A stretch of 64,000 nt of DNA from an uncultured Actinomycetota bacterium (GTDB lineage Bacteria; Actinomycetota; Actinomycetes; S36-B12; GCA-2699445). The translations under genes were made by a program, and so were the position numbers. Positions within the stretch are counted from its first letter, which is position 1, and every line of letters starts with the position of its first letter. The notes below the pieces were generated by a model. That model had not been told where the DNA came from. It did not search any database and was given only the letters and a program-made list of their open reading frames with translations. Location of the stretch: the NCBI GenBank assembly GCA_963706835.1, contig CAVPOB010000040.1:28197-92196 (forward strand), read 5' to 3'. This document shows positions 1 through 64,000 of this stretch, piece after piece.

Positions 1-1268
1 CAGGCCCGGCACGTCCACCGCGGCCTTGTCGCCGTCGAAGTCGGAAGGGCGCGTCGCGCTTCTCGATGGACCGCAGCGCCTTCTGCAGCGCTTCGGGGAA
101 GTTGCGTCCGATGGCCATCGCCTCGCCGACGCTCTTCATGGTGGTGGTCAGCACGTGGTCGGCGTTCGGGAACTTCTCGAAGGCGAAGCGCGGCACCTTC
201 ACCACGATGTAGTCCAGCGTCGGCTCGAACGACGCCGGGGTCTCGGCGGTGATGTCGTTGGGGATCTCGTCCAGGCTGTAGCCGATGGCCAGTCGTGCCG
301 CGATCTTGGCGATGGGGAATCCCGGTGGCCTTGGAAGCCAGCGCTGAGCTGCGAGAAACGCGCGGGTTCATCTCGATGACGATGATCCGGCCGTCATCGG
401 GATTCACCGCGAACTGGATGTTGCAGCCGCCGGTGTCCACGCCGACGGCGCGGATGATGTCGATACCGAGATCGCGCAGCCGCTGATATTCGCGGTCGGT
501 GAGCGTCAGCGAGGGGGCGACGGTGATGGAGTCGCCGGTGTGCACGCCCATCGGATCGAAGTTCTCGATGGAGCAGACGACGACCACGTTGTCGTTGTGG
601 TCGCGCATCAGCTCCAGCTCGTACTCCTTCCAGCCGAGGATCGACTCCTCCAGCAGCACCTCGGTGGTGGGGCTGGCCAGCAGGCCCGCGCCGGCGATGC
701 GGCGCAGGTCCTCCTCGTTGTAGGCGAACCCCGACCCGGCACCGCCCATGGTGAACGACGGGCGCACCACCACGGGGTAGCCGAGCTCCGCCACCGCCTG
801 CTGGCATTCCGCCATGGAGTGGCAGATCCGGCTGCGGGCGCTCTCCCCGCCGATGGCGGCCACGATCTCCTTGAATCGCTCGCGGTTCTCGCCGCGCTGG
901 ATCGCCTCGACGTTGGCGCCGATCAGCTCCACGTCGTACTTGCGCAGCACCCCGGCCTCGTGCAGGGCGATGGCGGTGTTCAGCGCGGTCTGGCCCCCCA
1001 GGGTGGGCAGCAGCGCGTCGGGGCGCTCCTTGGCGATGATTTGCTCCACGACCTCCGGGGTGATGGGCTCGACGTAGGTGGCGTCGGCGAACTCCGGGTC
1101 GGTCATGATCGTGGCCGGGTTGGAGTTGATGAGGATGACCCGCAGGCCCTCGGCTTTCAGCACCCGGCAGGCCTGGGTGCCGGAGTAGTCGAACTCGGCG
1201 GCCTGCCCGATGACGATCGGGCCGGACCCGATCACGAGCACGCTGCCGATGTCGTCGCGGCGAGGCAT
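1..1268 (-). pseudogene. carB: carbamoyl-phosphate synthase large subunit, N-terminal part (runs off the window at 1); frame broken as sequenced
   Basis: Reverse translation from ATG 1268 (ATGA overlap with the carA stop) gives [41 protein letters not shown]... with the full ATP-grasp region. The frame is lost near 315-325 ([19 protein letters not shown] needs 1 nt removed in a C run) and possibly again near 45. Confidence 0.9.
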
Positions 1269-2386
1269 CAGGACCGCCCTTCCATCACGTCGCAGAACCG
1301 GTCGAACAGGTAGGCGGAGTCGTGCGGGCCCGCGGCGGCCTCCGGGTGGTACTGCACGCTGAAGGCGGGGGCGTCGAGCAGCCGCAGCCCCTCCACCACG
1401 TCGTCGTTCAGGCAGACATGGCTGACTTCCGCCCGGCCGAAGGGGGTCTCGAAGGGTCCCTCCCGGGGCGCGTCGACGGCGAAGCCGTGGTTGTGGGCGG
1501 TCACTTCGACCTTGCTGGTCGCCAGGTCCATGACGGGCTGGTTGATGCCGCGGTGGCCGTACTTCAGCTTGTAGGTGCCCAGGCCCAGCGCGCGGCCCAG
1601 GATCTGGTTGCCGAAGCAGATGCCGAACACCGGGGTGCTGGAGCCGAGCGCCTCCTGCATGAGGCCGACCGCGGCATCGGCCGTGGCCGGGTCCCCGGGG
1701 CCGTTGGAGAAGAAGATCCCATCGGCGCCCAGGCCGAGCAGATCGCCGGGGCTGGTGCTGGCCGGCAGCACGTGCACCTCGATGCCGCGCTCCGCCATGC
1801 GATGAGGAGTCATGGCCTTGATGCCCAGATCGATGGCCGCGACCGTGAACCGCTTTGCCCCGATCGCGGGCACGACGTACGGCTGCGGGGTGCTCACGTC
1901 GGCGGTCAGATCGGCTCCGGCCATGCCCGGGCTGGCCAGGACCTGCTCGAGGTGATCGGGTGCTGTCGCCGCCTCGCCGCTGAAGATGCCGACGCGCATC
2001 GCCCCCCGCTCGCGCAGGTGCCGGGTGAGCGCTCTGGTGTCGATCCCGCTGATGCCCACGACGGCCGCGGCCTGGAGGTCCTCCTCCAGCGACCGCACGG
2101 CGCGCCAGTTGCTCATCCGCCGCGCCGGATCGCGCACCACGTAGCCGGACACCCAGATGCGCCGAGATTCCGGGTCCTCGTCGTTGGTCCCGGTGTTGCC
2201 GATGTGCGGAGCAGTCTGCACCACCACTTGGCGGTGGTAGGAGGGATCGGTCAGCGTCTCCTGGTAGCCGGTCATCCCGGTGGCGAACACCGCCTCGCCG
2301 AACGTGCTGCCCACCGCGCCGTAGGCGGTGCCGGCGAAACGGCGCCCGTCCTCCAGCACGAGCACCGCGGGCTGCGTGGTCGTCAT
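1268..2386 (-). CDS. carA: carbamoyl-phosphate synthase small (glutamine amidotransferase) subunit
   Basis: Last 372 aa of ORF 1268..3016: [19 protein letters not shown]...[13 protein letters not shown]...HNHGFAV...QYHPEA. Start ATG 2386 overlaps the upstream stop (ATGA). Confidence 0.95.
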
Positions 2387-2944
2387 ACTTCCGCCTTCCC
2401 GATGAGAACCCTGACGGCGCGGATCAGCGCCACATGATCGGACGACTGCGGCATCCGCAGTCCAGTGGTGATGCTGCGACCGCCGTTGCGCCAGGTGATG
2501 GCGACGATGCCGTCGCGCTCGTAGACCTCCTGGGCTATGCCCTTCGCCGAGGTGACCTCCTGAATATCCACCGCCGGGATGAACAGGTCCAGGGCGCCTT
2601 CCCGGCGCAGCAGCACACCGCTCGACGCGACGCCCACCTCGGCGCGACCGGGCACACCGAGGCCCTCGGCCGCGATCCGATCCAGCCAGTCCTCGGTGGC
2701 GACGGAGGCGACGTAGCGGGCCAGGAACTCCTGCTCCGGCACGAAGGACTTGCCCGGCAGCGGGGGCAGTTCGACCCACGACTGACGGCTGCACCCGTCG
2801 GCGCCAGTTGCGCCACATCGCCACCACGGCGATGGCGGTGACGGCGAGCACGGCCACCGTCAGTCCCAGCCGCTCCGGCCAAGCGGTCACCGGGGCCTGC
2901 TCGGTGAAGTCCTGCGCTAGCACACCGGCCCGCAGCGGCGCCAT
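2383..2944 (-). pseudogene. conserved membrane protein found between pyrC and carA in actinobacteria (Mtb Rv1382 position); one frame break
   Basis: The N-terminal TM part ([39 protein letters not shown]) lies in the frame of ORF 1268..3016. The C-terminal 119 aa are ORF 2383..2742. The junction is near 2775-2785. ATG 2944 follows the pyrC stop and the stop overlaps the carA ATG. Confidence 0.6.
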
Positions 2945-2945
2945 C

Positions 2946-4292
2946 TCAGACCGCGGTCGCCGCGACGGCCTCGGCCAGGGCGCCGGGCCTCGGTGCGGCC
3001 AACTCGCCATCGGCAACAGTCGGCTCGCCGTACAGGATCGTCCACCGAACCACGCCGGGCAGCGTCATTCCGGCGAACGGCGTGTTCTTGCTCTTGCCCG
3101 CCAGTTCGGAGGGCTCCACGGTCCAGGTGGCGTCGGGATCGACCAGCACGATGTTGGCCGGCTCGCCCACCGCCACCGGCCGTCCCTGGCTGCTGAGCCG
3201 CCCGATCCGAGCCGGCGCGGCCGACATCCGGTCGGCGACCTCGGCCCAGGAGAGCCGTCCCGGCTGCACCATCGTCTCGATGACGACCGACAGCGCCGTC
3301 TGCAGTCCGACCATGCCGAAGGCGGCGTAGTCCCATTCGCACTCCTTGTCCTCGATGGAGTGCGGCGCATGATCGGTGGCCACGACGTCGATCGTGCCGT
3401 CGGCCAGCCCGGCGCGCAGCGCCTCGACATCGGCCGTCGTCCGCAGCGGCGGATTGACCTTGAAGACCGGGTCGTAGCCCCTGGCCCGCTCGTCGGTCAG
3501 CAGCAGGTGATGCGGCGTCACCTCTGCGGTGACGGCGATGCCCTGCTGCTTGGCGCGCCGCACGATGTCGACGCTGCCGGCGGTGGAGACGTGGCAGACG
3601 TGCAGCCGGGACCCGACATGGTGGGCGAGCAGGGAGTCGCGGGAGATGATCGCCTCCTCGGCGACGGCCGGCCAACCGCGAAGCCCCAGCACCGCCGAGA
3701 CGTCGCCCTCGTTCATCTGGGCGCCCTCGGTGAGGCGGGGCTCTTGCGGGTGCTGGGCGACCACGCCGTCGAAGGCCTTCACGTACTCCAGGGCCCGCCG
3801 CATGATGACGGCATCGGAGACGCAGTGACCGTCGTCGGAGAACACGCGCACACCGGCAGCCGAATCGGCCATGGCGCCGAGCTCGGCGAGGTGCTCCCCC
3901 GCCAGGCCGACGGTGATGGCGCCGACCGGGCGGACCTCGCAGTAGCCGGACGCCAGCCCGAGTCGCCACACCTGCTCGACGACACCGGCGGTGTCGGCGA
4001 CCGGAGTGGTGTTCGCCATCGCGTGCACCGCGGTGAAGCCGCCCAGCGCCGCCGCCTGCGTCCCGGACTCGATCGTCTCGGCGTCCTCGCGGCCGGGCTC
4101 GCGCAGATGCGTGTGCAGGTCGACCAGCCCGGGCAGCGCAACGGCGCCCCGGGCGTCGATCACCTGGGCGTCCGGATTGTCGTGCGCTGCGCCGCCCACC
4201 GGCGCGATCGCACTGATCGTGCTGCCGGTCACGACGATGTCGGCCGGCTCCTCGCCCAGGATGCGCGCGTTGCGGATGATCAGATCGGCCAT
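2946..4292 (-). CDS. pyrC: dihydroorotase
   Basis: Intact 448-aa ORF with the metal-binding motif [12 protein letters not shown] and a position between pyrB and carA. Confidence 0.95.
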
Positions 4293-4294
4293 GG

Positions 4295-5248
4295 TCAGTT
4301 CCCCCCCTCAGCGGCGGAGCCGGCCCCGCCGAGCAGCAGGTAGAGCACGGCCATGCGCACGCTCACCCCGTTGGCTACTTGTTCCACGATGACCGAGCGC
4401 TCGTCGTCGGCCACTTCCGCGGCGATCTCCATCCCGCGGTTCATCGGGCCCGGGTGCATGACGATCGCATGGTCGGGCAGCATCGCCATGCGGCGGGCAT
4501 CGAGACCGTACCGGCGCGAGTACTCATGGGCGCTGGGGAAGAACGCGGCGTTCATCCGCTCCCGCTGCACCCGCAGCATCATCACCGCGTCGGATTCGGG
4601 CAGCGGGTCGTCCAGGTCGTAGGAGACGCGGCACGGCCACTTGTCCACCCCCACGGGCAGCAGGGTCGGCGGCGCCACCAGCGTGACCTCTGCGCCGAGC
4701 GTGTGCAGCAGCAGCACGTTGGAGCGCGCCACGCGGCTGTGCAGCACGTCGCCGACGATCGTGATCTTGCGGCCGGCAAGATCCCCCTGGCCGTCGGCGA
4801 GGTGGCGGCGCATGGTGAAGGCGTCGAGCAGCGCCTGCGTCGGGTGCTCGTGGGTGCCGTCCCCGGCGTTGACCACGCTGGCCTGCATCCATCCGGCATG
4901 GGCGAGCTGGTGCGGCGCCCCCGATGCGCCGTGGCGGATGACCACGGCGTCGGCGCCCATGGCGGCCAGGGTCAGCGCGGTGTCCTTCAGGCTCTCGCCC
5001 TTGGAGACCGACGACCCCTTGGCGGAGAAGTTGATGACATCGGCGGACAGCCGCTTCGCGGCCGCCTCGAAGGAGATCCGCGTGCGCGTGGAGTCCTCGA
5101 AGAACAGGTTCACCACGGTGCGGCCGCGCAGCGCGGGCAGTTTGCGCACCGAGGCGGTGGTCAGGTTGGCCATCTCCGCGGCGGTGTCCAGGATCAGCAG
5201 CGCGTCGTCGCGCGTCAGGTCGGCACTGCTGAGCAGATGGGTCATCAC
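4295..5248 (-). CDS. pyrB: aspartate carbamoyltransferase catalytic subunit
   Basis: Intact 317-aa ORF with the motifs [13 protein letters not shown] and [10 protein letters not shown]. The start overlaps the pyrR stop. Confidence 0.95.
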
Positions 5249-5820
5249 GATGCGCTCCCCTCGTTCGCAACGATGAGTTCCACGGCGTCGCGGTCGTCGA
5301 TCTCGGTGAGCAGCACCCGGACCGCGTCCTCGCGCAACGTGGTGACGTTCTTGCCGACGTGATCGGCGCGGATCGGCAGATCCCGATGACCGCGGTCGAC
5401 CAGGACAGCCAGCCGGACCGCCCGGGGCCGGCCGTACTCGTTCAGCGCGTCCAGCGCGGCCCGAACGGTGCGACCGGAGAAGAGCACGTCGTCCACGAGG
5501 ACCACGATCTTGTCGTCGATGCCGCCCGGCGGGATCGACGTCGGCTGCAGGGGCCGGGTGGGATTGCGGCGCAGGTCGTCGCGGTACATCGTCGGGTCCA
5601 CCGACCCCACCGGCACGCTGGTGCCCTCGATGGCGGCAATCGTCTCGGCGATGCGCCGCGCGAGGAAGGTCCCGCGGGTGGGGATGCCGAGGATCACCAG
5701 GTCCTTGCTGCCCTTGGCGTGCTCGAGCAGTTCGTGGGAGATGCGCGTCAGACTGCGCTTGATGTCGCGAGCATCGGCAACAGTACGGGCATTGCCGGAT
5801 TCGCTGGTAGCGGGCGCCAT
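5245..5820 (-). CDS. pyrR: bifunctional pyrimidine operon regulator / uracil phosphoribosyltransferase PyrR
   Basis: [10 protein letters not shown]...[18 protein letters not shown]...[20 protein letters not shown] (PRPP motif). I chose ATG 5820 because AGGAGG lies 9 nt upstream and a PyrR-box hairpin lies in the leader. The ORF-track start at 5937 is probably too long. Confidence 0.9.
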
Positions 5821-5825
5821 GGGCA

Positions 5826-5880
5826 CCGACCTCCTACCCCGCCTCGCCGGGCGGATCTCAGGCCGCCTCGCTGGACGGCG
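5826..5880 (-). promoter_or_regulatory. PyrR-binding RNA hairpin and ribosome-binding-site region in the pyrR leader
   Basis: The minus strand reads GCCG-UCCAGCGAGG-CGGC (plus 5862-5879), close to the conserved PyrR box UCCAGAGAGG presented in a hairpin loop. It is followed by a second GC hairpin and AGGAGG (plus 5830-5835) just before the start codon. Confidence 0.6.
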
Positions 5881-6063
5881 TTCAGGAAGATTCCTCCTGA
5901 CGGTAGCAAACGGCCCGCGACGCGAACGATGCGGCACCCGATCGGGGGAAACTTTCTGTTACCTGCCATACTCTCCGTAGTGCAGTACATTCCTTGCGCT
6001 ACATTACGTAGAGGCTGCGCAGTCTGCGGGGAGCCGTTCTTTCTAGGGGTGGGGGTAGGGCTA

Positions 6064-6618
6064 TGGCAACGGACTACGGGCGAGCACTTGGCGCTACGAC
6101 TGCGATCCATCCGGCAACAACAGAACCTTTCGCTGCAGGGCGTGGAGGAGAAGTCCCGCGGTCAGTGGAAGGCCGTCGTCGTCGGATCCTACGAGCGCGG
6201 TGACCGGGCGATCACCGTGGCCAAACTCGCCGCCCTGGCGTCCTTCTACGGCGTGCCAGTCAACGAACTGCTGCCCGACGGGGCGTCCAGCGCCACGATC
6301 GAGCCACCCCCGAGCGTGGTCATCGACCTCACCCGACTGGCAGAGATGCCCGCCCCGGCCGGCCAACTGCTGCAGCGCTACATCGCCGCGATCCAGGCGC
6401 AGCGGGGCGACTACAACGGCCGCATCCTGTCGATCCGGCAAGAGGATCTGCGCACCCTCGCCGTGATGTACGACCGCCGCCCGAGCCAGTTGGCGGAGGA
6501 ACTCATCGCCTGGGGCGTGCTGAACCCACCGGCCAGTGCCAGTGTGGCAGCAGCCCCGCCGGCGCAGCGCACGGCCGCCCGGACGCTGCCGGTCGCCCTG
6601 CCGGACGCAACCGTCTAG
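6064..6618 (+). pseudogene. bldD: BldD-family developmental transcription regulator (XRE HTH plus c-di-GMP-binding C-terminal domain); one frame break near the 5' end
   Basis: ATG 6064 gives MATDYGRALGA. An extra nt near 6096 then shifts into the frame of ORF 5359..6618: RLRSIRQQQNLSLQGVEEKSRGQWKAVVVGSYERGDRAITV...QRGDYNGRILSIRQEDLRTLAV. The protein is colinear with Streptomyces BldD and divergent from pyrR, as in Streptomyces. Confidence 0.85.
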
Positions 6619-6645
6619 CAGCGCGCGCCGGCGCGAGTCGGCGCC

Positions 6646-8070
6646 TCACACCCCGCCGCTGACCCCCACCATGTGCACCCGCATGCCATTGGTGGTGCCC
6701 GGCACACCCGGCGGCACGCCGGCGATGATGATGACCTTGTCGCCGGGCTGCACGCGGCCCAGTGCCAACAGGGCGGTATCGACCTGCTGGACCATGTCAT
6801 CGGTGTGCTTGACGCCAGGCACGAGGAACGTCTCCATCCCCCACACCACCGACAGCACGCTGCGCACCAGCGGATTCTGCGTGAATGCCAGCAGGGGCAT
6901 CTCCGGCCGGTGCCGGGCGATCATGCGAGCGCTGGCACCGGTCTCGGTGAAAGCGATGATGTACTTGGCCCCCACCCCGCGCGCGACATCGACGGCCGCC
7001 CGGGTCACGGCGCGCGCCGTCGACCCCTGGGGCTCCCAGTCCAGCGGCGGCAGCTTGTCCAGAGCCTCTTCCTCGACGTGCACGACGATGCGCGCCATGG
7101 TGTTCACGACGTTGGGCGGATCGACACCCACGCTGGTCTCGCCCGACAGCATCACTGCGTCGGCTCCGTCGAGGACGGCATTGGCCACGTCGCTTGCCTC
7201 GGCGCGGGTGGGCCGACTCGCCGAGATCATCGATTCCAGCATCTGGGTGGCCACGATGACCGGCCGACCGAATCGTCGGCACAGGTGGATGGCCCTCTTC
7301 TGCACCAGCGGCACGTGCTCCAGCGGGAGTTCGACGCCCAGATCGCCGCGGGCGACCATGATCCCGTCGAACGCCATGACGATCTCCTCGAGGTTGTGCA
7401 CCGCCTGCGGCTTCTCGATCTTGGCGAAGACCGGCAGCCGGTGGCCCTCTTCGTCCATGATCCGGCGGACATCGTCGGCGTCCTTGGCGTTGCGCACGAA
7501 GGACAGCGCGATCATGTCGCAGCCGGTCCGCAGCGCCCACCGCAGATCCTCGGCGTCCTTCTCCGACAGGGCCGGGACGTTGACCGCCACACCCGGCAGG
7601 TTGATGCCCTTGGAGTTGGAGACCTGACCACCCTCAACGGTCTCCAGGTGCACGCGATCGCCCTCGACCGAACGGACCCGCATCGAAATCTTGCCGTCGT
7701 CGATGAGCAACTGGTCGCCCGGGTGCACGTCGGTCGGCAGCGCCTTGTGGGTCGTCGAGCAGATCTCCTGGTTGCCCGGCACGTCCTCGGTGGTGATGGT
7801 GAAGGGGTCGCCCGGGTTGAGCATGATGGGCCCGTTCTCGAAGGTGCCCAGTCGGATCTTGGGACCCTGCAGATCGGCCAGCACGCCGACCCCGCGACCC
7901 ACCTGGTCGCTGGCCCGCCGGACGTTGAAGTAGCGCTGGGCGTGTTCGGCATAACTGCCGTGGGACATGTTCATCCGGGCCACGTCCATCCCGGCTTCGA
8001 CCAGGGAGCGCACCTGCTCCAGTGATTCCGATGCCGGGCCCAGGGTGCACACGATCTTTGCGCGACGCAT
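6646..8070 (-). CDS. pyk: pyruvate kinase
   Basis: Intact 474-aa ORF: MRRAKIVCTLGPA...MNMSHG...MVARGDLGVELP. Confidence 0.95.
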   Translation of the reverse strand: MRRAKIVCTLGPASESLEQVRSLVEAGMDVARMNMSHGSYAEHAQRYFNVRRASDQVGRGVGVLADLQGPKIRLGTFENGPIMLNPGDPFTITTEDVPGNQEICSTTHKALPTDVHPGDQLLIDDGKISMRVRSVEGDRVHLETVEGGQVSNSKGINLPGVAVNVPALSEKDAEDLRWALRTGCDMIALSFVRNAKDADDVRRIMDEEGHRLPVFAKIEKPQAVHNLEEIVMAFDGIMVARGDLGVELPLEHVPLVQKRAIHLCRRFGRPVIVATQMLESMISASRPTRAEASDVANAVLDGADAVMLSGETSVGVDPPNVVNTMARIVVHVEEEALDKLPPLDWEPQGSTARAVTRAAVDVARGVGAKYIIAFTETGASARMIARHRPEMPLLAFTQNPLVRSVLSVVWGMETFLVPGVKHTDDMVQQVDTALLALGRVQPGDKVIIIAGVPPGVPGTTNGMRVHMVGVSGGV

Positions 8071-8091
8071 GGCTCGACCCTAGTGGCCGAT

Positions 8092-8131
8092 TGGCAGGTA
8101 CGCATCACGAATGGCAGGTAGGCATCACGAA
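8092..8131. repeat. tandem duplication of a 20-bp unit immediately upstream of pyk
   Basis: TGGCAGGTACGCATCACGAA / TGGCAGGTAGGCATCACGAA (19/20 identical), located 22-61 nt upstream of the pyk ATG and just upstream of a TAGGGT -10-like hexamer (plus 8077-8082). Confidence 0.8.
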
Positions 8132-8211
8132 TGAGGAGCAGAACGGCGGTATGCCCACAGAGCGTGAGCACGAGGCGCCGTGAGCCGCACTCGTCTGCTG
8201 ATCAGGAACGC

Positions 8212-8256
8212 AAACCGCTGCTCCCGACCGACCGGAGGGGCCGGGAACAGCGGTTT
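8212..8256 (-). terminator. terminator-like hairpin downstream of gltD
   Basis: AAACCGCTG (8212-8220) pairs with CAGCGGTTT (8248-8256) and there is an inner CTCC/GGAG pairing. On the minus strand the stem is followed by TTTGCGTTCC. It lies about 80 nt after the gltD stop. Confidence 0.45.
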
Positions 8257-8334
8257 CCGTGTGTGTCCGATATGCGGTAGGGCTGCCGGTTGCGCAGCGT
8301 CACCTCCGCCCCGCGACCAGCGGCCCAAACGGCC

Positions 8335-9794
8335 TCAAACGCCGATTGGTCGCGCCGTCGGCGGGATCGGTGCCGGCAGGTTCGTGCTCCCCGTGAGGTA
8401 GGCGTCGACCGCCGCGGCGGCCGCACGGCCCTCGGCGATCGCCCAGACGATCAGCGACTGCCCCCGACCAGCATCGCCGGCGACGAAGACCCCGTCCACG
8501 TTGGTGGCGTAGTCGCGAGTCGCGGGCGATGTTGCCGCGGGCGTCGAGGTCCACGCCCAGCTGCGATCGACCCACGGGCTGCTCTCGACGCCCGTGAATC
8601 CCATGGCCAGGAAGACCAGGTCGGCCGGGATCTCCGCTCGCTGCCCGGGACCGGGGCGAACCGGCCGTCGACCATCTCGACGTCCACCAGCCGCAGCGCC
8701 CGCACCCGGCCGTCGTCGTCGGCGAGGAACTCCTCGGTGCTCACCGCGTAGACCCGCTCCCCTGCCTCTTCGTGGGCGCTGGAGACCCGGTAGGTCATCG
8801 GATAGGTCGGCCAGGGCTGCTTCGCCGGGCGCTCCTGCGGCGGGCGCGGCATGATCTCCAGCTGCGTGATCGACGCCGCGCCCTGGCGGGTCGCGGTGCC
8901 GAGGCAGTCCGCCCCGGTGTCACCGCCGCCGATGATCACCACGTGCTTGCCGGCGGCGTCGATCGGGGTGTGGTCCAGGTCGCCCTCGCACACCCGGTTG
9001 GCGTAGGGCAGGTACTCCATCGCCTGGTGGATCCCCTGCCAGCTCACGGCCGGGCACCGGCAGATCGCGCGGCTGCGTCGCGCCGACGGCGAGGACGACC
9101 GCGTCGTAGCGCTTGCGCAACTCGTCGGCGCTCAGGTGGTAGCCGATCTCGGTGTTGGGCCGGAATCGCACGCCCTCGGCCTCCATCTGCGCCAGGCGAC
9201 GATCCAGGTGCCGCTTCTCCATCTTGAACTCGGGGATGCCGTAGCGCAGCAGGCCGCCGATCCGGTCGTCGCGCTCGAAGACGGCCACGGTGTGGCCGGC
9301 GCGCGCCAACTGCTGGGCGGCGGCGAGTCCGGCTGGGCCGGAGCCGACGACGGCCACGGTGTAGCCCGGTCAGCCGGGCGGGCACCTGCGGCGAGACCCA
9401 GCCCTCCTCCCAGGCCCGGTCGATGATCTCGACCTCGACCTGCTTGATGGTCACCGGGTCCTGGTTGATCCCCAGGACGCAGGACGTCTCGCAGGGCGCC
9501 GGGCACAACCGACCGGTGAACTCGGGGAAGTTGTTGGTGGCGTGCAGCCGCTCGATCGCCGCACGCCAGTCGTCGCGCCAGACCAGGTCGTTCCACTCCG
9601 GGATCAGGTTGCCCAGCGGGCAGCCCTGGTGGCAGAACGGGATGCCGCAGTCCATGCATCGGCCGGCCTGGGTCTGCAGTCGGTCGCCCGGGAAGTCGTT
9701 GTAGACCTCTCGCCAGTCCTGGATGCGGACATCGACCGGACGCCGGGCGGGCAGTCTCGCGGCCGGCCTTCAGGAATCCGCGGGGATCAGCCAT
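8335..9794 (-). pseudogene. gltD: glutamate synthase (NADPH) small subunit; at least 5 frame breaks as sequenced
   Basis: [16 protein letters not shown] (ATG 9794), [91 protein letters not shown] and YATNVDGVFVAGDAGRGQSLIVWAIAEG are spread over ORFs 9132..10109, 9044..9655, 8920..9357, 8451..9047, 8335..8604 and 8300..8575. Confidence 0.9.
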
Positions 9795-9865
9795 GGCTCG
9801 TCTCCTTGCGATGATGGGAACGGGAGGGGCGCTGGTCGCCGATGCCCCTGGCGGCGGTCGTTCGG

Positions 9866-12800
9866 TCAGGCACGCGCGGCCTCCATGACGGCCTCGATGG
9901 GATCGCGGCCCTCCAGCTCGGCCTGCGCCTGCGCCTGCAGGACGCGCTTGTAGTCCTGCGGCATGATCTTGCTGAAGCGGGCCAGCGCTGCGTCCGGGTC
10001 GGCCAGCAGCGCAGCGGCCACGGCGGACTCCGTCTCCTCGTGGTGGCGCCGGATCCGATCCAGGACGAACTCCCGGTCGGTGCTCGTCGAGCTCCTCGAC
10101 CTGCACCATCTCGGTGTTGACGCGGTCCCGGGCGCAGATCCAGCACGTAGGCGATCCCGCCGGACATGCCCGCGGCCATGTTGCGTCCGGTCTCGCCCAG
10201 GATGACCACGCGGCCGCCGGTCATGTACTCGCAGGCGTGGTCGCCGACACCCTCGACGACGGCGACGACGCCGGAGTTGCGCACGCAGAACCGCTCGCCC
10301 ACCTTGCCGCGCAGGAAGACCTCGCCCGCGGTGGCGCCGTAGCAGATGACGTTGCCGGCGATGATGTTGTCCTCGGCCACCAGGACCGCCGCAGCGGTCC
10401 GGCCGCACGACCAGCCGACCACCGGACAGCCCCTTGCCGAGGTAGTCGTTGGCGTCGCCCTCCAGCCGCATCGTGATCCCGGCCGGGACGAAAGCGCCGA
10501 ACGACTGGCCGGCCGAGCCGACCAGCGTCAGGTCGATCGTCCCGTCGGGCAGGCCCTGCGCATGACGGCGCGTGACCTCCGAGCCCAGCATCGTGCCCGA
10601 CCGTGCGGTTCACGTTGCGGATGCCGACCTGGGCCCGCACCGGTTCGCCGCGGTCCAGCGCCGGCCGGCAGATCTCGATGAGTTCGTTGTCCAGCGCCTT
10701 GTCCAGCCCGTGGTCCTGGGGCACCAGGCAGCGGCGCGGGTGATCGATCTGCGGCACGTGCAGGATCGGGGTCAGGTCCAGGCCGCTGGCCTTCCAGTGA
10801 TCGACGGCCTTGCGGGTGTCCAGCATCTCGGCGTGGCCGATCGCCTCATCCAGGGAGCGGAAGCCGAGGGCCGCCAGGTACTCGCGCACCTCCTCGGCGA
10901 CGAACTCGAAGTAGTTCTGCACGTACTCGGCCTGGCCGGCGAAGCGCTCCCGCAGGACCGGGTTCTGGGTGGCGATGCCGACCGGGCAGGTGTCGAGGTG
11001 GCAGACCCGCATCATGATGCAGCCCATGACCACCAGCGGAGCGGTGGCGAAGCCGTACTCCTCGGCACCCAGCAGCGCGGCGATCACCACGTCGCGACCG
11101 GTCTTCATCTGGCCGTCGGTCTGCACCACGACGCGGTCGCGCAACCGGTTCAGCAAGCAGCGTCTGCTGGGTCTCGGCCAGGCCGAGCTCCCACGGCGCG
11201 CCGGCGTGCTTCAGCGAGGTCAGCGGACTGGCCCCGGTGCCGCCGTCGTGGCCGGAGATGAGGATGACGTCGGCGTGGGCCTTCGACACGCCCGCCGCGA
11301 CCGTGCCGACCCCGACCTCAGCGACCAGCTTCACGTGGATCCGTGCATGCTTGTTGGCGTTCTTCAGGTCGTGGATCAGCTGGGCCAGATCCTCGATGGA
11401 GTAGATGTCGTGGTGCGGCGGTGGGCTGATCAGCCCCACACCGGGCGTGGAGTGCCGGGTCTTGGCGACCCACGGGTACACCTTGTGCCCGGGCAGCTGG
11501 CCGCCCTCGCCGGGCTTGGCCCCCTGCGCCATCTTGATCTGGATGTCGTCGGAGTTGACCAGGTACTGGCTGGTCACGCCGAAGCGGCCGGAGGCGACCT
11601 GCTTGATGGCCGAACGCTTGGAGTCGCCGTTGGGCAGCGGGGTGAAGCGCTCCGGATCCTCGCCGCCCTCGCCGGTGTTCGACTTGCCGCCGAGACGGTT
11701 CATCGCGATGGCCAGCGTCTCGTGCGCCTCGGCGGAGATGGAGCCGTAGGACATGGCGCCGGTGGAGAAGCGCTTGACGATCTCGCTGACGGGCTCGACC
11801 TCCTCGATCGGGCACCGGCGGTCGCACCCCTTCGGCGAAGGCGAACAGGCCGCGCAGCGTCATCAGCCGCGGCGATTCTGGTCGTCCACCTGTGGGTGTA
11901 GTCGCGGAAGATGTCGAACTGCTTGGTGCGCGTGGAGTGCTGCAGTTTGAAGACCGTCTCCGGATCGAACAGGTGCGGCTCGCCCTCGCGCCGCCACTGG
12001 TACTCGCCGCCGACCACCAGTCGCCGGTGGGCCGGGCTGATGCCGCTGGGCGGATAGGCCACCGCGTGGCGCTGCGCCACCTCCTCGGCCAGCACGTCGA
12101 GCCCGACACCGCCGAGCTTGCTCGTGGTGCCGGTGAAGTAGCGGTCGATGACTTCCTGCGACAGCCCGATCGCTTCGAAGATCTGCGCACCGCAGTACGA
12201 GGCGACGGTGGAGACGCCCATCTTGGACATCACCTTCAGCACGCCCTTGCCGAGCGCCTTGACCAGGTTGCGGACCGCCTTCTCCGGCGCGACGTCGCCG
12301 AGCCTGCCGGCCCGGGCCAGGTTCTCCACCGTCTCCATGGCCAGGTACGGGTTGACCGCCGCGGCGCCGTAGCCGATGAGCAGGGCGACGTGGTGCACCT
12401 CGCGCACGTCGCCGGCCTCCACGATGATGCCGACCATGGTCCGGGTCTTCTCCCGGACCAGGTGGTGGTGCACCGCCGACGGTGAGCAGCAGCGAAGGGA
12501 TCGGCGGCGTTCTCGGCGTCGCCGTCGCGCTGGGACAGGATGATGAACCGCTTGCCCTGGCGGATGAGGGCGTCGACCTCGTTGCAGATGGCGTCGATCG
12601 CGCCGACGCAGCGCCTCGCCCGCCGCCGTGCACCGGGTAGAGGCCGCTGCACCCGGGCGGCCGACAGCCCGGGCAGGTCGCCGTCGTCGTTGATGTGCAG
12701 CGAGCTTGGCCAGCTCGTCGTTGTCGATGACCGGGAAGGGCAGCCGGACCTGCCGGCACTGCTCGGGCTCGGTCTCCAGCAGGTTGCCCTCGGGGCCGAT

Positions 12801-14401
12801 GTAGGTCCCCAGCGAGGTGACGATCTCTTCCCGGATCGCGTCCAGCGGCGGGTTGGTGACCTGGGCGAACAGTTGGCTGAAGTAGTCGAAGATGTTGCGC
12901 GGCCGGTCGGAGATCGCCGCGATGGGCGTGTCGGTGCCCATCGAGCCGATCGGCTCCATGCCGTTCTTGGCCATCGGCGACAGCAGGATCCGCAACTCCT
13001 CCTCGGTGTAGCCGAAGGACTGCTGGCGGCGCAGCACCGACTCCCGGGAGTACACGATGTGCTCGCGCTCGGGCAGGTCGTCCAGGTGGATGACGCCGTT
13101 GGCCAGCCACTCGCCGTAGGGGTGCTCGGCGGCCAGCGAGGCCTTGATCTCATCGTCCTCCAGGATGCGGCCCTGCGCGGTGTCCACCAGGAACATGCGG
13201 CCCGGCTGCAGCCGGCCCTTGCGCACGACCGCTGGCCGGGTCGATGTCGAGCACGCCGGCCTCCGAGCCCAGGACGACCAGGCCGTCGTCGGTGACCCAG
13301 AAGCGGCCCGGACGCAGGCCGTTGCGGTCCAGCACGGCGCCGATGACGGTGCCGTCGGTGAAGGACACGTTGGCCGGGCCGTCCCACGGCTCCATGACGT
13401 GGCGTGGAACTCGTAGAACGCCCGCCGGTCCGGGTCCATCTCGGTGTGGTTCTCCCACGCCTCCGGGATCATCATGAGCACCGCGTGCGGCAGGCTGCGC
13501 CCGCCGAGGTGCAGCAGTTCCAGCACCTCGTCGAAGGACGCGGAGTCCGAGGCGCCGGGGGTGCAGATCGGGTAGAGCCGGGACAGGTCGCCGGGGATCA
13601 GGTCGGAGGTCAGCATCGCCTCGCGGGCCCGCATCCAGTTGCGGTTGCCCATCACGGTGTTGATCTCGCCGTTGTGGGCGATCATCCGGTACGGGTGCGC
13701 CAGCGGCCAGGAGGGGAAGGTGTTGGTCGAGAACCGCGAGTGCACCAGGCCGATCGCCGAGACGACGCGCTCGTCGGACAGGTCCGGGAAGAACGGCTCC
13801 AACTGGCCGGTCGTCAGCATCCCCTTGTAGACGAGGGTGCGGCTGCTCAAGCGAGGGGAAGTAGACGTCGGCCTCGCGCTCGGCGCGCTTGCGCAGCGCG
13901 AAGGCGAGCCGGTCCAGGGCGAGGCCGGAGGTGCCCGGCCCGGCGCCGTGACGAACAACTGCTGGAAGTCCGGCATCACGGCGGCGGCGGTCGAACCCGA
14001 CCAGTTCGGCGCGGTGCGGCACGTCGCGCCATCCCAGCACGGTGAGCCCCTCGTCGGCCGCGATCGCCTCGATGGCGCCTCCGGACCGCGCCTGCGCGGC
14101 ATCCTCGCGCGGCAGGAACGCGGTGCCGACGGCGTACTCGCCCTGCGGCCGGCAGCTCGAAGTCGACCACGGCCCGCAGGAACTCGTCGGGGACCTGCAG
14201 CAGGATGCCGGCGCCGTCACCGCTGTCCGGCTCGGCGCCGGAGGCCCCGCGGTGCTCCAGGTTCGTCAGCGCGGTGATGGCCAGCTCGACGATGCGGTGG
14301 CTGCGCTCCCCCGACATCTGGGCGACGAATGCCACACCGCACGCGTCGTGCTCGTAGCGGGGGTCGTACAGCCCAGTGGGCGCTGGCGTGGCTGAGAACA
14401 T
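9866..14401 (-). pseudogene. gltB: glutamate synthase large subunit; about 15 or more frame breaks as sequenced
   Basis: [28 protein letters not shown] (ATG 14401, GGAGGA 6 nt upstream) continues through family-typical blocks ([115 protein letters not shown]). These alternate among ORFs 13976..14803, 13150..14220, 11700..14102, 12236..13387, 11863..13110, 11318..12190, 10846..11754, 10221..11156, 9866..10591, 9787..10422 and 9132..10109. Confidence 0.92.
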
Positions 14402-14501
14402 GGACGGTCCTCCGGAGAAAGGGGCGCGGAGACCGCAAGAGATCGGGATCGACCGCGCGCAACAGCTGAGGCGTGGCGGGACGACACTGGCCCGTCGCGC
14501 C

Positions 14502-14530
14502 ATGATAGGCGATGGCGCCAGCGCCGCAAA
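14502..14530 (-). promoter_or_regulatory. candidate gltB promoter (-35 TTTGCG, 17-nt spacer, -10 TATCAT)
   Basis: The minus strand reads TTTGCG (plus 14525-14530), a 17-nt spacer, then TATCAT (plus 14502-14507), about 100 nt upstream of the gltB start. Based on hexamer pattern only. Confidence 0.3.
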
Positions 14531-14553
14531 GATCGCGGTCACGGCTGCAGCCG

Positions 14554-15345
14554 CTACCGCGCCTCCGCCAGGAAGCGCAACCGGCAGTAGTCCACGTGCC
14601 ATCCGCCGTCCGCCAGACCCGCTGCTGCGGCACGGCGGTTCACGCTGGCCGCCAGCGGGGAGGCCAGCTCGCCGGGGACCGCCGACCACACCCGGGCACG
14701 GAAATGGCGGGTCCAGTCCGCGGCAGTCAGCCCGGCGGCCAGCGGCGTCGGCCGCTCGAACCACCGCAGTTCGCGCACCCGGAAGCCCGCGTCCTCCAGC
14801 CACTGCGCCTGTTCGCCCGGGGTCGGGAAGGTGTTGCCGACCAGCAGCGTCGGCGGCAGGCCGACATCGGACAGCGCGCCGCGCAGGGCGGCATCGATGG
14901 CCGCCACGTTGCCCGCTCCACCGAGCTCGGCGGCGAATCGGGCCCCGGGTCGCAGGACGCCGCGCACGGCACGCGCGGCCAGATCCCCGCGCGGCATCCA
15001 GTGCAGCGCCGCGTTGCTGAGGGCCGCATCGAACGGCGCGGACTCGCCCAGCGACGCCAGCGACATGCGCTGGGCATCGCCGACGACGAACCGCACGCCG
15101 GCGTGGTCGCTGCGGGCGGCTGTGACCATCTCCTCAGAGGCGTCCACGCCGACCACGCGGATGGCCCCCGCCCGCTGCAGGGCGGCCGTGAGGTGCCCGG
15201 TTCCGCAGCCGACGTCGAGGACCGATGCACCGATCAGCGGCCCGAGCAGGTCGATCAGCTCGCCGCCAAGGTCGGTGACGAAGCCGAAGCTGCGATCGTA
15301 GGCGCCCGGATCCCAGTCGTTGTTCGCCGCGACCGGCTCGATCAC
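14554..15345 (-). CDS. class I SAM-dependent methyltransferase
   Basis: C-terminal 263 aa of ORF 14554..16383: [23 protein letters not shown]...[12 protein letters not shown] (motif I)...[10 protein letters not shown]...[16 protein letters not shown] 15345 overlaps the lgt stop (GTGA). Confidence 0.85.
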
Positions 15346-16296
15346 GGGTCCCGGCCGCTGGGCGGGGCGCCGGAATCCGACTGCGCCGGTGCGGAGGCGT
15401 CGGCCGACCCCGTCGCCGCGGCGTCGTCGGCAGCATCTGCGGTCACCGGTGCCGGGGCATCCGGGTCCGGCTCGGTGTACGCCAACCGCCCCGGATGGCG
15501 CCGGGCGCTGATGATGATGTACACCACCGCGGCGATACCGACGATGATCGAGGTCCAGATGTTCAGCCGCAGGCCGAGCACCGTGTTCACCGTGTCGATG
15601 CGCAGCGCCTCGATCCACACCCGGCCCGAGCAGTACAGCGCGACGTAGAGGGCGAACAGGCGCCCGTACCCGATCCGCCAGCGACGGTCGGCCCACAGCA
15701 GCACGAAGAAGACGCCGAAGTTCCACAGCGACTCGTACAGGAACGTGGCGTGGAACGTCTCGAACTCCTCGTAGCCCGGCGGCCGGTTTCCAGGATCGAT
15801 CTCCACCGCCCAGGGCAGGTCGGACGGCCGGCCGAACAGCTCCTGGTTGAGGTAGTTGCCCCATCGCCCGATGGCCTGCGCCAGGACCAGCGATGGCGCG
15901 ACCGCATCGGCGAAGTGCGACAACGGGATGCCGCGCCGACGGCACGCGATGGCGCCGCCGAGGAACCCGCCGGCGACCGCTCCCCAGATCCCGAGGCCGC
16001 CGTTCCAGATCTGCACCGCGCCGACGATCCCAGAACCGCCGTCGGCGAAGTAGAGCTGCCAGTCGGTGACCACGTGGTAGAGCCGGGCGCCGATGATGCC
16101 GAACGGGATCGCCCACAGGGCGACGTCGTAGACGGTCCCGGGTCGGCCGCCGCGCTGCTGCCAACGCCGGTTGGCCACGATCAGCCCGACGACCATGCCG
16201 AGCAGGATCATCAGCGCGTAGCCGCGCATCGGCACCGGTCCGAGGATCCACGTCCCCTGCTCCGGGGAGGGGATGCTGGCGCGGCAGCAGGATCAC
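15342..16296 (-). CDS. lgt: prolipoprotein diacylglyceryl transferase (the N-terminal about 20 codons need one frame correction)
   Basis: ORF 15342..16235 carries GRWGNYLNQELFG and multiple TM segments. The conserved N-terminal IPSPEQGTWILGPVPMRGYAL continues upstream of the ORF-track Met but has no in-frame start. GTG 16296 (VILLPR..) fits after removal of 1 nt near 16275-16285. Confidence 0.85.
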
Positions 16297-17108
16297 TGGG
16301 CCGCGCCTCCGTCGATCAGCTCGCTGCAGCTTGGCCGGATCGACGACGTCGGCGGTGTCGACCGGCTCGCCGTCGATGAGCACCGTGGGGGTCCCGCCGA
16401 TGCCGTTGGTGTAGAACTCCTCGGTGGAGTTGGTGGTCCAGGGCAGGTAGACCCGGTCGGTGAAGCACTGGCTCGAAGGTCGTCAAGTCGTCCCCGGTGA
16501 TGCCGACCTGCTCGGCAAAACCGATGAGCTGCTCGTCGGTCCAGCCGTCGCCCTCGCGCTCGGGCTGGTTGGCGAAGACCGTGGACTTGTAGACCTCGCC
16601 CTGCCCGGCGTCGACGGCGCACCCGTAGGCGGCGGCAGCACGGCGGGAGTGGTCGGTGGCCAGGCTGCGGTCCAGGAAGGTCGTCACGCGGGTGACCAGC
16701 AGGATCTGACCATCGTCGGCGCGTTGCCGCAGGTCTGCGCCGACGGCCGCCTCGAAGGACCCGCAGGCCGGGCACTGGAAGTCCTCCCAGACCTCCAGCG
16801 TCGTGGCATCCGGGTCCGAGCCGTAGGGGATGCCGTAGGCGAGCTCGTCGCCGGACGGGAAGCCGCCGGCTCGGCACCGCAGCGCTGGGGTCGACGACTG
16901 CGCCGGACTCCTGCTTGGTCTGGTTGGAGAAGATCAGGGCACCGCCGACGATGCCGCCCACCACGAGGAGGACCACCGCGGCGATGGCGATGTTGATCGT
17001 GCGCTGCCGGCGCTTCTCCGCGGCTTCCGCGGCCGCGCGAGCCGCGGCGGACTTCTCCCGGGCCGTCTTGGCCGAACTTGTCGGCTTCGGCTTGCTCTTG
17101 TTGCCCAC
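16293..17108 (-). pseudogene. membrane-anchored DsbA-family thioredoxin-like protein; at least 3 frame breaks
   Basis: VGNKSKPKPTSSAKTAREK..INIAIAAVVLLVVGGIVGGALIF (GTG 17108, GGGAGAGGGAG upstream), then WEDFQCPAC-type region, MTTFLDRSLATDHSRRAAAAYGCAVDAG...ANQPEREGDGWTDEQLIGFAEQVGI, then GGTPTVLIDGEPVD. Fragments lie in ORFs 16293..17186, 16316..16687 and the start of 14554..16383. Confidence 0.7.
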
Positions 17109-17228
17109 TGGGTGCTCCCTCTCCCGTGCCCGCGGGATCGAATCCTGCCGTCCATCATGCGGTGCCACCGCCTGCGCCCAAAACACTGTGCCCAGCGTGT
17201 CGGCCGGTCGCGGCGGGTCCCGACGCTA

Positions 17229-18039
17229 CTGCGAGGCCCGTCCCCGCACTCCGGCCGCCAGCTCGGCTCGCCAGATCCGCCACACCGCGCGCCGCCTCGG
17301 CCGGGTGCGCCGCCTCCAGCACCCGGCGCACGAACGCCGAACCCACGATCACGCCGTCGGCGTAGCCGGCGACCTCTGCCGCCTGAGCGCCGGTCGACAC
17401 CCCCAGGCCCTACGGCGATGGGCAGGCTGGTGTGCTGGCGCAGCCGCGCCACCAGGGTCTCGGCCCCGCGCTGGAGACCGACGGTCCGGGTGCCCGTGAC
17501 GCCCATGATGGATGCTGCATAGACGAAGCCACTGGAGGCTCGGCACACCGCCTCGAGCCGCTCCTCGGGGACTGACCGGCGCTGCCAGGAAGATCCGGTC
17601 GATGCCCGCGTCGTCGGTGGCCCGCGCCCAATCTGCGGCTTCCTCCACGGTCAGGTCGGGGGTGATGACGCCCACTCCGCCGCGCTGGGCCAGGGCCTTG
17701 GCGAAGCGCGTCAGCCCCGTACTGCTCGATCGGGTTCCAGTACGACATCACCACGATCGGTGCACCAGTGGTGGCGGCGCCGGCCACGACATCGAGGACG
17801 GCCTCGGTGGTGGCCCCGCCGGCCAGCGCGATCTCGGCCGCCCGCTGGATGACCGGCCCGTCCATCAGCGGATCGGAGTACGGCAGGCCCACCTCGACGA
17901 TGTCGACCCCGTTCTCGACCATCGCCGCGATCAGGGACACCGAGTCCGGCACGCTGGGGAACCCGGCCGGCAGGTACCCGATCAGCGCTGCCCGGTCCTC
18001 TGCCTTGGCTGCAGCGAAGGTCTCATGCAGCAGACTCAC
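17229..18039 (-). pseudogene. trpA: tryptophan synthase alpha chain; about 4 frame breaks
   Basis: [46 protein letters not shown] (ORF 17410..18039), GVITPDLTVEEA (17349..17675), SSGFVYAASIMGVTG (16934..17548) and STGAQAAEVAGYADGVIVGSAFV (17155..17400). The 3' end is inferred. Confidence 0.88.
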
Positions 18040-19266
18040 TCAGCGGCCCTCCTTGACCTGGGCATCCTCGGCATCGCTCGAGCAGATCGAAGTACCGCGC
18101 TGCCGTCGCCACGTCCTTGTCGCCCCGGCCCGACAGGTTCACCACGATCACGGCATCGGGGCCGAGCTCGCGGCCCAGCCGCATCGCACCGGCGAGGGCG
18201 TGCGCGGATTCGATGGCGGGGATGATGCCCTCGGTACGGCACAGCAGCCGGAACGCTGCCATCGCCTCGTCGTCGCCGACCGGCTCGTACTGCGCGCGAC
18301 CGCTCTCGTAGAGGAAGGCGTGCTCCGGTCCCACCCCGGGATAGTCCAGGCCGGCGCTGATGGAGTGGGTGGGTCGCGTCTGACCGTACTCGTCCTGCAG
18401 GACGTAGGTCCGCGCGCCGTGCAGCACGCCCGGGCTGCCGCCGGCGAACCGGGCCGCGTGCCGGCCGGGCTGCAGCGACTCCCCGCCGGCCTCGTAGCCG
18501 ACCAGCCGCACATCGTCGTCGCAGGAATCCGGCAGAACAGGCCCATCGCGTTGCTGCCGCCGCCGACGCAAGCGATGGCGGCGTCGGGCAGCCTGCCGAT
18601 CAGATCCAGCACTTGCTGCCGGGCCTCGCAACCGATGATGGACTGGAAATACGCCACGATCTGGGGGAAGGGGTGTGGCCCGGTGACCGTGCCGAGCAGG
18701 TAGTGCGTGTCGGCAACGTTGGTGACCCAGTCGCGCATCGCCTCGTTGATGGCGTCCTTCAACGTGGCCGAGCCGATCTCGACGGGAACGACCTGCGCCC
18801 CCAGCAACTGCATCCGCACCACGTTCAGCGCCTGCCGGCGGGTGTCCTCCGCGCCCATGTAGACCACGCAGTCGAGGCCGAACATGGCTGCGGCGGTGGC
18901 GGTGGCGACACCGTGCTGGCCCGCTCCGGTCTCCGCGATGACCCTGCGCTTGCCCATCCGGATGGTGAGCAGGGCCTGGCCCAGCACGTTGTTGATCTTG
19001 TGCGAGCCGGTGTGGTTGAGATCCTCCCGCTTCAGCAGGATGCGGGCGCCGCCGCAGTGCTCGGAGAAGCGGGTGGCATCGGTCAACGGGCTCGGGCGAC
19101 CGGTCACGGTGCGCTGCAAACGCTCGAGTTCGGCGGCGAATGCGGCGTCGGTGCGCGCCTCATCGAAGGCTGCGGCGAGTTCGTCGAGGGCCGGCACCAG
19201 GGCCTCCGGGACGAACCTGCCCCCGTACTGGCCGAAGTGCGCGGCCTCGGTAGCGCTGCTGGTCAT
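18040..19266 (-). pseudogene. trpB: tryptophan synthase beta chain; 2 frame breaks
   Basis: [23 protein letters not shown]...[14 protein letters not shown]...[10 protein letters not shown] (ORF 18148..19284), then [13 protein letters not shown]...[15 protein letters not shown]...NLSGRGDKD (ORF 18023..18631). Breaks are near 18555 and 18085. The stop sits immediately before the trpA GTG. Confidence 0.92.
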
Positions 19267-19300
19267 GACACCAGTGTGACGCACCCGGCCCGCGGGGGCG

Positions 19301-20110
19301 TCACTCCGACTGCGGCATGACCGAAGGGTGACTGCCGGCGGTCACCAGATCGTGCACCGCGGCCTGCGGATCGGGCGCGGTCGCCACTGCTTCCCCGACC
19401 AGCACGGCGTCGGCGCCGTGGTGGGCGTAGGCGAGCAGATCGTGCGGCCCGCGGACGCCGGACTCGGCGATCTTGACCCCGCCGGCGGGAATCGCCGGAG
19501 CGACCCGGGCGAAGGTCTCCCGGTCCACCTCCAGCGTGCGCAGGTTGCGGGCGTTGACGCCGTACAGCGTCGCCCCGGCGGCCGCAGCGCGCTCCACCTC
19601 GGCCACGTCGTGCACCTCCACCAACGGGTGCAAGCCGATACTGCGGGCCCGTTCCACCAGGCTCACCAGCGCCTCCTGGTCCAGGGCGGCGACGATGAGC
19701 AGCACCAGATCCGCGCCGTAGGCCCGCGCCTCCCACAACTGGTAGGAGCTGACGATGAAGTCCTTGCGCAGGATCGGAACGTCCACCGCATGACGCACCG
19801 CCGCCAGGTCGGCCAGGCTGCCGTGGAACCTGCGCTCCTCGGTGAGCACCGAGATGCAGTGCGCGCCCCCCGCCTCGTACTGCCGCGCCAGTTCCCCGGG
19901 ATCGGGGATGGCGGCCAGGTCACCGGCGCTCGGGCTGGCCCGCTTCACTTCGGCGATCACGCGCACGCCGCCGCCGCGCAGGATGGATTCAGCGTCGCGA
20001 ACCTGCGGCATCCGGGCCGCCTGCTCCTTCAACTCCTCCAGATCCACCGCCGCCATGCGATCGGCGAGGTCGGCCCGAACGCCGACGAGGATGGAGTCCA
20101 GCACAGACAC
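19301..20110 (-). CDS. trpC: indole-3-glycerol-phosphate synthase
   Basis: [15 protein letters not shown]...[13 protein letters not shown]...[13 protein letters not shown]...ILRKDFI. GTG 20110 has GAAGGGGGGAG upstream. This is the C-terminal 269 aa of ORF 19301..20350. Confidence 0.92.
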
Positions 20111-20177
20111 CCCGCTCCCCCCTTCGCCGTAGGTTGTTGCAGCGTATCCGCCGCAGATGCCCAACTCAGGGGTGGGG

Positions 20178-21575
20178 TCACGGGTCGTGCGGCAGCGCCG
20201 AGGGCAGCCGGACCGTGAAGGCGGCGCCCCCCTCCGGAGCGGTTCCGGCCGAGGCGGATCCGCCCAAGCGGTCGGCAAGCCGACCCACCAGCGCCAGCCC
20301 GACGCCGGAACTGACCGGGCGCACGCCGCGGTAGCGCGTGTAGAGGACACCGGGTTCGAAGGCCTCCTGGAAGTCCTGGTCGGTCAGGCCCGGGCCGGAG
20401 TCGCGCACCTCGATGGTCGCGGCCGCATCCCCGGAGCGCAGCGCCAGCACGATGAGGCCACCGCCGGGCGTGACGCGCAGGGCGTTCTCCGCCAGATTGT
20501 CGATGATCTGCCGCACCCGGTCAGCGTCGGTGGTGACCACCACCTCCTGCCGCGGCAGCTCCACCGACAGCCGCACCCCCTCACGCTGGCAGCGGTCCCG
20601 CCATACTGCGCCGGCGGCCGCGACCAGCGCGCGCAAATCGGTCGGCTCGCGCTCGATGCGCAGCTCCGAGGCGCCCAGCCGGGACAGGTCCAACAGATCG
20701 GTGACCAGGCGCTCCAGCCGGCGCGACTCCGCCAGCATCAGGGCACCCGTGCGCGGCGTGTCGTCGCCGGTCACCACACCGTCGGCCAGGGCCTCGGCGT
20801 AGCCGGCCACAGCGGTCAAAGGCGTGCGCAGTTCGTGCGAGACCGACAGCAGGAAATCGCGCTGCCGACCCTCGCTGAGATCCAGCGCCGCCGCCAGCCG
20901 ATTCACGACGTCCGCGATCTCGGCCACCTCGGTCGGGCCATCGGTGGGGACGGTGACATCCCGGCGGCCGGCGACCAGTTGCTCGGCGCCATCCGCGGCG
21001 CGGCGCAACGGGAGCGTCACCCGACGGCCGGCGAACAGCGCAACCAGGACCGCCACGGCCAGTCCCGCGACGACCGACAGGAGCAACCGTTGGAACGTCG
21101 GCTGGCTCAGCTCGCCGGACACCGCTGCGTCCGCCGCCAGCAGCACGCCGCCGTCGCTCACCGGTCTGCCCTCGATGAGGATCGTCGCCCCATCGAGGTT
21201 GATCGTGGTCGAGACCGACTCGCCGCGCAGCAACGGCGCGACGACTTCCTCCGGAACGCCTTGCGGCAGCGCTGTGCGCGGCCCGACGACGAAGGCCCGC
21301 ACCTCCTGCAGCGCCAGCAGGTCGTTGAGCCGCAGCACGGCGCCCGGCCGCGGGTTCTGCAGGGTGGCGGCTGCGATGTCGGCGGCGCTGACCAGGGTGG
21401 CGCGGGCCTGCTCGACAAGCGTGGTGCGGATCATCGCCAACGAGACGGCCAGGGTGACCACGGCCGTGATGAGGGCCGCCGCTACTGCCACACCGATCGT
21501 GCGCGCCGTGATCGAGTTCCACCGCCGGCCGGTGCGCCGGATCGGCCGGCCCGCCCCGTTGCCGGACCTGCTCAA
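20178..21575 (-). CDS. two-component sensor histidine kinase (2 TM, HAMP, HisKA, HATPase_c)
   Basis: Intact 465-aa ORF with H box [17 protein letters not shown] box [13 protein letters not shown]1 RDSGPGL and G2 SGVGLALV. The start overlaps the regulator stop. Confidence 0.9.
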
Positions 21576-22279
21576 CGGCCGTCCCCGGCGGCGTACCCGA
21601 CGCCCCGCACGGTCCGGATCGGGCTGGCATCGCCGAGCTTGGCCCGGACCTGGGCGACGTGCACGTCCACGGTGCGGGTATTGACCAGCGACGCGTACCC
21701 CCAGACCTGCGTGAGCAGCTCCTCACGGGAGAAGACCCGGCCCGGGCTGGCCAGCAGGTGCTCCAGCAGATCGAACTCCGTGGCGGTCAGGGAAATCGGC
21801 TCGCCGTCGGCGGTCACCGCCCGGGTACGGCGGTCCAGCACGACCCGCCCCACTGTGACCGAATCGGTTGGGGTCGCGGGTCCGGCTGCGTGCCGCATCG
21901 CGACCTTCACGCGGGCGACCACCTCGCGCGGTGAGAACGGCTTGGTGATGTAGTCGTCCCCGCCCAGTTCCAGGCCGAGCACCCGATCGATCTCGTCGTC
22001 GCGCGCGGTGCAGAACAGCACTGGCGTCCAGTCCTGGTCGGCGCGCAGGCGGCGGACGACCTCGGTCCCGTCCATCGTGGGCAGCCCGACATCCATGATG
22101 ACCGCCGATGGCCGCAGTCGCCGGATGTCGGCCAGCGCCTGCGCGCCATCGGCGACGGTGTGGACGGAGAAACCGTCCCGCGTCAGGTACAAGCGCAGCA
22201 GGTCGGCGATGGCGGGCTCGTCCTCCACGACGACCACCCGCCCGCGCGAGCCCGCCGTGCCGGCGTTCATAGAGGACAT
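21572..22279 (-). CDS. OmpR/PhoB-family response regulator
   Basis: Intact 235-aa ORF with a receiver domain (VVVVEDEPAIADLL..MDVGLPTMDG..KPFSPRE) and a winged helix (LTATEFDLLEHLL..RTVDVHVAQVRAKL). Confidence 0.92.
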   Translation of the reverse strand: MSSMNAGTAGSRGRVVVVEDEPAIADLLRLYLTRDGFSVHTVADGAQALADIRRLRPSAVIMDVGLPTMDGTEVVRRLRADQDWTPVLFCTARDDEIDRVLGLELGGDDYITKPFSPREVVARVKVAMRHAAGPATPTDSVTVGRVVLDRRTRAVTADGEPISLTATEFDLLEHLLASPGRVFSREELLTQVWGYASLVNTRTVDVHVAQVRAKLGDASPIRTVRGVGYAAGDGR

Positions 22280-22310
22280 GGTGCCGCTCGGGGAATGCTC
22301 GGGAACGGAT

Positions 22311-22517
22311 TCAGGACTTCGGCTTGGCGCCCAGTCCCGCCATCGCCATCACCTTGCCGGCGACAGCGCCCACCACGACCAGGACGACACCGGCCCAGAA
22401 CATCGGCCAGTTGCCGATGACGACCGCGACCGTGCCGATCACGAACGCGATCACGATGATGATGACGGCCGTCCAGGCCGCAGGGGTCTGGCCATGGTTG
22501 TCGTGCAAGTCGCTCAC
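22311..22517 (-). CDS. small membrane protein of the HGxxPAAW family
   Basis: VSDLHDNHGQTPAAWTAVIIIVIAFVIGTVAVVIGNWPMFWAGVVLVVVGAVAGKVMAMAGLGAKPKS (68 aa, two TM). GTG 22517 is preceded by GGAGGAGGA. Confidence 0.7.
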   Translation of the reverse strand: MSDLHDNHGQTPAAWTAVIIIVIAFVIGTVAVVIGNWPMFWAGVVLVVVGAVAGKVMAMAGLGAKPKS

Positions 22518-22579
22518 CGGTCCTCCTCCGCGCAGGTGCCCCCATTGTGGCAGTGTCGGGCCGATACTGCGGGCGGGGG

Positions 22580-24129
<1,550 letters not shown>

Positions 24130-24133
<4 letters not shown>

Positions 24134-24489
24134 CGGTCCCCCTCGGTCGCGAGCACCCGATCGGTGAAGCAGGTCCGGGTGCCGGTGTGGCACGCCGGAC
24201 CGGTCTGATCGACGGTGTAGAGCAAGGTGTCGCCGTCGCAGTCCACCGCCACGCTGCGGATGCGCTGCACGTGGCCGGATGTCTCGCCCTTGGTCCACAG
24301 CCGGCCGCCGGGATCGCGAGAAGTAGGTGGCACGGCCCGATCGCGAGTGTCTGGGCCAGCGCCGCGGCATCGACCCAGGCCACCATCAGCACCTCACCGG
24401 TGTCCCACTGCTGGGCGACCGCCGGCACCAGGCCGTCGCCTCAGTGCCGGCACTGCGGCCAGCAACTGCTCCTCATCCAGGGTCTGCAT
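24130..24489 (-). pseudogene. hisI: phosphoribosyl-AMP cyclohydrolase; 3 frame breaks in 360 bp
   Basis: MQTLDEEQLLAAVPAL (ATG 24489), [39 protein letters not shown] and [40 protein letters not shown] lie in four different ORF-track frames. Confidence 0.88.
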
Positions 24490-24556
24490 AGCACTATTGT
24501 GCCGGTGGCGGCCTGCGCCCCACCCCGGCGACGCCTTCTGACGGGCGCTGATTAGC

Positions 24557-25211
24557 ATGGGCGCTGTGTCGACGACGGACCTTGCGCGCTCCGAGCGCCA
24601 AACGCTGTGTGAACTGCTCGAGCAAGCCGGGCCGGACGCGCCGACCCTGTGCGAGGGGTGGACCGCCCGGGACCTCGCCGCCCACATCGTGGTGCGGGAG
24701 GGACGTCCGGACGCGGCCCTGGGGATTCTCGGCGGACCGCTGGCGGCATGGACCGAGCGGGTGCAGAACGGCGCGGCCTCGGAACCGTACGAGAAGCTGG
24801 TGCGGCTGATCCGCAACGGCCCCCCGATCTGGTCGGCCTTCCGGCTGCCGCTGGTCGACGGGCAGGCGAACACGGTGGAGTTCTTCGTCCATGGCGAGGA
24901 CATCCGGCGCGCGCAGGCCGGCTGGCAGCCGCGCGAGGTATCGCCGGAGCTGGCGGACTTCCTGTGGGATCGGCTCCGGTCGTCCGGCAAGATGCTGCTT
25001 CGGCAAGGCCAAGATCGGCGTGATTGCGCGCCGCACTGATGTCCCCGACGCCGCTGATGCGAAGCTGAAGGGCGGCAAGCGGTCGGTCACGATCATCGGT
25101 GATCCCGGCGAACTGACGCTGCTCGCGTTCGGCCGGCAGGAGCATGAGGCGGCCGTCGAGGGCGACGAGGAGGCCGTGGCAGCACTGCGCGCCGCCCGGC
25201 TCGGCGTGTAG
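24557..25211 (+). pseudogene. DinB/mycothiol-dependent maleylpyruvate-isomerase-like (TIGR03085-type) protein; one frame break
   Basis: MGAVSTTDLARSERQTLCELLEQAGPDAPTLCEGWTARDLAAHIVVRE...FFVHGEDIRRA (ORF 24557..25039), continuing as FGKAKIGVIARRTDVP...GDPGELTLLAFGRQ (ORF 24891..25211). The break is near 25000. Confidence 0.7.
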
Positions 25212-25212
25212 T

Positions 25213-25608
25213 TCAGGAGGCCATGCTCGGGCACGTCGATGGCCAGGACCACCGAGTCCTCCCTGCGGATCTTGGCCAACCAGATGAAGAATCGCCCGAC
25301 GATGCCGTAGCGGCTCACGATGAGCCCCTTGGCGCGGTCGATGAGCTCCGGAGTCCTCGATGATCGAGGCGGTGGCATCCACCGGGTCGCCTTGCAGTCC
25401 GCCGCGGAAGTCGCACGGCGCGATGGCGACGGCGGCGTTGCGCCGCAGCCGCTTCACCTTCCCCGAGTCGCTGGCCGTGACGACCTGGAGGAAGCCGCCC
25501 TCGGACATCACCCAGACCGGGGTGGCGACCGGCGTACCGTCGCGCCGATACGTCGTCAGCGCTGATGTAACGCGCGCGGGCCAGACGTTCCAGCTCGGGG
25601 TTGCTCAC
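25213..25608 (-). pseudogene. pyridoxamine 5'-phosphate oxidase (PPOX) family, probably F420-dependent, small protein; at least 2 frame breaks and an unresolved 3' end
   Basis: [64 protein letters not shown] and ELIDRAKGLIVSRYGIVGRFFIWLA..VVLAIDVP lie in ORFs 25315..25761, 24552..25511 and 24494..25378. The last frame has no nearby stop. A TGA at 25213-25215 is reachable only after another shift. Confidence 0.55.
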
Positions 25609-25642
25609 GGCACACACCTTACGCAGTCCTACCGTGGTGTGC

Positions 25643-26420
25643 ATGGGCCTTGCCGTACGTGTGATCCCTTGCCTCGACGTCGATGACGGCCGGGTCGTGA
25701 AGGGCGTGAACTTCGTCAACCTCCGCGACGCCGGCGACCCGGTCGCACTCGCTGAAGGCATACGGGGCCGCCGGGGCCGACGAACTGGTCTTCCTGGACA
25801 TCACGGCCTCCTCCTCGGACCGCTCGACGATGTATGACGTGGTCCGCCGCACCGCGGAGCAGGTCTTCATCCCGCTGACCGTCGGCGGCGGCGTGCGCAC
25901 CGCGGACGACTTCGACCGGCTGCTGCGTGCCGGTGCCGACAAGGTGGGGGTCAACACTGCGGCGATTGCCCGTCCCGAGTTGATCCGCGAGGCCGCAGAG
26001 CGCTTCGGCGCGCAGTGCGTGGTGCTGTCGGTGGATGCCCGGCGCGGCGGCGGGACGCCTTCGGGCTTCGAGGTCACGACGCACGGCGGCCGCCGCGGCA
26101 CCGGCATCGACGCGCTGGAGTGGGCGGTTCGGGCGGCGGAGCTGGGGGCCGGCGAGATCCTGCTGAACTCCATGGATCGCGACGGGACCACGGACGGGTT
26201 CGACATCGACCTCATCGGACGGGTGCGGCACGAGGTGTCGGTGCCGGTCATCGCCAGCGGCGGCGCCGGTGCCCTGGAGCACTTCGCGCCCGCAGTTGCA
26301 GCCGGCGCGGACGCGGTGCTCGCCGCGTCGGTCTTCCACTTCGGGACGCTGCGGATCGGCGAGGTGAAGGACGCGTTGGCCGCAGCCGGATTCCCGGTCC
26401 GCCGGACTCACTCCCCGTAG
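25643..26420 (+). pseudogene. hisF: imidazole glycerol phosphate synthase cyclase subunit; one frame break
   Basis: [38 protein letters not shown] (ATG 25643), an extra nt near 25755, then ORF 25830..26420 (..[34 protein letters not shown]...SGGAG). Confidence 0.92.
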
Positions 26421-26451
26421 TCACCGGTCGGCGGCTCGCTGAGCACGAACG

Positions 26452-26496
26452 AAAACCTCCGTTCCGGGGCCCTTCAGCAGGCGCGGAACGGAGGTT
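26452..26496. terminator. bidirectional terminator-like hairpin between convergent hisF and priA
   Basis: Perfect 14-bp inverted repeat AAACCTCCGTTCCG (26452-26465) / CGGAACGGAGGTTT (26483-26496) with a 17-nt loop. T-containing tails follow on both strands (GCGTTTGGGTT on plus, TTCGTTCG on minus). Confidence 0.6.
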
Positions 26497-26550
26497 TGCG
26501 TTTGGGTTCCCGCAACTCGCGCGGAGAGGCGTCGCCGCGGCTACGCAGCG

Positions 26551-27276
26551 TCACGCAACAGCGGCCAGCGCCTCCTGCAGCGTGAAGCGGCCGGCATAGA
26601 GCGCCTTGCCCACGATGGCCCCCTCCACCCCCAACGGCGTCAGCGACGCCAGCGCCCGCAGGTCGTCCAGCTCCGACACACCGCCGGAGGCGACGACCGG
26701 CTTGTCGGTCGCCGCGCACACCTGCTGCAGCAGTTCCAGATTGGGGCCGCGCAGCGTCCCGTCCTTGGTGACATCGGTGACCACGTAGCGCGCGCACCCA
26801 TCGGCGTCGAGCCGGGCCAGAGTCTCGAAGAGCTCTCCGCCCTCCTGGGTCCAGCCGCGCCCCGCCAGTGTTGTGCCCCGCACATCCAGTCCCACCGCGA
26901 TCCGGTCGCCGTAGCGGGCGATGGCCCGGGCGCACCAGGCCGGATCTTCCAAGGCGGCTGTGCCGATGTTCACCCGACGGCACCCGGTGGCCAGCGCCCG
27001 TTCCAGCGACTCGTCGTCGCGGATGCCGCCCGACATCTCGACCTGCACGTCGAGGGATCCGACCACCCGTGCCAGCAGCGCCGCGTTGCTGCCGCGCCCG
27101 AACGCGGCGTCGAGGTCGACCAGGTGGATCCACTCAGCGCCGGCCGCTTGCCATGCCAGAGCGGCATCGAGCGGATCGCCATAGTCGGTCTCGGTGCCAG
27201 CCTCGCCCTGCACCAGTCGCACGGCCTTGCCATCTGCCACGTCCACGGCGGGCAGGAGTTCCAGTCGTTGGGTCAC
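26551..27276 (-). CDS. priA: bifunctional HisA/TrpF-type phosphoribosyl isomerase
   Basis: [24 protein letters not shown]...GGIRD...ASGGVS. 241 aa, intact. GTG 27276 within ORF 26551..27378. Actinobacterial context suggests the dual-function PriA. Confidence 0.9.
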
Positions 27277-27299
27277 TGCACCACGGTAGAGCAGCCGAG

Positions 27300-27931
27300 C
27301 TACAGCGTTTCCACCCAGTTGCGCAGCAGCGCCTGACCGGCATCCCCGGACTTCTCCGGATGGAACTGCGTGGCGCACAACGGGCCGTTCTCAACCGCCG
27401 CCACGAACCGGCTGCCGTACTCGCACCACGTGACCAGGGGTGCCAGGAAGGCGCCGCTGGCCTCGAGCTGCCATTCCAGCGCCGCCGTAGGAGTGCACGA
27501 AGTAGAAGCGCTGATCTTCGACGCCGGCGAAGAGCCGGGAGCCCTGCGGAACGGTGACGGTGTTCCACCCCATGTGGGGCAGGATCTGGGCCTTGAGCTG
27601 CTCCACCGCGCCGGGCCACTCCCCCAGCCCGGGGGTATCGACACCATGCTCGACGCCGTGCTCGAACATCACCTGCATGCCGACGCAGATCCCCAGCACC
27701 GGTCGGCCCGCCGGCCAGGCGCTGTTCCACGATCTGGGGGCCGCCCACTTCTCGGATGCCCGCCATGCAGGCGGCGAATGCTCCCACGCCCGGTACGACG
27801 AGCCCGTCGGCGTTCAACGCGGCATCCCGATCGGCCGTGACCGTCACCTCCGCCCCGGTCGCCGCCAGCGCCCGCTCGGCCGAGCGCAGGTTCCCTGAGC
27901 CGTAGTCGAGCACGACCACGGAGCGCCTCAT
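27300..27931 (-). pseudogene. hisH: imidazole glycerol phosphate synthase glutaminase subunit; 2 frame breaks
   Basis: [17 protein letters not shown] (ATG 27931, ATGA overlap with the hisB stop), [20 protein letters not shown] (ORF 27391..27699) and LEWQLEASG...[10 protein letters not shown] (ORF 27300..27647). Single extra nucleotides lie near 27705 and 27485. Confidence 0.92.
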
Positions 27932-28521
27932 CCGAGCGTCCCCTTGGTGGAGGGGACGCCGACCACGCGGGGGTCCTGCTCCACCGCCGCGCGCAGGGCC
28001 CGCGCGAACGACTTGAACTGCGCCTCGACGATGTGGTGGGCGTTGCGACCAGACAGCACCCGCACATGCAGCGTGATCTGCGCCGTGGCCACGATGGATT
28101 CGAAGATGTGTCGGGTCAGGGTCGTGTCGTAGGCACCGATGAGCCCCACGGGGATCTCCGGCTCCTCGTGGACCAAGTAGGGCCGGCCCGACAGGTCGAC
28201 GGCGGTCTGCACGAGCGCCTCGTCCAGCGGGACCAGCGCATCGCCGTAGCGACGGATGCCGGACTTGTCGCCCAGCGCTTGCCGCAGGGCGGTGCCCAGC
28301 GCCAGTGCGGTGTCCTCCACGGTGTGGTGGGAGTCGATGTGGAGGTCGCCCACCGTCTTGACGGTCAGGTCGATCAACCCGTGCTTGCCGAGCTGGGCCA
28401 GCATGTGGTCGTAGAACCCGACCCCGGTGCTGATGTCGGTGACGCCGGTGCCGTCGAGGTCCAGATCGACCAGGACCTCGCTCTCCTTGGTGGTGCGCTC
28501 CACGTGTCCGCGGCGGCTCAT
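27928..28521 (-). CDS. hisB: imidazoleglycerol-phosphate dehydratase
   Basis: Intact 197-aa ORF: [19 protein letters not shown]...[10 protein letters not shown]. Confidence 0.95.
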
Positions 28522-29588
28522 ACCATCTCCTCCTCCAGGGCTCGGCGCACTGCCGCATTCTCCTCCGGCGTGCCGATGCTGATCCGCAAGTATCCCGCAG
28601 GCCCCACCACCCGGACCAGCACTCCGCGGTCGACCAGGCGCTGCCAGGTGATCTCGCGGTCCGGGAACGGGCCGACGAGGAGGAAGTTCGCGTCTGAGGG
28701 GTACACGTGCAGGCCCCGGCCGATCAGCCAGTCCGCCAGCGCATCCCGTTCGGCGCGCAGCAGATCCACGTTGGCCAGCAGCGAGTCTCGATGGGCCAGG
28801 GCGGTGCGGGCGACGACCTGCGTCAACGTGGACAGGTGGTACGGCAGCCGGACCACGCGCAGCGCGTCCACGATGGCCGGGTGCGTGGCGAGGTAGCCCA
28901 GACGGCCCCCCGCGAAGGCGAATGCCTTGCTCATGGTGCGGGTGACCACGAGGTTGGGGTGCGCCGCGAGCAGTTCCAGCGCCGTGCCGGTGCCCTGGCG
29001 GCGAAACTCTGCGTAGGCCTCATCGACCACCACGATCCCTGGCCCTGATTGGCAGGCCACCTGGACCACGTCGGCGTCGACGGCGATGCCGGTCGGGTTG
29101 TTCGGCGAGGCGATGAGGGTCAGCGATGGCTGGTGCTCGCTGATGGCGCTGCGCACCAGTTCGGCGGTCAGCACGTAATCGTCCGGCAGGGGGACCGTCT
29201 GGTACCGCGTGTAGCTGTTGCGCGCATACTCCGGGTACATCGAATAGGTGGGGGGGAACGTCAGCGCCGTGCGGCCGGGACCGCCGAAGGCTGCGAACAG
29301 GTGCGACATGACTTCGTTGGAGCCGTTGCCGGCCCAGATGTTGTCGGCGGTCAGGCCGTGGCCGAGGTAGTCGGCGAGGTCGCCGCGCAGCCCGACGGCA
29401 TCCCGGTCCGGGTAGCGGTTGAGGTCCGGCGCCGCCTGCGCCACCGCCTGGGCGATCGCCGCCACGAGCACGGGATCCGGGCCGATGGGGTTCTCGTTGA
29501 CGTTGAGCCGCACCGGGACGTCGAGCACCGGCGCGCCGTACGGCTGCTGGCCGACCAGCTCGGGCCGGACCGGAGGCCGATAGGTCAC
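28518..29588 (-). CDS. hisC: histidinol-phosphate aminotransferase
   Basis: Intact 356-aa ORF with the PLP-lysine region [17 protein letters not shown]. Overlaps its neighbours by 4 nt. Confidence 0.95.
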
Positions 29589-30865
29589 GGCGCGAACCGC
29601 ACCGCAACGGCCTGCCCGTGCGCCGGCAGGTCCTCCGCGGCGGCCAGCGTCTGCACCGCCTCGGCGATGTCGGCCAGCGCGGCCCCGTCGTACTCGATGA
29701 TCTGCACGCCCTTCAGGAACGACTGCACGCTCAGTCCGCTGGAGTGCCGGGCGCAGCCGCCGGTCGGCAGCACATGGTTGGATCCGGCCGCATAGTCGCC
29801 CAGCGACACCGGCGCATAGGGGCCGACGAAGATGGCCCCGGCGTTGCGGACCCGCATCGCGACCTCGCGCGCCTCCTCGGTCTGGATCTCCAGGTGCTCG
29901 GCCCCGTAGGCGTTCACCACGGCCAGCCCGGCCTCCAGGTCGTCGACCAGCACGATGCCGCTCTGGGTCCCGGCCAGCGCCTCGGCGATGCGCTCGCTGT
30001 GCTTGGTGAGCGCCACTTGGCGCTCCAGCTCGGCCTCCACCGCACCGGCCAGCTCCTGCGATGCGGTCACCAGGACCGCGGCCGCGATGGTGTCATGCTC
30101 GGCCTGGCTGATCAGGTCGGCTGCCACGTGCGCCGGGTCGGCGGTGTCGTCGGCCAGGATCATCACCTCGGTCGGGCCGGCCTCGGAATCGATGCCGATG
30201 CGGCCCTTCAGCATGCGCTTGGCCGCCGTCACCCAGATGTTGCCCGGGCCGGTCACCATGTCGACCCGCGCGACGTAGGCGAAGAACGCGACGGCCTGTG
30301 CGCCACCGGTGGCGTAGACCTCGTCCACGCCGAGCAGTCGGCAGGCCGCCAGCACCGTGGGGTGCGGCCAGCCGCCGTGATCGGCCTGCGGCGGGCTGGC
30401 GACCGCGAGGGAGCCCACGCCCGCGATCTGCGCGGGGACGACGTTCATGACCACGCTGCTGGGGTAGACGGCCCTGCCGCCCGGGACATACAGCCCGACC
30501 CGGTCCACCGGCAGCCAGCGCTGCACGACGGTGCCGCCGGGAACGACGACGGTCTGGGTGTCGGGGCGGTGCTGGTCGGCGTGCACGATGCGGACGCGGG
30601 CGATGGCCTCGGTCAGCGCGGCCCGGACCTCGGGATCGAGCCGGGCCAGGGCGTCGTCCATCACGTCGGCGGGGACCCGCAGGCTGGGCGCCCGGACGCC
30701 GTCGAAGCGCTCACCCCACTCCAGCACCGCGTCCGCCCCCCGGGCGGCAACGTCATCGATGATGGGGCGCACCTTTTCCTGGGCGTGCTCGACATCCATC
30801 CCGGCGCGGGGCAGCATCGTTGCCGGGTCGGCGGTGGAACCACGGAGGTCGAGACGTCGTATCAC
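29585..30865 (-). CDS. hisD: histidinol dehydrogenase
   Basis: Intact 426-aa ORF: [17 protein letters not shown]...SQAEHD...[13 protein letters not shown]. Confidence 0.95.
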
Positions 30866-30927
30866 CCTGCCATTTTAGCGACGCAGCGCGGACTGCCTTG
30901 TCCGACCGGAGTGGGTAGCGTTGATCC
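30866..30927. promoter_or_regulatory. 62-bp divergent hisD / ybaK promoter region with -10-like hexamers placed for leaderless transcripts
   Basis: The minus strand has TAAAAT (plus 30872-30877) 6 nt upstream of the hisD GTG with no SD. The plus strand has TAGCGT 6 nt upstream of the ybaK GTG with no SD. Confidence 0.4.
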
Positions 30928-31431
30928 GTGGCGAAGAAGAAGCAGGGCACCAAGGGCGGCGGCACACCAGCGACCAAGGCACTCGCCGAACAGGGCGTCC
31001 CATTCGTCCTCCACCCCTACCTCCACGATCCCGAGACTGCGTCCTACGGCTTGGAGGCCGCGGAGAAGCTGGGCTTCGATGCGCGACGGGTCTTCAAGAC
31101 GCTGTTGGCCGACATCGACGGCGATCTGGTGGTCGCAATCGTGCCCGTGTCCGGCCAACTCGACCTGAAGGCGCTGGCCGCGGCAGTCGGCGGCAAGAAG
31201 GCCGTGATGGCCGATCCGGAGCGCGCCGAACGGGTGACCGGCTACGTCGTGGGAGGCATCTCGCCGATCGGCCAGAAGAAGCCGCTGCCGACGGTGCTGG
31301 ATGTCACGGCCATGGAGTACCGATCGGTGCTGGTATCCGGCGGCCGCAGGGGCCTCGACATCGAGATCCTGCCCGAGCACCTCGTACGGGTCACCAACGC
31401 CCGCACCGCGCCCATCGGCCGCCCCGACTGA
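30928..31431 (+). CDS. ybaK: Cys-tRNA(Pro)/Cys-tRNA(Cys) deacylase YbaK
   Basis: Intact 167-aa ORF: KALAEQGVPFVLHPY...FKTLLADIDGDLVVAIVPV...VVGGISPIG. Confidence 0.85.
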   Translation: MAKKKQGTKGGGTPATKALAEQGVPFVLHPYLHDPETASYGLEAAEKLGFDARRVFKTLLADIDGDLVVAIVPVSGQLDLKALAAAVGGKKAVMADPERAERVTGYVVGGISPIGQKKPLPTVLDVTAMEYRSVLVSGGRRGLDIEILPEHLVRVTNARTAPIGRPD

Positions 31432-31581
31432 CTCTGCGGCGATCCGCTGGCAGCACCGCCGGGATCCGATCCGCGCCTCGGGCACGCAGCCGTCGCCCGC
31501 CCTATCGACCGGCCGGCTGAGCGGGCAGGGCGGCCCTAGTCTTCCCGAGTGCACGCCCCGGCCCATCCGGCTGGGGGATGC

Positions 31582-32312
31582 CTACCCGGCCCACCGCCTT
31601 GACCCGACGATGACCGCCATGCCGAGCAGGAGGCAGATCATGGCGATCTGCAGCGGCAGCACGCGGCTGGCTCCGGTGTCGGGGGGAGTTCCACCCGGGG
31701 GCTCCGGCGGGAAGACCACCCCGGCACCCGACTTCGCGCTGGTGAAGACCAGCGAATGATCACGGCGATGTCGGAGCTGGGATGCCGTGTACCCGTCAGG
31801 CCCGGATTCGGCGAGCCCGGCGATGACAGTGGCCACGACCAGCGATCCGGTGTCCGGCAGCGCGGCCCGTGTACGTGATCACCACCGAACCCATCATCCC
31901 CACCTCGCAATTTCCGTGCTGCCCGACGCCCGACAGGGTGGATACGGCCCCCATGGCCAGAGCACGGTACGGCCACACCGCCTGGCGCGTTGGCCGAGAA
32001 CACGCCGTTCTCGATGTCGGCCGCAACGCCTACACACTCACCAATACGGTGCGCTGGGTCCGGGGCCCGGTGTTCGTCCCGGTCAGGCAGTACGTCACCG
32101 TCCCGCCGACGGCCACACGCCGCCGGGGCTGCCGCCGATCGAGCAGGTCTCGGACCTGACCGGCGCCATCCGCAGCACTTCTCGCGGAAGCGATGTGGCG
32201 CACCCGATGGACCGCGCCCGATTGCCTGAGGAGGAACCTCAGCGGCCGTTCGCCAGCGCCGGGAAACCGGCGGCACCTCCGACGCGGCGCGCCTGCGACG
32301 GCGCAGGAGCAT
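31582..32312 (-). pseudogene. probable small secreted, sortase-anchored surface protein; several frame breaks
   Basis: C-terminus (ORF 31582..31836): ..PPEPPGGTPPDTGASRVLPLQIAMICLLLGMAVIVGSRRWAG (xPxTG, hydrophobic stretch, RR tail). The same frame upstream reads AALPDTGSLVVATVIAGLA. Other frames give VAVGGTVTYCLTGTNTGP (DUF11-like strand) and an N-terminal MLLRRRRRAA../..RRVGGAAGFPALANG signal-like segment. Confidence 0.4.
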
Positions 32313-32483
32313 GAACTCGGTGCGGCTGGCGAACTGCCCGGGCGGCTGGCAGCGAGCTGCTGCCGACTGCCATCACGCTGCCGCTGGTTGCGCTGCGCCT
32401 GGTGCACCCGAGCGCACCCGCGACCACCAGGCACCGCCGACCCCTGGCGGCCGCTCAGTCCCGGAGGGCCGCGCCGCCGATCC

Positions 32484-35400
32484 TCACCCCAGGCACCCGG
32501 CCCCCAGCAGCGCCTTGAGGTCGGCGTACAGAGAAGGGCCGGGCCGCACCCGGAAGCGGTCCTCCAAGCGAAGCACCGTGGTGTGGTTGCCCTTCTGCAG
32601 GTGCAGGTGGACATCGACCGTGCCGGGGTGGTTGTGCAGGATCTCCTTGATGGACTCCACGACCGGCGGCACGCAGCGCGCCACATCCAGCGTGATCCGC
32701 ACCGGGCCCGTGGCCTCGGTCTGCATGTCTGGGAAGGCGATCTCGACAGCTGTGATGCGGGGTGCCTCGTCCTCGCGGCGATCGAACTTGCCCTTCACCA
32801 CCACGATGGCGTCCTCGACGAGCCGGGCGCTGACCGGGGCGTAGGACTTGGGAAAGACCATCACGTCGATCGAGGCGTCGAGGTCCTCCAGCGAGACGAT
32901 CGCCCACGGCTCCCCGGAGGCCTTCGTCATCTTCCGCTGCACGGAGGTGACCAGGCCCGCCACCTTCACCGTCTGCCCAGCCCGATCGCTGTCGAGCAGC
33001 GCAGCCACTCCCAGGTCGCTGTTGGCTCGCAGCACGTGTTCCAGGCCGTTGAGCGGGTGATCGCTGACGTACAGCCCGAGCATTTCCCGCTCCGACGCCA
33101 GCAGTGTCGACTTGTCCCACTCCCCGACCGGAATGTTGACCTGCAGCGAGCCGGTGCTGGCCGGAGCACCATCGCCGAGATCCCCGAACAGGTCGTACTG
33201 CCCCACCGCCTTGGCCCGCTTGGACTCCATCGCGACATCGACCAGTTGCTCGTGGACCTGCAGCAGTCCCTTGCGGGTGTGGCCGAGCGAATCGAAGGCC
33301 CCTGCCTTGATCAGCGACTCCACAGTGCGCTTGTTGCAGACGACGACCTCGACGGCGTCCACGAAATCGGCGAAGTCGGCGAACCTGCCGTGCTCGGCAC
33401 GGGTCCGCAGCAGCGAGTCCACCACGTTGCCCCCGACGTTGCGGATCGCCGAGAGGCCGAAGCGGATGTCGCTGCCACGGGGGGCGAAGTCGGACTCCGA
33501 CTCGTTGACATCCGGCGGGAGGACCTTGATGCCCATCCGGCGGCACTCGTTGAGGTACACGGCGGACTTGTCCTTGTCGTCCTTCACCGAGGTGAGCAGG
33601 GCCGCCATGTACTCGGCCGGATAGTTGGCCTTCAGGTAGGCCGTCCAGTAGGAGACCAGCCCGTAGCCGGCGGTGTGGGCCTTGTTGAAGGCGTAGTCGG
33701 AGAACGGGACCAGCACCTCCCAGAGCTTGGTGATCGCCTCGTCGGAGTAGCCGTTGGCCCGCATGCCGTCGCGGAACGGCACGAACTCCGCGTCGATGAT
33801 CTCCTTCTTCTTCTTGCCCATCGCGCGGCGCAGCAGGTCGGCCTTGCCCAAGGAGTAGCCGGCCAGCTTCTGGGCGATCGCCATCACCTGCTCCTGATAG
33901 ACGATCAGCTGATGGGTGTCGCCGAGGATCTCCTCCAGCGGCTCGGCGAGCTCCGGGTGCAGCGGCACCGTCGGCTTGCGGTTGTTCTTGCGGTCGGCGT
34001 AGTCGTTGTGGGCGTTGGCCCCCATCGGGCCCGGACGGTAGAGGGCGAGTACCGCGGAGATGTCCTCGAAGTTGTCCGGCACCATCGAGCGCAGCAGTTG
34101 GCGCATCGGGCCGCCGTCGAGCTGGAACACGCCGAGGGTGTCACCGCGCGCCAGGAGCTCATAGGTGGGCCGGTCGTCCAGCGGCAACTCTTCCAGGAGC
34201 ACCTCGTTGCCGGTGTTCGCCGCGATATGGCGCAGGCAGTCGTCGAGCACGGTGAGGTTGCGCAGGCCCAGGAAGTCCATCTTCAGCAGGCCGATGGTTT
34301 CGCAGGCGCCCATGTCCCACTGGGTGATGATCGTGCCGTCGTCGCGCCGCCACAGCGGCAGCACGTCCAGCAGCGGCTCTGCGGACAGGATCACACCGGC
34401 GGCGTGCACGCCGACCTGTCGCTTCAAGCCCTCCAGCCCGCGCGCCAGGTCGACGATCTGGTGCACGGTCTCATCGCTGTCGTACAACTCGCGGAACTCG
34501 CCGGCCTCCGCGTACCGCTTGTGGCCCTTGTCGAAGATGCCTGACAGCGGGATGTCCTTGCCCATCACCGCCGGCGGCATCGCCTTGGTGATCCGGTCGG
34601 AGACGCTGAACGGCAGCCCCAGGACCCGGGCGGAGTCCTTGATCGCGGCCTTCGCCTTGATGGTGCCGTACGTGACGATCTGCGCCACCCGGTCGGATCC
34701 GTACTTGTCGGTGGCGTACTTGATCATCTCGCCGCGCCGACGCTCGTCGAAGTCGATGTCGATGTCGGGCATGGACACCCGCTCGGGGTTCAGGAACCGT
34801 TCGAAGAGCAAGCCGTGCGCCAACGGGTCCAACTCGGTGATGCCCAGGGCCCACGCGATGAGCGCCCCGGCTGCCGAACCGCGCCCGGGACCGACCCGAA
34901 TCCCGACGCTCTTGGCGTGGTTGATGAGGTCGGCGACCACCAGGAAGTAGCCGGGGAAGCCCATCTTGGTGATCATCGCCAGTTCGTAGTCCGCCTGGTC
35001 GCGGTGCGCCTGCGGGACCGGGTGCGGGGCGAACCGAGCCGCCAGACCCCGCTCGACCTCCTTGACCAGCCACGATTCCTCGGTCTCGCCGGCCGGCACG
35101 GCAAAGCGCGGCATGAGATCGCGCTTCTCGCCCAGCGTGACGTTGCAGCGCTCGGCGATGAGCAGCGTGTTCTGCAGCGCCTCGGGCATGTGGCCCCACA
35201 CCTGCTCCATCTCGGCAGCCGACTTCACATAGAAGTCCTGGGCGTCGAAGCGGAACCGCTTGGGGTCGTCGATGGTCGTCTTGGTGCCGACGCACAGGAA
35301 GGCGTCGTGGACCTTCGCGTCCTCCGGGCTTGACGTAGTGCAGATCGTTGGTGGCCACGAGCGGGAGGTTCAGCCGCTTGGCGATCTCGAGCAACTGGTC

Positions 35401-36015
35401 GCGGAACTGCTTCTCGATGGCGATGCCGTGATCCATCAGTTCGCAGAAGTAGTTCTCCTTGCCGAGGATGTCCTGCATGTCGGCGGCCGTGGCCAGAGCC
35501 TGGTCGAAGTTGCCGGCCTGCAGCCAGCGGTTCACCTCCCCCGAGGGGCACCCGGTCGTCCCGATCAGGCCGGTGCCGTACCGCTGCATGAGCTCGCGGT
35601 CGAACCGGGGGTGGCGGTAGTAGCCCTCGATGCTGGCCAGGCTGGACAGCCGGTACAGGTTGTGCAGGCCCTCGGTGTTGCTGGCCCACAGCGTCATGTG
35701 GGTGTAGGCGAACTTGCCCTTGCCCTCGCTGACCTCGCCAGCACCCTCGTCGTAACCGCCGCCGAAGTCGAAGGCCCGTTTCTCGGTGCGGCCCTGGGGC
35801 GCGAAGTACCCCTCGATGCCGATGATCGGCTTGACGCCGGCCTTGGCCGCGGTGTTGTAGAACTCGAAGGCACCGTACAGGTTGCCGTGGTCGGTGATCG
35901 CGATCGCGCGCTGCCCGACATCCTTGGTCGCCTCGAACAGGTCCTGCAAGCGCGCAGCACCATCGAGCATCGAGTACTCGGTGTGGACATGGAGATGGAC
36001 GAAATCCCCGCTCAC
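32484..36015 (-). pseudogene. dnaE: DNA polymerase III alpha subunit; single 1-nt insertion as sequenced
   Basis: VSGDFVHLHVHTEYSMLDGA (GTG 36015, GGGAGGGG 5 nt upstream) runs in ORF 34471..36042 to ..ATNDLHYVKP, then continues EDAKVHDAFLCVGTKTT..KSAAEMEQVWG in ORF 32484..35228. The minus strand reads AAGCCCGGAGGACGCG where AAGCCCGAGGACGCG restores the frame (plus about 35320-35330). Confidence 0.95.
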
Positions 36016-36241
36016 GGTTTCCCCTCCCAGGCGTTCGGCCAACGACGTCCGCGCAACGATGGCGCGAGCCGGGCTTGCGGCCCGCCCGCACTGCCGTTGG
36101 GGGAAGCGTGCAACGGACGCGACCCGACAACCCTAACCCCAGCCCTCGGCGCAGATGCGCTGCCCATGCGGGGCGCCGGGGTGTCGTCCGGTCAAACCGC
36201 CGGCCGCGCTGCCAGCCACAGGCTCGCAGCCTCCGGTCCCC

Positions 36242-36590
36242 TCACGCAGGATTCGGCGCTTCCGGGCGGCCAGCGGCAGTAGGACCCCGAGAGTGAGCAG
36301 TGTCGCCGCGGCGAACAGCGAGGTCCTGACCGCGGTCGCCCCGGTCTCCGGCGTTGTGGGCCGTTCCGGCGGTGGGGGCCGGCGGTGGGCGGTTCCGGCG
36401 GCCCCGGCGGCGGTAGTGTGGTGGGCGGGGTGAAGGTGTTCGTGGCTGTGATCGCGGCGACCTCGTCGGCGGTGCCCGCCGGCTCGAACGGCGCACCCGG
36501 CCCTTCCACCACCTTGCTCACCGCGAAGGACTCCGCGGCGTAGGTGCTCGAGACGACTGCGGCGTCTCCCGCCACCGTTGCGCTGCTGGG
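36242..36590 (-). pseudogene. C-terminal remnant of a sortase-anchored surface protein, abutting repeat locus A
   Basis: ..STYAAESFAVSKVVEGPGAPFEPAGTADEVAAITATNTFTPP (ORF 36192..36818), then in another frame PPPPERPTTPETGATAVRTSLFAAATLLTLGVLLPLAARKRR (ORF 36133..36660). A stop at 36242 is reachable after a further shift. No signal peptide or N-terminal domain is left before the repeat. Confidence 0.4.
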
Positions 36591-36955
36591 TTGCACCGCC
36601 GGAGGACGTCGGCAATCGGCGCGGGGGCGGAATCGGGCGGTATGCGGGGCAGGGCTGCACCCGGCGCAGGGGTTTGCACTCGGCGCGGGGGCGGAATCGG
36701 GCGGATCGGGGCGCAGAACCTCCATCCCGGGTGCAGACCCCCGAACCGGGTGCACAGTCGCTCCGCCGGACGTGACCTCAGCCCTCGTATGAGCCCGGCA
36801 GCGCCGTGTACGGCTCACGGTGCCCGTGTCGCTGCAGGAGCGGCGAAGCCATCCACCCCCGTGCAGCGGTGCCCGCGCCTAGCCAGCCCACGCCCAGCCC
36901 AGTAAAGCCGGAGCCGCAGCCCCAGCCGCACGCCCTGGATTGGGATGAGGCCGTT
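36590..36955 (+). repeat. composite intergenic repeat, locus A: 2 direct units (64-bp spacing), 1 inverted core, and a flank homologous to locus B
   Basis: Cores at 36590-36618 (degenerate) and 36655-36683 (CTGCACCCGGCGCAGGGGTTTGCACTCGG), and an inverted core at 36731-36755 (GTGCAGACCCCCGAACCGGGTGCAC). The downstream flank shares GCGAAGCC...CCCTGGATTGGGATGAGG (36933-36950) with 45104-45180. Confidence 0.85.
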
Positions 36956-37019
36956 GGGCTCGATGGTGCGGCGTTGCCCTTCGACACCGGCCGCCGCCGG
37001 CCCGCGAAGCGCAGCGTCG

Positions 37020-37950
37020 CTAGGCCCAGGAAAGGATGCGCGACAGCGCCTCCGCCAGGTCATCGGGGTACTGGCTGCGGAACGTCATCCGCCGGCCCGT
37101 GGACGGGTGGTCGAGCGTGAGCGCGACGGCGTGCAGCCACTGCCGCTGCAGGTCAAGCCTGCCGGCCAGGACCGGGTCGGCGCCGTAGGTCAGATCACCC
37201 ACGCACGGGTGGCGCAGTGCTGCCATATGGACGCGGATCTGATGCGTTCGGCCGGTCTCCAAGTGGATCTCCAGCAGCGAGGCGTACCGATGCGCCTCCA
37301 GGGTCCGGTAGTGGGTCACGCTCGGTCGGCCGTCGGCGGTGACTGCCCACTTGTAGTCGTGCGCGGGATGCCGGCCGATGGGGGCGTCGATGGTGCCGGA
37401 TGTGGGGTCGGGGTGGCCCTGTACCAATGCGTGGTAGACCTTCGTCACCGTCCGCTCGCGGAACTGCCGTTTGAGGTCGGCATACGCCTGTTCGCTCTTG
37501 GCGACCACCATGACGCCGGAAGTGCCGACATCGAGACGGTGCACGACTCCCTGCCGTTCGGCTGCGCCCGAGGTCGCGACGCGGTAGCCGGCGGCAGCCA
37601 GCCCGCCGATGACGGTCGGCCCGGTCCACCCCGGACTGGGATGGGCCGCCACGCCGACCGGCTTCTCGACCACGACCATCTCGGCGTCGTCGTGCAGGAT
37701 ATGCATCCCGGGAACCGGTTCGGGGGCACTGCTGGGTGGTGGGCCGCTCGTCGGCCATCTCGATTTCGAGCAGGGCATCGGAGGGCAGCCGGAAGGATCG
37801 TGCCACCGGCGCCCCCGCGACCCGGACCGATCCGGCATCGACGAGGTCTGCCGCTTTCGTGCGGGAGAGCCCGGTGAGCCGTGCCACGGCAGCGTCGGCC
37901 CGTTCCCCCACCAGTCCGTCCGGGACGGGCAGCATCCGGACCTGCGTCAT
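37020..37950 (-). pseudogene. rluD: RluA-family 23S rRNA pseudouridine synthase (RluD-like); single 1-nt insertion
   Basis: [37 protein letters not shown] (S4 domain; ATG 37950 overlaps the lspA stop), then [47 protein letters not shown] (ORF 37020..37838). There is an extra C in a C5 run (plus 37721-37727). Confidence 0.9.
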
Positions 37951-38480
37951 GGGGCGCCCGATGCCTCGCCGCCGACCGGAACGGCATCGCCCTCCTGCTT
38001 GCCCGCCCGCCCGTAGTCGACACCGAGCAGGGACAGCGCCACGGCGAGCACGGCGCCTGCGACAACTGCCATATCGGCGACGTTGAACACCGGCCAGTTG
38101 GGCACCGCGATGAAGTCCACAACATGCCCCTGACCGATGCCGGGCTCGCGGATCAGGCGGTCGATGAAGTTGCCCAGGCCGCCCCCGAGGACGAGGCCGA
38201 GCGCCACCGCCCACCACATGTTGACCACTCGGCGCATCAGCACCAGGATCGCGACGATCACGACGGCAGAGAAGATGGTGAAGATCCAGGCATTGCCGCG
38301 GCCGAGCGAGAAGGCCGCACCGGAGTTGGTGGCGAAGGACCACTGCAGCCAGTCGCCGAGCACTTCGACCGGAGGCTGGCCCCGCAGGTCGGCAAGGGCC
38401 CAGGCTTTGGTGAGCTGGTCGATCACCACGACCGCCGCCGCAATCCCGAGCAGAGTGATTGCTGCTGAGCGGCGGGCCAT
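37947..38480 (-). CDS. lspA: lipoprotein signal peptidase II
   Basis: Intact 177-aa ORF with 4 TM segments and the motifs NSGAAFS and FNVADMAVV. Confidence 0.92.
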   Translation of the reverse strand: MARRSAAITLLGIAAAVVVIDQLTKAWALADLRGQPPVEVLGDWLQWSFATNSGAAFSLGRGNAWIFTIFSAVVIVAILVLMRRVVNMWWAVALGLVLGGGLGNFIDRLIREPGIGQGHVVDFIAVPNWPVFNVADMAVVAGAVLAVALSLLGVDYGRAGKQEGDAVPVGGEASGAP

Positions 38481-38536
38481 GATCTCAGCGTATGCCGTGG
38501 CGCATCGCTGCCCAACTCGCGCCGGTCAGCAGCCGA

Positions 38537-39397
38537 TCAGCGCCGCTCCTCGCGCTCCTTGCACGACAGGCACAGCGTAGCCCTGGGAAAGGCCATCAGC
38601 CGCAGCTTGCCGATGGGTTTGCCGCAGTTCTCGCACCAGCCGTAGGTACCGCGGACCATGCGCCGACGAGCCCGGTCGACCTGCTCCAGCATCTCCACGC
38701 TGTTCGCGGCCAGAGAGATCTCCTGTTCGCGCTCGAGGGTCCGGCTGCCGGCGTCGGCCTGATCGTCGCCAGAGCCGTCGCCCGCGTCACGCAGCATCTC
38801 CGCCAACTGGTCGTCCGCGTCGGCGATCTCCTCGATCAGGCGCTCCCGCTCGCGTTGCAGTTCGGCCTGCACCTCCGCGATCTCATCATCGGTCCACGGG
38901 TCCTCGCCGGGTCGCACCGGAATCGCGCCGAGTTCGGTGCCGGCAGCGTCGGGCGCAGTCGCGGACGCCGTGGTCTCGACTGGCGACGCGTCGGGGGCCG
39001 TTGCACTGGCGGCATCTGATCCGGTCGGCCCATCGGCGGCCGGTGCAGTGGTCGCACGCTTCTGGGCCGACGGCTTCTTGGCTGTGGGCTCGGTCACTGC
39101 TGTCTTCCTCACGGCCGCCTTCTTCGTCGCGGTCTTCTTCGCAGTTGTCTTCGTGGCCGCCGTCTTCTTCGCGGCGGTCTTCGTCGCCGCGGTCTTCTTC
39201 GCCGCCGTCTTCTTCGCCGCTGTCTTCTTCGCGGCGGTCTTCTTCGCAGTCGTCTTCGTGGCCGCGGTCTTCTTCGCAGCCGTCTTCTTCGCGGCGGTCT
39301 TCTTCGCAGTCGGGGTCTCGGCTGCCGTCTTCTCTGCCGTGGAACCTTCGGTCCGGCCATCGGCTCTCGCTGCCGCCGCCCCGGACTCCGCTGGCAC
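38537..39397 (-). CDS. DdbA-like bifunctional protein: N-terminal Lys/Ala/Thr-rich histone-H1-like repeats fused to a C-terminal DksA/TraR C4 zinc-finger domain
   Basis: 286-aa ORF with about 14 KKTAA-type pentapeptides, then a coiled-coil (EIAEVQAELQRERERLIEEI..LEREQEISLA) and CENCGKPIGKLRLMAFPRATLCLSC (CxxC-x17-CxxC). It sits between lspA and ileS, as SCO2075 does. The true start may be further upstream (ATG 39488 or GTG 39494) if one nt near 39440 is spurious. Confidence 0.85.
   Translation of the reverse strand: MPAESGAAAARADGRTEGSTAEKTAAETPTAKKTAAKKTAAKKTAATKTTAKKTAAKKTAAKKTAAKKTAATKTAAKKTAATKTTAKKTATKKAAVRKTAVTEPTAKKPSAQKRATTAPAADGPTGSDAASATAPDASPVETTASATAPDAAGTELGAIPVRPGEDPWTDDEIAEVQAELQRERERLIEEIADADDQLAEMLRDAGDGSGDDQADAGSRTLEREQEISLAANSVEMLEQVDRARRRMVRGTYGWCENCGKPIGKLRLMAFPRATLCLSCKEREERR
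39100..39315 (-). repeat. coding 15-nt tandem repeat (KKTAA pentapeptide array) inside the DdbA-like gene
   Basis: The plus strand shows GCNGCNGTCTTCTTC iterated about 14 times with small variations. Confidence 0.9.
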
Positions 39398-39887
39398 CTT
39401 CTCCGGTTTCGCGACAGTTGCCTTCTTCGGCGCCGACTTCCTTGGCCGCGGGCTCGCCAGAGGAGCTCGGGTTCACCGCCGAACCCATGGTCACGAAGGG
39501 TTCCTCCGCGGAGGGCGGCTGCGAAGCGGCCGCCGCCACGCGCCGCGCAATCCGATCCGCGCCGGGGTCGGGAGCCAGCCACTCGTCGAATCCGGTGTCC
39601 GCCCTGCCGAGCCCCGGCACTCGGTCGGACAGGGCCCTCGTCGCCGCATCGAATGCGCCGCGCAGTCCACGCCGTGCCATTGCTCTCCCGCCCGCCTCGC
39701 GCCGCAGACGTCCGATGACGACACGGCGAACCTCGCGGCCACCGACCCCCGCCGCGGAACAGCCGCCTTCCGCGAGAACTTAGCCGATCATGCCCACTCG
39801 ACGGCCCATTGCGGGCGGCGCGTCGCGCGCGGGCTAGTGCGGGACGGCTTGTGTGGGGGACAATCGAGGCAACCCGAACGGAGAGCA

Positions 39888-40853
39888 TTGGAAACGCTGC
39901 AGTTCACCCTCCCCGCTGCCGGCTGGTACCGCGACCCCTATGATCCGTCCCGCCTGCGGTGGTGGGACGGCCGGAAATGGACCGCCTATGTTGCGCCGCT
40001 GCCGACGCAGCGGCCGGTCCGGCGGCGCTCCCCCTTCACCCGCGCCGTGGCAACGCTCCTTGTGCTCGGGCTCACCGCGGCGCTCATCTTGTCGCTCTTT
40101 TCGTGGTCCGGCGGGACCTTGGACATCCCTCGGCCCGACTTCGGCGGGGAGCCGCTCGGCCAGTTTCCGCCGCCCGGCAGTGCGCCGCAGCAGCCCCCCG
40201 AGACCTCCGTCCCCGCGACCGACCTGTCCGCTGCCTACGCGGCCTCAGTGACCGTGGAGGCAAGCTGTGGCGCGGGGTGCGTCGGCATCGGCGGCGGCGT
40301 TGCCGTCGGCCCCGACACGGTGCTCACCGCTGCCCACGTGGTCGAGGAGAGCAGGGTGGTCGGCGTGCGCGACGCGGACGGCACTGCCCGCGGCGCGGCT
40401 GTGATCGCCACCGACACCAGCCGGGATCTCGCCCTGCTGCACGTCGATCCGCACGGACTGCCCTATGTCTCGGTCCGCAACGCTGCGGCCGTGATCGGGG
40501 AAGAGGCGCACGTGGTCGGCTCACCGGGCGGCACGCGCCGCATCTCCCATGGCATCGTCACCGATGTCCTCGATCTGGAGCGCGACGGCGTCACGGAAGT
40601 GCAGACCAACGCCGACATCGACCAGGGCAACAGCGGCGGACCGCTGCTGGACGCCAATGGGCAACTGCTGGGCATCGTGGTCGCCGAGCACGAGCGCGAC
40701 GATTCCATCGGCTGGGCGACTTCTGGTGCGGATGTGGCGCAGTTCCTGGCGGCGGCGCCGTCGCCCAGCAGCAGCGCGCCCGCCCCTTCGGCCGATGTGG
40801 AGGGTCAGTATCGCGACCTGTTGGAGGACCTGCTCGGCGGCTGGCTCGACTAG
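39888..40853 (+). CDS. membrane-anchored trypsin-like (S1) serine protease with an N-terminal DUF2510 motif
   Basis: Last about 321 aa of ORF 38937..40853: (TTG 39888, GGAGAG upstream) ETLQFTLPAAGWYRDPYDPSRLRWWDGRKWT, TM RAVATLLVLGLTAALILSLF, and the catalytic triad context LTAAHVV, DLALLHV, DQGNSGGPLLD. The start codon is uncertain (GTG 39837 and TTG 39849 are also in frame). Confidence 0.75.
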   Translation: METLQFTLPAAGWYRDPYDPSRLRWWDGRKWTAYVAPLPTQRPVRRRSPFTRAVATLLVLGLTAALILSLFSWSGGTLDIPRPDFGGEPLGQFPPPGSAPQQPPETSVPATDLSAAYAASVTVEASCGAGCVGIGGGVAVGPDTVLTAAHVVEESRVVGVRDADGTARGAAVIATDTSRDLALLHVDPHGLPYVSVRNAAAVIGEEAHVVGSPGGTRRISHGIVTDVLDLERDGVTEVQTNADIDQGNSGGPLLDANGQLLGIVVAEHERDDSIGWATSGADVAQFLAAAPSPSSSAPAPSADVEGQYRDLLEDLLGGWLD

Positions 40854-41089
40854 CGATCGATCCTCGCCCGCGGCGCTGCTGACTCCACGGGACGCGCCAT
40901 CGTGCGCCGGCCCAGCATGTCGGGGCGGTGGCCGCGACGCCCGGGGACCTTTCCGCGACGCCCGAGATTGCGTCGTATCGACGGCGACCCTCCGAACGGC
41001 CCGTGACTGCGCCGAAGCATCCGATTCGGGGGATCCGCTCCGGTGCCGCTACCCTGGTCTCGCCCGCACGGCGATGACGGGGACGTCAT

Positions 41090-41338
41090 GTTCGAAGCGG
41101 CCGGCAGCAGCGAACCGGGGATGGTGCAAGCCCGGTGCCGGTCCGGACACGGCCATCACCCCACCAGCTGCCGGAAGAACGGTGGGCGCCGAGCCGCAGG
41201 GCCTCGGCGTCGACCCAGTAGAACCGGCCACGGGCAGCCAACGAGAGGCTCGGCGCCGCCGGGCAAGGAGGGTGGGACCGCGGGCCGCACGGCTCGTCCC
41301 TCCAGCACCAGATCAGCAGCTGGCTCGGAGGTTGGCCG
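41090..41338 (+). promoter_or_regulatory. T-box leader RNA of ileS, translational (SD-sequestering) type
   Basis: T-box core AGGGTGGGACCGCG at 41269-41282 (13/14 to AGGGUGGUACCGCG). GGAGGG (41266-41271) can pair with CCCTCC (41298-41303). CCTCC..AGC/GCT..GGAGG can alternatively pair with the SD GGAGG (41327-41331), 7 nt before ATG 41339. Candidate Ile specifier AUC-A lies at 41155-41158, downstream of hairpin ACCGGG/CCCGGT (41114-41136). The 5' boundary is uncertain. Confidence 0.7.
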
Positions 41339-44300
41339 ATGTATCGTCCGGTTCCCGCACGCATCGATCTGCCCGCGATGGAGCGGGAGATCATCGCCTG
41401 GTGGCAGGAGCACGACATCTTCCACCGAAGCCTGGCCGCGAGCGCGGGCAAGCCGATGTGGGTGTTCTACGAGGGTCCGCCCACTGCCAACGGCACGCCG
41501 GGCACGCACCACGTCGAGGCGCGGGTGTTCAAGGACGTGTTCCCGCGCTTCAAGACGATGCAGGGCTATCACGTGCCGCGCAAGGCCGGGTGGGACTGCC
41601 ATGGCCTGCCGGTGGAGCTAGCGGTGGAGAAGCAACTGGGCTTCACCGGCAAGCAGGACATCGAGGCCTTCGGCATCGAGGCCTTCAACGCCAAGTGCCG
41701 CGAGTCGGTGCACGCGCATGTCGACGAGTTCGCGGTCATGACGCAGCGCATGGGCTATTGGGTGGACATGGACCAGGCGTACTGGACCATGAACCCCGCC
41801 TATGTCGAGAGCGTCTGGTGGTCCCTGCAGCAGATCTTCAATGCCGGCCTGCTGGTGCAGGACCACCGGGTCACGCCCTACTGCCCGCGCTGCGGGACCG
41901 GGTTGAGCGACCACGAGATCGCCCAGGGCTACGAGACGGTCGTCGATCCGTCGGTCTTCGTCCGCTTCCCGGTCACCGGTGGTGCGCTGCTGGACCGCTA
42001 CCCGGGCCTGACGCTGCTGGTCTGGACGACGACGCCCTGGACCCTGGTGTCCAACACCGCCGTCGCGGTCAACCCGAAGGCCGACTACGTGGTCGCCCGC
42101 AGCCGCGGGGAGACGTTCCTGGTCGCGCATGACCTGCTCATCGCCACCCTCGGCGAGGAGGCGGAGGTGCTGCAGACCCTGCCCGGCGCTGAGCTGGAGC
42201 GGCTGCCGTACCGGCGGCCCTTTGACCTGGTGGAGATCCCGGATGCCCATTACGTCGTGCTGGGCGAGTACGTGACCACCGACGACGGTACCGGCCTGGT
42301 GCATCAGGCCCCGGCCTTCGGCGCCGACGACCTCGCGGTGTGCAGGGCCTACGACATGCCGGTGGTCAACCCGGTCGCCGCGGACGGCCACTTCGCCCCC
42401 GAGGTCGGCCTGGTCGGCGGCATGTTCTTCAAGAAGGCCGATGAGACGCTCGTCGCCGATCTGCAGCAGCGCGGGCTGCTGTTCGCCCACGTGCCCTACG
42501 AACACGCCTACCCGCACTGCTGGCGCTGCCACACGCCGCTGATCTACTACGCCCAGCCGTCCTGGTACATCCGCACCACCGAGATCAAGGACCGATTGCT
42601 GGCCCAGAACGAGGGCACCAACTGGTTCCCGGCCACCATCCAGTGGGGTCGCTACGGCGACTGGCTGCACAACAACATCGACTGGGCCCTGTCCCGGGAT
42701 CGCTACTGGGGGACGCCGCTGCCCATCTGGCGCTGCGACGAGGACCACTTGACGGCCATCGGCTCGTTGGCCGAGCTCGGCGAGTTGGCCGGGCGCGACC
42801 TCACCGGCTTCGACCCGCACCGGCCCTACGTGGACGACATCACCTTCCCCTGCCCCACGTGCCAGGCGGAGTCGCGCCGCGTGCCGGAGGTCATCGACTG
42901 CTGGTACGACTCCGGCGCCATGCCGTTCGCGCAGTTCGGCTACCCGCACCGGGGGGCGGAGGACTTCGACGCCCAGTACCCGGCGGACTTCATCTGCGAA
43001 GCCATCGACCAGACCCGGGGGTGGTTCTACACGCTGATGGCCGTCGGGACGCTGGTCTTCGACCAGAGCGCCTACCGCAACGTCGTCTGCCTCGGTCACA
43101 TCCTCGACGAGGACGGCCGAAAGATGAGCAAGCACCTCGGCAACGTCCTGGAGCCGGTGCCGCTGATGGACGCCCACGGCGCCGATGCGGTGCGCTGGTT
43201 CATGCTCGCCGCGGGCTCGCCGTGGCAGGCGCGCAGGGTCGGTCACCAGGCCATCGAGGAGGTCGCGCGCAAGACCCTGCTCACCTACTGGAACACCGTC
43301 TCGTTCCAGTCGCTGTATGCAAGGGCCGCAGACTGGAGCCCCGGGGCCGCGGTCGGCGAGCGGACCGACCTGGACCGTTGGCTGCTGTCGCAGGCCCAGG
43401 TGCTGGTGCGCGACGTCACCGAGGCCCTGGAGCGCTTCGACACCCAGCGTGCCGGTCGGGCGCTGGCCGCCTTCGTCGACGAGACGTCGAACTGGTACGT
43501 GCGCCGGTCCCGGAGGCGGTTCTGGGAGGGCGATCCGGCGGCGCTGGCTACGTTGCACGAGGCGCTGCGCATCATGACCCTCGCCATGGCCCCGTTCACG
43601 CCATTCATCACCGAGCAGGTCTGGCAGAGCCTGTTCGCGGGCGTCGAAGGGGAACCGGAGTCGGTGCACTTGGCGTCGTGGCCCACGTTGGAAGAGTCGC
43701 TCATCGACGGCGACCTCGGCGCCGACATGGCCATGGTCCGCCGCGTGGTCGAACTCGGCAGGGCCGCCCGGGCCAGTTCCGGGGTGCGCAACCGCCAGCC
43801 GCTGGCCGCGTGCCTGGTGGCGGGGGCACGTTGGGCCCGCCTGTCGCAGCAGCTGCGCGACGAGATCGCCGAGGAGCTCAACGTGCAGCGGGTGATCGGT
43901 CTGGCCGATCACGCGGGCGACTTGGTCGATGTGCAGGTCAAAGCGAACTTCCGCGCGTTGGGCAAGCGGTTCGCCAAGCAGACGCCGCTGGTGGCCAAGG
44001 GCATCGCGCAGGCCGATGGCGCGGCGCTGGCCGCCGAGGTGCGCGGGGCCGGCAGCGCCACGCTGGAGGTTGCGGAGGTGGGGCAGGTGACGCTCACCGC
44101 TGACGATCTCATCATCACCGAGACCCCCCGGGAGGGCTGGACCGTCGCCGCAGAGAGCGGCGACACCGTGGCGCTGGACCTCCACCTCACCGACGAACTG
44201 GTGCGGGCCGGCCTGGCCCGGGAAGTCACCCGGTTCCTGCAGGAGACGCGCAAGCAGGCCGGCCTGGAGATCACTGATCGCATCGATGTGGTGTGGTCCA

Positions 44301-44458
44301 GCGAGGACGGCGAGGTGGCGGCGGCGATCGGCGAGCACGCGGCCACCATCGCCGAGGAGGTGCTGGCGCTGCAGTTCTCCAACGGCGAGCCGGGAGGGGG
44401 CCACACCGCGGCGTCGGAGGAACTGCGGCTGCGGGTCTCGGTGCAGCGGCACTCCTGA
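41339..44458 (+). CDS. ileS: isoleucine--tRNA ligase
   Basis: Intact 1039-aa ORF with PPTANGTPGTHHVEARV (HIGH region), KMSKHLGNV (KMSKS) and an editing domain. Confidence 0.97.
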   Translation: MYRPVPARIDLPAMEREIIAWWQEHDIFHRSLAASAGKPMWVFYEGPPTANGTPGTHHVEARVFKDVFPRFKTMQGYHVPRKAGWDCHGLPVELAVEKQLGFTGKQDIEAFGIEAFNAKCRESVHAHVDEFAVMTQRMGYWVDMDQAYWTMNPAYVESVWWSLQQIFNAGLLVQDHRVTPYCPRCGTGLSDHEIAQGYETVVDPSVFVRFPVTGGALLDRYPGLTLLVWTTTPWTLVSNTAVAVNPKADYVVARSRGETFLVAHDLLIATLGEEAEVLQTLPGAELERLPYRRPFDLVEIPDAHYVVLGEYVTTDDGTGLVHQAPAFGADDLAVCRAYDMPVVNPVAADGHFAPEVGLVGGMFFKKADETLVADLQQRGLLFAHVPYEHAYPHCWRCHTPLIYYAQPSWYIRTTEIKDRLLAQNEGTNWFPATIQWGRYGDWLHNNIDWALSRDRYWGTPLPIWRCDEDHLTAIGSLAELGELAGRDLTGFDPHRPYVDDITFPCPTCQAESRRVPEVIDCWYDSGAMPFAQFGYPHRGAEDFDAQYPADFICEAIDQTRGWFYTLMAVGTLVFDQSAYRNVVCLGHILDEDGRKMSKHLGNVLEPVPLMDAHGADAVRWFMLAAGSPWQARRVGHQAIEEVARKTLLTYWNTVSFQSLYARAADWSPGAAVGERTDLDRWLLSQAQVLVRDVTEALERFDTQRAGRALAAFVDETSNWYVRRSRRRFWEGDPAALATLHEALRIMTLAMAPFTPFITEQVWQSLFAGVEGEPESVHLASWPTLEESLIDGDLGADMAMVRRVVELGRAARASSGVRNRQPLAACLVAGARWARLSQQLRDEIAEELNVQRVIGLADHAGDLVDVQVKANFRALGKRFAKQTPLVAKGIAQADGAALAAEVRGAGSATLEVAEVGQVTLTADDLIITETPREGWTVAAESGDTVALDLHLTDELVRAGLAREVTRFLQETRKQAGLEITDRIDVVWSSEDGEVAAAIGEHAATIAEEVLALQFSNGEPGGGHTAASEELRLRVSVQRHS

Positions 44459-44670
44459 CCGCTGCTACCGGCGAGAGGGCCGCGCCACCGGCCGGCCCTG
44501 CTGGCGCGGCCCTGCGCCGGCGAGGCTGGCAATGAGGCGCATCGCAGGGGGCGTCTGGTGGGATCCGGCGTCTGCGGGTGGAGCGAGCGGGCCGCCGGGG
44601 GCCCGGTCGCATCCCGGTGTCCAGCGGATCCAGCAATGTGAGCGGCCTCATCCCGCTGCGCCGAGGAACG

Positions 44671-45185
44671 TCTGCACCCGGTTCGGGGGTTTGCACCCGC
44701 CGCGGGGGCGGACCGGCCGGAGTGCGGGGCGGGTCTGCACCCGGTTCGGGGGTTTGCACCCGCCGCGGGGGCGGACCGGCCGGAGTGCGGGGCGGGTCTG
44801 CACCCGGTTCGGGGGTTTGCACCCGCCGCGGGGGCGGAACGTCCGGTAGTCGGGGCAGGGCTGCACCCGGTTCGGGGGTTTGCACCCGCCGCGGGGGCGG
44901 AACCGGCCGGATCGGGGCCGACAGCCACCGTCCCGGGTGCAAACCCCCGCAACCGGGTGCACCGTGGCCGCCCCGGAGGCCCTCTCAGCCCCCGTCCCGG
45001 GTGCAAACCCCCGCAACGGGTGCACAGCCGCCGCCCCGGAGGCCCCGCACGGGGCGCCGACACCGCACCCAAGCGCAGCGCCGTCCCCTGCCAGCCGCCG
45101 GCCGCGAAGCCCCGCATCCCCGGGGAACGGCGCCCACCCCGAGCCACCGCCCGATGCAGCACACCCTGGATTGCGAGGAGCCGGC
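44671..45185 (+). repeat. composite intergenic repeat, locus B: 4 direct 63-bp units, 2 inverted units (64-bp spacing), and a conserved flank
   Basis: Units start at 44671, 44734, 44797 and 44860 (TCTGCACCCGGTTCGGGGGTTTGCACCCGCCGCGGGGGCGGACCGGCCGGAGTGCGGGGCGGG; units 1 and 2 are identical). Inverted cores GTGCAAACCCCCGCAACCGGGTGCAC lie at 44937-44962 and 45001-45025. The flank ends with CCCTGGATTGCGAGGAG at 45164-45180. Confidence 0.9.
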
Positions 45186-45202
45186 AATGACCCGCAGCGA
45201 GG

Positions 45203-45673
45203 CTACCGACCGGCCTCCGCGGTCTGCTTCAGTCGAGCCAGCGTGGTGCGCATATTCGCACGGTTGTGGGCCGCGCGGTCGCCCGGGATCAGCAACGAGC
45301 CGAGCAGTCGCACCGGCAGCCCGATCAGTCCGTCGCGACGGTCCAGCCACACCTCGGTCACCACGGTCCCCCCGTTCGCAGCCGGAACGAGCCGGTAGCT
45401 CCAGCGCGACAGCGACACCGGCCCGGCATCGACGTCGAACTCCAGCAACCGCGGCGCTTCGGCGTGCCGCACCGTGCAGACCGTCCACCACCGGACCGGG
45501 CCGCGTCGGTTGCTCCCGATGAATCGGTCCCCCGCCTCCAGGCGGCGGGGGGCCCGCAGCGCCCCGGTGGCCTCTGGGGACCACTCGCCCATTCGCGCGA
45601 TATCGGCGATCAGGTCATAGACGGCTTGGACGGGGGCCTCGATCTCGATGCTCTCGGCGACCTGCGCACCCAT
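45203..45673 (-). CDS. SRPBCC (polyketide cyclase/dehydrase-like) family protein
   Basis: Intact 156-aa ORF: MGAQVAESIEIEAPVQAVYDLIADIARMGEWSPE..., the typical START/Bet v1-like N-terminus. Confidence 0.75.
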   Translation of the reverse strand: MGAQVAESIEIEAPVQAVYDLIADIARMGEWSPEATGALRAPRRLEAGDRFIGSNRRGPVRWWTVCTVRHAEAPRLLEFDVDAGPVSLSRWSYRLVPAANGGTVVTEVWLDRRDGLIGLPVRLLGSLLIPGDRAAHNRANMRTTLARLKQTAEAGR

Positions 45674-45679
45674 CGCGCC

Positions 45680-45964
45680 CTACACCGAGGACAGCAACGA
45701 GGTGGCCAGGCCGATCATGAGGACCAGGACCAGGAAGGACAGATCCAGGCTCACCTGACCGAGCCGCAGCGGCGGTATGAACCGGCGCAGGAATCGCAGC
45801 GGCGGGTCGGTCACCGTGTAGACGGCCTCCGCCAGCACCAGCATCGGGCCCTTCGGCTCCCACGAGCGGGCGAACAGTTGGACGTAGTCCAGGACGAGTC
45901 GGGCCATCAGGATGAGGAAGTAGATCCACAGAACCGTTGCGACGGCACTTGCAATCGCGCTCAC
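45680..45964 (-). CDS. yggT: YggT-family membrane protein
   Basis: VSAIASAVATVLWIYFLILMARLVLDYVQLF...PPLRFLRRFIPPLRLG..DLSFLVLVLMI. GTG 45964 lies within ORF 45680..46027, immediately after sepF. Confidence 0.85.
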   Translation of the reverse strand: MSAIASAVATVLWIYFLILMARLVLDYVQLFARSWEPKGPMLVLAEAVYTVTDPPLRFLRRFIPPLRLGQVSLDLSFLVLVLMIGLATSLLSSV

Positions 45965-45968
45965 AGTC

Positions 45969-46444
45969 TCAACTCTGGTTGAAGAAGCCGTCCCGCGCCT
46001 GACGGACTGCGGGGGCGTCTCGCACATCGACGTTCTGCGGCGAGAGCAGGAAGACCTTGTTCGTCACGCGCTCGATGGAGCCGTGGAGGCCGAAGACCAG
46101 ACCGGCCGCGAAATCGACGACGCGCTTGGCGTCGGCGCCGTCCATCTCGGTCAGGTTGATGATGACGGGGTGGCCGGAGCGATACTCCTCGCCGATCCGC
46201 CGTGCGTCGTTGTACGAGCGCGGATGGATCGTGTGGATGGCGTGCACCTCGGCGACCGCCGTAGCCGTACCGGCCCCGCGTAGGTCGCCGGCTCATGGTG
46301 GGTCGACCGCACCGGCGCGGGGTCGGAGACCGGCGCGAGCCGCCGCTCCGGCTCCTGGTAGCCGTAGTCGTCGTAACCGACAGCCATCGGGTCGTCCTCG
46401 ACAAGGCCGAGATACACCCCGATCTTGCGCATTGCGTTTGCCAT
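45969..46444 (-). pseudogene. sepF: cell division protein SepF; one frame break
   Basis: MANAMRKIGVYLGLVEDD.. (ATG 46444, in ORF 46151..46615), then ..[55 protein letters not shown] (ORF 45969..46247). The break is near 46265-46280. Confidence 0.9.
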
Positions 46445-46499
46445 CTCTGCTCCTCGCGTGGGGGAAGGGCTAGCCACGAGGTCACCCGTGGCCATGACA

Positions 46500-47210
46500 C
46501 TACCTGACGACGTTCCGTTCGCCGAACAGCGCGCTGCCGATGCGCACGTGTGTCGCCCCGGCACGGATCGCCGCCTCGAAGTCGTGGGACATCCCGGCGG
46601 ACATGCCCCGGGCATGGGGGTGGCGCTGCTGCAGCGCCTGCGACAGCGCCGCGAGCCGGGCGAAGGCCAGGTCGGGATCGGCCTGCCGCGGTGGCAGCGT
46701 CATCAGGCCCGCCAGCACCAAGTCGGACTCGGCGGCGACCGCGTCGGCGAGCTCGGGGAGGTCCCGCGGCGCGGCGCCGCCGCGGCCAGCAGCCGCATCG
46801 GCCGGGGCGAGCTCGGCCAACGAGACCTGCAGGAAGATCGTGGCGGTGCGGCCGGCCTCGCGGGCGCCGCGCGCCAGACCGGGCACGACGCGAGCGCGGT
46901 CGACGGAGTGCACGGTCGGGGCGACCCGCCCGATGGCGGCCGCCTTCTTCGACTGAATCTGTCCGAGGAAGTGCCAGCGAATGGTCCGTTCGGCGAGGGC
47001 GGCAGCCTTCTGCTGCAGCTCCGGCAGCCGGTTCTCCCCGAAGTCGACGACGCCGAGGTCGTGCAGCACGGCGATGTCGGCGGCCGGCCACGTCTTGCTC
47101 ACGGCGATCAGCGCCACCTCGGCCGGGTCCCGACCCGCGGTCGCGCAGGCCTGCGCGATCCTGGCGCGCACGGCCGCCAGGCCATCTGCGAGATCCCTGT
47201 GGCGCGTCAT
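46500..47210 (-). CDS. yggS: YggS-family pyridoxal-phosphate-binding protein
   Basis: Intact 236-aa ORF: LIAVSKTWP...DFGENR...[11 protein letters not shown]...[13 protein letters not shown]. Confidence 0.9.
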
Positions 47211-47932
47211 GCTGCGGGACCCAGCACTGCCAGCACTGCCTGCCTTCCGGTGATGCCGTCGCGCCGATGCGAGTACAGCGTCGAATCTTCCGCGGTGCAG
47301 CGCTCGTCGGGGGTGATGGCCCGGCAGCCGGCAGCCCGCAGTTGTGCCACGGTCCCGCCGACGAGGTCGATCGCTGCGGCACCCGATGCCGTGGTCGCCC
47401 AGGCCTGCGGAACCGCCGCCGAGACCTGATCGCGCACCCCGTCGGACACCTCATAGCAGGCCGGGCAGATTGCCGGCCCCAGCCGCACCAGCAGTTGCGA
47501 TGTGTCAGCACCCATGCGTTCCAGGGCGGCGATGGTGGCCGGGACGATCCCGGCCGCCAGGCCCCGCCAGCCGCAGTGGAAGACCGCCGCGGCCGGCAGG
47601 TCTGGCGCGGCAATCGCTCCGGCCACACAGTCGGCGGATAGCGCCAGCAACCCAAGCCCGGGCCTGGTCGTGACCAGCGCATCCCCGGTCGGCGCCCGCC
47701 CGCCTACGGCCACCTTGTGGACCGTGCTGCCGTGCTCGGCGTCGATGACGGCGGCCTCGTCGACGTTGGCAGCCGCCGCCACCAACCGCCGATTGGCCGA
47801 CACCGCAGCAGCAGCATCACCGACATGGTCGGCCAGGTTGAGGCTGTCCCAGGGAGGCAGGCTGCTGCCGCCGCGTCGGTCGGTCAGGACCAGCCGGACC
47901 GGGCCCAGCGCCTCGGCCCGAGCCGGGATCAC
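47207..47932 (-). CDS. pgeF: DUF152/YfiH-family peptidoglycan editing factor (polyphenol oxidase-like)
   Basis: [39 protein letters not shown]...[13 protein letters not shown]...CPACYEV...YSHRRDG. GTG 47932 overlaps the ftsZ stop. Confidence 0.88.
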
Positions 47933-49100
47933 TGCAGCCAGGCGGGCAGGTCGATGCCGTCCCCGGTCTCGTTGTCGAACTTGATCTTGCGGGGCTCGAC
48001 CGGGGTCCCGCGGTCCTCCGTCGGGGCAGCGGCAGCCGCGCTGGGGCCGCGGCTCGTGGCTGCGTACGTCCACGACGCGCTCCCGGCCCTCCCGCTCCGG
48101 CGAGGTGTTGACCACCCGCTGCTCCTGGGCGCGCAACCTCGGCAGGCCGCCGTCGAAGCCCGCGGCGATCACCGTCACCCGCACCTCGTCGCCAAGGGTG
48201 TCGTCGATGACCGCGCCGAAGATGATGTTCGCTTCCGGGTGCGCCGCCTCGGTCACCAGCCGCGCGGCCTCGTTGATCTCGAAGAGCCCGAGGTCGCGAG
48301 CCGCCGGCGATCGACATCAGCACACCGTGGGCGCCGTCGATCGTGGCCTCCAGCAGCGGTGAGTTGATCGCGCCCTCGGCAGCCGTGACCGCGCGTTCCT
48401 CGCCCCGGGCCGAGCCGATGCCCATCAGCGCCGAGCCGGCCCCCTCCATGACCGACTTCACATCGGCGAAGTCGAGGTTGATCAGACCAGGGGTGGTGAT
48501 GAGGTCGGTGATGCCGGAGACGCCCTGCAGCAGCACGTGGTCGGCCTGGCGGAAGGCGTCGATCATGCTGATCTTGCGATCGGTCAGCGACAGCAGGCGG
48601 TCGTTGGGGATCACGATGAGGGTGTCGACCTCGGAGCGGAGCGACTCGATGCCCTCCTCGGCCTGCACCGAGCGGCGCCGACCCTCGAAGTTGAACGGCC
48701 GGGTCACAACGCCGATGGTCAGCGCACCCAGGCCCCGGGCGATCCGCGCCACGACCGGCGCTCCGCCCGTGCCGGTGCCGCCGCCCTCGCCAGCCGTCAC
48801 GAAGACCATGTCGGCGCCCTTGATGACCTCTTCGATCTCCTCGGCGTGGTCCTCGGCCGCCTTGCGGCCCACCTCCGGGTTCGCCCCGGCCCCCAGGCCG
48901 CGGGTCAGGTCGCGACCGATGTCGAGCTTGACGTCGGCATCGCTCATCAGCAGTGCCTGGGCGTCGGTGTTGATGGCGATGAACTCCACGCCCTTGAGCC
49001 CGACTTCGATCATCCGGTTGACGGCGTTGACACCGCCGCCGCCGATGCCGACGACCTTGATGACTGCCAAGTAGTTCTGCGGAGCGGCCACGGCCACCAT
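47929..49100 (-). pseudogene. ftsZ: cell division GTPase FtsZ; 2 frame breaks
   Basis: [30 protein letters not shown]...[13 protein letters not shown]...MSIAGGS (ORF 47817..49100), then [47 protein letters not shown] (frame of ORF 47207..48256). The C-terminal peptide ..[23 protein letters not shown]-stop is in the third frame. Breaks are near 48290 and somewhere in 47990-48110. Confidence 0.93.
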
Positions 49101-49167
49101 CCCTTCTCGCCACCCTCAGGTGGATCATCCGATGCGCCGGCAGGACGCTGCTTCAACTTCCACTTGA

Positions 49168-49240
49168 GGGTCAATCCCCTCCCCCTACCGCCGCAGTGAC
49201 ACTAGGAGGGCGGGCGCATGGGGCGCAAGGGATTGACCCC
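49168..49240 (-). promoter_or_regulatory. long-range inverted repeat in the ftsQ-ftsZ intergenic region (ftsZ leader or promoter)
   Basis: GGGTCAATCCCCT (49168-49180) and AGGGATTGACCCC (49228-49240) are near-perfect reverse complements 47 nt apart. Each arm contains a TTGACC hexamer on one strand. Confidence 0.35.
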
Positions 49241-49304
49241 AGAACACGCCGACGATTCTTCTTGGCTTGAAGGGGCGCTTCAGGGTTCTTGCCCCGTCGC
49301 TGTC

Positions 49305-50092
49305 CTAGGGCTGGGCGGGAGCCGGAATCCCTTGCAGCGCGGGCCGTTCCGGGACGGCCACGCTGTATCGCTCGGCACCCACGGGAAGGAGTTGCCCGAG
49401 GACCGCGAACTTCTCGGCGAGGCGATCAGGGGCACCGAGATCGACGATCGCTCCCGATGTCAGCCGCACCTCGACGCTGCCGCCGCTGGCGGTCACGGTC
49501 ACCGTGTCGGTCTGCGGCAGCAGGGCGTCGGGGACCTGCTGCACCACCTGCAGCCCCACCAGTCGCTGCTCGTCCCCCACCGCCTCCAGCAGCGGCAAAC
49601 CGGGCGGCCGTTGACCGACCTGCCGGATGGCAGCACCGGTCGGGTCCAGGACGCGGAATCCGGCCGCGGGTCGCCACGACGGCCACCGGTTCCTGCTCCG
49701 TCACCGCGATGGCGAGGGTGTTCCACCACCGCCAGTCGATGGTGGCCGCCTGGACGCCCTCGATGGATTCCAACCGCTGCCACCAGCGCCTCTGCGTCCA
49801 CGGCGCGGAAGGCCTGACCGACCACATTCGGCGTCGCTGCCACGACGGCTGGCTTCACGCTCGGCCCAGCGCCCTCGATGACGATGCCGGCCACCTGGAA
49901 GGGGGACTGCATGCTCGAGGCCAGCATCGCCCCCGCCAGCACGGCGGAGCCGGCCGCACCGGCGACCAGCAGTCGCCATGACGGGCGACGCAGCACGGTG
50001 CGGCGGCGTCGCTGCCGCTGATCCGCCGAGTCCTCGGGCCGCGCCGCCGGCTCCGCAGTGGCCAGCCCGGCGCCGCTGGACGGCTCAGTCAT
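49305..50092 (-). pseudogene. ftsQ: cell division protein FtsQ/DivIB; 2 frame breaks
   Basis: MTEPSSGAG..RRPSWRLLVAGAAGSAVLAGAML..FQVAGIVIEGAG (ORF 49499..50092), ESIEGVQAATIDWRWWNTLAIAVTEQEPVAVV (49426..49827) and LPLLEAVGDEQRLVGLQVV..VEVRLTSGAIVDLG (49305..49598). Confidence 0.85.
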
Positions 50093-51554
50093 GCCCGGCC
50101 CGTCCGGGCTTCCAGCAGGTCCAGCACCTCGGCGCCGAGCAGCGAGATGTCACCGGCACCGAGCGTCATGATGATGTCGCCCGGCTCGGCGAACTCGACG
50201 AGACGCTCGCGGCACCATCGCCCAGGACGGCTCGAAGACGACGCTGCCGGTCAGGGCGCGGCACTGCGGCGGCCATGGCCTGGCCGCTGGCGCCGGGGAT
50301 CGGGGTCTCCCCCGGGGCGAAGACCTCCAGCACCACGACTCGGTCCGCGATGCCGAGCGCGTCGGCGAACTCCGTGAGGAAGAGGGCGGTGCGATAGTAG
50401 TGGTGGGCCTGGAACGCGACGATCACCTTCCCGTCCCCGACGAAGTCCTGCGCGGCCCGCAGCGTGGCAGCGATCTCGGTCGGGTGGTGGGCGTAGTCGT
50501 CGTAGACGCGCACCCCGGCCGCCTCCCCGACGTGAAGTCGAATCGGCGCCGCGTGCCGGTGAAGCTGCCAACCCGGCAAGGATGTCGGCGGCCGGGTAGC
50601 CGAGGCCGTGGACCACGGCGAACGCCGCTGTCGCGTTCAGCGCGTTGTGCAGACCGAGCACCTGCAGTTCGGCGACACCACCGTCGCCAGCGCGGGGCCG
50701 GATGCGCGATCGTGGCGCCGTCGGCGCGCTGCTGCTCGACACTCAGCCGATAGTCCGCGTCCTCGCTCGTGCCGTAGGTCCGCACCGCGATCCCGCTGGC
50801 CGCGCCCGCTCGGCCAACGCGCGCGCGCCCGGGATCGTCGAGGCAGATGCACCGCGAAGCCCTCCGCGATCGCGCCACCGACGCGACGAAGCCGTCGAAG
50901 CCGGCCTCCAGCGCCGACAGGTCGCCCCAGAAGTTCAGGTGGTCGGCTTCCAGATTGGTCACGACCGCCACATAGGGCTCCAGGCGCAGGAAGCAGCCGT
51001 CCGACTCGTCGGCCTCCACGACGAACCACGGGCGAGCCGGTGAAGCGACCGTTGGTACCCGGTCTGGCTCATCTCCGAGCCCACGATGTAGGACGGGTCG
51101 GCCCCGCAGTGCAGCAGCGCGACCGTGACCATGGAGGTCGTCGTGGTCTTGCCGTGGGTACCGCCCTACGGCAATGGGCCGAGCGCCCGCGCATCGCGGA
51201 TCGCCAGGGCGGCAGAGCGCTCCATGACCCGCAGACCACTGCGGCCGGGCGGCCGACCAGTTCCGGGTTGTCGTCGGACACCGCCGTGGAGTACATGACC
51301 GTGGTGGCGTCACCCAGATGCGCCGCATCGTGGCCGACGTAGGTCGGTCGCGCCCTGCTCGCGCAGCGCCGCCAGTCGCTTGCTGTCCTTGGCGTCGCTG
51401 CCGGACACCGGCCACGCCTCGGTCCAGCAGCATCCGGGCAATCGCGCTCATCCCCGCCCCGCCGATACCCAGGATGTGGACCGCGCCGAGTTGGTCCGGG
51501 ATCGACCACCTCCAGGTCGGAGGCGACCGTGGCGACGTTGGGGCCGTCGGTCAT
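50089..51554 (-). pseudogene. murC: UDP-N-acetylmuramate--L-alanine ligase; 12 or more frame breaks
   Basis: MTDGPNVATVASDLEVV (ATG 51554), [160 protein letters not shown] and [21 protein letters not shown] lie in all three frames. The stop overlaps the ftsQ ATG. Confidence 0.92.
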
Positions 51555-52661
51555 GATCGAGCACCCTTCCCGCGAGGCGACGGCCTGCAGCGACAGCCGG
51601 GCCAGTCGCGCGTCGCCGTCCCGCACGCCGTAGGCCGCCGCCGCTGCGGCCATGCCTGCGCAAGGCGTCGGCCTGCCCGATGAGATCTCCCACCGTGGCG
51701 AGGAAGCGCTGCGGCGTCATGTCGGCATCATCGACCAGCATCGCCGCCGCCGGCCCGCACGACGGGCTCGGCGTTGAAGCGCTGCTCCCCGTTGCCGATC
51801 GGGAAGGGAACGTAGACCGCCGGCAGCCCGACGGCTGCGATCTCGCCACACGTCATCGCACCCGAGCGGCACACCGCCAGATCGGCCGCGGCATAGGCGA
51901 GGTCCATCCGGTCGACGTACGGCACCGGGACGTAGTGCATGCGGTCCATCCGGCGCCGCCGGCACCAGCGCCGTGTCGGTCTTGGGGCCGTACGCGTGCA
52001 GGATGCTGATCTCGCGGTCGCGCAGTTGCGGCAGCGCGCCCCAGACCGCCTCGTTGAGCCGCTTGGCGCCCTGGGATCCGCCGAACACCAGCACGCAGGG
52101 TGCGTCGGGGTCCAGTCCGAAGAACGCCCGCCCGGCCCCCCGCTCGGCGTATCGGTCCAGACCGGAGATCGCGGTGCGCAGCGGCAGGCCGAGCCGCACG
52201 GCCCCCGGCAGGCTGCCGGCATAGTTCTCGGCGACGAAAGGCGTGAAGCGAGCACCCACCCGATTGGCCAGGCCGGGCTTCGCGTTCGCCTCGTGCACGA
52301 CGATGGGCACTCCAGGCTGACGAGCGGCGAAGTAGGCGGGGATCGACACGTAGCCGCCGAAGCCAACCACCACGTCGGCAGCGGTCGTTGCAGCACGGCC
52401 TTCACAGCCGCTATCGAGGTCCGCAGCCGCCCGGGCAGGGTTGCCAGGTCCTTGCCGGGCTTGCGCGGCAGCGGCACCGGCGGGATCAGTTCCAACGGGT
52501 AGCCGCGTGGCGGGCACGAGCCTGGTCTCCAGGCCCTTCTCCGTGCCCAGCGCGGTGATCGCCACGTCCTGCTCGTGGTCGCGCAGGTAGTCCGCGAGGT
52601 TCATGGCGGGCTCGATATGGCCGGCGGTGCCGCCACCGGCCACCACGACATTGATCGTCAT
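51551..52661 (-). pseudogene. murG: undecaprenyldiphospho-muramoylpentapeptide beta-N-acetylglucosaminyltransferase; at least 5 frame breaks
   Basis: [26 protein letters not shown] (ATG 52661), [59 protein letters not shown] and [50 protein letters not shown] alternate between ORFs 51717..52994, 51728..52495 and 51448..51849. Confidence 0.92.
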
Positions 52662-53948
52662 GTCGCGCCCTTCTCCTGGGGTTGCCGGTGCTGGCCGCCG
52701 GTCCGCGCACGGCGCTCGGATCGCCCCGCAGCGGGACGGGCCCGAGAGGTCCCGAAGCGCGGCGGCGCAGCGGGGCCGTGCACGGACCTGTTTGGCGAGG
52801 ACCAGCAGGATCACGCCGATCCCCATCAGCACCGGGATCAGCGAAGAGCCCCCGTAGGAGACCAGCGGCAGGGTGACACCGGTGATCGGCAGCAGTTTGA
52901 GGGTGGCACCGATGTTGGTGATCACCTGGACCATCAGCCACATCGCCACGCCCGCCGCCACGAACTGCGTGAACCGATCAGAGGTCAGCTGCACCAGTCG
53001 CAGGATCGCGAAGATGAGCAGACCGAAGAGAGTGAGCGACGCTCAGCGTGCCGATCAGGCCGAGCTCCTCACCCAGGACGGCGAAGATGAAGTCGGTGTG
53101 CGCGGCGGGGAGCGTGCCCCACTTCTCCCTGCTGCCGCCCAGGCCCACGCCGAACAGCCCACCCGTGCCGAAGGCGTACATCCCCTGCGTCACCTGCCAC
53201 GCCCCATCCAGCCGATCGGCTTCGGGGTTGAGGAACGACGTGAACCGCTGCACCCGGTAGGGCGCGATCCAGGCCAGGAAGACCACACGCCGCCAGTCCC
53301 ACCGCTCCGATGAGCGCGAACAGGCGCAGCGGGGCCCCCGCCACGAACAGCAGCCCGCACAAGATGGACCATCAGGATCATCGCGTTGCCGAAGTCCCCC
53401 TCGAGCAGGACGAGGATGACCAGCAGCAACCCAACCGGCAGGACCGGTAGGAGGAGTCGGTGCCAATCGGTAACCGCGCGGTGTCGTCGCGCCAGCGCGT
53501 CGGCGCCCCACAGGATCAGTGCGAGTTTGGCGAACTCGCTGGGCTGGATCCGCAGCGTGCCCCCGATGCCGATCCAGTTGCGCTGACCGCCCACCTCGAT
53601 ACCGATCCCGGGGATCAGCACGAGCAGCAGCAGGAAGACCACGATCGCGAGGAAGGGCACCGCGAGACTGCGGATCAGCGTCAGGGGCAGGCGCGAGATG
53701 AGCACCAGCGCCACCACGCCCAGGACGGCGAACAGCCCCTGCTTGGTCAGCGTGGCCAGGCTGGAGCTGCCGCTCTGGATGCTGCCAATCGATGACGCCG
53801 ACCACACCATCAGCAGGCCCAGGGTCAGCAGGAGGAACGTCGAGCCCACGACCAGGTACGGGATAGACCGAGGCCGGCCGAGGCTGCGGTGCACCCGCTG
53901 CACGGACCGGCGCAACAGTCCCGGGTCATCCAGTTCCGCTGCCCTCAT
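52658..53948 (-). pseudogene. ftsW: FtsW/SEDS-family peptidoglycan glycosyltransferase; at least 4 frame breaks
   Basis: MRAAELDD..YLVVGSTFLLLTLGLLMVWSAS..IQPSEFAKLALILW (ORF 53190..53948), LCGLLFVAGAPLRLFAL (53069..53362), FLNPEADRLDGAWQVTQGMYAFGTGGLFGVGLGGS..LPAAHTDFIFAVLGEELG (52978..53805) and LLPITGVTLPLVSYGGSSL (51717..52994). The stop is only reachable in another frame (ATGA with murG). Confidence 0.9.
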
Positions 53949-55371
53949 CGCGACCTTCCTGCATCGCCAGCACCGCCTCGGCGAAGGCGTCGCCCCGGTG
54001 ACCGTAGTTGCGGAACATGTCCCACGACGCGCACCCGGGCGCCAGCAGTACGCAGTCGCCCGACTGGGCCGCGGCGGCTGCCGCAGCTACGACCTCGGCC
54101 ATCGCCCCAGTGTCGGTCCTATCGATGTCGATGCGGGGGACATCGGGGGCGTGTCGGCGCAGCGCGGCCGCCACCTCGCCGCGGTCGATGCCGAGCAGGA
54201 CCACTGCCCGCAGCCGGTCTGCCACCTTCGGCACCAGCTCGTCGAAGGACTGCCCCTTCGCCATCCCGCCGGCGATCCAGACCACGTGGTCGAACGCGGC
54301 CAGCGATGTCTGCGCAGCATGGGCATTGGTGGCCTTGGAATCGTCGATGTACTGCACGCCGTCGATGGTGGCGACGTGGGCGATGCGGTGGGCCGCGGGC
54401 CGGAAGTTCCGCAGCCCGTCCCGCACCGCGCTCGGCGCGACGCCCCAGGCACGCGCCAGGGCAGCCGCTGCCAGGGCGTTGGCCACCTGGTGCGGCGCCC
54501 GCGGGTGGACGTCGTCCAGCGCGGCGAGTTCCTGGGCGGAGTTGCGGCGATCGGCGACGAAGGCACGGTCCACCAGCAGGTCCTCCACCACACCCAGCTC
54601 TGACGGGGCGGGCGGGCCGAGGCCGAACCCGATCGCGCGGCACCCCTCGATGACGTCCGCCTCCTGGACCATGCGCAGCGTCGCGGGGTCGGCCACGTTG
54701 TAGACCGCCGCCACTCGGGTGCGCTCGTAGGCCTTGGCCTTGGTGGACACGTACTGCTCGAAGGTGCCGAAGTGATCGACGTGGTCCTCGGCGATGTTCA
54801 GGCAGACCGTGGAATGGGGGCTCACGGTGTGCCAGAACGGCAACTGCGGGGCGCCGATCTCGACCGCGATCACATCGAGCCGCTGCTTGGCGACCACGCT
54901 GACCAGCGAGGTCCCGATGTTGCCGGCCGCCACGGTGGCCGCACCAGCCGCCCGCAGGATCGACTCCAGCATCAGTGTCGTCGTCGTCTTGCCGTTGGTA
55001 CCGGTGATGACCAGCCAGTCCGCAGCCGTCGAAGGGTCCTGCAGCCGCCATGCCAACTCCAGCTCCCCCCAGACCGGCAATCCGGCCCCGAGTGCCGCCC
55101 GAATGATGGGGGCGGTGGGCGGGAAGCCCGGCGATACCACGAGCAGGTCCAGGCCGTCGGGCAGTGTATCCGCATCGCCCAACCGCACCTCAGCGCCCAG
55201 GTCGGTCAGGGCTCCCGCCCGCTCCTGACGCTGCGCATCGGTGCCCGCGTCCACCGCCACCACCGCAGCCCCTCGTTCCAGAAGTGCCTCGGCGCAGGCG
55301 AACCCGGCAACGCCGATCCCCGCTACCGCCACCCGTTGGCCGGCGAACTCGCCCCTGTCGGCTGCGCTCAT
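53926..55371 (-). CDS. murD: UDP-N-acetylmuramoylalanine--D-glutamate ligase
   Basis: C-terminal 481 aa of ORF 53926..56703: MSAADRGEFAGQRVAVAGIGVAGFA...ITGTNGKTTTTLML...DDSKATN. ATG 55371 overlaps the mraY stop. Confidence 0.95.
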   Translation of the reverse strand: MSAADRGEFAGQRVAVAGIGVAGFACAEALLERGAAVVAVDAGTDAQRQERAGALTDLGAEVRLGDADTLPDGLDLLVVSPGFPPTAPIIRAALGAGLPVWGELELAWRLQDPSTAADWLVITGTNGKTTTTLMLESILRAAGAATVAAGNIGTSLVSVVAKQRLDVIAVEIGAPQLPFWHTVSPHSTVCLNIAEDHVDHFGTFEQYVSTKAKAYERTRVAAVYNVADPATLRMVQEADVIEGCRAIGFGLGPPAPSELGVVEDLLVDRAFVADRRNSAQELAALDDVHPRAPHQVANALAAAALARAWGVAPSAVRDGLRNFRPAAHRIAHVATIDGVQYIDDSKATNAHAAQTSLAAFDHVVWIAGGMAKGQSFDELVPKVADRLRAVVLLGIDRGEVAAALRRHAPDVPRIDIDRTDTGAMAEVVAAAAAAAQSGDCVLLAPGCASWDMFRNYGHRGDAFAEAVLAMQEGRDEGSGTG

Positions 55372-56435
55372 GTGGTCACCCACTCCGCGTAGAAGATGGT
55401 CAGGCCCATCCCCACCATGAGGGCGTGGATGATCCAGAACCGCACGACGATGAGGATCTCCGGCCAGCCCACCAGTTCGAAGTGGTGATGCAGCGGGGCC
55501 ATCCGGAAGACGCGCTTCCCGGTGAGTTTGAAGGAGCCGACCTGCAGGATCACCGAGACGGTGATGACGACGAACAGGCCGCCGGTCAGCACGAGCAGCA
55601 ACTCGGTGCGCGTCATGATGGCCAGAGCGGCGATGGCACCGCCGATGGCCAACGATCCGGTGTCGCCCATGAAGATGCGGGCCGGCGAGGTGTTCCACCA
55701 GAGGAAGCCGAAGACGGCACCGGCGCAGGCGGCGGCGAAGACGCCCAGGTCGAGCGGGTCGCGCACGGTGTAGCAGGGATCGAAGGGATCCACCGCGCAC
55801 TGGTTGTTGAACTGCCACACCGTCATCAGCAGGTAGGCCACGAAGGTGATGAGAGCGGCGCCGCTGGCCAGTCCGTCCAGCCCATCGGTGAGGTTCACAC
55901 TGTTGGTGGCCGCGGTGACCAGCAGCCAGATCCAGAACACGAACAGCGCCAGCGGCAGTTCCCAGTTGAAGTCGCGCAGCACCGAGATCGCCTGCGAGGC
56001 CGGTGTCTGCCCGAAGTCGTCGGGGAAGTTCACCGAGAGCACGGCGAAGGAGATGGCCACGAAGGCCTGCCCAAGCAGCTTCGTGCGGGCACGGATACCG
56101 GTGGAGCGCTGCTTGAAGATCTTGAGGTAGTCGTCGGCCATCCCCACCATGCCCAGGCCGATCGTCAGGTAGAGCGCCAGCAGCCCGGTGGGGGTGGGCG
56201 GCGACCAGAAGAGCAACTGGGTGCCGAAATAGCCGATCACCAGGCCGCCGATGATGGCCAGGCCGCCCATCGAAGGTGTGCCGACCTTGCCCTCGTGGGC
56301 GGGGTACTGCACGTCGTCGGTCGACTCGCGGATGGCCTGCGAGTAGCCATGGCGACGCAGGAACCTGATGAGCATCGGCGTGCCCAGCAGGGACACCAGG
56401 CCGGCGATGCCGGCGGCCAGGACGATCGACCTCAT
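55368..56435 (-). CDS. mraY: phospho-N-acetylmuramoyl-pentapeptide transferase
   Basis: Intact 355-aa polytopic ORF: GTPSMGG...NSVNLTDGLDGLA...MGDTGSLAIGG...APLHHHFE. Confidence 0.95.
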   Translation of the reverse strand: MRSIVLAAGIAGLVSLLGTPMLIRFLRRHGYSQAIRESTDDVQYPAHEGKVGTPSMGGLAIIGGLVIGYFGTQLLFWSPPTPTGLLALYLTIGLGMVGMADDYLKIFKQRSTGIRARTKLLGQAFVAISFAVLSVNFPDDFGQTPASQAISVLRDFNWELPLALFVFWIWLLVTAATNSVNLTDGLDGLASGAALITFVAYLLMTVWQFNNQCAVDPFDPCYTVRDPLDLGVFAAACAGAVFGFLWWNTSPARIFMGDTGSLAIGGAIAALAIMTRTELLLVLTGGLFVVITVSVILQVGSFKLTGKRVFRMAPLHHHFELVGWPEILIVVRFWIIHALMVGMGLTIFYAEWVTT

Positions 56436-57838
56436 CGCCGCCCACCACCTTCGGGGGAGTCAGCCAGCAGCGCCTCCGCCACGCGTTCCAGCGCCACGCC
56501 ACGGGATGCCTTGACCAGGACGACATCGCCGGGGGCCACTCCCGCGCGCACCTGCGCGATCGCGGCGGCCACGTCCGGGACCCAGGTCGATTCGCCGTCC
56601 CAGGAACCCTCGTGGCTGGCACCCAGATCGATGGCCCGCGCCCCCTCGCCCACCGCAACGGTGTGACCGATGTTGAGGCGCACCGCCAACCGGCCCAGGG
56701 CATCGTGCTCGGCGGCCGAGTCGCGGCCCAACTCCAGCATCTCCCCCAGCACCGCCCAGGTGCGCCCGCCGGTCTGCCGGCCCATCGCCGCCAGCGACTT
56801 CAGGGCGGCCCGCATGGACTCCGGGTTGGCGTTGTAGGCGTCGTTGACCACGATGACGCCGCTGGGGGCCGTGCGGACATCCATGCGCAGCGCGGACCGG
56901 GCGGTCGCTGCGGACAGCGCCGCGGCGATCTGGTCCAGTGGCATGCCCAGGGCCAGGCCGACGGCGGCGGCCGCGGCGGCGTTGGCGGCCTGATGCTCGC
57001 CGTGCACCTGCAGGGCCACATCGGCGTGCGCGTCAGCGGTCGCGAGTCGGAATCGTGGACGCGCCATGGCATCCAGCCGCAGATCAGCGATCCGGACATC
57101 GGAGGTCGCAGCCTCGCCGAAGGTGAGCACCTCTGCGTCGGTCGCGGAGGCGAGTTCGGCCACGATCGGGTCATCGGCGGTCAGTATTGCGCAGCCGTCG
57201 CGCGGCAGGTCCACGATGATCTCGCTCTTGGCCTTCGCGATGGCCGCCCTGCTGCCGAACTCTCCCAGATGGGCGCTGCCGACGTTGAGCAGGACGCCGA
57301 CCTTCGGTGGCGCGATATCGCACAGGTAGGCGATGTGCCCCACGCCTCGCGCCCCCATCTCCAGGACGAGCGTGCGGGTCGTCTGGTCGGCCTGCAGCAC
57401 GGTCAGCGGCAGCCCCACCTCGGTGTTGAAGGATCCGGAAGGGGCGACCACCGGACCCCGCCGCTGCACGACTTGGGCGATCAGGTCCTTGGTGCTGGTC
57501 TTGCCGGAGGAGCCGGTCACGGCAACCACATCGAGGTCCGGCAGCCGATCGATCACCGCGCGCGCCAGCGTGCCCAGCGCCTCCACGGAGTCGGGCACGA
57601 CGACGGTCGGCACCCCGGTCGGCCGCTCTCCCAACACGCCACAGGCACCGGCGGCCATCACCTCCGCGGCGAAGGTGTGCCCGTCCACCCGCTCTCCGAC
57701 GATCGCAACGTAGAGCTGCCCCTGCTGCACCAGCCGGGAATCGGCGGCGGCACCGGTGACGATCGGATCGTCAGCGCCCGGATCGTGCAGCTCACCGCCG
57801 ACGATCCGGGCCACCTCTGACAGCTTCAGGGCAATCAT
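56432..57838 (-). CDS. murF: UDP-N-acetylmuramoyl-tripeptide--D-alanyl-D-alanine ligase
   Basis: Intact 468-aa ORF: VTGSSGKTSTKDL...NDAYNANPESM. Confidence 0.95.
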   Translation of the reverse strand: MIALKLSEVARIVGGELHDPGADDPIVTGAAADSRLVQQGQLYVAIVGERVDGHTFAAEVMAAGACGVLGERPTGVPTVVVPDSVEALGTLARAVIDRLPDLDVVAVTGSSGKTSTKDLIAQVVQRRGPVVAPSGSFNTEVGLPLTVLQADQTTRTLVLEMGARGVGHIAYLCDIAPPKVGVLLNVGSAHLGEFGSRAAIAKAKSEIIVDLPRDGCAILTADDPIVAELASATDAEVLTFGEAATSDVRIADLRLDAMARPRFRLATADAHADVALQVHGEHQAANAAAAAAVGLALGMPLDQIAAALSAATARSALRMDVRTAPSGVIVVNDAYNANPESMRAALKSLAAMGRQTGGRTWAVLGEMLELGRDSAAEHDALGRLAVRLNIGHTVAVGEGARAIDLGASHEGSWDGESTWVPDVAAAIAQVRAGVAPGDVVLVKASRGVALERVAEALLADSPEGGGRR

Positions 57839-59370
57839 GATTGCTCCAACCGTGCCACGCCCGGCTGCCGGATAGCCTCCAGAACCTCCACCCGGTCGTC
57901 GAACGGCGCGACCACGCCCCGCACCTCCTGGCCCTGCTCGTGCCCCTTGCCGAGGACGAGCACCACATCGCCGGGCTGGGCGCCCAGCACAGCGGCCCGG
58001 ATCGCTGCGCGCCGATCGCCGATTTCGCGCACCCGGCGCAGGAACGGATCCGGGACGCCCGCCAGGACCTGCGCTCGGATGGCTGCCGGATCCTCGGACC
58101 GGGGATTGTCATCGGTCACGATGACCTCGTCGGCGGTTGTTGCCGCGATCTCGCCCATTTTGGGGCGCTTGTCGCGGTCCCGGTCGCCCCCGCAGCCGAG
58201 GACGACGATGACGGAGCCGATGGCGAGCTCGCGCGCCGCAGCGATCACCCGGTGCACGGCATCGGGCGTGTGGGCATAGTCCACGAAGACGGGGAAGGCC
58301 GCGAACTGGGCGCCGATGCGCTCCATGCGGCCCGGCACGGAGCGGGCCAGCAGCAACCCCTGCCGAGCGTGATCGGCCGAGACTCCCGCGGCCCGCAGGG
58401 TCACGTAGGCCCCCAGCGCGTTCGCGGCGTTGAACAGCCCCGGCAGCGGGGACTCCAAGCGCAGCGTCCCGCCGTCCGGGCCGGCGACGGACAGCGCGAG
58501 ATGGCCGGTCGGCGTCGGCTCGACGCGCCAGGCCCGCCAGTCCGCATCAGCCCCGCCGGCGCCCACGGCATAGGTCTGCACCGGTAGAGGGGACTGCGCC
58601 GCCAGCCGTACGCCCCAGTCGTCGTCCACGCACACGACGGCCTCGCCGCTGCGCGCTTGCGTGAACAGGCCCGCCTTGGCGGCGAAGTACTCCTCCATCG
58701 TGCCGTGGAAGTCCAGATGGTCCTGGGTGAGGTTCGTGAACAGGGCGACGTCGAAGCGAAGCCCATCGACGCGGCCCATCATCAGGGCGTGCGAGGACAC
58801 CTCCATGACCACGGCCGTCACGCCCTGTTCCCGCATGACCGCCAGCAGCGCATGCACATCGGGGGCCTCCGGTGTGGTGCGCGCCGAGGGCACCACGCGG
58901 TCATCCACCCAGATGCCGGTCGTGCCGATGACGCCGGTGCGGTATCCGGCGGCGCTCAGGCCGCCCTCGATGAGGTAGCTGGTGGTGGTCTTGCCGTTGG
59001 TCCCCGTGATGCCGATGAGCAGCAACTGCTCGCTCGGGTCGCCGTAGACCCAGCGCGACAGATCCCCCAGCACTGCGCGCGGGTGAACGACGATCGCGTG
59101 TGCCAGTCCCGTCGCGGCCGCTGCGGCCGAACCGGCCGGGTCGGTCAGGATCGCGACGGCTCCCGCCGCCTTCGCCGCCGCGGCGAAGTCCGCGCCGTGG
59201 ACGTTGGACCCCGGCAGTGCGGCGTAGATGTCGCCCGGCTGCACCGAGCGGGAGTCGTTGGTGATGCCGCTCACCTCGGTGCCGCCGGGCACGGGGTCGT
59301 GCCACTCGATCCCGGCCGCGTCACATTCGGCGAGCGCTCGGAAACGCGGAGCGGGCCGCAGCGCGCTCAC
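57835..59370 (-). CDS. murE: UDP-N-acetylmuramoyl-L-alanyl-D-glutamate--2,6-diaminopimelate ligase
   Basis: Intact 511-aa ORF: GITGTNGKTTTSYL...DYAHTPDA...GCGGDRDRDKRP. The diaminopimelate (rather than lysine) specificity is inferred from family context only. Confidence 0.9.
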   Translation of the reverse strand: MSALRPAPRFRALAECDAAGIEWHDPVPGGTEVSGITNDSRSVQPGDIYAALPGSNVHGADFAAAAKAAGAVAILTDPAGSAAAAATGLAHAIVVHPRAVLGDLSRWVYGDPSEQLLLIGITGTNGKTTTSYLIEGGLSAAGYRTGVIGTTGIWVDDRVVPSARTTPEAPDVHALLAVMREQGVTAVVMEVSSHALMMGRVDGLRFDVALFTNLTQDHLDFHGTMEEYFAAKAGLFTQARSGEAVVCVDDDWGVRLAAQSPLPVQTYAVGAGGADADWRAWRVEPTPTGHLALSVAGPDGGTLRLESPLPGLFNAANALGAYVTLRAAGVSADHARQGLLLARSVPGRMERIGAQFAAFPVFVDYAHTPDAVHRVIAAARELAIGSVIVVLGCGGDRDRDKRPKMGEIAATTADEVIVTDDNPRSEDPAAIRAQVLAGVPDPFLRRVREIGDRRAAIRAAVLGAQPGDVVLVLGKGHEQGQEVRGVVAPFDDRVEVLEAIRQPGVARLEQS

Positions 59371-61214
59371 GGCGTAGCCGACTCGGTCGGGATGGTCGGG
59401 ATATCGGAGGGCGGCCGGCCGGACGGCGGCACCTCCAGCGCCGCCAGCGCGGCCTTCGTCACTTCGGTGAAGACCGGGCCTCCGAGCACCCCGCCGTAGT
59501 AGATCCCGCGCGGGTTGTCGAGCCAGACGCCCACCACCACGCGCGGCTCATCGGCCGGTGCCACACCGACGAAGGACGCCGTGTAGCCGCGGTAGCAGCC
59601 GCAGGCCGGGTCGACCCGCTCCGCCGTGCCGGTCTTGCCCCCCACTCGGTAGCCCGGGATCGCCGCCCCAGGCGCGGTGCCGTCCTCGGAGACCACCCGC
59701 TCCATCATCTCCACGACCGCGTCGGCGGTGTCGGCCGTCACCACCTCCCGCTCCTGCGAGGGCGGCGTGGATTGGACCGTGCCGTCCGGCCGCACGTAGG
59801 CGTCGATGAGTTTGGGCTCCACGCGGACTCCGTCGTTTGCCAGCGTTGCGAAGATATCGGCAATCTGCAGCGCACTCAGCGCCACGCCCTGACCGAACGC
59901 GATCGAGGGATAGGTCAACACGCCCCAGTCATCCAGCGGCGGCAGGATGCCCGAAGTCTCGCCCGGGTACTGCAGGCCGGTGGGCTGACCCACGCCGAAC
60001 GCCTGGAGATACTCGTAGTACCGCTGCTCCTCGATCTTCTCCGCGGCCAGGATCGTGCCGATGTTGCTGGACTCGGCGAGCACACCGGCCAGGGTCAGTT
60101 GCAGCGTGCCGTGCGGGGTGTGGTCCTTGAACACGTGCGGTCCGCGAGGCAGCCCGGGCGGCACGACGAATGGCGTCGTCGGCGTCGCGGCCCCTTCGTT
60201 GATCACGGCGGCGTGCGTGAGCACCTTGAAGGTGGAGCCCGGCTCGAAGGCGTTGGTGACCGGCCGGTTGCGCCAGTCGTCCTCGCTGCTCGCGCCCGGG
60301 GTGTTGGGGTCGAAGGTCGGCACGGTGGCCATGGCGAGGATCCGGCCGGTCCCCACCTCAAGCGCCACGACCATGCCGTAGTCGGCGCCCGAGTCGGCGA
60401 CCCGGCGGGCGATCGCGTCCTGAGCGACCCCCTGCAGATCGGCGTCGATCGTGAGCCGCACCCCCGTTCCGGGCACGGGCTCCACGCGCGCTACCTCGCT
60501 GCCGGGAATGATACTGCCGTCCGGTCCCCGCTCGGCGCGGACTTCGCCGGGCGCTCCGGCCAACTCCGGCTCCAGGCCATTCTCCAGACCGACTGCGCCT
60601 TCGCCTTCGGCGTTGGTGAAGCCGATGAGGTTGGCGGCCAATGGGCCGTTGGGGTAGGAGCGTTTGGTCAGGCGCTCGCTGAAGATCGCCTGCAGAGTGA
60701 CCGAATCGTTGTCGGAGTCGCTGCGCCAGTCCTGGATCGCGCGCCACTTGGCCGGATCGACTCCCTTGGCCAAGTACACGAAGCGCTTGTCGCCGGTGAG
60801 CTGCTCCTGCAACTGCGCGCGATCGACCTCCAGGATCGGTGACAGCACCGCTGCTGTGGCGGCCGGATCGACCACGAGCGTCTGATCCGCCGTGATGTTG
60901 CGCACCTCCACCGTCTGCGCCAACGGGCGGCCCTTGGCATCGCTGATCGTTCCCCGCTGCGCCGGGATGACCGATGTGCGCAAGCGCTGGTCCAGGCCGG
61001 CCGAGGCCAGTTCGTCGGAACGCAGCGCCTGCAACTCGATCAGCCGGCCCCCGAACAGCGTCAGCACGAAGAGGAAGGCCAGCAGCGCGACGCTGGATCG
61101 CCGCCGCGGGCTGGCGGCGCGGAACCGGCTGGCGCGGCGCCGTCGGCCAGGTGGCGCAACGGCCGGCCGCTGTGGCCGCGGTCGGGATCGCGGCGGGCTC
61201 TGCACCCCGGCCAT
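59367..61214 (-). CDS. ftsI: class B penicillin-binding protein (division transpeptidase FtsI/PBP3-like)
   Basis: Intact 615-aa ORF with an N-terminal TM, a dimerisation domain, and the transpeptidase motifs GSTFKV (SxxK), ESSNIG (SxN) and GKTGTA (KTG). Confidence 0.93.
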   Translation of the reverse strand: MAGVQSPPRSRPRPQRPAVAPPGRRRRASRFRAASPRRRSSVALLAFLFVLTLFGGRLIELQALRSDELASAGLDQRLRTSVIPAQRGTISDAKGRPLAQTVEVRNITADQTLVVDPAATAAVLSPILEVDRAQLQEQLTGDKRFVYLAKGVDPAKWRAIQDWRSDSDNDSVTLQAIFSERLTKRSYPNGPLAANLIGFTNAEGEGAVGLENGLEPELAGAPGEVRAERGPDGSIIPGSEVARVEPVPGTGVRLTIDADLQGVAQDAIARRVADSGADYGMVVALEVGTGRILAMATVPTFDPNTPGASSEDDWRNRPVTNAFEPGSTFKVLTHAAVINEGAATPTTPFVVPPGLPRGPHVFKDHTPHGTLQLTLAGVLAESSNIGTILAAEKIEEQRYYEYLQAFGVGQPTGLQYPGETSGILPPLDDWGVLTYPSIAFGQGVALSALQIADIFATLANDGVRVEPKLIDAYVRPDGTVQSTPPSQEREVVTADTADAVVEMMERVVSEDGTAPGAAIPGYRVGGKTGTAERVDPACGCYRGYTASFVGVAPADEPRVVVGVWLDNPRGIYYGGVLGGPVFTEVTKAALAALEVPPSGRPPSDIPTIPTESATP

Positions 61215-61999
61215 CAGTCCTCCCCCCTTGGCAGGACGGCCGCTCCGTCACCGCTCGGGGTCGGCGTCGGGGAGGGTGCGGGGCCGGCGCCTGCGGGGGC
61301 GGCGCCAGCGGCGGCGTCAGTTCCGGCGGCGCCATCGGGGGCGGCGCCAGTTGCGGAGGCCTCATCGGGAACGGGCAGCCGAGCACCGTCGCCGCGCGGC
61401 GGCGGCCCTGGGAGCGGCTCCGGCGTGGGGGTGGTCTGAACCCCGTCCGGCGCGGCGGGGAGGGGCGGCGCGAGCGGCTCCCGATCGGGGCGGCCCGTCG
61501 GCACCCGCGACGGCGCCGGGGCTGGCTCCGGCTCGGGCACGGTCACCTGCGGTGCGGGTGGCGATGGGGCTGCCTGCGCCGCCGCTGGCTCCAGGGCCCC
61601 CGACAGCCGCCCGGTGGCGGGATCGAGGAACGCCGGCGTGGTCGATGGCACCATGCCCAGGGCGGCGGCCGCCTGCTGCAGCGCGAATGGCGAGGCCAGC
61701 GATTCCACAGCCACCTCCAGCGACTGCTGCTGCTCGGTCTTGCGGGCCAACTCGCTCTCCAGCCTGCTCAGCGTGATGGAGCCGGCGGCCAGGGAGGTGT
61801 TCACGGTGAGCAGTGCCACCATGCCAGCGGCGAGCAGCGCGCCGACGATGACGGCGAACCGCCAGGAGGCCAATCCGTGGGGCAGGTGGAGCCGCGGAAG
61901 CAGCCCCGCGTCGGTCGCGGGACCGGGTTCGCGCCGGCTCTCGCCGACGGCCTCCTCGGGCGGGGCATCGCCGCCGGGCGGCCTGGTCAGGACGCTCAC
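61214..61999 (-). CDS. FtsL-like division membrane protein with a long Pro/Ala-rich C-terminal tail
   Basis: 261-aa ORF with a single TM (WRFAVIVGALLAAGMVALLTV) followed by a coiled segment (LSRLESELARKTEQQQSLEVAVESL) and a Pro-rich tail. Its position between rsmH and ftsI matches Mtb Rv2164c. Confidence 0.75.
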   Translation of the reverse strand: MSVLTRPPGGDAPPEEAVGESRREPGPATDAGLLPRLHLPHGLASWRFAVIVGALLAAGMVALLTVNTSLAAGSITLSRLESELARKTEQQQSLEVAVESLASPFALQQAAAALGMVPSTTPAFLDPATGRLSGALEPAAAQAAPSPPAPQVTVPEPEPAPAPSRVPTGRPDREPLAPPLPAAPDGVQTTPTPEPLPGPPPRGDGARLPVPDEASATGAAPDGAAGTDAAAGAAPAGAGPAPSPTPTPSGDGAAVLPRGED

Positions 62000-62970
62000 G
62001 CGGCCTCCCGCACGATCGCTCGCAGCCGCACCGAGGCCGCTCGCGGATTGGCCGCGACTTCGTCCGCCGCGGCCTGTTCCGCCCCTCTGGTCAGCAACCG
62101 GTAGTCGGCAGGCGGCCCCATCACCGGCAGATCCGCCGGCACCGGAGAAGTCGTGGCGCGCGCGAAGGCGCGTTTGACCATGCGGTCCTCCAGCGAGTGG
62201 TAGGACAGCACCACTGCTCGGCCCTGGACGGCCAATCGGTCCAGCAGGGCCGGCAGCACGCGCTGCAGCGCTCCGAGTTCGTCATTGACCTCGATCCGCA
62301 ACGCTTGGAAGACGCGCTTGGCGGGGTGACCACCTGTCCGCCGGGCCGGGGCCGGCACACCGGCACGCACGATGTCGGCCAGTTCGGCGGTCGAAGTGAT
62401 GCGGTCGCGACTGCGGGCCGCGACGATGGCGTCCGCGATGCGTGAGGCGAAACGCTCCTCGCCGTACTCGCGGAACACTCGCGCCAGCTCCTTCCCCGAG
62501 TAGTCGTTGACCACGTCGATCGCGGACCGCGCCGCGGACTGATCCATTCGCATGTCCAGGGCCGTGTCCCGAGCGTAGGCGAACCCCCGGTGCGCGGCGT
62601 CCAACTGCAGACTTGACACGCCGAGATCGAGCAGGACCGCAGCGACCGTCGAGATGCCCCGCTCGCTCAGCAGTTCGGGTAGCGCATCAAAAACGCTGTG
62701 CACCAGGACCGTCCGGCCGGCGGCGAAGGCCAGTCTGCGGCCGGCGATCTCCAGCGCCTCCCGATCGCGATCGATGCCCAGCAGCATTGCCGCCGGGGCC
62801 GCCTCCAGCAGGGCTGCCGCATGGCCGCCCATCCCGAGCGTGCCATCCACGACCCAGCGCGGCTCGGCACCGGCAGCGGACGGACCGGCCAAGGCTGGCA
62901 GCAGCAGTTCGACGACGCGTTCCAGCTTGACCGGGACATGCACCTCTGCGTCCGACGGCATACTCCGCAC
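61996..62970 (-). CDS. rsmH: 16S rRNA (cytosine1402-N4)-methyltransferase
   Basis: Intact 324-aa ORF: HVPVKLERVVELL...DGTLGMGGHA...DLGVSSLQLD...SYHSLEDR. Confidence 0.95.
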   Translation of the reverse strand: MRSMPSDAEVHVPVKLERVVELLLPALAGPSAAGAEPRWVVDGTLGMGGHAAALLEAAPAAMLLGIDRDREALEIAGRRLAFAAGRTVLVHSVFDALPELLSERGISTVAAVLLDLGVSSLQLDAAHRGFAYARDTALDMRMDQSAARSAIDVVNDYSGKELARVFREYGEERFASRIADAIVAARSRDRITSTAELADIVRAGVPAPARRTGGHPAKRVFQALRIEVNDELGALQRVLPALLDRLAVQGRAVVLSYHSLEDRMVKRAFARATTSPVPADLPVMGPPADYRLLTRGAEQAAADEVAANPRAASVRLRAIVREAA

Positions 62971-63110
62971 CCACCTTCACCCTGCAGCCAACGGTGCATC
63001 TGCCGATCGCCGGACTGCCCGTTGGACGACTCCTGGTCCCCGCCCGCACCGCTGGCCGCGATGGGTCGGATGGTGGCGATCGGCGTGCGGGGAAGTCACG
63101 CCGGTCACGC

Positions 63111-63137
63111 CCCGGGCACCGGGGAAGTGTGCCCGGG
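63111..63137 (-). ncRNA. GC hairpin in the mraZ-rsmH intergenic region (candidate mraW-type leader element)
   Basis: CCCGGGCAC (63111-63119) pairs with GTGCCCGGG (63129-63137) around a 9-nt loop, inside the 196-nt gap between the mraZ stop and the rsmH start. Confidence 0.35.
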
Positions 63138-63166
63138 CCTCGCTGCGGGAGGAGGCCGGAAGTCGC

Positions 63167-63601
63167 CTACGGGAGCAGTCCGGGGATCACCTCCTCATCG
63201 AGTCCGGAGAATGCGCGTTCCTGCTCGGCGAGGTAGCGCTGCCAAGCGTCGGGCTGCCAGATCTCGCACGTCGATCCGTTGCCCGCGATGACGACTTCGC
63301 CCTCCAGGCCCGCATAGGACCGCAGATCGGCGGGCAGCAGAATCCGGCCCTGCTTGTCGGGCGCCTGGTCGTTGGCCGAGGAGAACAGCACCCGCAGAAA
63401 GGCGCGCGCGGCGGCATTCGACCGTGAGGCCTCGTTCAAGCGTTCGGCGTAGCCGGCGAACTCGGCGGACGGCCACAGCACCAGGCAGCGGTCCTGCCCC
63501 TTGGTCAGCACGATCCCGTCCGCGAGTGCTTCGCGGTACTTGGCGGGCAACACGAGGCGGCCTTTGTCATCCAACCGCGGCGAGTACGTCCCCAGCAGCA
63601 T
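63167..63601 (-). CDS. mraZ: division/cell wall cluster transcriptional regulator MraZ
   Basis: MLLGTYSPRLDDKGRLVLPAKYREAL...DKQGRILLPADLRSYAGL (two SpoVT/AbrB-like halves). I chose ATG 63601 (GAGGAGG 8 nt upstream) rather than the ORF-track start at 63655. Confidence 0.93.
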   Translation of the reverse strand: MLLGTYSPRLDDKGRLVLPAKYREALADGIVLTKGQDRCLVLWPSAEFAGYAERLNEASRSNAAARAFLRVLFSSANDQAPDKQGRILLPADLRSYAGLEGEVVIAGNGSTCEIWQPDAWQRYLAEQERAFSGLDEEVIPGLLP

Positions 63602-63637
63602 CGGGCCACCTCCTCTCACCTCCCAGACCTGGTCATG

Positions 63638-63676
63638 CCCTCCATTGCGCTCCACAATAGCCCATAGTCCCCCACT
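63638..63676 (-). promoter_or_regulatory. candidate MraZ operator: four direct TGGRN repeats with 10-bp phasing
   Basis: The minus strand reads TGGGG-gacta-TGGGC-tattg-TGGAG-cgcaa-TGGAG, 37-75 nt upstream of the mraZ start. The geometry matches MraZ boxes described in other bacteria (TGGGN repeats with 5-nt spacers). Confidence 0.6.
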
Positions 63677-63789
63677 GTCTACCGAATTGAGCCCTCGAGC
63701 AGGTAGCCATCGGGCACCGTCCGCGCTGCGACGGGCGCGCGATGGGGTGGGCGTGTCGGCAACGGAATCGCTTCATGGGCATCTCGCGC

Positions 63790-64000
63790 TGTGGCGGACT
63801 GTGGGCGACCCCGGTGGACGTGCCTGTGCACCCGTTGCGGGGGTTGGCACCCGGGGCGGGCGCTGCGGGCGGCTCCGGGGCGGCTTGCGTGCACCCGGAA
63901 CGGGGGTTTGCACCCGCGACGGTGGCTGCGGGCGGCTTCGGGGCGGCTTGCGTGCACCCGGAACGGGGGTTTGCACCCGCGGCGGTGGCTGCGGGCGGCT
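63790..64000 (+). repeat. composite intergenic repeat, locus C: flank plus at least 3 direct 63-bp units, truncated by the window end
   Basis: Cores GTGCACCCGTTGCGGGGGTTGGCACCCGG (63826-63854) and GTGCACCCGGAACGGGGGTTTGCACCCGC (63889-63917 and 63952-63980). The linkers GACGGTGGCTGCGGGCGGCTTCGGGGCGGCTTGC are nearly identical to each other and resemble the reverse complement of the inverted units of locus B. Confidence 0.85.

Follow-up and report, generated by a model that had tools for sequence, protein, structure and literature searches.

The repeat locus in the rluD-dnaE spacer of this genome (locus A) is, on balance, probably a copy of a lineage-specific, non-coding and non-autonomous selfish repeat, modular and interspersed in the manner of BOX, BrickBuilt and BIME sequences. 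It lies in a window of 64,000 nucleotides (nt), i.e. the whole stretch of DNA that was analysed, which has a G+C content of 70.6% and represents actinobacterial DNA. The gene order of the window, taken from the annotation of the syntenic relative L009, is dnaE - rluD - lspA ... ileS ... sepF - ftsZ - mur/fts genes - mraZ. On the minus strand rluD ends at position 37020 and dnaE starts at 36042, and locus A sits within the 978-nt spacer between them.

Scanning the whole window with a core pattern (TGCACCCGGNNCGGGGGTTTGCACCCG, with up to three mismatches allowed) revealed ten matches, whereas 100 shuffled sequences gave none. All ten are confined to three loci, with two matches in locus A (36656-36682 on the plus strand and 36728-36754 on the minus strand), five in locus B and three in locus C. 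A sixth core of locus B (44934-44961, minus strand) carries a 1-nt insertion and was recovered by an HMM scan; an inverted core of the same locus was found at 44998-45024. The arrays span positions 36587-36757 in locus A, 44670-45027 in locus B and 63824-64000 in locus C, where the array is ended by the window edge. Tandem Repeats Finder detected a 63-nt period in locus B, with 4.0 copies and 94% matches followed by 2.0 inverted copies, and a 63-nt period with 2.8 copies in locus C.

Each unit of the repeat comprises 63-65 nt and contains two sub-motifs TTTGCACC-N6-GGGGG, each of about 19 nt and about 19-20 nt apart. The ends of the units define two types: L-type units end in GGGGGCGGAWC, i.e. 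GGGGGCGGA(A/T)C, and R-type units in GGKGGCT, i.e. GG(G/T)GGCT. One to four L-type units in head-to-tail order face one to two or more inverted R-type units, always in a convergent arrangement. In this genome the R side continues into a tail of about 160-190 nt, which ends in GCACRCCCTGGATTG.

The first L-type unit of locus A (36587-36652, plus strand) has a degenerate first half and an intact second half (GGCGCGGGGGCGGAATCGGGCGG). Its local alignment with the second unit scored 63, compared to 20.4 +/- 3.5 for shuffled sequences (0 of 1000 shuffles as high); the two units share 81% identity, and their linker halves are nearly identical. The second L-type unit (36653-36715, plus strand), consisting of two TGCACC-N6-GGGGG sub-motifs followed by CGGAATC, shares 83-86% identity with the L units of locus B. 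The R-type unit (36716-36757, minus strand, core 36728-36754) is inverted and 83% identical to the unit B_R1 of locus B. A one-sided tail (36758-36955, plus strand) with the end block GCACGCCCTGGATTG at 36928-36942 completes the element, and a unique spacer reaches from there to the rluD stop codon (36956-37019); alignments to L005/L006/L007/L009 and L015 mark this spacer as lineage-specific extra DNA. In locus B we found four L-type units (44670-44921, plus strand) with a mutual identity of 92-100%, two R-type units (44922-45027, minus strand) assigned by repeat searches, HMM and identities, and a tail (45028-45183, plus strand) with the end block GCACACCCTGGATTG at 45159-45173. Locus C comprises at least three R-type units (63824-64000, plus strand) about 220 nt upstream of mraZ, where the window end cuts the array. 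Since its units are of the R-type, the element at locus C is inverted relative to those at A and B. A promoter-like sequence, TAGACA-16-TATTGT (63681-63654, minus strand), was observed between locus C and the mraZ start, with the array about 140 nt upstream of this site.

The original prediction had described locus A as two direct units and one inverted unit, and had given unit counts of 2+1 for locus A versus 4+2 for locus B. Repeat searches and HMM scans agree with both statements; the cores lie far above chance, and the first one (36590-36618) is degenerate. The prediction had also proposed homologous flanks at A and B that differ by an indel of about 30 nt, and this was confirmed by blastn, which matched 36840-36885 with 45101-45146 (74%, E 5e-4) and 36908-36949 with 45138-45180 (79%, E 4e-5). 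The two matches are collinear, with an offset difference of 31 nt that corresponds to the indel. A Smith-Waterman alignment of the A and B flanks scored 40 compared to 24.1 +/- 3.5 (1 of 300 shuffles as high), and GCACRCCCTGGATTG is present as an exact match at both 36928 in locus A and 45159 in locus B. The repeated entity is thus a composite element of unit arrays plus tail, as had been claimed, and not a short motif. Alignment of the locus C flank, situated in the mraZ promoter region, revealed no convincing homology to the A/B flank. The tail block was detected in three of ten assessable copies (A, B and partly L003), and a search for it in the other recovered genomes was positive only for L003. 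A shared left flank or conserved left leader was not significant in the comparison of copies. Putative decayed outer units at 36758-36840 (A) and 44600-44669 (B) were likewise not significant and were dropped.

Within arrays, neighbouring units are 92-100% identical, whereas units of the same type share 83-86% between loci; L and R units are 65-77% identical to each other. The high identity within arrays applies to whole units including the parts between the cores, with 92-100% for locus B and 98% for locus C. This difference fits an expansion of the arrays in situ. Such a pattern represents concerted evolution within the arrays, and it fits slippage or unequal exchange.

Syntenic contigs of relatives were found through their RluD and IleS homologues. 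Their rluD-dnaE spacers are free of the repeat and have lengths of 207 nt in L005/L006/L009 (a relative of about 90% identity), 423 nt in L007 (83%) and about 157 nt in L010 (81%). The spacer between the convergent ileS and SRPBCC genes, 744 nt long in the window, measures 24-26 nt in L009, L011 and L012. The family thus displays presence/absence polymorphism at orthologous sites, which are empty in L005/L006/L009, L007, L010, L011 and L012. Since the orthologous spacers of the compared relatives are short and repeat-free, loci A and B represent lineage-specific extra DNA. No family members were found in the 9-23 kb of the five relative contigs that were scanned (L005, L006, L007, L009 and L010), and relatives with empty sites and no family in the scanned regions are compatible with a gain by insertion as well as with a loss by deletion.

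An alignment showed that homology to the ancestral rluD-dnaE spacer resumes at about 36215, so that the extra segment at locus A extends over about 36216-37019 (about 800 nt) and includes a gene fragment. The adjoining dnaE upstream region (36043-36215, minus strand) is ancestral, conserved in the relatives and outside the element. It probably represents the dnaE promoter or leader, and holds a conserved block, GGGGTTAGGGTT (minus strand), that is untouched beside the inserted DNA. At both A and B the recognisable element accounts for only part of the extra DNA. As for the insertion event that the original prediction had envisaged, comparison of the junctions revealed no significant target-site duplication at either locus (p ~0.18 for A, 0.20 for B). 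Outer terminal inverted repeats were not found either: when the left edge was compared with the reverse-complemented right tail, 343 of 1000 shuffles equalled the score for locus B and 903 of 1000 that for locus A. The inversion is limited to the inner unit arrays. The 26-nt ileS-SRPBCC spacer of L009 (9226-9251, CACGCCCGGCACTGGATGCGCTCGAG) loosely resembles the tail block and was scored as noise (E 21), and the corresponding spacers of L011 and L012 are unlike the tail block. The likeness in L009 could be due to chance, to a target preference or to a remnant.

Some features of the assembly have to be considered in reading these sequences. As comparison with intact orthologues showed, an additional G in CCCGGAGG breaks dnaE into two frames at 35326/35327, and a single-base indel in a C5 run does the same to rluD at about 37720-37742. 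Essential genes cannot truly be frameshifted, and the frameshifts in dnaE and rluD therefore indicate that the assembly contains consensus indels. Both indels almost certainly arose as errors in the consensus of a long-read assembly, which makes other frameshifts in the window suspect and calls for caution with the frame change in the gene fragment and with 1-nt differences in unit spacing. The repeat itself is not an assembly artefact, because its copies come from both short-read and long-read assemblies. Further observations in the window concern a 286-aa ORF upstream of lspA (38537-39397, minus strand), whose N-terminal half consists of pentapeptide repeats of the (T/K)AAKK type, encoded by a 15-nt tandem repeat at 39102-39333, and whose C-terminus is a C4 zinc finger of the DksA/TraR type, and two terminator-like hairpin regions at 8207-8265 and 26444-26502, which are mutually 71% complementary over 59 nt.

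The gene fragment at the left edge of locus A (36216-36587, minus strand) is probably a 3' remnant of an LPXTG-type surface-protein gene, delimited by a GC3 plot, ORF translations and tblastn coordinates. Coding-type GC3 values of 0.85-0.90 were found over about 36230-36520 in two frames, which join at a C5 run near 36360-36380. The peptide consists of a domain of about 59 aa, a Pro-rich linker, TPETG, a hydrophobic stretch and RKRR. It was reconstructed as ...VAAITATNTFTPP-(Pro-rich)-TPETG-ATAVRTSLFAAATLLTLGVLLPLAARKRR..., with the C-terminus TPETG-ATAVRTS-LFAAATLLTLGVLLPLAA-RKRR. This agrees with the truncated gene of about 60 aa plus anchor described in the original prediction, except that the pentapeptide is TPETG and not the canonical LPXTG. 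The fragment has no start codon or N-terminus, its frame dissolving into the repeat, and at the other end it has no proper stop and continues into the ancestral spacer. An exhaustive HMMER search detected a single homologous protein, P0241 (E 3e-5, 47% identity), which ends in ...AAVTATNTFTEPP...LPMTG-hydrophobic-RRGR, with LPMTG aligned to TPETG and followed by a membrane anchor. A word-index search returned zero homologues, and comparison with NCBIfam gave no match to an anchor model, only one to a mycosin C-terminus with an E value of 0.25. Going by the peptide and its alignment, the fragment can credibly be regarded as what remains of a sortase-substrate C-terminus in which the pentapeptide is degenerate.

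The original prediction suggested that insertion of the element, or recombination at it, had destroyed an LPXTG gene resident in the rluD-dnaE interval. We consider this possible though unlikely. The 5'-truncated end of the fragment directly abuts the first unit, and the rluD-dnaE interval is variable in the clade, since the closest relative, L015 (RluD 94%), has different DNA after rluD, with a convergent gene (999-1268, minus strand; read as alpha/beta-hydrolase-like) in place of dnaE. However, an LPXTG gene is absent from the repeat-free rluD-dnaE spacers of three independent relatives at four loci (L005/L006, L007 and L010), the fragment has no stop of its own either and continues into the ancestral spacer, and the gene for its sole homologue P0241 lies in an unrelated context, on a 915-nt contig next to a gene read as peroxiredoxin-like and not beside dnaE. 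Of the original prediction, the composite element and its insertion stand, whereas the destruction of a resident gene was not borne out, as the relatives examined have no such gene at this site. The fragment may have been brought along by the element, or it may be an older lineage-specific gene that was truncated afterwards. With the selfish repeat as the preferred reading, the LPXTG-like fragment would be part of the same lineage-specific block of extra DNA.

The same design is shared by at least three other MAGs or metagenomes of uncultured actinomycetes in public assemblies; among the matches listed, the hosts are MAGs of uncultured Actinomycetes/Actinomycetota and one JGI metagenome contig. 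Outside the window, copies have one to two L-type plus one to two R-type units. The convergent layout of L followed by R was found with the core HMM in 11 of 11 oriented copies (window, L001-L004 and L008), and the L and R types are as distinct in L002, L008 and the CAZECO MAG (L001, L003, L004) as they are in the window. Every copy lies between genes, whether these are divergent, convergent or co-directional. Collections of plasmids, phages and viral contigs contained no match to the family, and a literature search with the core sequence found no paper.

Several copies show additional features. L001 contains two copies in inverted orientation (197-570 and 5749-6108), with secY-adk-map between them. 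Their identity of 91-93% extends over a 115-nt flank on the L side, and one of the two occupies the rplO-secY spacer in the operon of ribosomal proteins. In L003 a perfect 37-nt tandem duplication (3644-3717) lies within the element tail, and CACGCCCTGGATT recurs at 3745, 216 nt past the last R unit. Two elements in L002 have other short repeats directly beside them (2150-2280 and 6040-6200), one with a CGCTCGGCCGGCGGGAGG motif in a period of about 49 nt and the other a GGCGTG-type microsatellite.

The arrays might also serve as phased platforms for an oligomeric DNA-binding protein of the nucleoid-associated, segregation or translocase type, with TTTGCACC and GGGGG as putative contacts, a reading that we regard as distinctly unlikely. 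Alignment of 33 distinct units revealed conservation only in TGCACC(C), GGGG(G) and the L-type tail, while the six bases between the conserved blocks vary freely. Covariation within a unit hairpin was not supported by RNAalifold, whose consensus for the 33 units was weak (-8.7) and without convincing compensatory pairs. The 63-nt period corresponds to six helical turns, with CGGGG recurring about every 21 nt. In addition, the L and R types remain distinct and convergent across genomes, for which selection on a hairpin alone is insufficient, because the L and R arms are non-complementary at variable positions. Against a protein platform, the sites are missing from the orthologous spacers and from the scanned syntenic stretches of the relatives (up to 23 kb per contig) and are thus not a conserved regulatory feature. 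Furthermore, the number of units is highly variable, the elements occur in any gene context and no candidate protein is known. It is quite improbable that the convergent arrays, in helical phase with 63 nt and two to three G-runs per unit, serve an oligomeric DNA-binding or DNA-translocating protein of the lineage as recognition platforms, for example in a clt/TraB-like or centromere-like system dispersed over intergenic DNA; the L and R types would then give each site a polarity.

We attach little probability to a selected cis-acting RNA structure that would act as a bidirectional terminator or stabilise mRNA as a hairpin, along the lines proposed for REP/BIME. The predicted hairpins are very stable, with -70.5 kcal/mol (z -3.1) for unit 2 and the R unit of locus A and -277 kcal/mol (z -7.2) for the whole array of locus B, and the inverted L/R doublet is able to fold back by predicted pairing of its arms. 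Locus B is also located between convergent genes that have no U-tract terminator. Neither sigma-70 promoters nor intrinsic terminators were found in loci A and B. However, the 33 distinct units exhibit no compensatory changes, and Rfam searches at gathering and permissive thresholds returned nothing relevant; no tRNA or tmRNA was found. Elements are also positioned upstream of genes (locus C and L002a) and inside operons in either orientation: every locus holds both orientations of the units, and transcription would enter locus A from its R side and L001c2 from its L side. The relatives, moreover, do without the element. A degenerate CRISPR array has next to no probability and was ruled out, for although its cores of about 29 nt follow one another at a regular 63-nt spacing, as in CRISPR, the inter-core 'spacers' are themselves repeated, with 92-100% identity between neighbours and conservation across loci and genomes, units are present in both orientations (inverted at 36728-36754, 44934-44961 and 44998-45024), and the family forms several small loci.

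For the selfish repeat favoured here, the following course of events can be envisaged. The element would spread as a non-autonomous sequence into short intergenic spacers, where its arrays would grow and shrink in place by slipped-strand mispairing or unequal exchange between units. A transcript or single strand across the element would fold into a long imperfect hairpin, and this hairpin could incidentally stop or stabilise transcripts.

Few interspersed repeats are known in Actinomycetota, and to these the family adds an undescribed one whose tandem arrays have an unusual bipolar design. Its elements can lodge beside essential genes without disrupting them, as in the rluD-dnaE spacer, next to ileS, in the mraZ promoter region and between rplO and secY, and their presence makes the spacers about 5- to 30-fold longer. 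Short-read assemblies probably break at these elements, and the variation in unit number provides VNTR-type strain markers for unculturable lineages. A partner enzyme, if found, could define a new mobilisation mechanism that works without terminal repeats or duplications.

Among known systems, the element resembles pneumococcal BOX and BrickBuilt in being short, non-coding, strictly intergenic and dispersed, and in its modules, with variable tandem internal units, a tail module and a strong predicted fold. BrickBuilt, a MITE of P. gingivalis, has been documented as a modular MITE-like repeat with an internal minisatellite (PMC4596501). In contrast to BOX and BrickBuilt, the tandem units are of two distinct types, L and R, in arrays that oppose each other, and the element lacks a conserved leader, inverted-repeat ends and a junction duplication; sequence similarity to BOX or BrickBuilt is likewise absent. 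Of the hallmarks of MITEs, the element displays presence/absence polymorphism but neither terminal inverted repeats nor a target-site duplication.

REP/BIME clusters and REPINs of Proteobacteria are mobilised by RAYT. The element shares with them its extragenic location, GC-richness, the presence of both orientations in each cluster, a mosaic structure with other motifs, a copy number that varies by slippage and an inverted doublet that can form a hairpin. It differs from them in that its sub-motif is not itself palindromic and has no GTAG-type head, and in that its units are arranged head-to-tail within an arm and not in alternation. The REPIN/RAYT papers retrieved by our literature search did not mention Actinobacteria. 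Similar to MIRU/VNTR sequences, the element is actinobacterial, with tandem units in the range of 40-100 nt, dispersed intergenic loci and a locus-specific copy number; however, MIRUs are unidirectional and tied to the reading frames of operons, whereas the element is bipolar, with inverted arms and a tail. The repeat belongs to none of the BOX, BrickBuilt or BIME/REPIN families and is not a new biological system, but probably an undescribed family within a well-known class of selfish DNA.

Follow-up and report, generated by a model that had tools for sequence, protein, structure and literature searches.

A high-copy intergenic repeat with two mirrored arrays of 63-bp units in an uncultured actinomycete, a probable modular MITE-like element

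The ileS-SRPBCC spacer and the element within it

We analyzed a stretch of 64,000 nucleotides from the genome of an uncultured Actinomycetota bacterium (hereafter the window), in which 20 large ORFs at 1-31 kb are housekeeping genes and the conserved lspA-ileS-dcw region occupies 36-64 kb. The spacer between ileS and the convergent SRPBCC gene holds an element of 647 bp (44536-45182). The features of this spacer are as follows.

44476..44513, plus strand: terminator-like hairpin GGGCCGCGCCA...TGGCGCGGCCC, directly 3' of the ileS stop codon
44528..44535, no strand: left 8-bp direct repeat GGCAATGA, candidate target-site duplication, identical to 45183-45190 and adjoining the terminus
44536..44669, no strand: left arm, kept in other copies, opening with the left terminal inverted repeat GGCGCATCGCA (44536-44546)
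44670..44921, plus strand: array of four G-rich direct units of 63 bp, with a 27-nt core and a 36-nt linker apiece
44673-44699, 44736-44762, 44799-44825 and 44862-44888, plus strand: forward cores
44889-44933: central spacer of 45 nt, following the last forward core
44922..45045, minus strand: pair of inverted, C-rich units spaced by 64 bp (cores 44934-44961 and 44998-45024)
45046..45182, no strand: right arm, with the motif GCACACCCTGGATT at 45159-45172 and the right terminal inverted repeat TGCGAGGAGCC at 45172-45182
45183..45190, no strand: right 8-bp direct repeat GGCAATGA, 12 bp short of the SRPBCC stop codon
45203-45673, minus strand: SRPBCC gene, convergent with ileS

An earlier note on this DNA had described four direct 63-bp units facing two inverted ones, and this arrangement was recovered both by Tandem Repeats Finder (44670-44918, period 63, 4.0 copies, 94% matches; 44922-45045, period 64, 2.0 copies) and from the positions of the cores. 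The 27-nt core TGCACCCGGTTCGGGGGTTTGCACCCG, every copy of which carries two TGCACCCG half-sites, occurs exactly at 44673, 44736, 44799, and 44862, i.e., with an exact spacing of 63 bp, and units 1 and 2 are, as had been claimed, 100% identical over the 63 bp. With up to 3 mismatches allowed, the core has 9 matches in the window against 0 in 100 shuffles. The order in the ileS copy is an inverted repeat with an arm of ~134 nt, direct units, a spacer of 45-46 nt, inverted units, and an arm of ~137 nt with an inverted repeat, and the repeat family as a whole has a GC content of 78%. Similarity between copies ends at ~44537 and ~45185; taken together with the inverted termini and the direct repeat, this places the element at 44536-45182, within 1-3 bp of the limits given earlier (44535-45185). 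The assembly is probably of an error-prone long-read type, with apparent frameshifts in dnaE and gltB, so that the difference between 63 and 64 bp or the lengths of G runs may be off by one.

The hairpin at 44476..44513, recognised in the fold of 44459-44535 as RNA (-50 kcal/mol, z = -2.95), is part of the pre-insertion spacer; it stands to the left of the left direct repeat and outside the element.

Termini and flanking duplication

When 45172-45182 is reverse-complemented (GGCTCCTCGCA), the left terminus agrees with it in 9 of its 11 positions (p = 6e-4 against random pairs). Past these first 11 nt we found no significant inverted match, the left arm scoring against the reverse complement of the right arm no better than shuffled sequences did (565 of 1000 as high), and a local alignment of the left and right flanks as direct repeats was likewise not significant (37 of 500 shuffles as high). 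Immediately outside both termini lies the perfect 8-bp repeat GGCAATGA, which emerged after the boundaries had been fixed independently; two random 8-mers of the window match with a probability of 9e-5, and the clean termini together with the duplication constitute one case, that of the sole complete DNA copy.

Other copies were consulted for the same features. For P0127, the translated sequence points to the left end GG.TC.TC.CA.TC.GG.GT.TGGTGG, compatible with the right end of the ileS copy. In back-translated P0123 and P0127, for which frame and boundaries are uncertain, no matching 8-bp duplication was seen, and the available DNA of the copies in the MAG CAZECO01, where L001a and L001b share ~200 nt of left flank, contains no GGCTC...TCGCA terminus. 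GGCAAT was not significant as a recurrent motif. If the insertion is true, the empty site in a close relative would read ...GCGAGGCTGGCAATGACCCGCAGCGAGG... with a single GGCAATGA.

These ends bear on the idea that the family is of the REP/REPIN type, in which a single-copy RAYT (a Y1/HUH transposase) encoded elsewhere would mobilise the core doublet, the replicating unit, as a hairpin of single-stranded DNA, and the arms and tandem units would be secondary growth of the kind seen in BIMEs. A REP is an imperfect palindrome of 20-40 nt with a conserved 5' GT(A/G)G, and Y1 transposition makes no target duplication; terminal inverted repeats and an 8-bp direct repeat are not expected of REPs or REPINs. 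The element, however, has its inverted termini and its 8-bp duplication ~135 nt outside the cores. Moreover, no conserved GTAG-like tetranucleotide precedes the cores, which have variable bases on this side (GTC, GGC, GCG, GTT, AGA, TCC), the stem within each core is only ~4 bp, and the arms are conserved parts. What speaks for REPs is the body of the element: inverted core doublets of ~100 nt with a constant 45-46-nt spacer in three organisms, a doublet hairpin of 30 pairs in 7 doublets, high copy number in intergenic positions, cores that are conserved between organisms while linkers are not, and two core subtypes comparable to the Y and Z REPs in BIMEs. The window contained no RAYT, which is weak evidence. 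On balance we consider a REP/REPIN origin unlikely.

Copies in the window and in other genomes

The earlier note had the same family recurring at two other intergenic sites of the window, and copies are indeed present at both.

36585..36952, no strand: second, shorter copy in the rluD-dnaE spacer, with a partial unit, in all ~1.5 forward units and one inverted unit
36656-36682, 36728-36754 and 36793-36952: forward core, inverted core (after a 45-nt spacer) and right arm of the second copy
63826..64000, plus strand: third copy, cut by the window end, with 2.8 forward units of a second linker type
63827-63853, 63890-63916 and 63953-63979, plus strand: cores of the third copy

The right arm of the ileS copy aligns with that of the second copy (45033-45183 with 36793-36953) at a score of 32 against 19.4 +/- 2.9 for shuffled sequences, 0 of 300 being as high, and both copies stop at the same right terminus. 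This alignment, along with the translations of other copies, establishes as real the conserved flank of ~140 nt that had been reported beside the array. In the left arm of the second copy, no recognisable homology to the left arm of the ileS copy was detected; its possible flanking repeat, GTTGCGCT (36577-36584) and GTTGGGCT (36953-36960), is imperfect at 7/8 and suggestive only. The third copy lies upstream of mraZ, 225 bp from the start of this minus-strand gene at 63601, and has units with the linker type of the inverted units in the ileS copy. Its candidate arm (63602-63825) showed no significant homology to the right arm.

A translated-repeat search retrieved 26 spurious ORFs that run through other copies on 14 contigs. 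As many as 23 of these ORFs are on 11 large ncbi/ena contigs, among them the 326,479-bp contig that carries the IleS of the window, and these 11 contigs probably belong to the same genome as the window. None of the 26 ORFs maps to the window at 100%. All 26 have G-rich forward-type cores before C-rich inverted-type cores at a spacing of 21 aa (63 nt), with 1-5 forward and 1-7 inverted units, which bears out the variable unit number proposed earlier; at some loci two or three elements stand in tandem. The left arm of the ileS copy (44539-44682) matches P0123 with 70% identity over 53 aa (E 2e-24), and the translations of P0128, P0121, and P0143 match it as well; the right arm is matched by the translations of P0122, P0123, P0126, and P0127. 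The same layout was found in CAZECO01, with four copies in 20 kb, and in one JGI contig, at least three loci coming up in the scan of a genome collection. Copies are found in the rluD-dnaE and rplO-secY spacers as well as upstream of mraZ. Across all copies and three organisms, the inverted core doublets measure ~100 nt with a spacer of 45-46 nt; the core sequence is kept between organisms while the linkers diverge, the TGCACCCG half-sites are invariant, and the core subtypes on the two sides of the element are consistently different.

In five relatives with IleS 80-90% identical, the ileS-SRPBCC spacer is 13-125 bp vs 744 bp here, the relatives being too diverged for a precise empty site. Of two further relatives, L005 has two extra genes between ileS and the SRPBCC gene, and L008 has no SRPBCC gene after ileS. 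A search for the core in ~111 kb from these seven relatives found none.

The conservation of whole units also settles the case of a degenerate or orphan CRISPR with a repeat of 27-28 nt, a spacer of 35-36 nt, and a 63-bp period. These lengths are in range for a CRISPR, and a CRISPR-DR36 match in Rfam was obtained at chance level (12.6 bits vs a gathering score of 38). However, whole units are 83-100% identical and linkers are kept between loci, the orientation switches inside the locus, the composite is found at dozens of loci, and no cas gene is present in the window. We reject a CRISPR because the linkers are near-identical, and its probability is negligible.

Folding, G tracts, and coding potential

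Folded as RNA, the region 44600-45100 reaches -329.8 kcal/mol (z = -4.7), and in this structure unit 4 is paired to inverted unit 1 and unit 3 to inverted unit 2. For a DNA fold of the complete element, z is -5.6. The consensus hairpin of the core doublet has 30 pairs and is kept in 7 doublets from three organisms. The RNA fold and the doublet hairpin uphold the suggestion that forward and inverted cores could form a stem of ~25 bp. Since compensatory changes are seen in only 2 of the 30 pairs, there is no pointer to structural selection beyond the conservation of the repeat itself.

This finding weighs on a second alternative, namely that the repeat is a structural or regulatory element selected by the host (a bidirectional terminator, a stabiliser, or protein sites phased at 63 bp) and spread by recombination. 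A very stable hairpin and the position of a copy between convergent genes would suit such a role, as would the invariance of TGCACCCG and the 63-nt phase, which is strict in 26 other copies. Against it, copies lie in every kind of spacer, including rluD-dnaE, rplO-secY, and the region upstream of mraZ; ileS has its own hairpin outside the element; close relatives have the same genes without the element; and only 2/30 pairs are compensatory. No promoter or terminator consensus was recognised either, the search of 44300-45400 for sigma-70 promoter-like or U-tract terminator-like sites having returned none. We regard selection by the host as quite unlikely to be the source of the family.

The possibility of G-quadruplexes had been raised from the many G tracts. 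The excess of G runs is real, with 34-39 runs of at least 4 G per kb in the forward units vs 4.4 per kb in the window, and no C runs; but canonical motifs (loops of up to 7) occur in two units only, neither of them among the four forward units of the ileS locus, which leaves quadruplex formation weakly supported.

A protein-coding repeat was rejected for want of a codon-phase signal: the GC content by codon phase is flat in the element (0.81/0.75/0.77) vs 0.69/0.46/0.93 in ileS. Two reading frames are open across the whole element, as is expected at a GC of 78%, and the ORFs called in different copies are in different frames and on both strands. A hidden coding repeat (63 = 21 codons) or an assembly artefact could draw on these open frames, on the ORFs called in other copies, and on the apparent frameshifts of the assembly. 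However, a short-read MAG and JGI/ENA contigs yielded this architecture in independent assemblies, no codon phase is detectable, unit periods of 64 and 65 bp are also found, and the frames and strands of the ORFs differ; both explanations are very improbable.

Searches for known elements gave little. Rfam, searched at the gathering threshold over all of the window and with E values of up to 10 over the locus, returned only miRNA and CRISPR-DR matches at chance level, and no tRNA or tmRNA genes were found. Neither the element nor its right end had a significant BLAST match in plasmids or phages; a weak Rhodococcus match (E 0.05) had no transposase nearby. The core pattern was absent from viral contigs, a literature search on the core sequence brought up only a 1986 paper on mouse MHC, and one on REPIN/RAYT in Actinobacteria found nothing. 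The search of the window for RAYT, transposase, and cas genes found none, and the statement that none lies nearby thus agrees with the window genes checked, which says little about the rest of the genome.

A modular MITE-like element and its possible mobiliser

We conclude, with a probability of roughly 0.6, that the locus is a complete copy of a lineage-specific, high-copy, non-coding interspersed repeat and that this repeat is a modular MITE-like element. The proposal of a dispersed non-coding family of BIME/REP or MITE-like type with variable unit number holds, the evidence favouring the MITE-like side. Inverted termini, a flanking duplication, a short non-coding body in multiple copies, and presence or absence between relatives are all features of MITEs, and the family is probably transposable. 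The family is new, but elements of this kind are familiar, and it is not a new kind of system.

In the mechanism that we propose, the element would have entered the short ileS/SRPBCC spacer via a DDE transposase acting in trans, which would recognise the termini and make a staggered 8-bp cut, resulting in the duplication of GGCAATGA. After insertion, the number of 63-nt units may shift in either array by replication slippage or unequal recombination, and this would explain why two units are identical in the ileS copy and why other copies range from 1 to 7 units. As both strands of every copy read G-rich first and C-rich second, any transcript or single DNA strand across a copy would fold into a long GC-rich hairpin. 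Effects on transcript ends and stability are therefore likely to be side effects and not a dedicated host function.

The GGCTC(C/T)TCGC terminus and the 8-bp duplication point to an insertion sequence of the ISL3 type, with its DDE transposase, as the mobiliser. ISArsp7, an ISL3-family insertion sequence of Arthrobacter, is reported to have inverted repeats GGCTCTTCGCGG... and an 8-bp direct repeat, while ISPst2, another ISL3 member in the same table, has quite different ends (PMC6305408). The right terminus GGCTCCTCGCAA agrees with the ISArsp7 inverted repeat at 9 of the first 10 positions, and a degenerate 10-mer terminus of this kind is expected ~9 times per 64 kb by chance. The ends of IS6-family elements, with 8-bp duplications, look similar. 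An ISL3-like parent is accordingly offered as a lead only. MITEs of ISL3 elements would resemble the repeat in the 8-bp flanking repeat, in the terminus GGCTCCTCGC (9/10), and in being non-coding, multi-copy, and polymorphic for presence or absence; they would be unlike it in that the likeness extends over ~10 nt, the left terminus GGCGCATCGCA is more diverged, and the repeat is GC-rich and highly variable in length. With regard to composition and size, MITEs are usually AT-rich and uniform in length, and the family, at 78% GC and with a highly variable length, is at odds with the MITE pattern in both.

In organization, the element is like the pneumococcal BOX, a modular MITE-like repeat in which boxA and boxC surround a variable tandem array of boxB; BOX elements measure 67-637 bp, end in inverted repeats, and are flanked by target-site duplications (PMC3049150). 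Both consist of terminal modules around variable tandem internal modules, and this likeness is one of organization only; both reach a size of ~640 bp with inverted termini, flanking duplications, and a strong predicted fold, contain open frames on either strand that are called as genes, and are sited among and beside housekeeping genes. They differ in that the units of the present element form two opposed arrays, G-rich then C-rich, whereas the BOX array is single and direct; the unit is 63 nt vs 45 nt for boxB; and the GC content is 78% in an uncultured actinomycete vs an AT-rich host.

The REPINs and BIMEs of Proteobacteria, which are mobilised by RAYTs, share with the element a high copy number, hairpin-forming palindromic doublets in intergenic positions, two oppositely oriented repeat subtypes, and clusters that vary in unit number. 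BIMEs, however, alternate in orientation, while each array here keeps one orientation with a single switch per element; and the element lacks GTAG, has ~135-nt arms with inverted termini and a flanking duplication, and is not known to have a RAYT. Mycobacterial MIRU-VNTR loci are alike in that intergenic units of 40-100 bp are repeated in tandem at many loci of an actinobacterium, in numbers that vary between loci. MIRUs are nevertheless direct, operon-oriented arrays with short overlapping ORFs and without an inverted half, arms, inverted termini, or duplication; we rejected this candidate on account of the inverted half of the element and the lack of any sign of coding.

It is conceivable, albeit doubtful, that the family represents a distinct class of mobile repeats in which transposon ends enclose a mirrored, expandable minisatellite. 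Its 63-nt units, equal to six helical turns, would each contain a pair of invariant TGCACCCG half-sites, with the G-rich side always 5' and the C-rich side 3' on both strands. If this were true, the cores would be candidate functional sites, i.e., subterminal binding sites of a transposase or of a host factor, and not passive filler; and the number of units would tune transposition or a local effect on transcription, e.g., upstream of mraZ or between ileS and the dcw cluster.

Implications for the lineage

The repeat accounts for the 744-bp 'empty' spacer and for two others in the window, as well as for at least 26 spurious hypothetical proteins produced by gene callers. Modular interspersed repeats such as BOX and BIME are few, and the family adds a GC-rich actinobacterial case to them; its mirrored, expandable interior is unusual. 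The arrays are ready VNTR markers for typing this uncultured actinomycete lineage. The repeat also predicts where short-read assemblies of the lineage will break; two contigs with identical MraZ are 1.2-1.3 kb long, with 233 and 308 bp upstream of mraZ, and such short contigs may be what a break close to the repeat would yield. One copy stands at the head of the cell-division cluster (225 bp from mraZ) and another at its far end, a placement which makes effects on the expression of essential genes testable.

Organisation of the repeat in the window

From our analysis with Tandem Repeats Finder, the repeat downstream of ileS comprises a forward array at 44670-44918 (period 63 bp, 4.0 copies, 94% matches), directly followed by an inverted array at 44922-45045 (period 64 bp, 2.0 copies). 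The 27-nt core heading each unit, TGCACCCGGTTCGGGGGTTTGCACCCG, has exact copies starting at 44673, 44736, 44799 and 44862 and inverted copies at 44934-44961 and 44998-45024; when as many as 3 mismatches are allowed, the window has 9 matches vs 0 in 100 shuffles. The earlier note had described 63-bp direct units facing inverted units, and these arrays and core positions bear it out: its two inverted core copies were located, forward units 1 and 2, which it called identical, are so across the full 63 bp (63/63), and the recurrence it reported at two further sites corresponds to the second and third copies of the family.

Copies of the repeat family in the window
44536-45182: ileS copy (647 bp), between the convergent ileS (stop 44458) and SRPBCC gene (stop 45203)
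36590-36950: second copy, about 1.5 forward units and one inverted unit, intergenic between rluD and dnaE
63826-64000: third copy, 2.8 units, ending at the window edge, 225 bp upstream of mraZ, where the promoter of the dcw (cell-division gene) cluster would be expected

Each unit consists of the core, in which two TGCACCCG half-sites are spaced 19 nt apart, and a G-rich linker; a potential CCCG/CGGG mini-stem with a variable loop (GTT, GAA, TTG, TAG, ATC, GCA) comes after each half-site. Two unit subtypes lie consistently on opposite sides, both in the window and in MAG CAZECO01. Across three organisms, conservation is highest in the central doublet, a core and an inverted core separated by a 45-46-nt spacer; its consensus hairpin has 30 pairs, with compensatory change in only 2 of them, so conservation of the inverted repeat accounts for the structure without selection on it. 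RNA folding, a check suggested in the earlier note, gave -329.8 kcal/mol (z = -4.7) for 44600-45100, and the DNA fold of the whole element gave z = -5.6. The idea of a G-quadruplex in the earlier note is weakly supported: runs of at least 4 G are about eightfold denser in the forward units than in the window and C runs are lacking there, but canonical G4 motifs are few overall and none was found in the four forward units at the ileS locus.

Copy number and spread of the family

The scan of the genome collection returned at least three loci among the matches listed, all from MAG CAZECO01 and holding four copies in 20 kb, and the metagenome scan at least one contig among the matches listed; in these copies, forward cores are followed by inverted cores, as in the window. 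Further copies were sought by searching the translated repeat against a protein database, which yielded 26 spurious ORFs (P0121-P0146) drawn by gene callers through other copies of the family. Twenty-three of them lie on 11 large ncbi/ena contigs (46-419 kb), one of which (326,479 bp) carries the IleS of the window, so these ORFs are probably from the same genome; the other three lie on small contigs from other samples. Since no 100% match to the window occurs among the 26, all are additional copies, and because the three loci of the window are missing from the set, the true copy number is probably well above 26. Forward-type core peptides precede inverted-type core peptides in every ORF, and hence either strand reads G-rich then C-rich. 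Spacing is 21 aa (63 nt) within arrays and 24-25 aa at the forward-to-inverted transition; judging from these translations, the whole family shares the 63-nt phase. Unit numbers range from 1 to 5 (forward) and from 1 to 7 (inverted), and in P0122 and P0139 two or three elements follow one another.

At one locus of MAG CAZECO01 (L001), copies at 180-420 and 5990-6130 lie in opposite orientation, 5 kb apart, flanking map-adk-secY, and share about 200 nt of additional left-flank similarity past the cores, which could be a longer arm in this MAG or a local duplication. The right flank of another of its copies (L002, 3644-3717) holds a perfect 37-bp tandem duplication, TACTCGTGACGGGGAACGCGTCGGAATCTCGGGCCCG, in 2 copies, with no relation to the 63-nt units.

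Insertion downstream of ileS

We compared the ileS loci of seven relatives whose IleS is 80-90% identical. The ileS-SRPBCC spacer is 13-125 bp in five of the seven vs 744 bp in the window.

Spacer between ileS and the SRPBCC gene in five relatives
L004: 26 bp
L007: 25 bp
L009: 24 bp
L010: 125 bp
L011: 13 bp

The core is absent from the approximately 111 kb examined from the seven relatives, and the rluD-dnaE spacer, site of the second copy, is 977 bp in the window vs 206 bp in L004. The repeat element downstream of ileS is, by this comparison of sequences, evidently an insertion. In the remaining two relatives, a SOUL-domain gene and a 70-aa ORF separate ileS from the SRPBCC gene (L005, 13122-14095), or the SRPBCC gene is missing after ileS and MarR and ABC transporter genes replace the dcw end (L008, 13124-16400); the site seems prone to insertion and rearrangement.

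Similarity across copies ends at about 44537 and about 45185. The left arm, outside the unit arrays, is matched by P0123 (70% identity across 53 aa with 44539-44682, E 2e-24) and by P0128, P0121 and P0143, and the right arm (45018-45189) by P0122, P0123, P0126 and P0127. The right arms of the second and ileS copies align (36793-36953 with 45033-45183), ending at the same base, which was equalled in 0 of 300 shuffles and confirms the conserved flank that the earlier note saw beyond the inverted units. The junctions of the ileS copy read GGCAATGA / GGCGCATCGCA ... TGCGAGGAGCC / GGCAATGA, in which GGCAATGA is a perfect 8-bp direct repeat adjoining both termini (random window pairs, p = 9e-5) and the termini match in inverted orientation at 9 of 11 positions (p = 6e-4); their joint occurrence by chance is very unlikely, even with a tolerance of a few bases at the boundaries. 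If the element and one copy of the repeat are taken out, 88 bp of spacer remain; this remnant has a strong hairpin (-50 kcal/mol) immediately behind ileS and is similar to the short spacers seen in the relatives.

At the inferred ends of the second copy, the flanking repeat GTTGCGCT / GTTGGGCT (7 of 8 positions) is suggestive only, and its left arm showed no relation to that of the ileS copy. The arms of the ileS copy gave no significant match as inverted repeats past the first 11 nt, flanking duplications were not seen in back-translated P0123 and P0127, and no such terminus was found in the MAG CAZECO01 copies within the DNA examined. Possible indel errors call for care with single-base details of the repeat: dnaE (32484-36042, -) is divided between two overlapping ORFs, one for the N-terminal part (34471-36042) and one (32484-35228) whose frame stays open to 35369, with an apparent frameshift near 35230-35370, and gltB is fragmented too (10846-11754 and 11700-14102), which suggests indel errors of a long-read assembly, or pseudogenes.

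Nature of the element and known relatives

A coding repeat was rejected, as GC by codon phase is flat in the spacer (0.81/0.75/0.77 vs 0.69/0.46/0.93 in ileS) and periods of 64 and 65 bp are present besides 63. CRISPR was excluded because the 63-bp units are 83-100% identical, 'spacers' included, and orientation switches inside the locus. The Rfam check suggested in the earlier note gave no match to a described RNA family, and no known mobile sequence matched in plasmid and phage collections or in viral contigs.

The element is dispersed, non-coding, palindromic and modular, with defined ends, present in the window and absent from the relatives; unit number differs between copies, two units are identical at the ileS copy, and the flanking 8-bp duplication has one clean case. 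Probably, a transposase acting in trans inserts the element via 8-bp staggered cuts, arrays lengthen and shorten through slippage or unequal recombination, and transcripts running across the element form a long hairpin. Together with the 8-bp duplication, the terminus GGCTCCTCGC is reminiscent of ISL3-family ends, a lead only; the match covers about 10 nt. The ends of the IS6 family look similar to such a terminus. Among ISL3-family elements, ISArsp7 (Arthrobacter) combines inverted repeats GGCTCTTCGCGG... with an 8-bp direct repeat (PMC6305408).

The closest known organisation is the pneumococcal BOX element, 67-637 bp long, in which boxA and boxC enclose a variable tandem boxB array, with inverted termini, duplications and open frames on both strands (PMC3049150); our family differs in its two opposed arrays, 63-nt unit, GC-richness and host. 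Likeness to REPIN/BIME is partial (hairpin doublets, two subtypes), whereas GTAG and alternating orientation are lacking, and the flanking duplication speaks against a Y1/RAYT mechanism. With MIRU, the family shares only the tandem intergenic units. The observation holds, and the family, a modular MITE-like interspersed repeat in an uncultured actinomycete lineage, is new but of a known kind; it does not amount to a novel type of system, and the BIME/REP-type or MITE-like reading of the earlier note was essentially right. This reading is least certain in two respects: one complete copy provides the transposon signature, and the mobilising enzyme is presumed. The family can serve annotation, assembly and strain typing; of mild interest are its mirrored interior, which can expand, and the presence of copies at either end of the dcw cluster.

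Genomic setting

The window (GC 70.6%) is a conserved actinobacterial housekeeping region with genes for pyrimidine, tryptophan and histidine biosynthesis, pyruvate kinase, gltB, lgt, dnaE, rluD, lspA and ileS, and the dcw cluster from its SRPBCC/yggT/sepF/ftsZ end to mraZ. The closest named IleS (about 72% identity) are from Nanopelagicales and Actinomycetales MAGs, and metagenomic relatives reach 80-90%. The window ORFs scanned included no transposase, RAYT or cas gene, in agreement with the earlier note, and in the whole window no mraW/mraZ leader RNA family scored above the Rfam threshold. In two Logan contigs whose MraZ is identical to that of the window, 233 and 308 bp lie upstream of mraZ; judged from these lengths, both would stop about where the repeat array sits in the window, which fits short-read assemblies breaking at the repeat.

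Other ORFs in the window
5359-6618 (+): HTH_3 and BldD-like C-terminal domains, the latter of a developmental regulator type in Actinomycetes; adjoins the pyrimidine biosynthesis genes; 419 aa as listed, 5' end probably overextended
36133-36818 (-): short ORF between dnaE and the second copy, apparently split over two frames, ending in a sortase-type sorting signal (TPETGA, hydrophobic stretch, then RKRR); the 206-bp spacer of L004 is without it
38537-39397 (-): 286-aa protein between lspA and ileS, with an N-terminal lysine/alanine-rich (T)AAKKT repeat (15-nt tandem repeat, 12.6 copies, 39102-39333) and a C-terminus that looks like a DksA/TraR-type zinc finger (CENCGKPIG...CLSCKE)

Follow-up and report, generated by a model that had tools for sequence, protein, structure and literature searches.

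Clustered frame breaks in the division and cell wall genes of an uncultured actinobacterium are very probably consensus errors

The dcw cluster and its frame breaks

The window, the whole 64 kb stretch of DNA analysed, carries a normal actinobacterial dcw (division and cell wall) cluster with the gene order mraZ, rsmH, ftsL, ftsI, murE, murF, mraY, murD, ftsW, murG, murC, ftsQ, ftsZ, pgeF, yggS, sepF and yggT. As judged from ORFs and alignments, this canonical actinobacterial order and the gene orientations agree with those of L083, a close relative with intact orthologues, and of L001, and in both of these all the dcw genes are in one frame. The eight genes from mraZ to murD (53926–63655, minus strand) are ORFs of normal length. 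The first-pass annotation had described them as free of breaks, and this holds for all eight, either as zero frameshifts or as a single-frame alignment. Frameshift-aware alignment called no frameshifts in ∼2,000 control codons of murF, mraY, murD, pgeF, yggS, yggT and a cyclase-like gene, while murE, ftsI, ftsL, rsmH and mraZ each gave a single-frame match to L001.

Between 49200 and 54000, by contrast, three-frame translation of the minus strand gives conserved protein text that switches frame repeatedly. Peptides quoted in the first-pass annotation, LPITGVTLPLVSYGGSSL among them, were recovered in this translation, and the ORF list of the window holds no normal-length ORF for murC, murG or ftsW. 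Breaks were counted by frameshift-tolerant dynamic programming of protein against DNA, with the called intact proteins of L083 as references. Stop-to-stop ORFs of L001 were dropped as references because they gave false frameshift calls where genes overlap. Plain tblastn merges over the dense breaks in murC, murG and ftsW, and thus reports too few.

All four genes lie on the minus strand. Two frame breaks were found in ftsQ (49308–50092), at ∼49780 (+1 nt) and ∼49662, and the gene appears in tblastn as three HSPs in three frames. The most heavily affected gene is murC (50095–51554), with 17 breaks at ∼51500, 51409, 51345, 51257, 51238, 51201, 51188, 51166, 51060, 51032, 50833, 50804, 50707, 50570, 50532, 50252 and 50209, comprising 13 of +1 nt, one of +2 and three of −1 or equivalent. 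After correction, MurC has no stops and shares 85% identity with its L083 counterpart and 84% with its best database match. Five breaks in murG (51564–52661) lie at ∼52508, 52383, 51944, 51742 and 51672, and MurG, once corrected, shares 92% identity with that of L083. Four breaks in ftsW (52662–53948), at ∼53369, 53287, 53037 and 52784, are evident from ORFs, translation and the L083 alignment. Two further frameshift calls in the unconserved ftsW tail sum to −3 and probably represent an in-frame difference. Past the last break, this tail ends at a natural stop overlapping the murG ATG; in the uncorrected sequence the last ftsW segment is fused in frame with murG (ORF 51717–52994).

The alignment thus confirmed the frame breaks and allowed each to be counted and typed. 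The initial estimate of about two breaks in ftsQ and at least 12, 5 and 4 in murC, murG and ftsW was accurate or slightly low, and the segments between breaks, described there as family-typical, are conserved throughout in the alignment to L083. The extent first given, 49305–53400, does contain real breaks in the sequence, but the run continues into ftsZ (47929–49125, minus strand), where L083 alignment and tblastn place two or three breaks (∼48296 and 48041, with a third indel at ∼49107, either at the start or upstream of it), and damage reaches sepF (45969–46444, minus strand), where the same methods find one −1 nt break at ∼46277–46279. There are about 31 breaks in 48.0–53.4 kb against none in 53.4–63.7 kb, a contrast far beyond chance. 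Errors are densest, at ∼2%, within the 5′ third of murC and thin out on either side. A frame HMM based on composition alone gives the same pattern of broken and clean genes across the window, and on the loci of three relatives it returns one segment each for ftsW, murG, murC, ftsQ and ftsZ.

Damage elsewhere in the window and the sister-strain contigs

A second dense patch affects gltD (three frame switches) and gltB (15) at 8373–14370 on the minus strand. An ORF near 1500 aa is absent for gltB, and its frame-corrected translation matches all four GltB Pfam domains end to end over the junctions. A third patch (16282–18535, minus strand) comprises a thioredoxin-like gene, trpA (three switches) and trpB (one), with Thioredoxin_4, Trp_syntA (1–241 of 259) and PALP matches bridging the frame junctions. 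Scattered breaks are found in hisI, a PNPOx-like gene, hisF and hisH (24302–27700), where Pfam domains bridge the HMM junctions; hisH has two switches, and hisF, hisI and dnaE have one or more each. One frame break, near 35325, interrupts dnaE (32498–36064, minus strand); its PHP domain is in a different frame from its pol III alpha domain, and a 1180-aa ORF is absent. With the exception of dnaE, every one of these additional damaged genes has a Pfam match running straight over the junction. Damage is indifferent to gene function, with gltB, gltD, trpA, trpB, hisH, hisF, hisI and dnaE all affected. GC content did not differ between dirty and clean blocks, and Rfam and tRNA scans of the window gave no matches.

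A selective hit on wall and division genes, raised in the first-pass annotation as the less likely reading, is therefore not borne out: unrelated genes in the same 64 kb are damaged too, in at least two more dense patches and at several single breaks, and the run itself extends to ftsZ and sepF.

Independent data came from three Logan contigs of SRA run SRR25893897 (L081, L082 and L084), which align to the window over 7.6 kb at 99.2–99.5% identity; at ∼0.5% divergence their source is strictly a sister strain, a different clone. There are 41 mismatches, of which 30 are synonymous and 10 nonsynonymous, and third codon positions account for 29 of 40; they represent natural polymorphism. The entire 7.6 kb contains only two indels, and these coincide precisely with the breaks predicted in ftsZ and sepF. 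At 48041 the window has one extra base relative to L082, in which the 3′ end of ftsZ is in frame, and at ∼46279 L084 carries a C that is missing from the window and encodes an intact SepF of 158 aa. L081 aligns to 54011–58725 with no gaps. The comparison reaches two breaks, both in genes flanking the 28 breaks of 49305–53400, and only the ftsZ break sits in the dense run. The Logan contigs stop at 48229 and 54011, on either side of the dense patch. No near-identical MurC was present among the protein matches listed, either for the full corrected MurC (best 84%) or for its N-terminal half, and corrected FtsQ gave four matches, all ≤64%. Identical copies of MraY, YggS and YggT are on record on a 0.2–1 Mb contig. 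Exact-protein look-ups of murD, pyk, a methyltransferase (14554–15345) and hisB returned no record, probably because of start-codon differences.

Indel spectrum, selection and the case for real breaks

From sepF to ftsW, 27 of the 34 frame-breaking events are +1 nt. Thirteen insertions could be placed cleanly; 11 of these lie outside homopolymers, and 11 add a G or a C. The corrected genes were searched for signs of pseudogenization (nonsense mutations, larger deletions and raised dN/dS), and these were absent: there is no in-frame stop in ∼2,080 corrected codons, there are no deletions of more than 2 nt, and the broken genes and their intact neighbours have the same dN/dS relative to L083, 0.13. 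Identity to L083 is 85–97% for the corrected broken genes, except for the fast-evolving FtsQ (64%), and 74–97% for the intact genes. As read from these alignments, purifying selection is undiminished between the indels.

These results bear directly on whether the genes could be broken in the organism. A lineage, or a subpopulation captured in the reads, might recently have lost ftsQ, murC, murG, ftsW and ftsZ, for example in becoming wall-less, L-form-like or degenerating. The indels are present in the deposited sequence, and same-species independent sequence was retrieved for none of 48.3–54.0 kb. However, bacterial gene decay is usually deletion-biased, the opposite of the insertion-biased spectrum here, and the lack of stops and deletions and the equal dN/dS of broken and intact genes argue against loss of function. 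Moreover, gltB, gltD, trpA, trpB, the his genes and dnaE are also damaged whilst murD, murE, murF and mraY are spared, and the ftsZ and sepF lesions are not reproduced in the 99.2–99.5% identical strain. The 33 indels in 5.3 kb would also outnumber the ∼29 substitutions that the divergence observed between strains predicts. We thus regard real inactivation as very improbable. A variant in which the insertions are real and stem from a recent, localized, insertion-biased mutational burst (such as error-prone patch synthesis), with sequencing having caught a non-viable or wall-less lineage or subpopulation, seems more improbable still.

Mycobacterium leprae exemplifies the accumulation of pseudogenes in reductive genome evolution, and pseudogenes of that type share with the window several frame disruptions in recognizable genes. 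Unlike them, the window has no in-frame stops, deletions or rise in dN/dS, its essential genes are broken beside perfect pathway neighbours, and its ftsZ and sepF lesions are missing in the sister strain.

Since each segment between breaks is fully conserved, the breaks might alternatively be bypassed by transcriptional slippage or programmed ribosomal frameshifting, so that the genes are still expressed, as happens with frameshifted genes in some endosymbionts. A single gene would then need as many as 17 such sites. Of the cleanly placed insertions, 11 of 13 lie outside homopolymers, the sites do not coincide with slippery motifs and none is conserved, the L083, L001 and L007 orthologues being single-frame, so that the idea is effectively refuted; the ftsZ and sepF sites are, in addition, missing in the sister strain. 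GeneTack sorts prokaryotic frame transitions into sequencing errors, programmed frameshifts, phase variation and pseudogenes (PMC3711429). The transitions seen here resemble those in GeneTack in being changes of frame inside conserved genes that coding statistics alone can detect (here the frame HMM). Conserved, functional transitions, however, involve a single site in each gene and are found again in orthologues, whereas the window has up to 17 per gene, none common to orthologues.

Consensus error and its likely source

We consider it very probable that the breaks are a patchy consensus-indel artefact and that the genes are intact in the organism, making this a matter of data quality rather than biology. 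The first-pass annotation had likewise preferred a locally uncorrected, indel-rich stretch, and this reading is supported by the predominance of 1-nt insertions without stops or decay, by the equal dN/dS of broken and intact genes, by the same damage in unrelated housekeeping genes and by the absence of the ftsZ and sepF breaks from an independent same-species assembly. Under such an artefact, the deposited consensus would contain single-base indel errors, chiefly spurious 1-nt insertions, gathered in patches, with 48.0–53.4 kb as one such patch. The source would most likely be a long-read or hybrid metagenome contig whose consensus was locally built on very few reads or missed by polishing, and was clean elsewhere. 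The occurrence of identical proteins on a contig of 0.2–1 Mb, compared with same-organism Logan contigs of 1–5 kb, fits a long-read origin.

An artefact of another cause is possible, though we hold it only tentatively: instead of simple low depth, error-prone long reads may have bridged the gaps between accurate short-read contigs in a hybrid assembly, or consensus building or polishing may have been confused by co-occurring strains. Clean blocks of 5–10 kb do alternate with dirty patches, the dense patch is bracketed by the two Logan contig ends, the public data hold at least two strains ∼0.5% apart, and the extra base at 48041 adjoins a strain SNP. On the other hand, the breaks follow a bell-shaped curve along the patch, with 16 of the 31 falling in 50.5–51.5 kb, rather than an even, sharp-edged profile; lone breaks occur within otherwise clean blocks (dnaE and sepF); and a mixture of two indel-free haplotypes would not by itself yield 1-nt insertions.

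The frame breaks are almost certainly not a real biological feature, and their importance is limited to quality control. Annotated as it stands, such a contig would acquire dozens of false pseudogenes, with murC, murG, ftsW, ftsZ, dnaE and gltB as the essential genes affected, and this could mislead on whether an uncultured actinobacterial lineage is wall-less or has a reduced genome. Where frame breaks are clustered, of insertion type and accompanied by an intact selection signature, re-polishing is called for rather than a biological reading.

Long-read consensus indels that fragment genes are a documented artefact, one that Kastor, for example, addresses (PMC12007338). As in long-read or under-polished bacterial and MAG assemblies, single-base indels in the window cut conserved genes into neighbouring pieces that differ in frame. 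As in under-polished assemblies too, the fragments are family-typical and the breaks disappear in more accurate data from the same organism, here for ftsZ and sepF. The residual errors commonly described concern homopolymer length and are spread along the genome, whereas those in the window are strongly clustered, reaching ∼2% in places beside 10 kb that are free of them, and they are biased towards insertions and lie mainly in non-homopolymer sequence. Any naming of a platform is a guess; the insertion bias and the non-homopolymer context depart from the classic nanopore signature.

The dcw cluster and its frame breaks

The final 18 kb of the window (G+C ∼70%) carry a canonical actinobacterial dcw cluster on the minus strand: mraZ (63167-63655), rsmH (61996-62970), ftsL (61214-61999), ftsI (59367-61214), murE (57835-59370), murF (56432-57838), mraY (55368-56435) and murD (53926-55371), followed by ftsW, murG, murC, ftsQ, ftsZ, pgeF, yggS, sepF and yggT. 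The closest locus from a species-level genome is L001, an uncultured actinomycete MAG (MurD 80% identity), and the majority of the other relatives are Nanopelagicales-like MAGs. L083, a JGI metagenome contig, is nearer than L001, with 64-97% amino-acid identity per gene (for most, at least 85%), and every dcw-cluster gene of the window is called intact on it.

In the three minus-strand translations of 49200-54000, conserved protein text jumps between frames, and the peptides quoted in the first-pass annotation are present there. Proteins called on L083 were aligned to the window with our own protein-to-DNA aligner, in which 1- and 2-nt frameshifts were allowed. This gave 2 frame breaks in ftsQ, 17 in murC, 5 in murG and 4 in ftsW, in agreement with the earlier counts (roughly 2, and at least 12, 5 and 4, respectively). 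Two additional calls in the unconserved tail of ftsW add up to −3 and probably reflect a difference that keeps the frame. By the same alignment, murF, mraY, murD, pgeF, yggS, yggT and a cyclase-like gene contain no breaks, and murE, ftsI, ftsL, rsmH and mraZ each keep one frame when matched to L001; the adjacent 10 kb are thus as flawless as had been described. The breaks had been placed at 49305-53400, where they indeed lie, but they are not confined there: the L083 alignment extends the run beyond its start into ftsZ (47929-49125; 2-3 breaks, at ∼48296 and 48041) and sepF (45969-46444; one break, at ∼46277-46279), and other patches exist. Break density is bell-shaped, with 16 of 31 breaks within 50.5-51.5 kb and a thinning toward 48.0 and 53.4 kb.

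The ftsW tail after the ∼52784 break ends at a natural stop overlapping the murG ATG. The insertion at ∼52784 puts the final FtsW segment in frame with MurG, creating a spurious 425-aa fusion ORF (51717-52994, minus strand) that could pass for a novel protein at annotation.

A composition-only frame HMM, trained on intact genes, gave the same fragmentation of the window as the aligner. Applied to L083, L001 and L007 (another relative's locus), it returned a single segment each for ftsW, murG, murC, ftsQ and ftsZ, and therefore does not invent breaks. In the murF of L001 (L001 6464-8019) it changes frame once, at ∼7494, which could reflect either a frameshift in that MAG or a mistake by the HMM.

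Broken genes elsewhere in the window

In two further stretches, 8.6-14.2 kb and 16.3-18.5 kb, the HMM found same-strand frame switches in dense succession; others are scattered. Its segments were translated each in its own frame, joined and matched to Pfam. For gltB (9875-14370, minus strand), the joined translation is a 1485-aa protein whose matches cross ∼15 frame junctions and cover all four Pfam domains end to end: GATase_2 (1-420 of 420), Glu_syn_central (1-277 of 277), Glu_synthase (4-368 of 369) and GXGXG (3-188 of 190), while the window contains no ORF of GltB size (1485 aa). The neighbouring gltD (8373-9737, minus strand; 3 junctions) has a full-length Pfam match after frame correction, and the gltB/gltD patch is no better than the murC patch. 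Within 16282-18535 on the minus strand, Pfam matches cross 3 junctions in trpA (Trp_syntA 1-241 of 259) and one each in trpB and a thioredoxin-like gene; the 5′ end of lgt is probably also frame-broken. Between the two patches, a methyltransferase gene (14554-15345) and most of lgt are clean. Pfam-supported junctions recur within 24302-27700, in hisH (2) and in hisF, hisI and a PNPOx-like gene (at least one each), and a single break at ∼35325 leaves the PHP and polymerase domains of dnaE in different frames. The composition HMM points to possible breaks in rluD (∼37728) and an MDMPI-like gene.

In all there are ∼60-65 frame breaks across the 64 kb, strongly clustered. Clean blocks occupy ∼1-8, 18.6-24, 28-46 and 53.4-64 kb, the third being interrupted by single breaks in dnaE (∼35.3 kb) and possibly rluD (∼37.7 kb). 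The phenomenon is not restricted to wall genes or to 49305-53400. Damage to gltB, the trp and his genes and dnaE, while murD, murE, murF and mraY are perfect, argues against real pseudogenisation of the broken genes.

Nowhere in the 64-kb window did an Rfam family reach its gathering score, and tRNAs were likewise absent from the scans. The same holds for the 0.5-kb leader (upstream region 40851-41361) of the plus-strand gene ileS (41339-44458), a plausible place for a regulatory RNA.

Character of the indels

In the L083 alignment, 27 of 34 events are a single extra base in the window. Local nucleotide alignment to L083 placed 13 extra-base events cleanly, 11 of them outside homopolymers; the inserted bases were G (6), C (5), T (1) and A (1). 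In textbook descriptions, the residual errors of polished nanopore data have a different profile from this excess of insertions outside homopolymers. The corrected reading frames contain no stop codons and no deletion >2 nt. The corrected proteins match L083 as closely (FtsW 86.5%, MurG 91.8%, MurC 85.4%, FtsZ 96.5% identity) as their intact neighbours do (MurF 88.2%, MraY 93.8%, MurD 88.7%), and the Nei-Gojobori dN/dS against L083 is 0.13 for both the broken and the intact set. Pseudogenisation is contradicted by this equality of dN/dS, by the lack of stops and deletions and by the insertion-biased spectrum. Programmed frameshifting or slippage, by which the genes would be expressed despite the breaks, is likewise contradicted: the sites are too numerous, slippery or homopolymer contexts are lacking, and orthologues do not have the sites.

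Sister-strain sequence and the origin of the breaks

Exact-protein look-ups with the window's MraY, YggS and YggT each gave an independent Logan contig of SRA run SRR25893897, from a sister strain of the same species. The first (L081; window 54011-58725, 99.5% identity) aligns without gaps. The second (L082; 46434-48229, 99.2%) has one gap, an extra window base at 48041, which is the predicted ftsZ break, and its ftsZ 3′ end is open through to the stop. The third (L084; 45330-46445, 99.5%) also has one gap, the window lacking a C at ∼46279, which is the predicted sepF break; this contig encodes an intact 158-aa SepF. The 41 substitutions against the three contigs (30 synonymous, 10 nonsynonymous; 29 of 40 at third codon positions) are ordinary strain polymorphism, and therefore real divergence between these strains gives substitutions, not indels. 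The sole indels are the two frame-breaking ones, both on the window's side, and both comparisons speak against pseudogenisation. For 48.3-54.0 kb no same-species sequence was retrieved, and among the matches listed from a 15-billion-protein collection none exceeded 84% for corrected MurC or 64% for corrected FtsQ. The contig ends at 48229 and 54011 flank the dense patch, just outside it, which may be either coincidence or a common coverage problem.

The run of frame breaks is not a biological feature. It is very probably uncorrected, indel-rich sequence, the reading favoured by the first-pass annotation and now supported by the indel character, dN/dS, the non-specific damage and the two sister-strain comparisons. 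We extend this verdict to the 28 breaks in 49305-53400 because they have the same character as the two directly tested breaks, the ftsZ one lying in the same run, and because of the selection analysis and the non-specific damage. Consensus indels in long-read assemblies have been documented to fragment genes (PMC12007338), and sequencing-error frame transitions are a recognised class (PMC3711429). We infer the platform, and also the source of the patchiness; candidates for the latter are low depth in places, unsuccessful polishing, gap filling in a hybrid assembly and interference between strains. Identical MraY, YggS and YggT are also encoded together on another contig, 0.2-1 Mb long and presumably the source of the window, compared with 1-5 kb for the organism's Logan contigs, which fits a long-read origin of the window.
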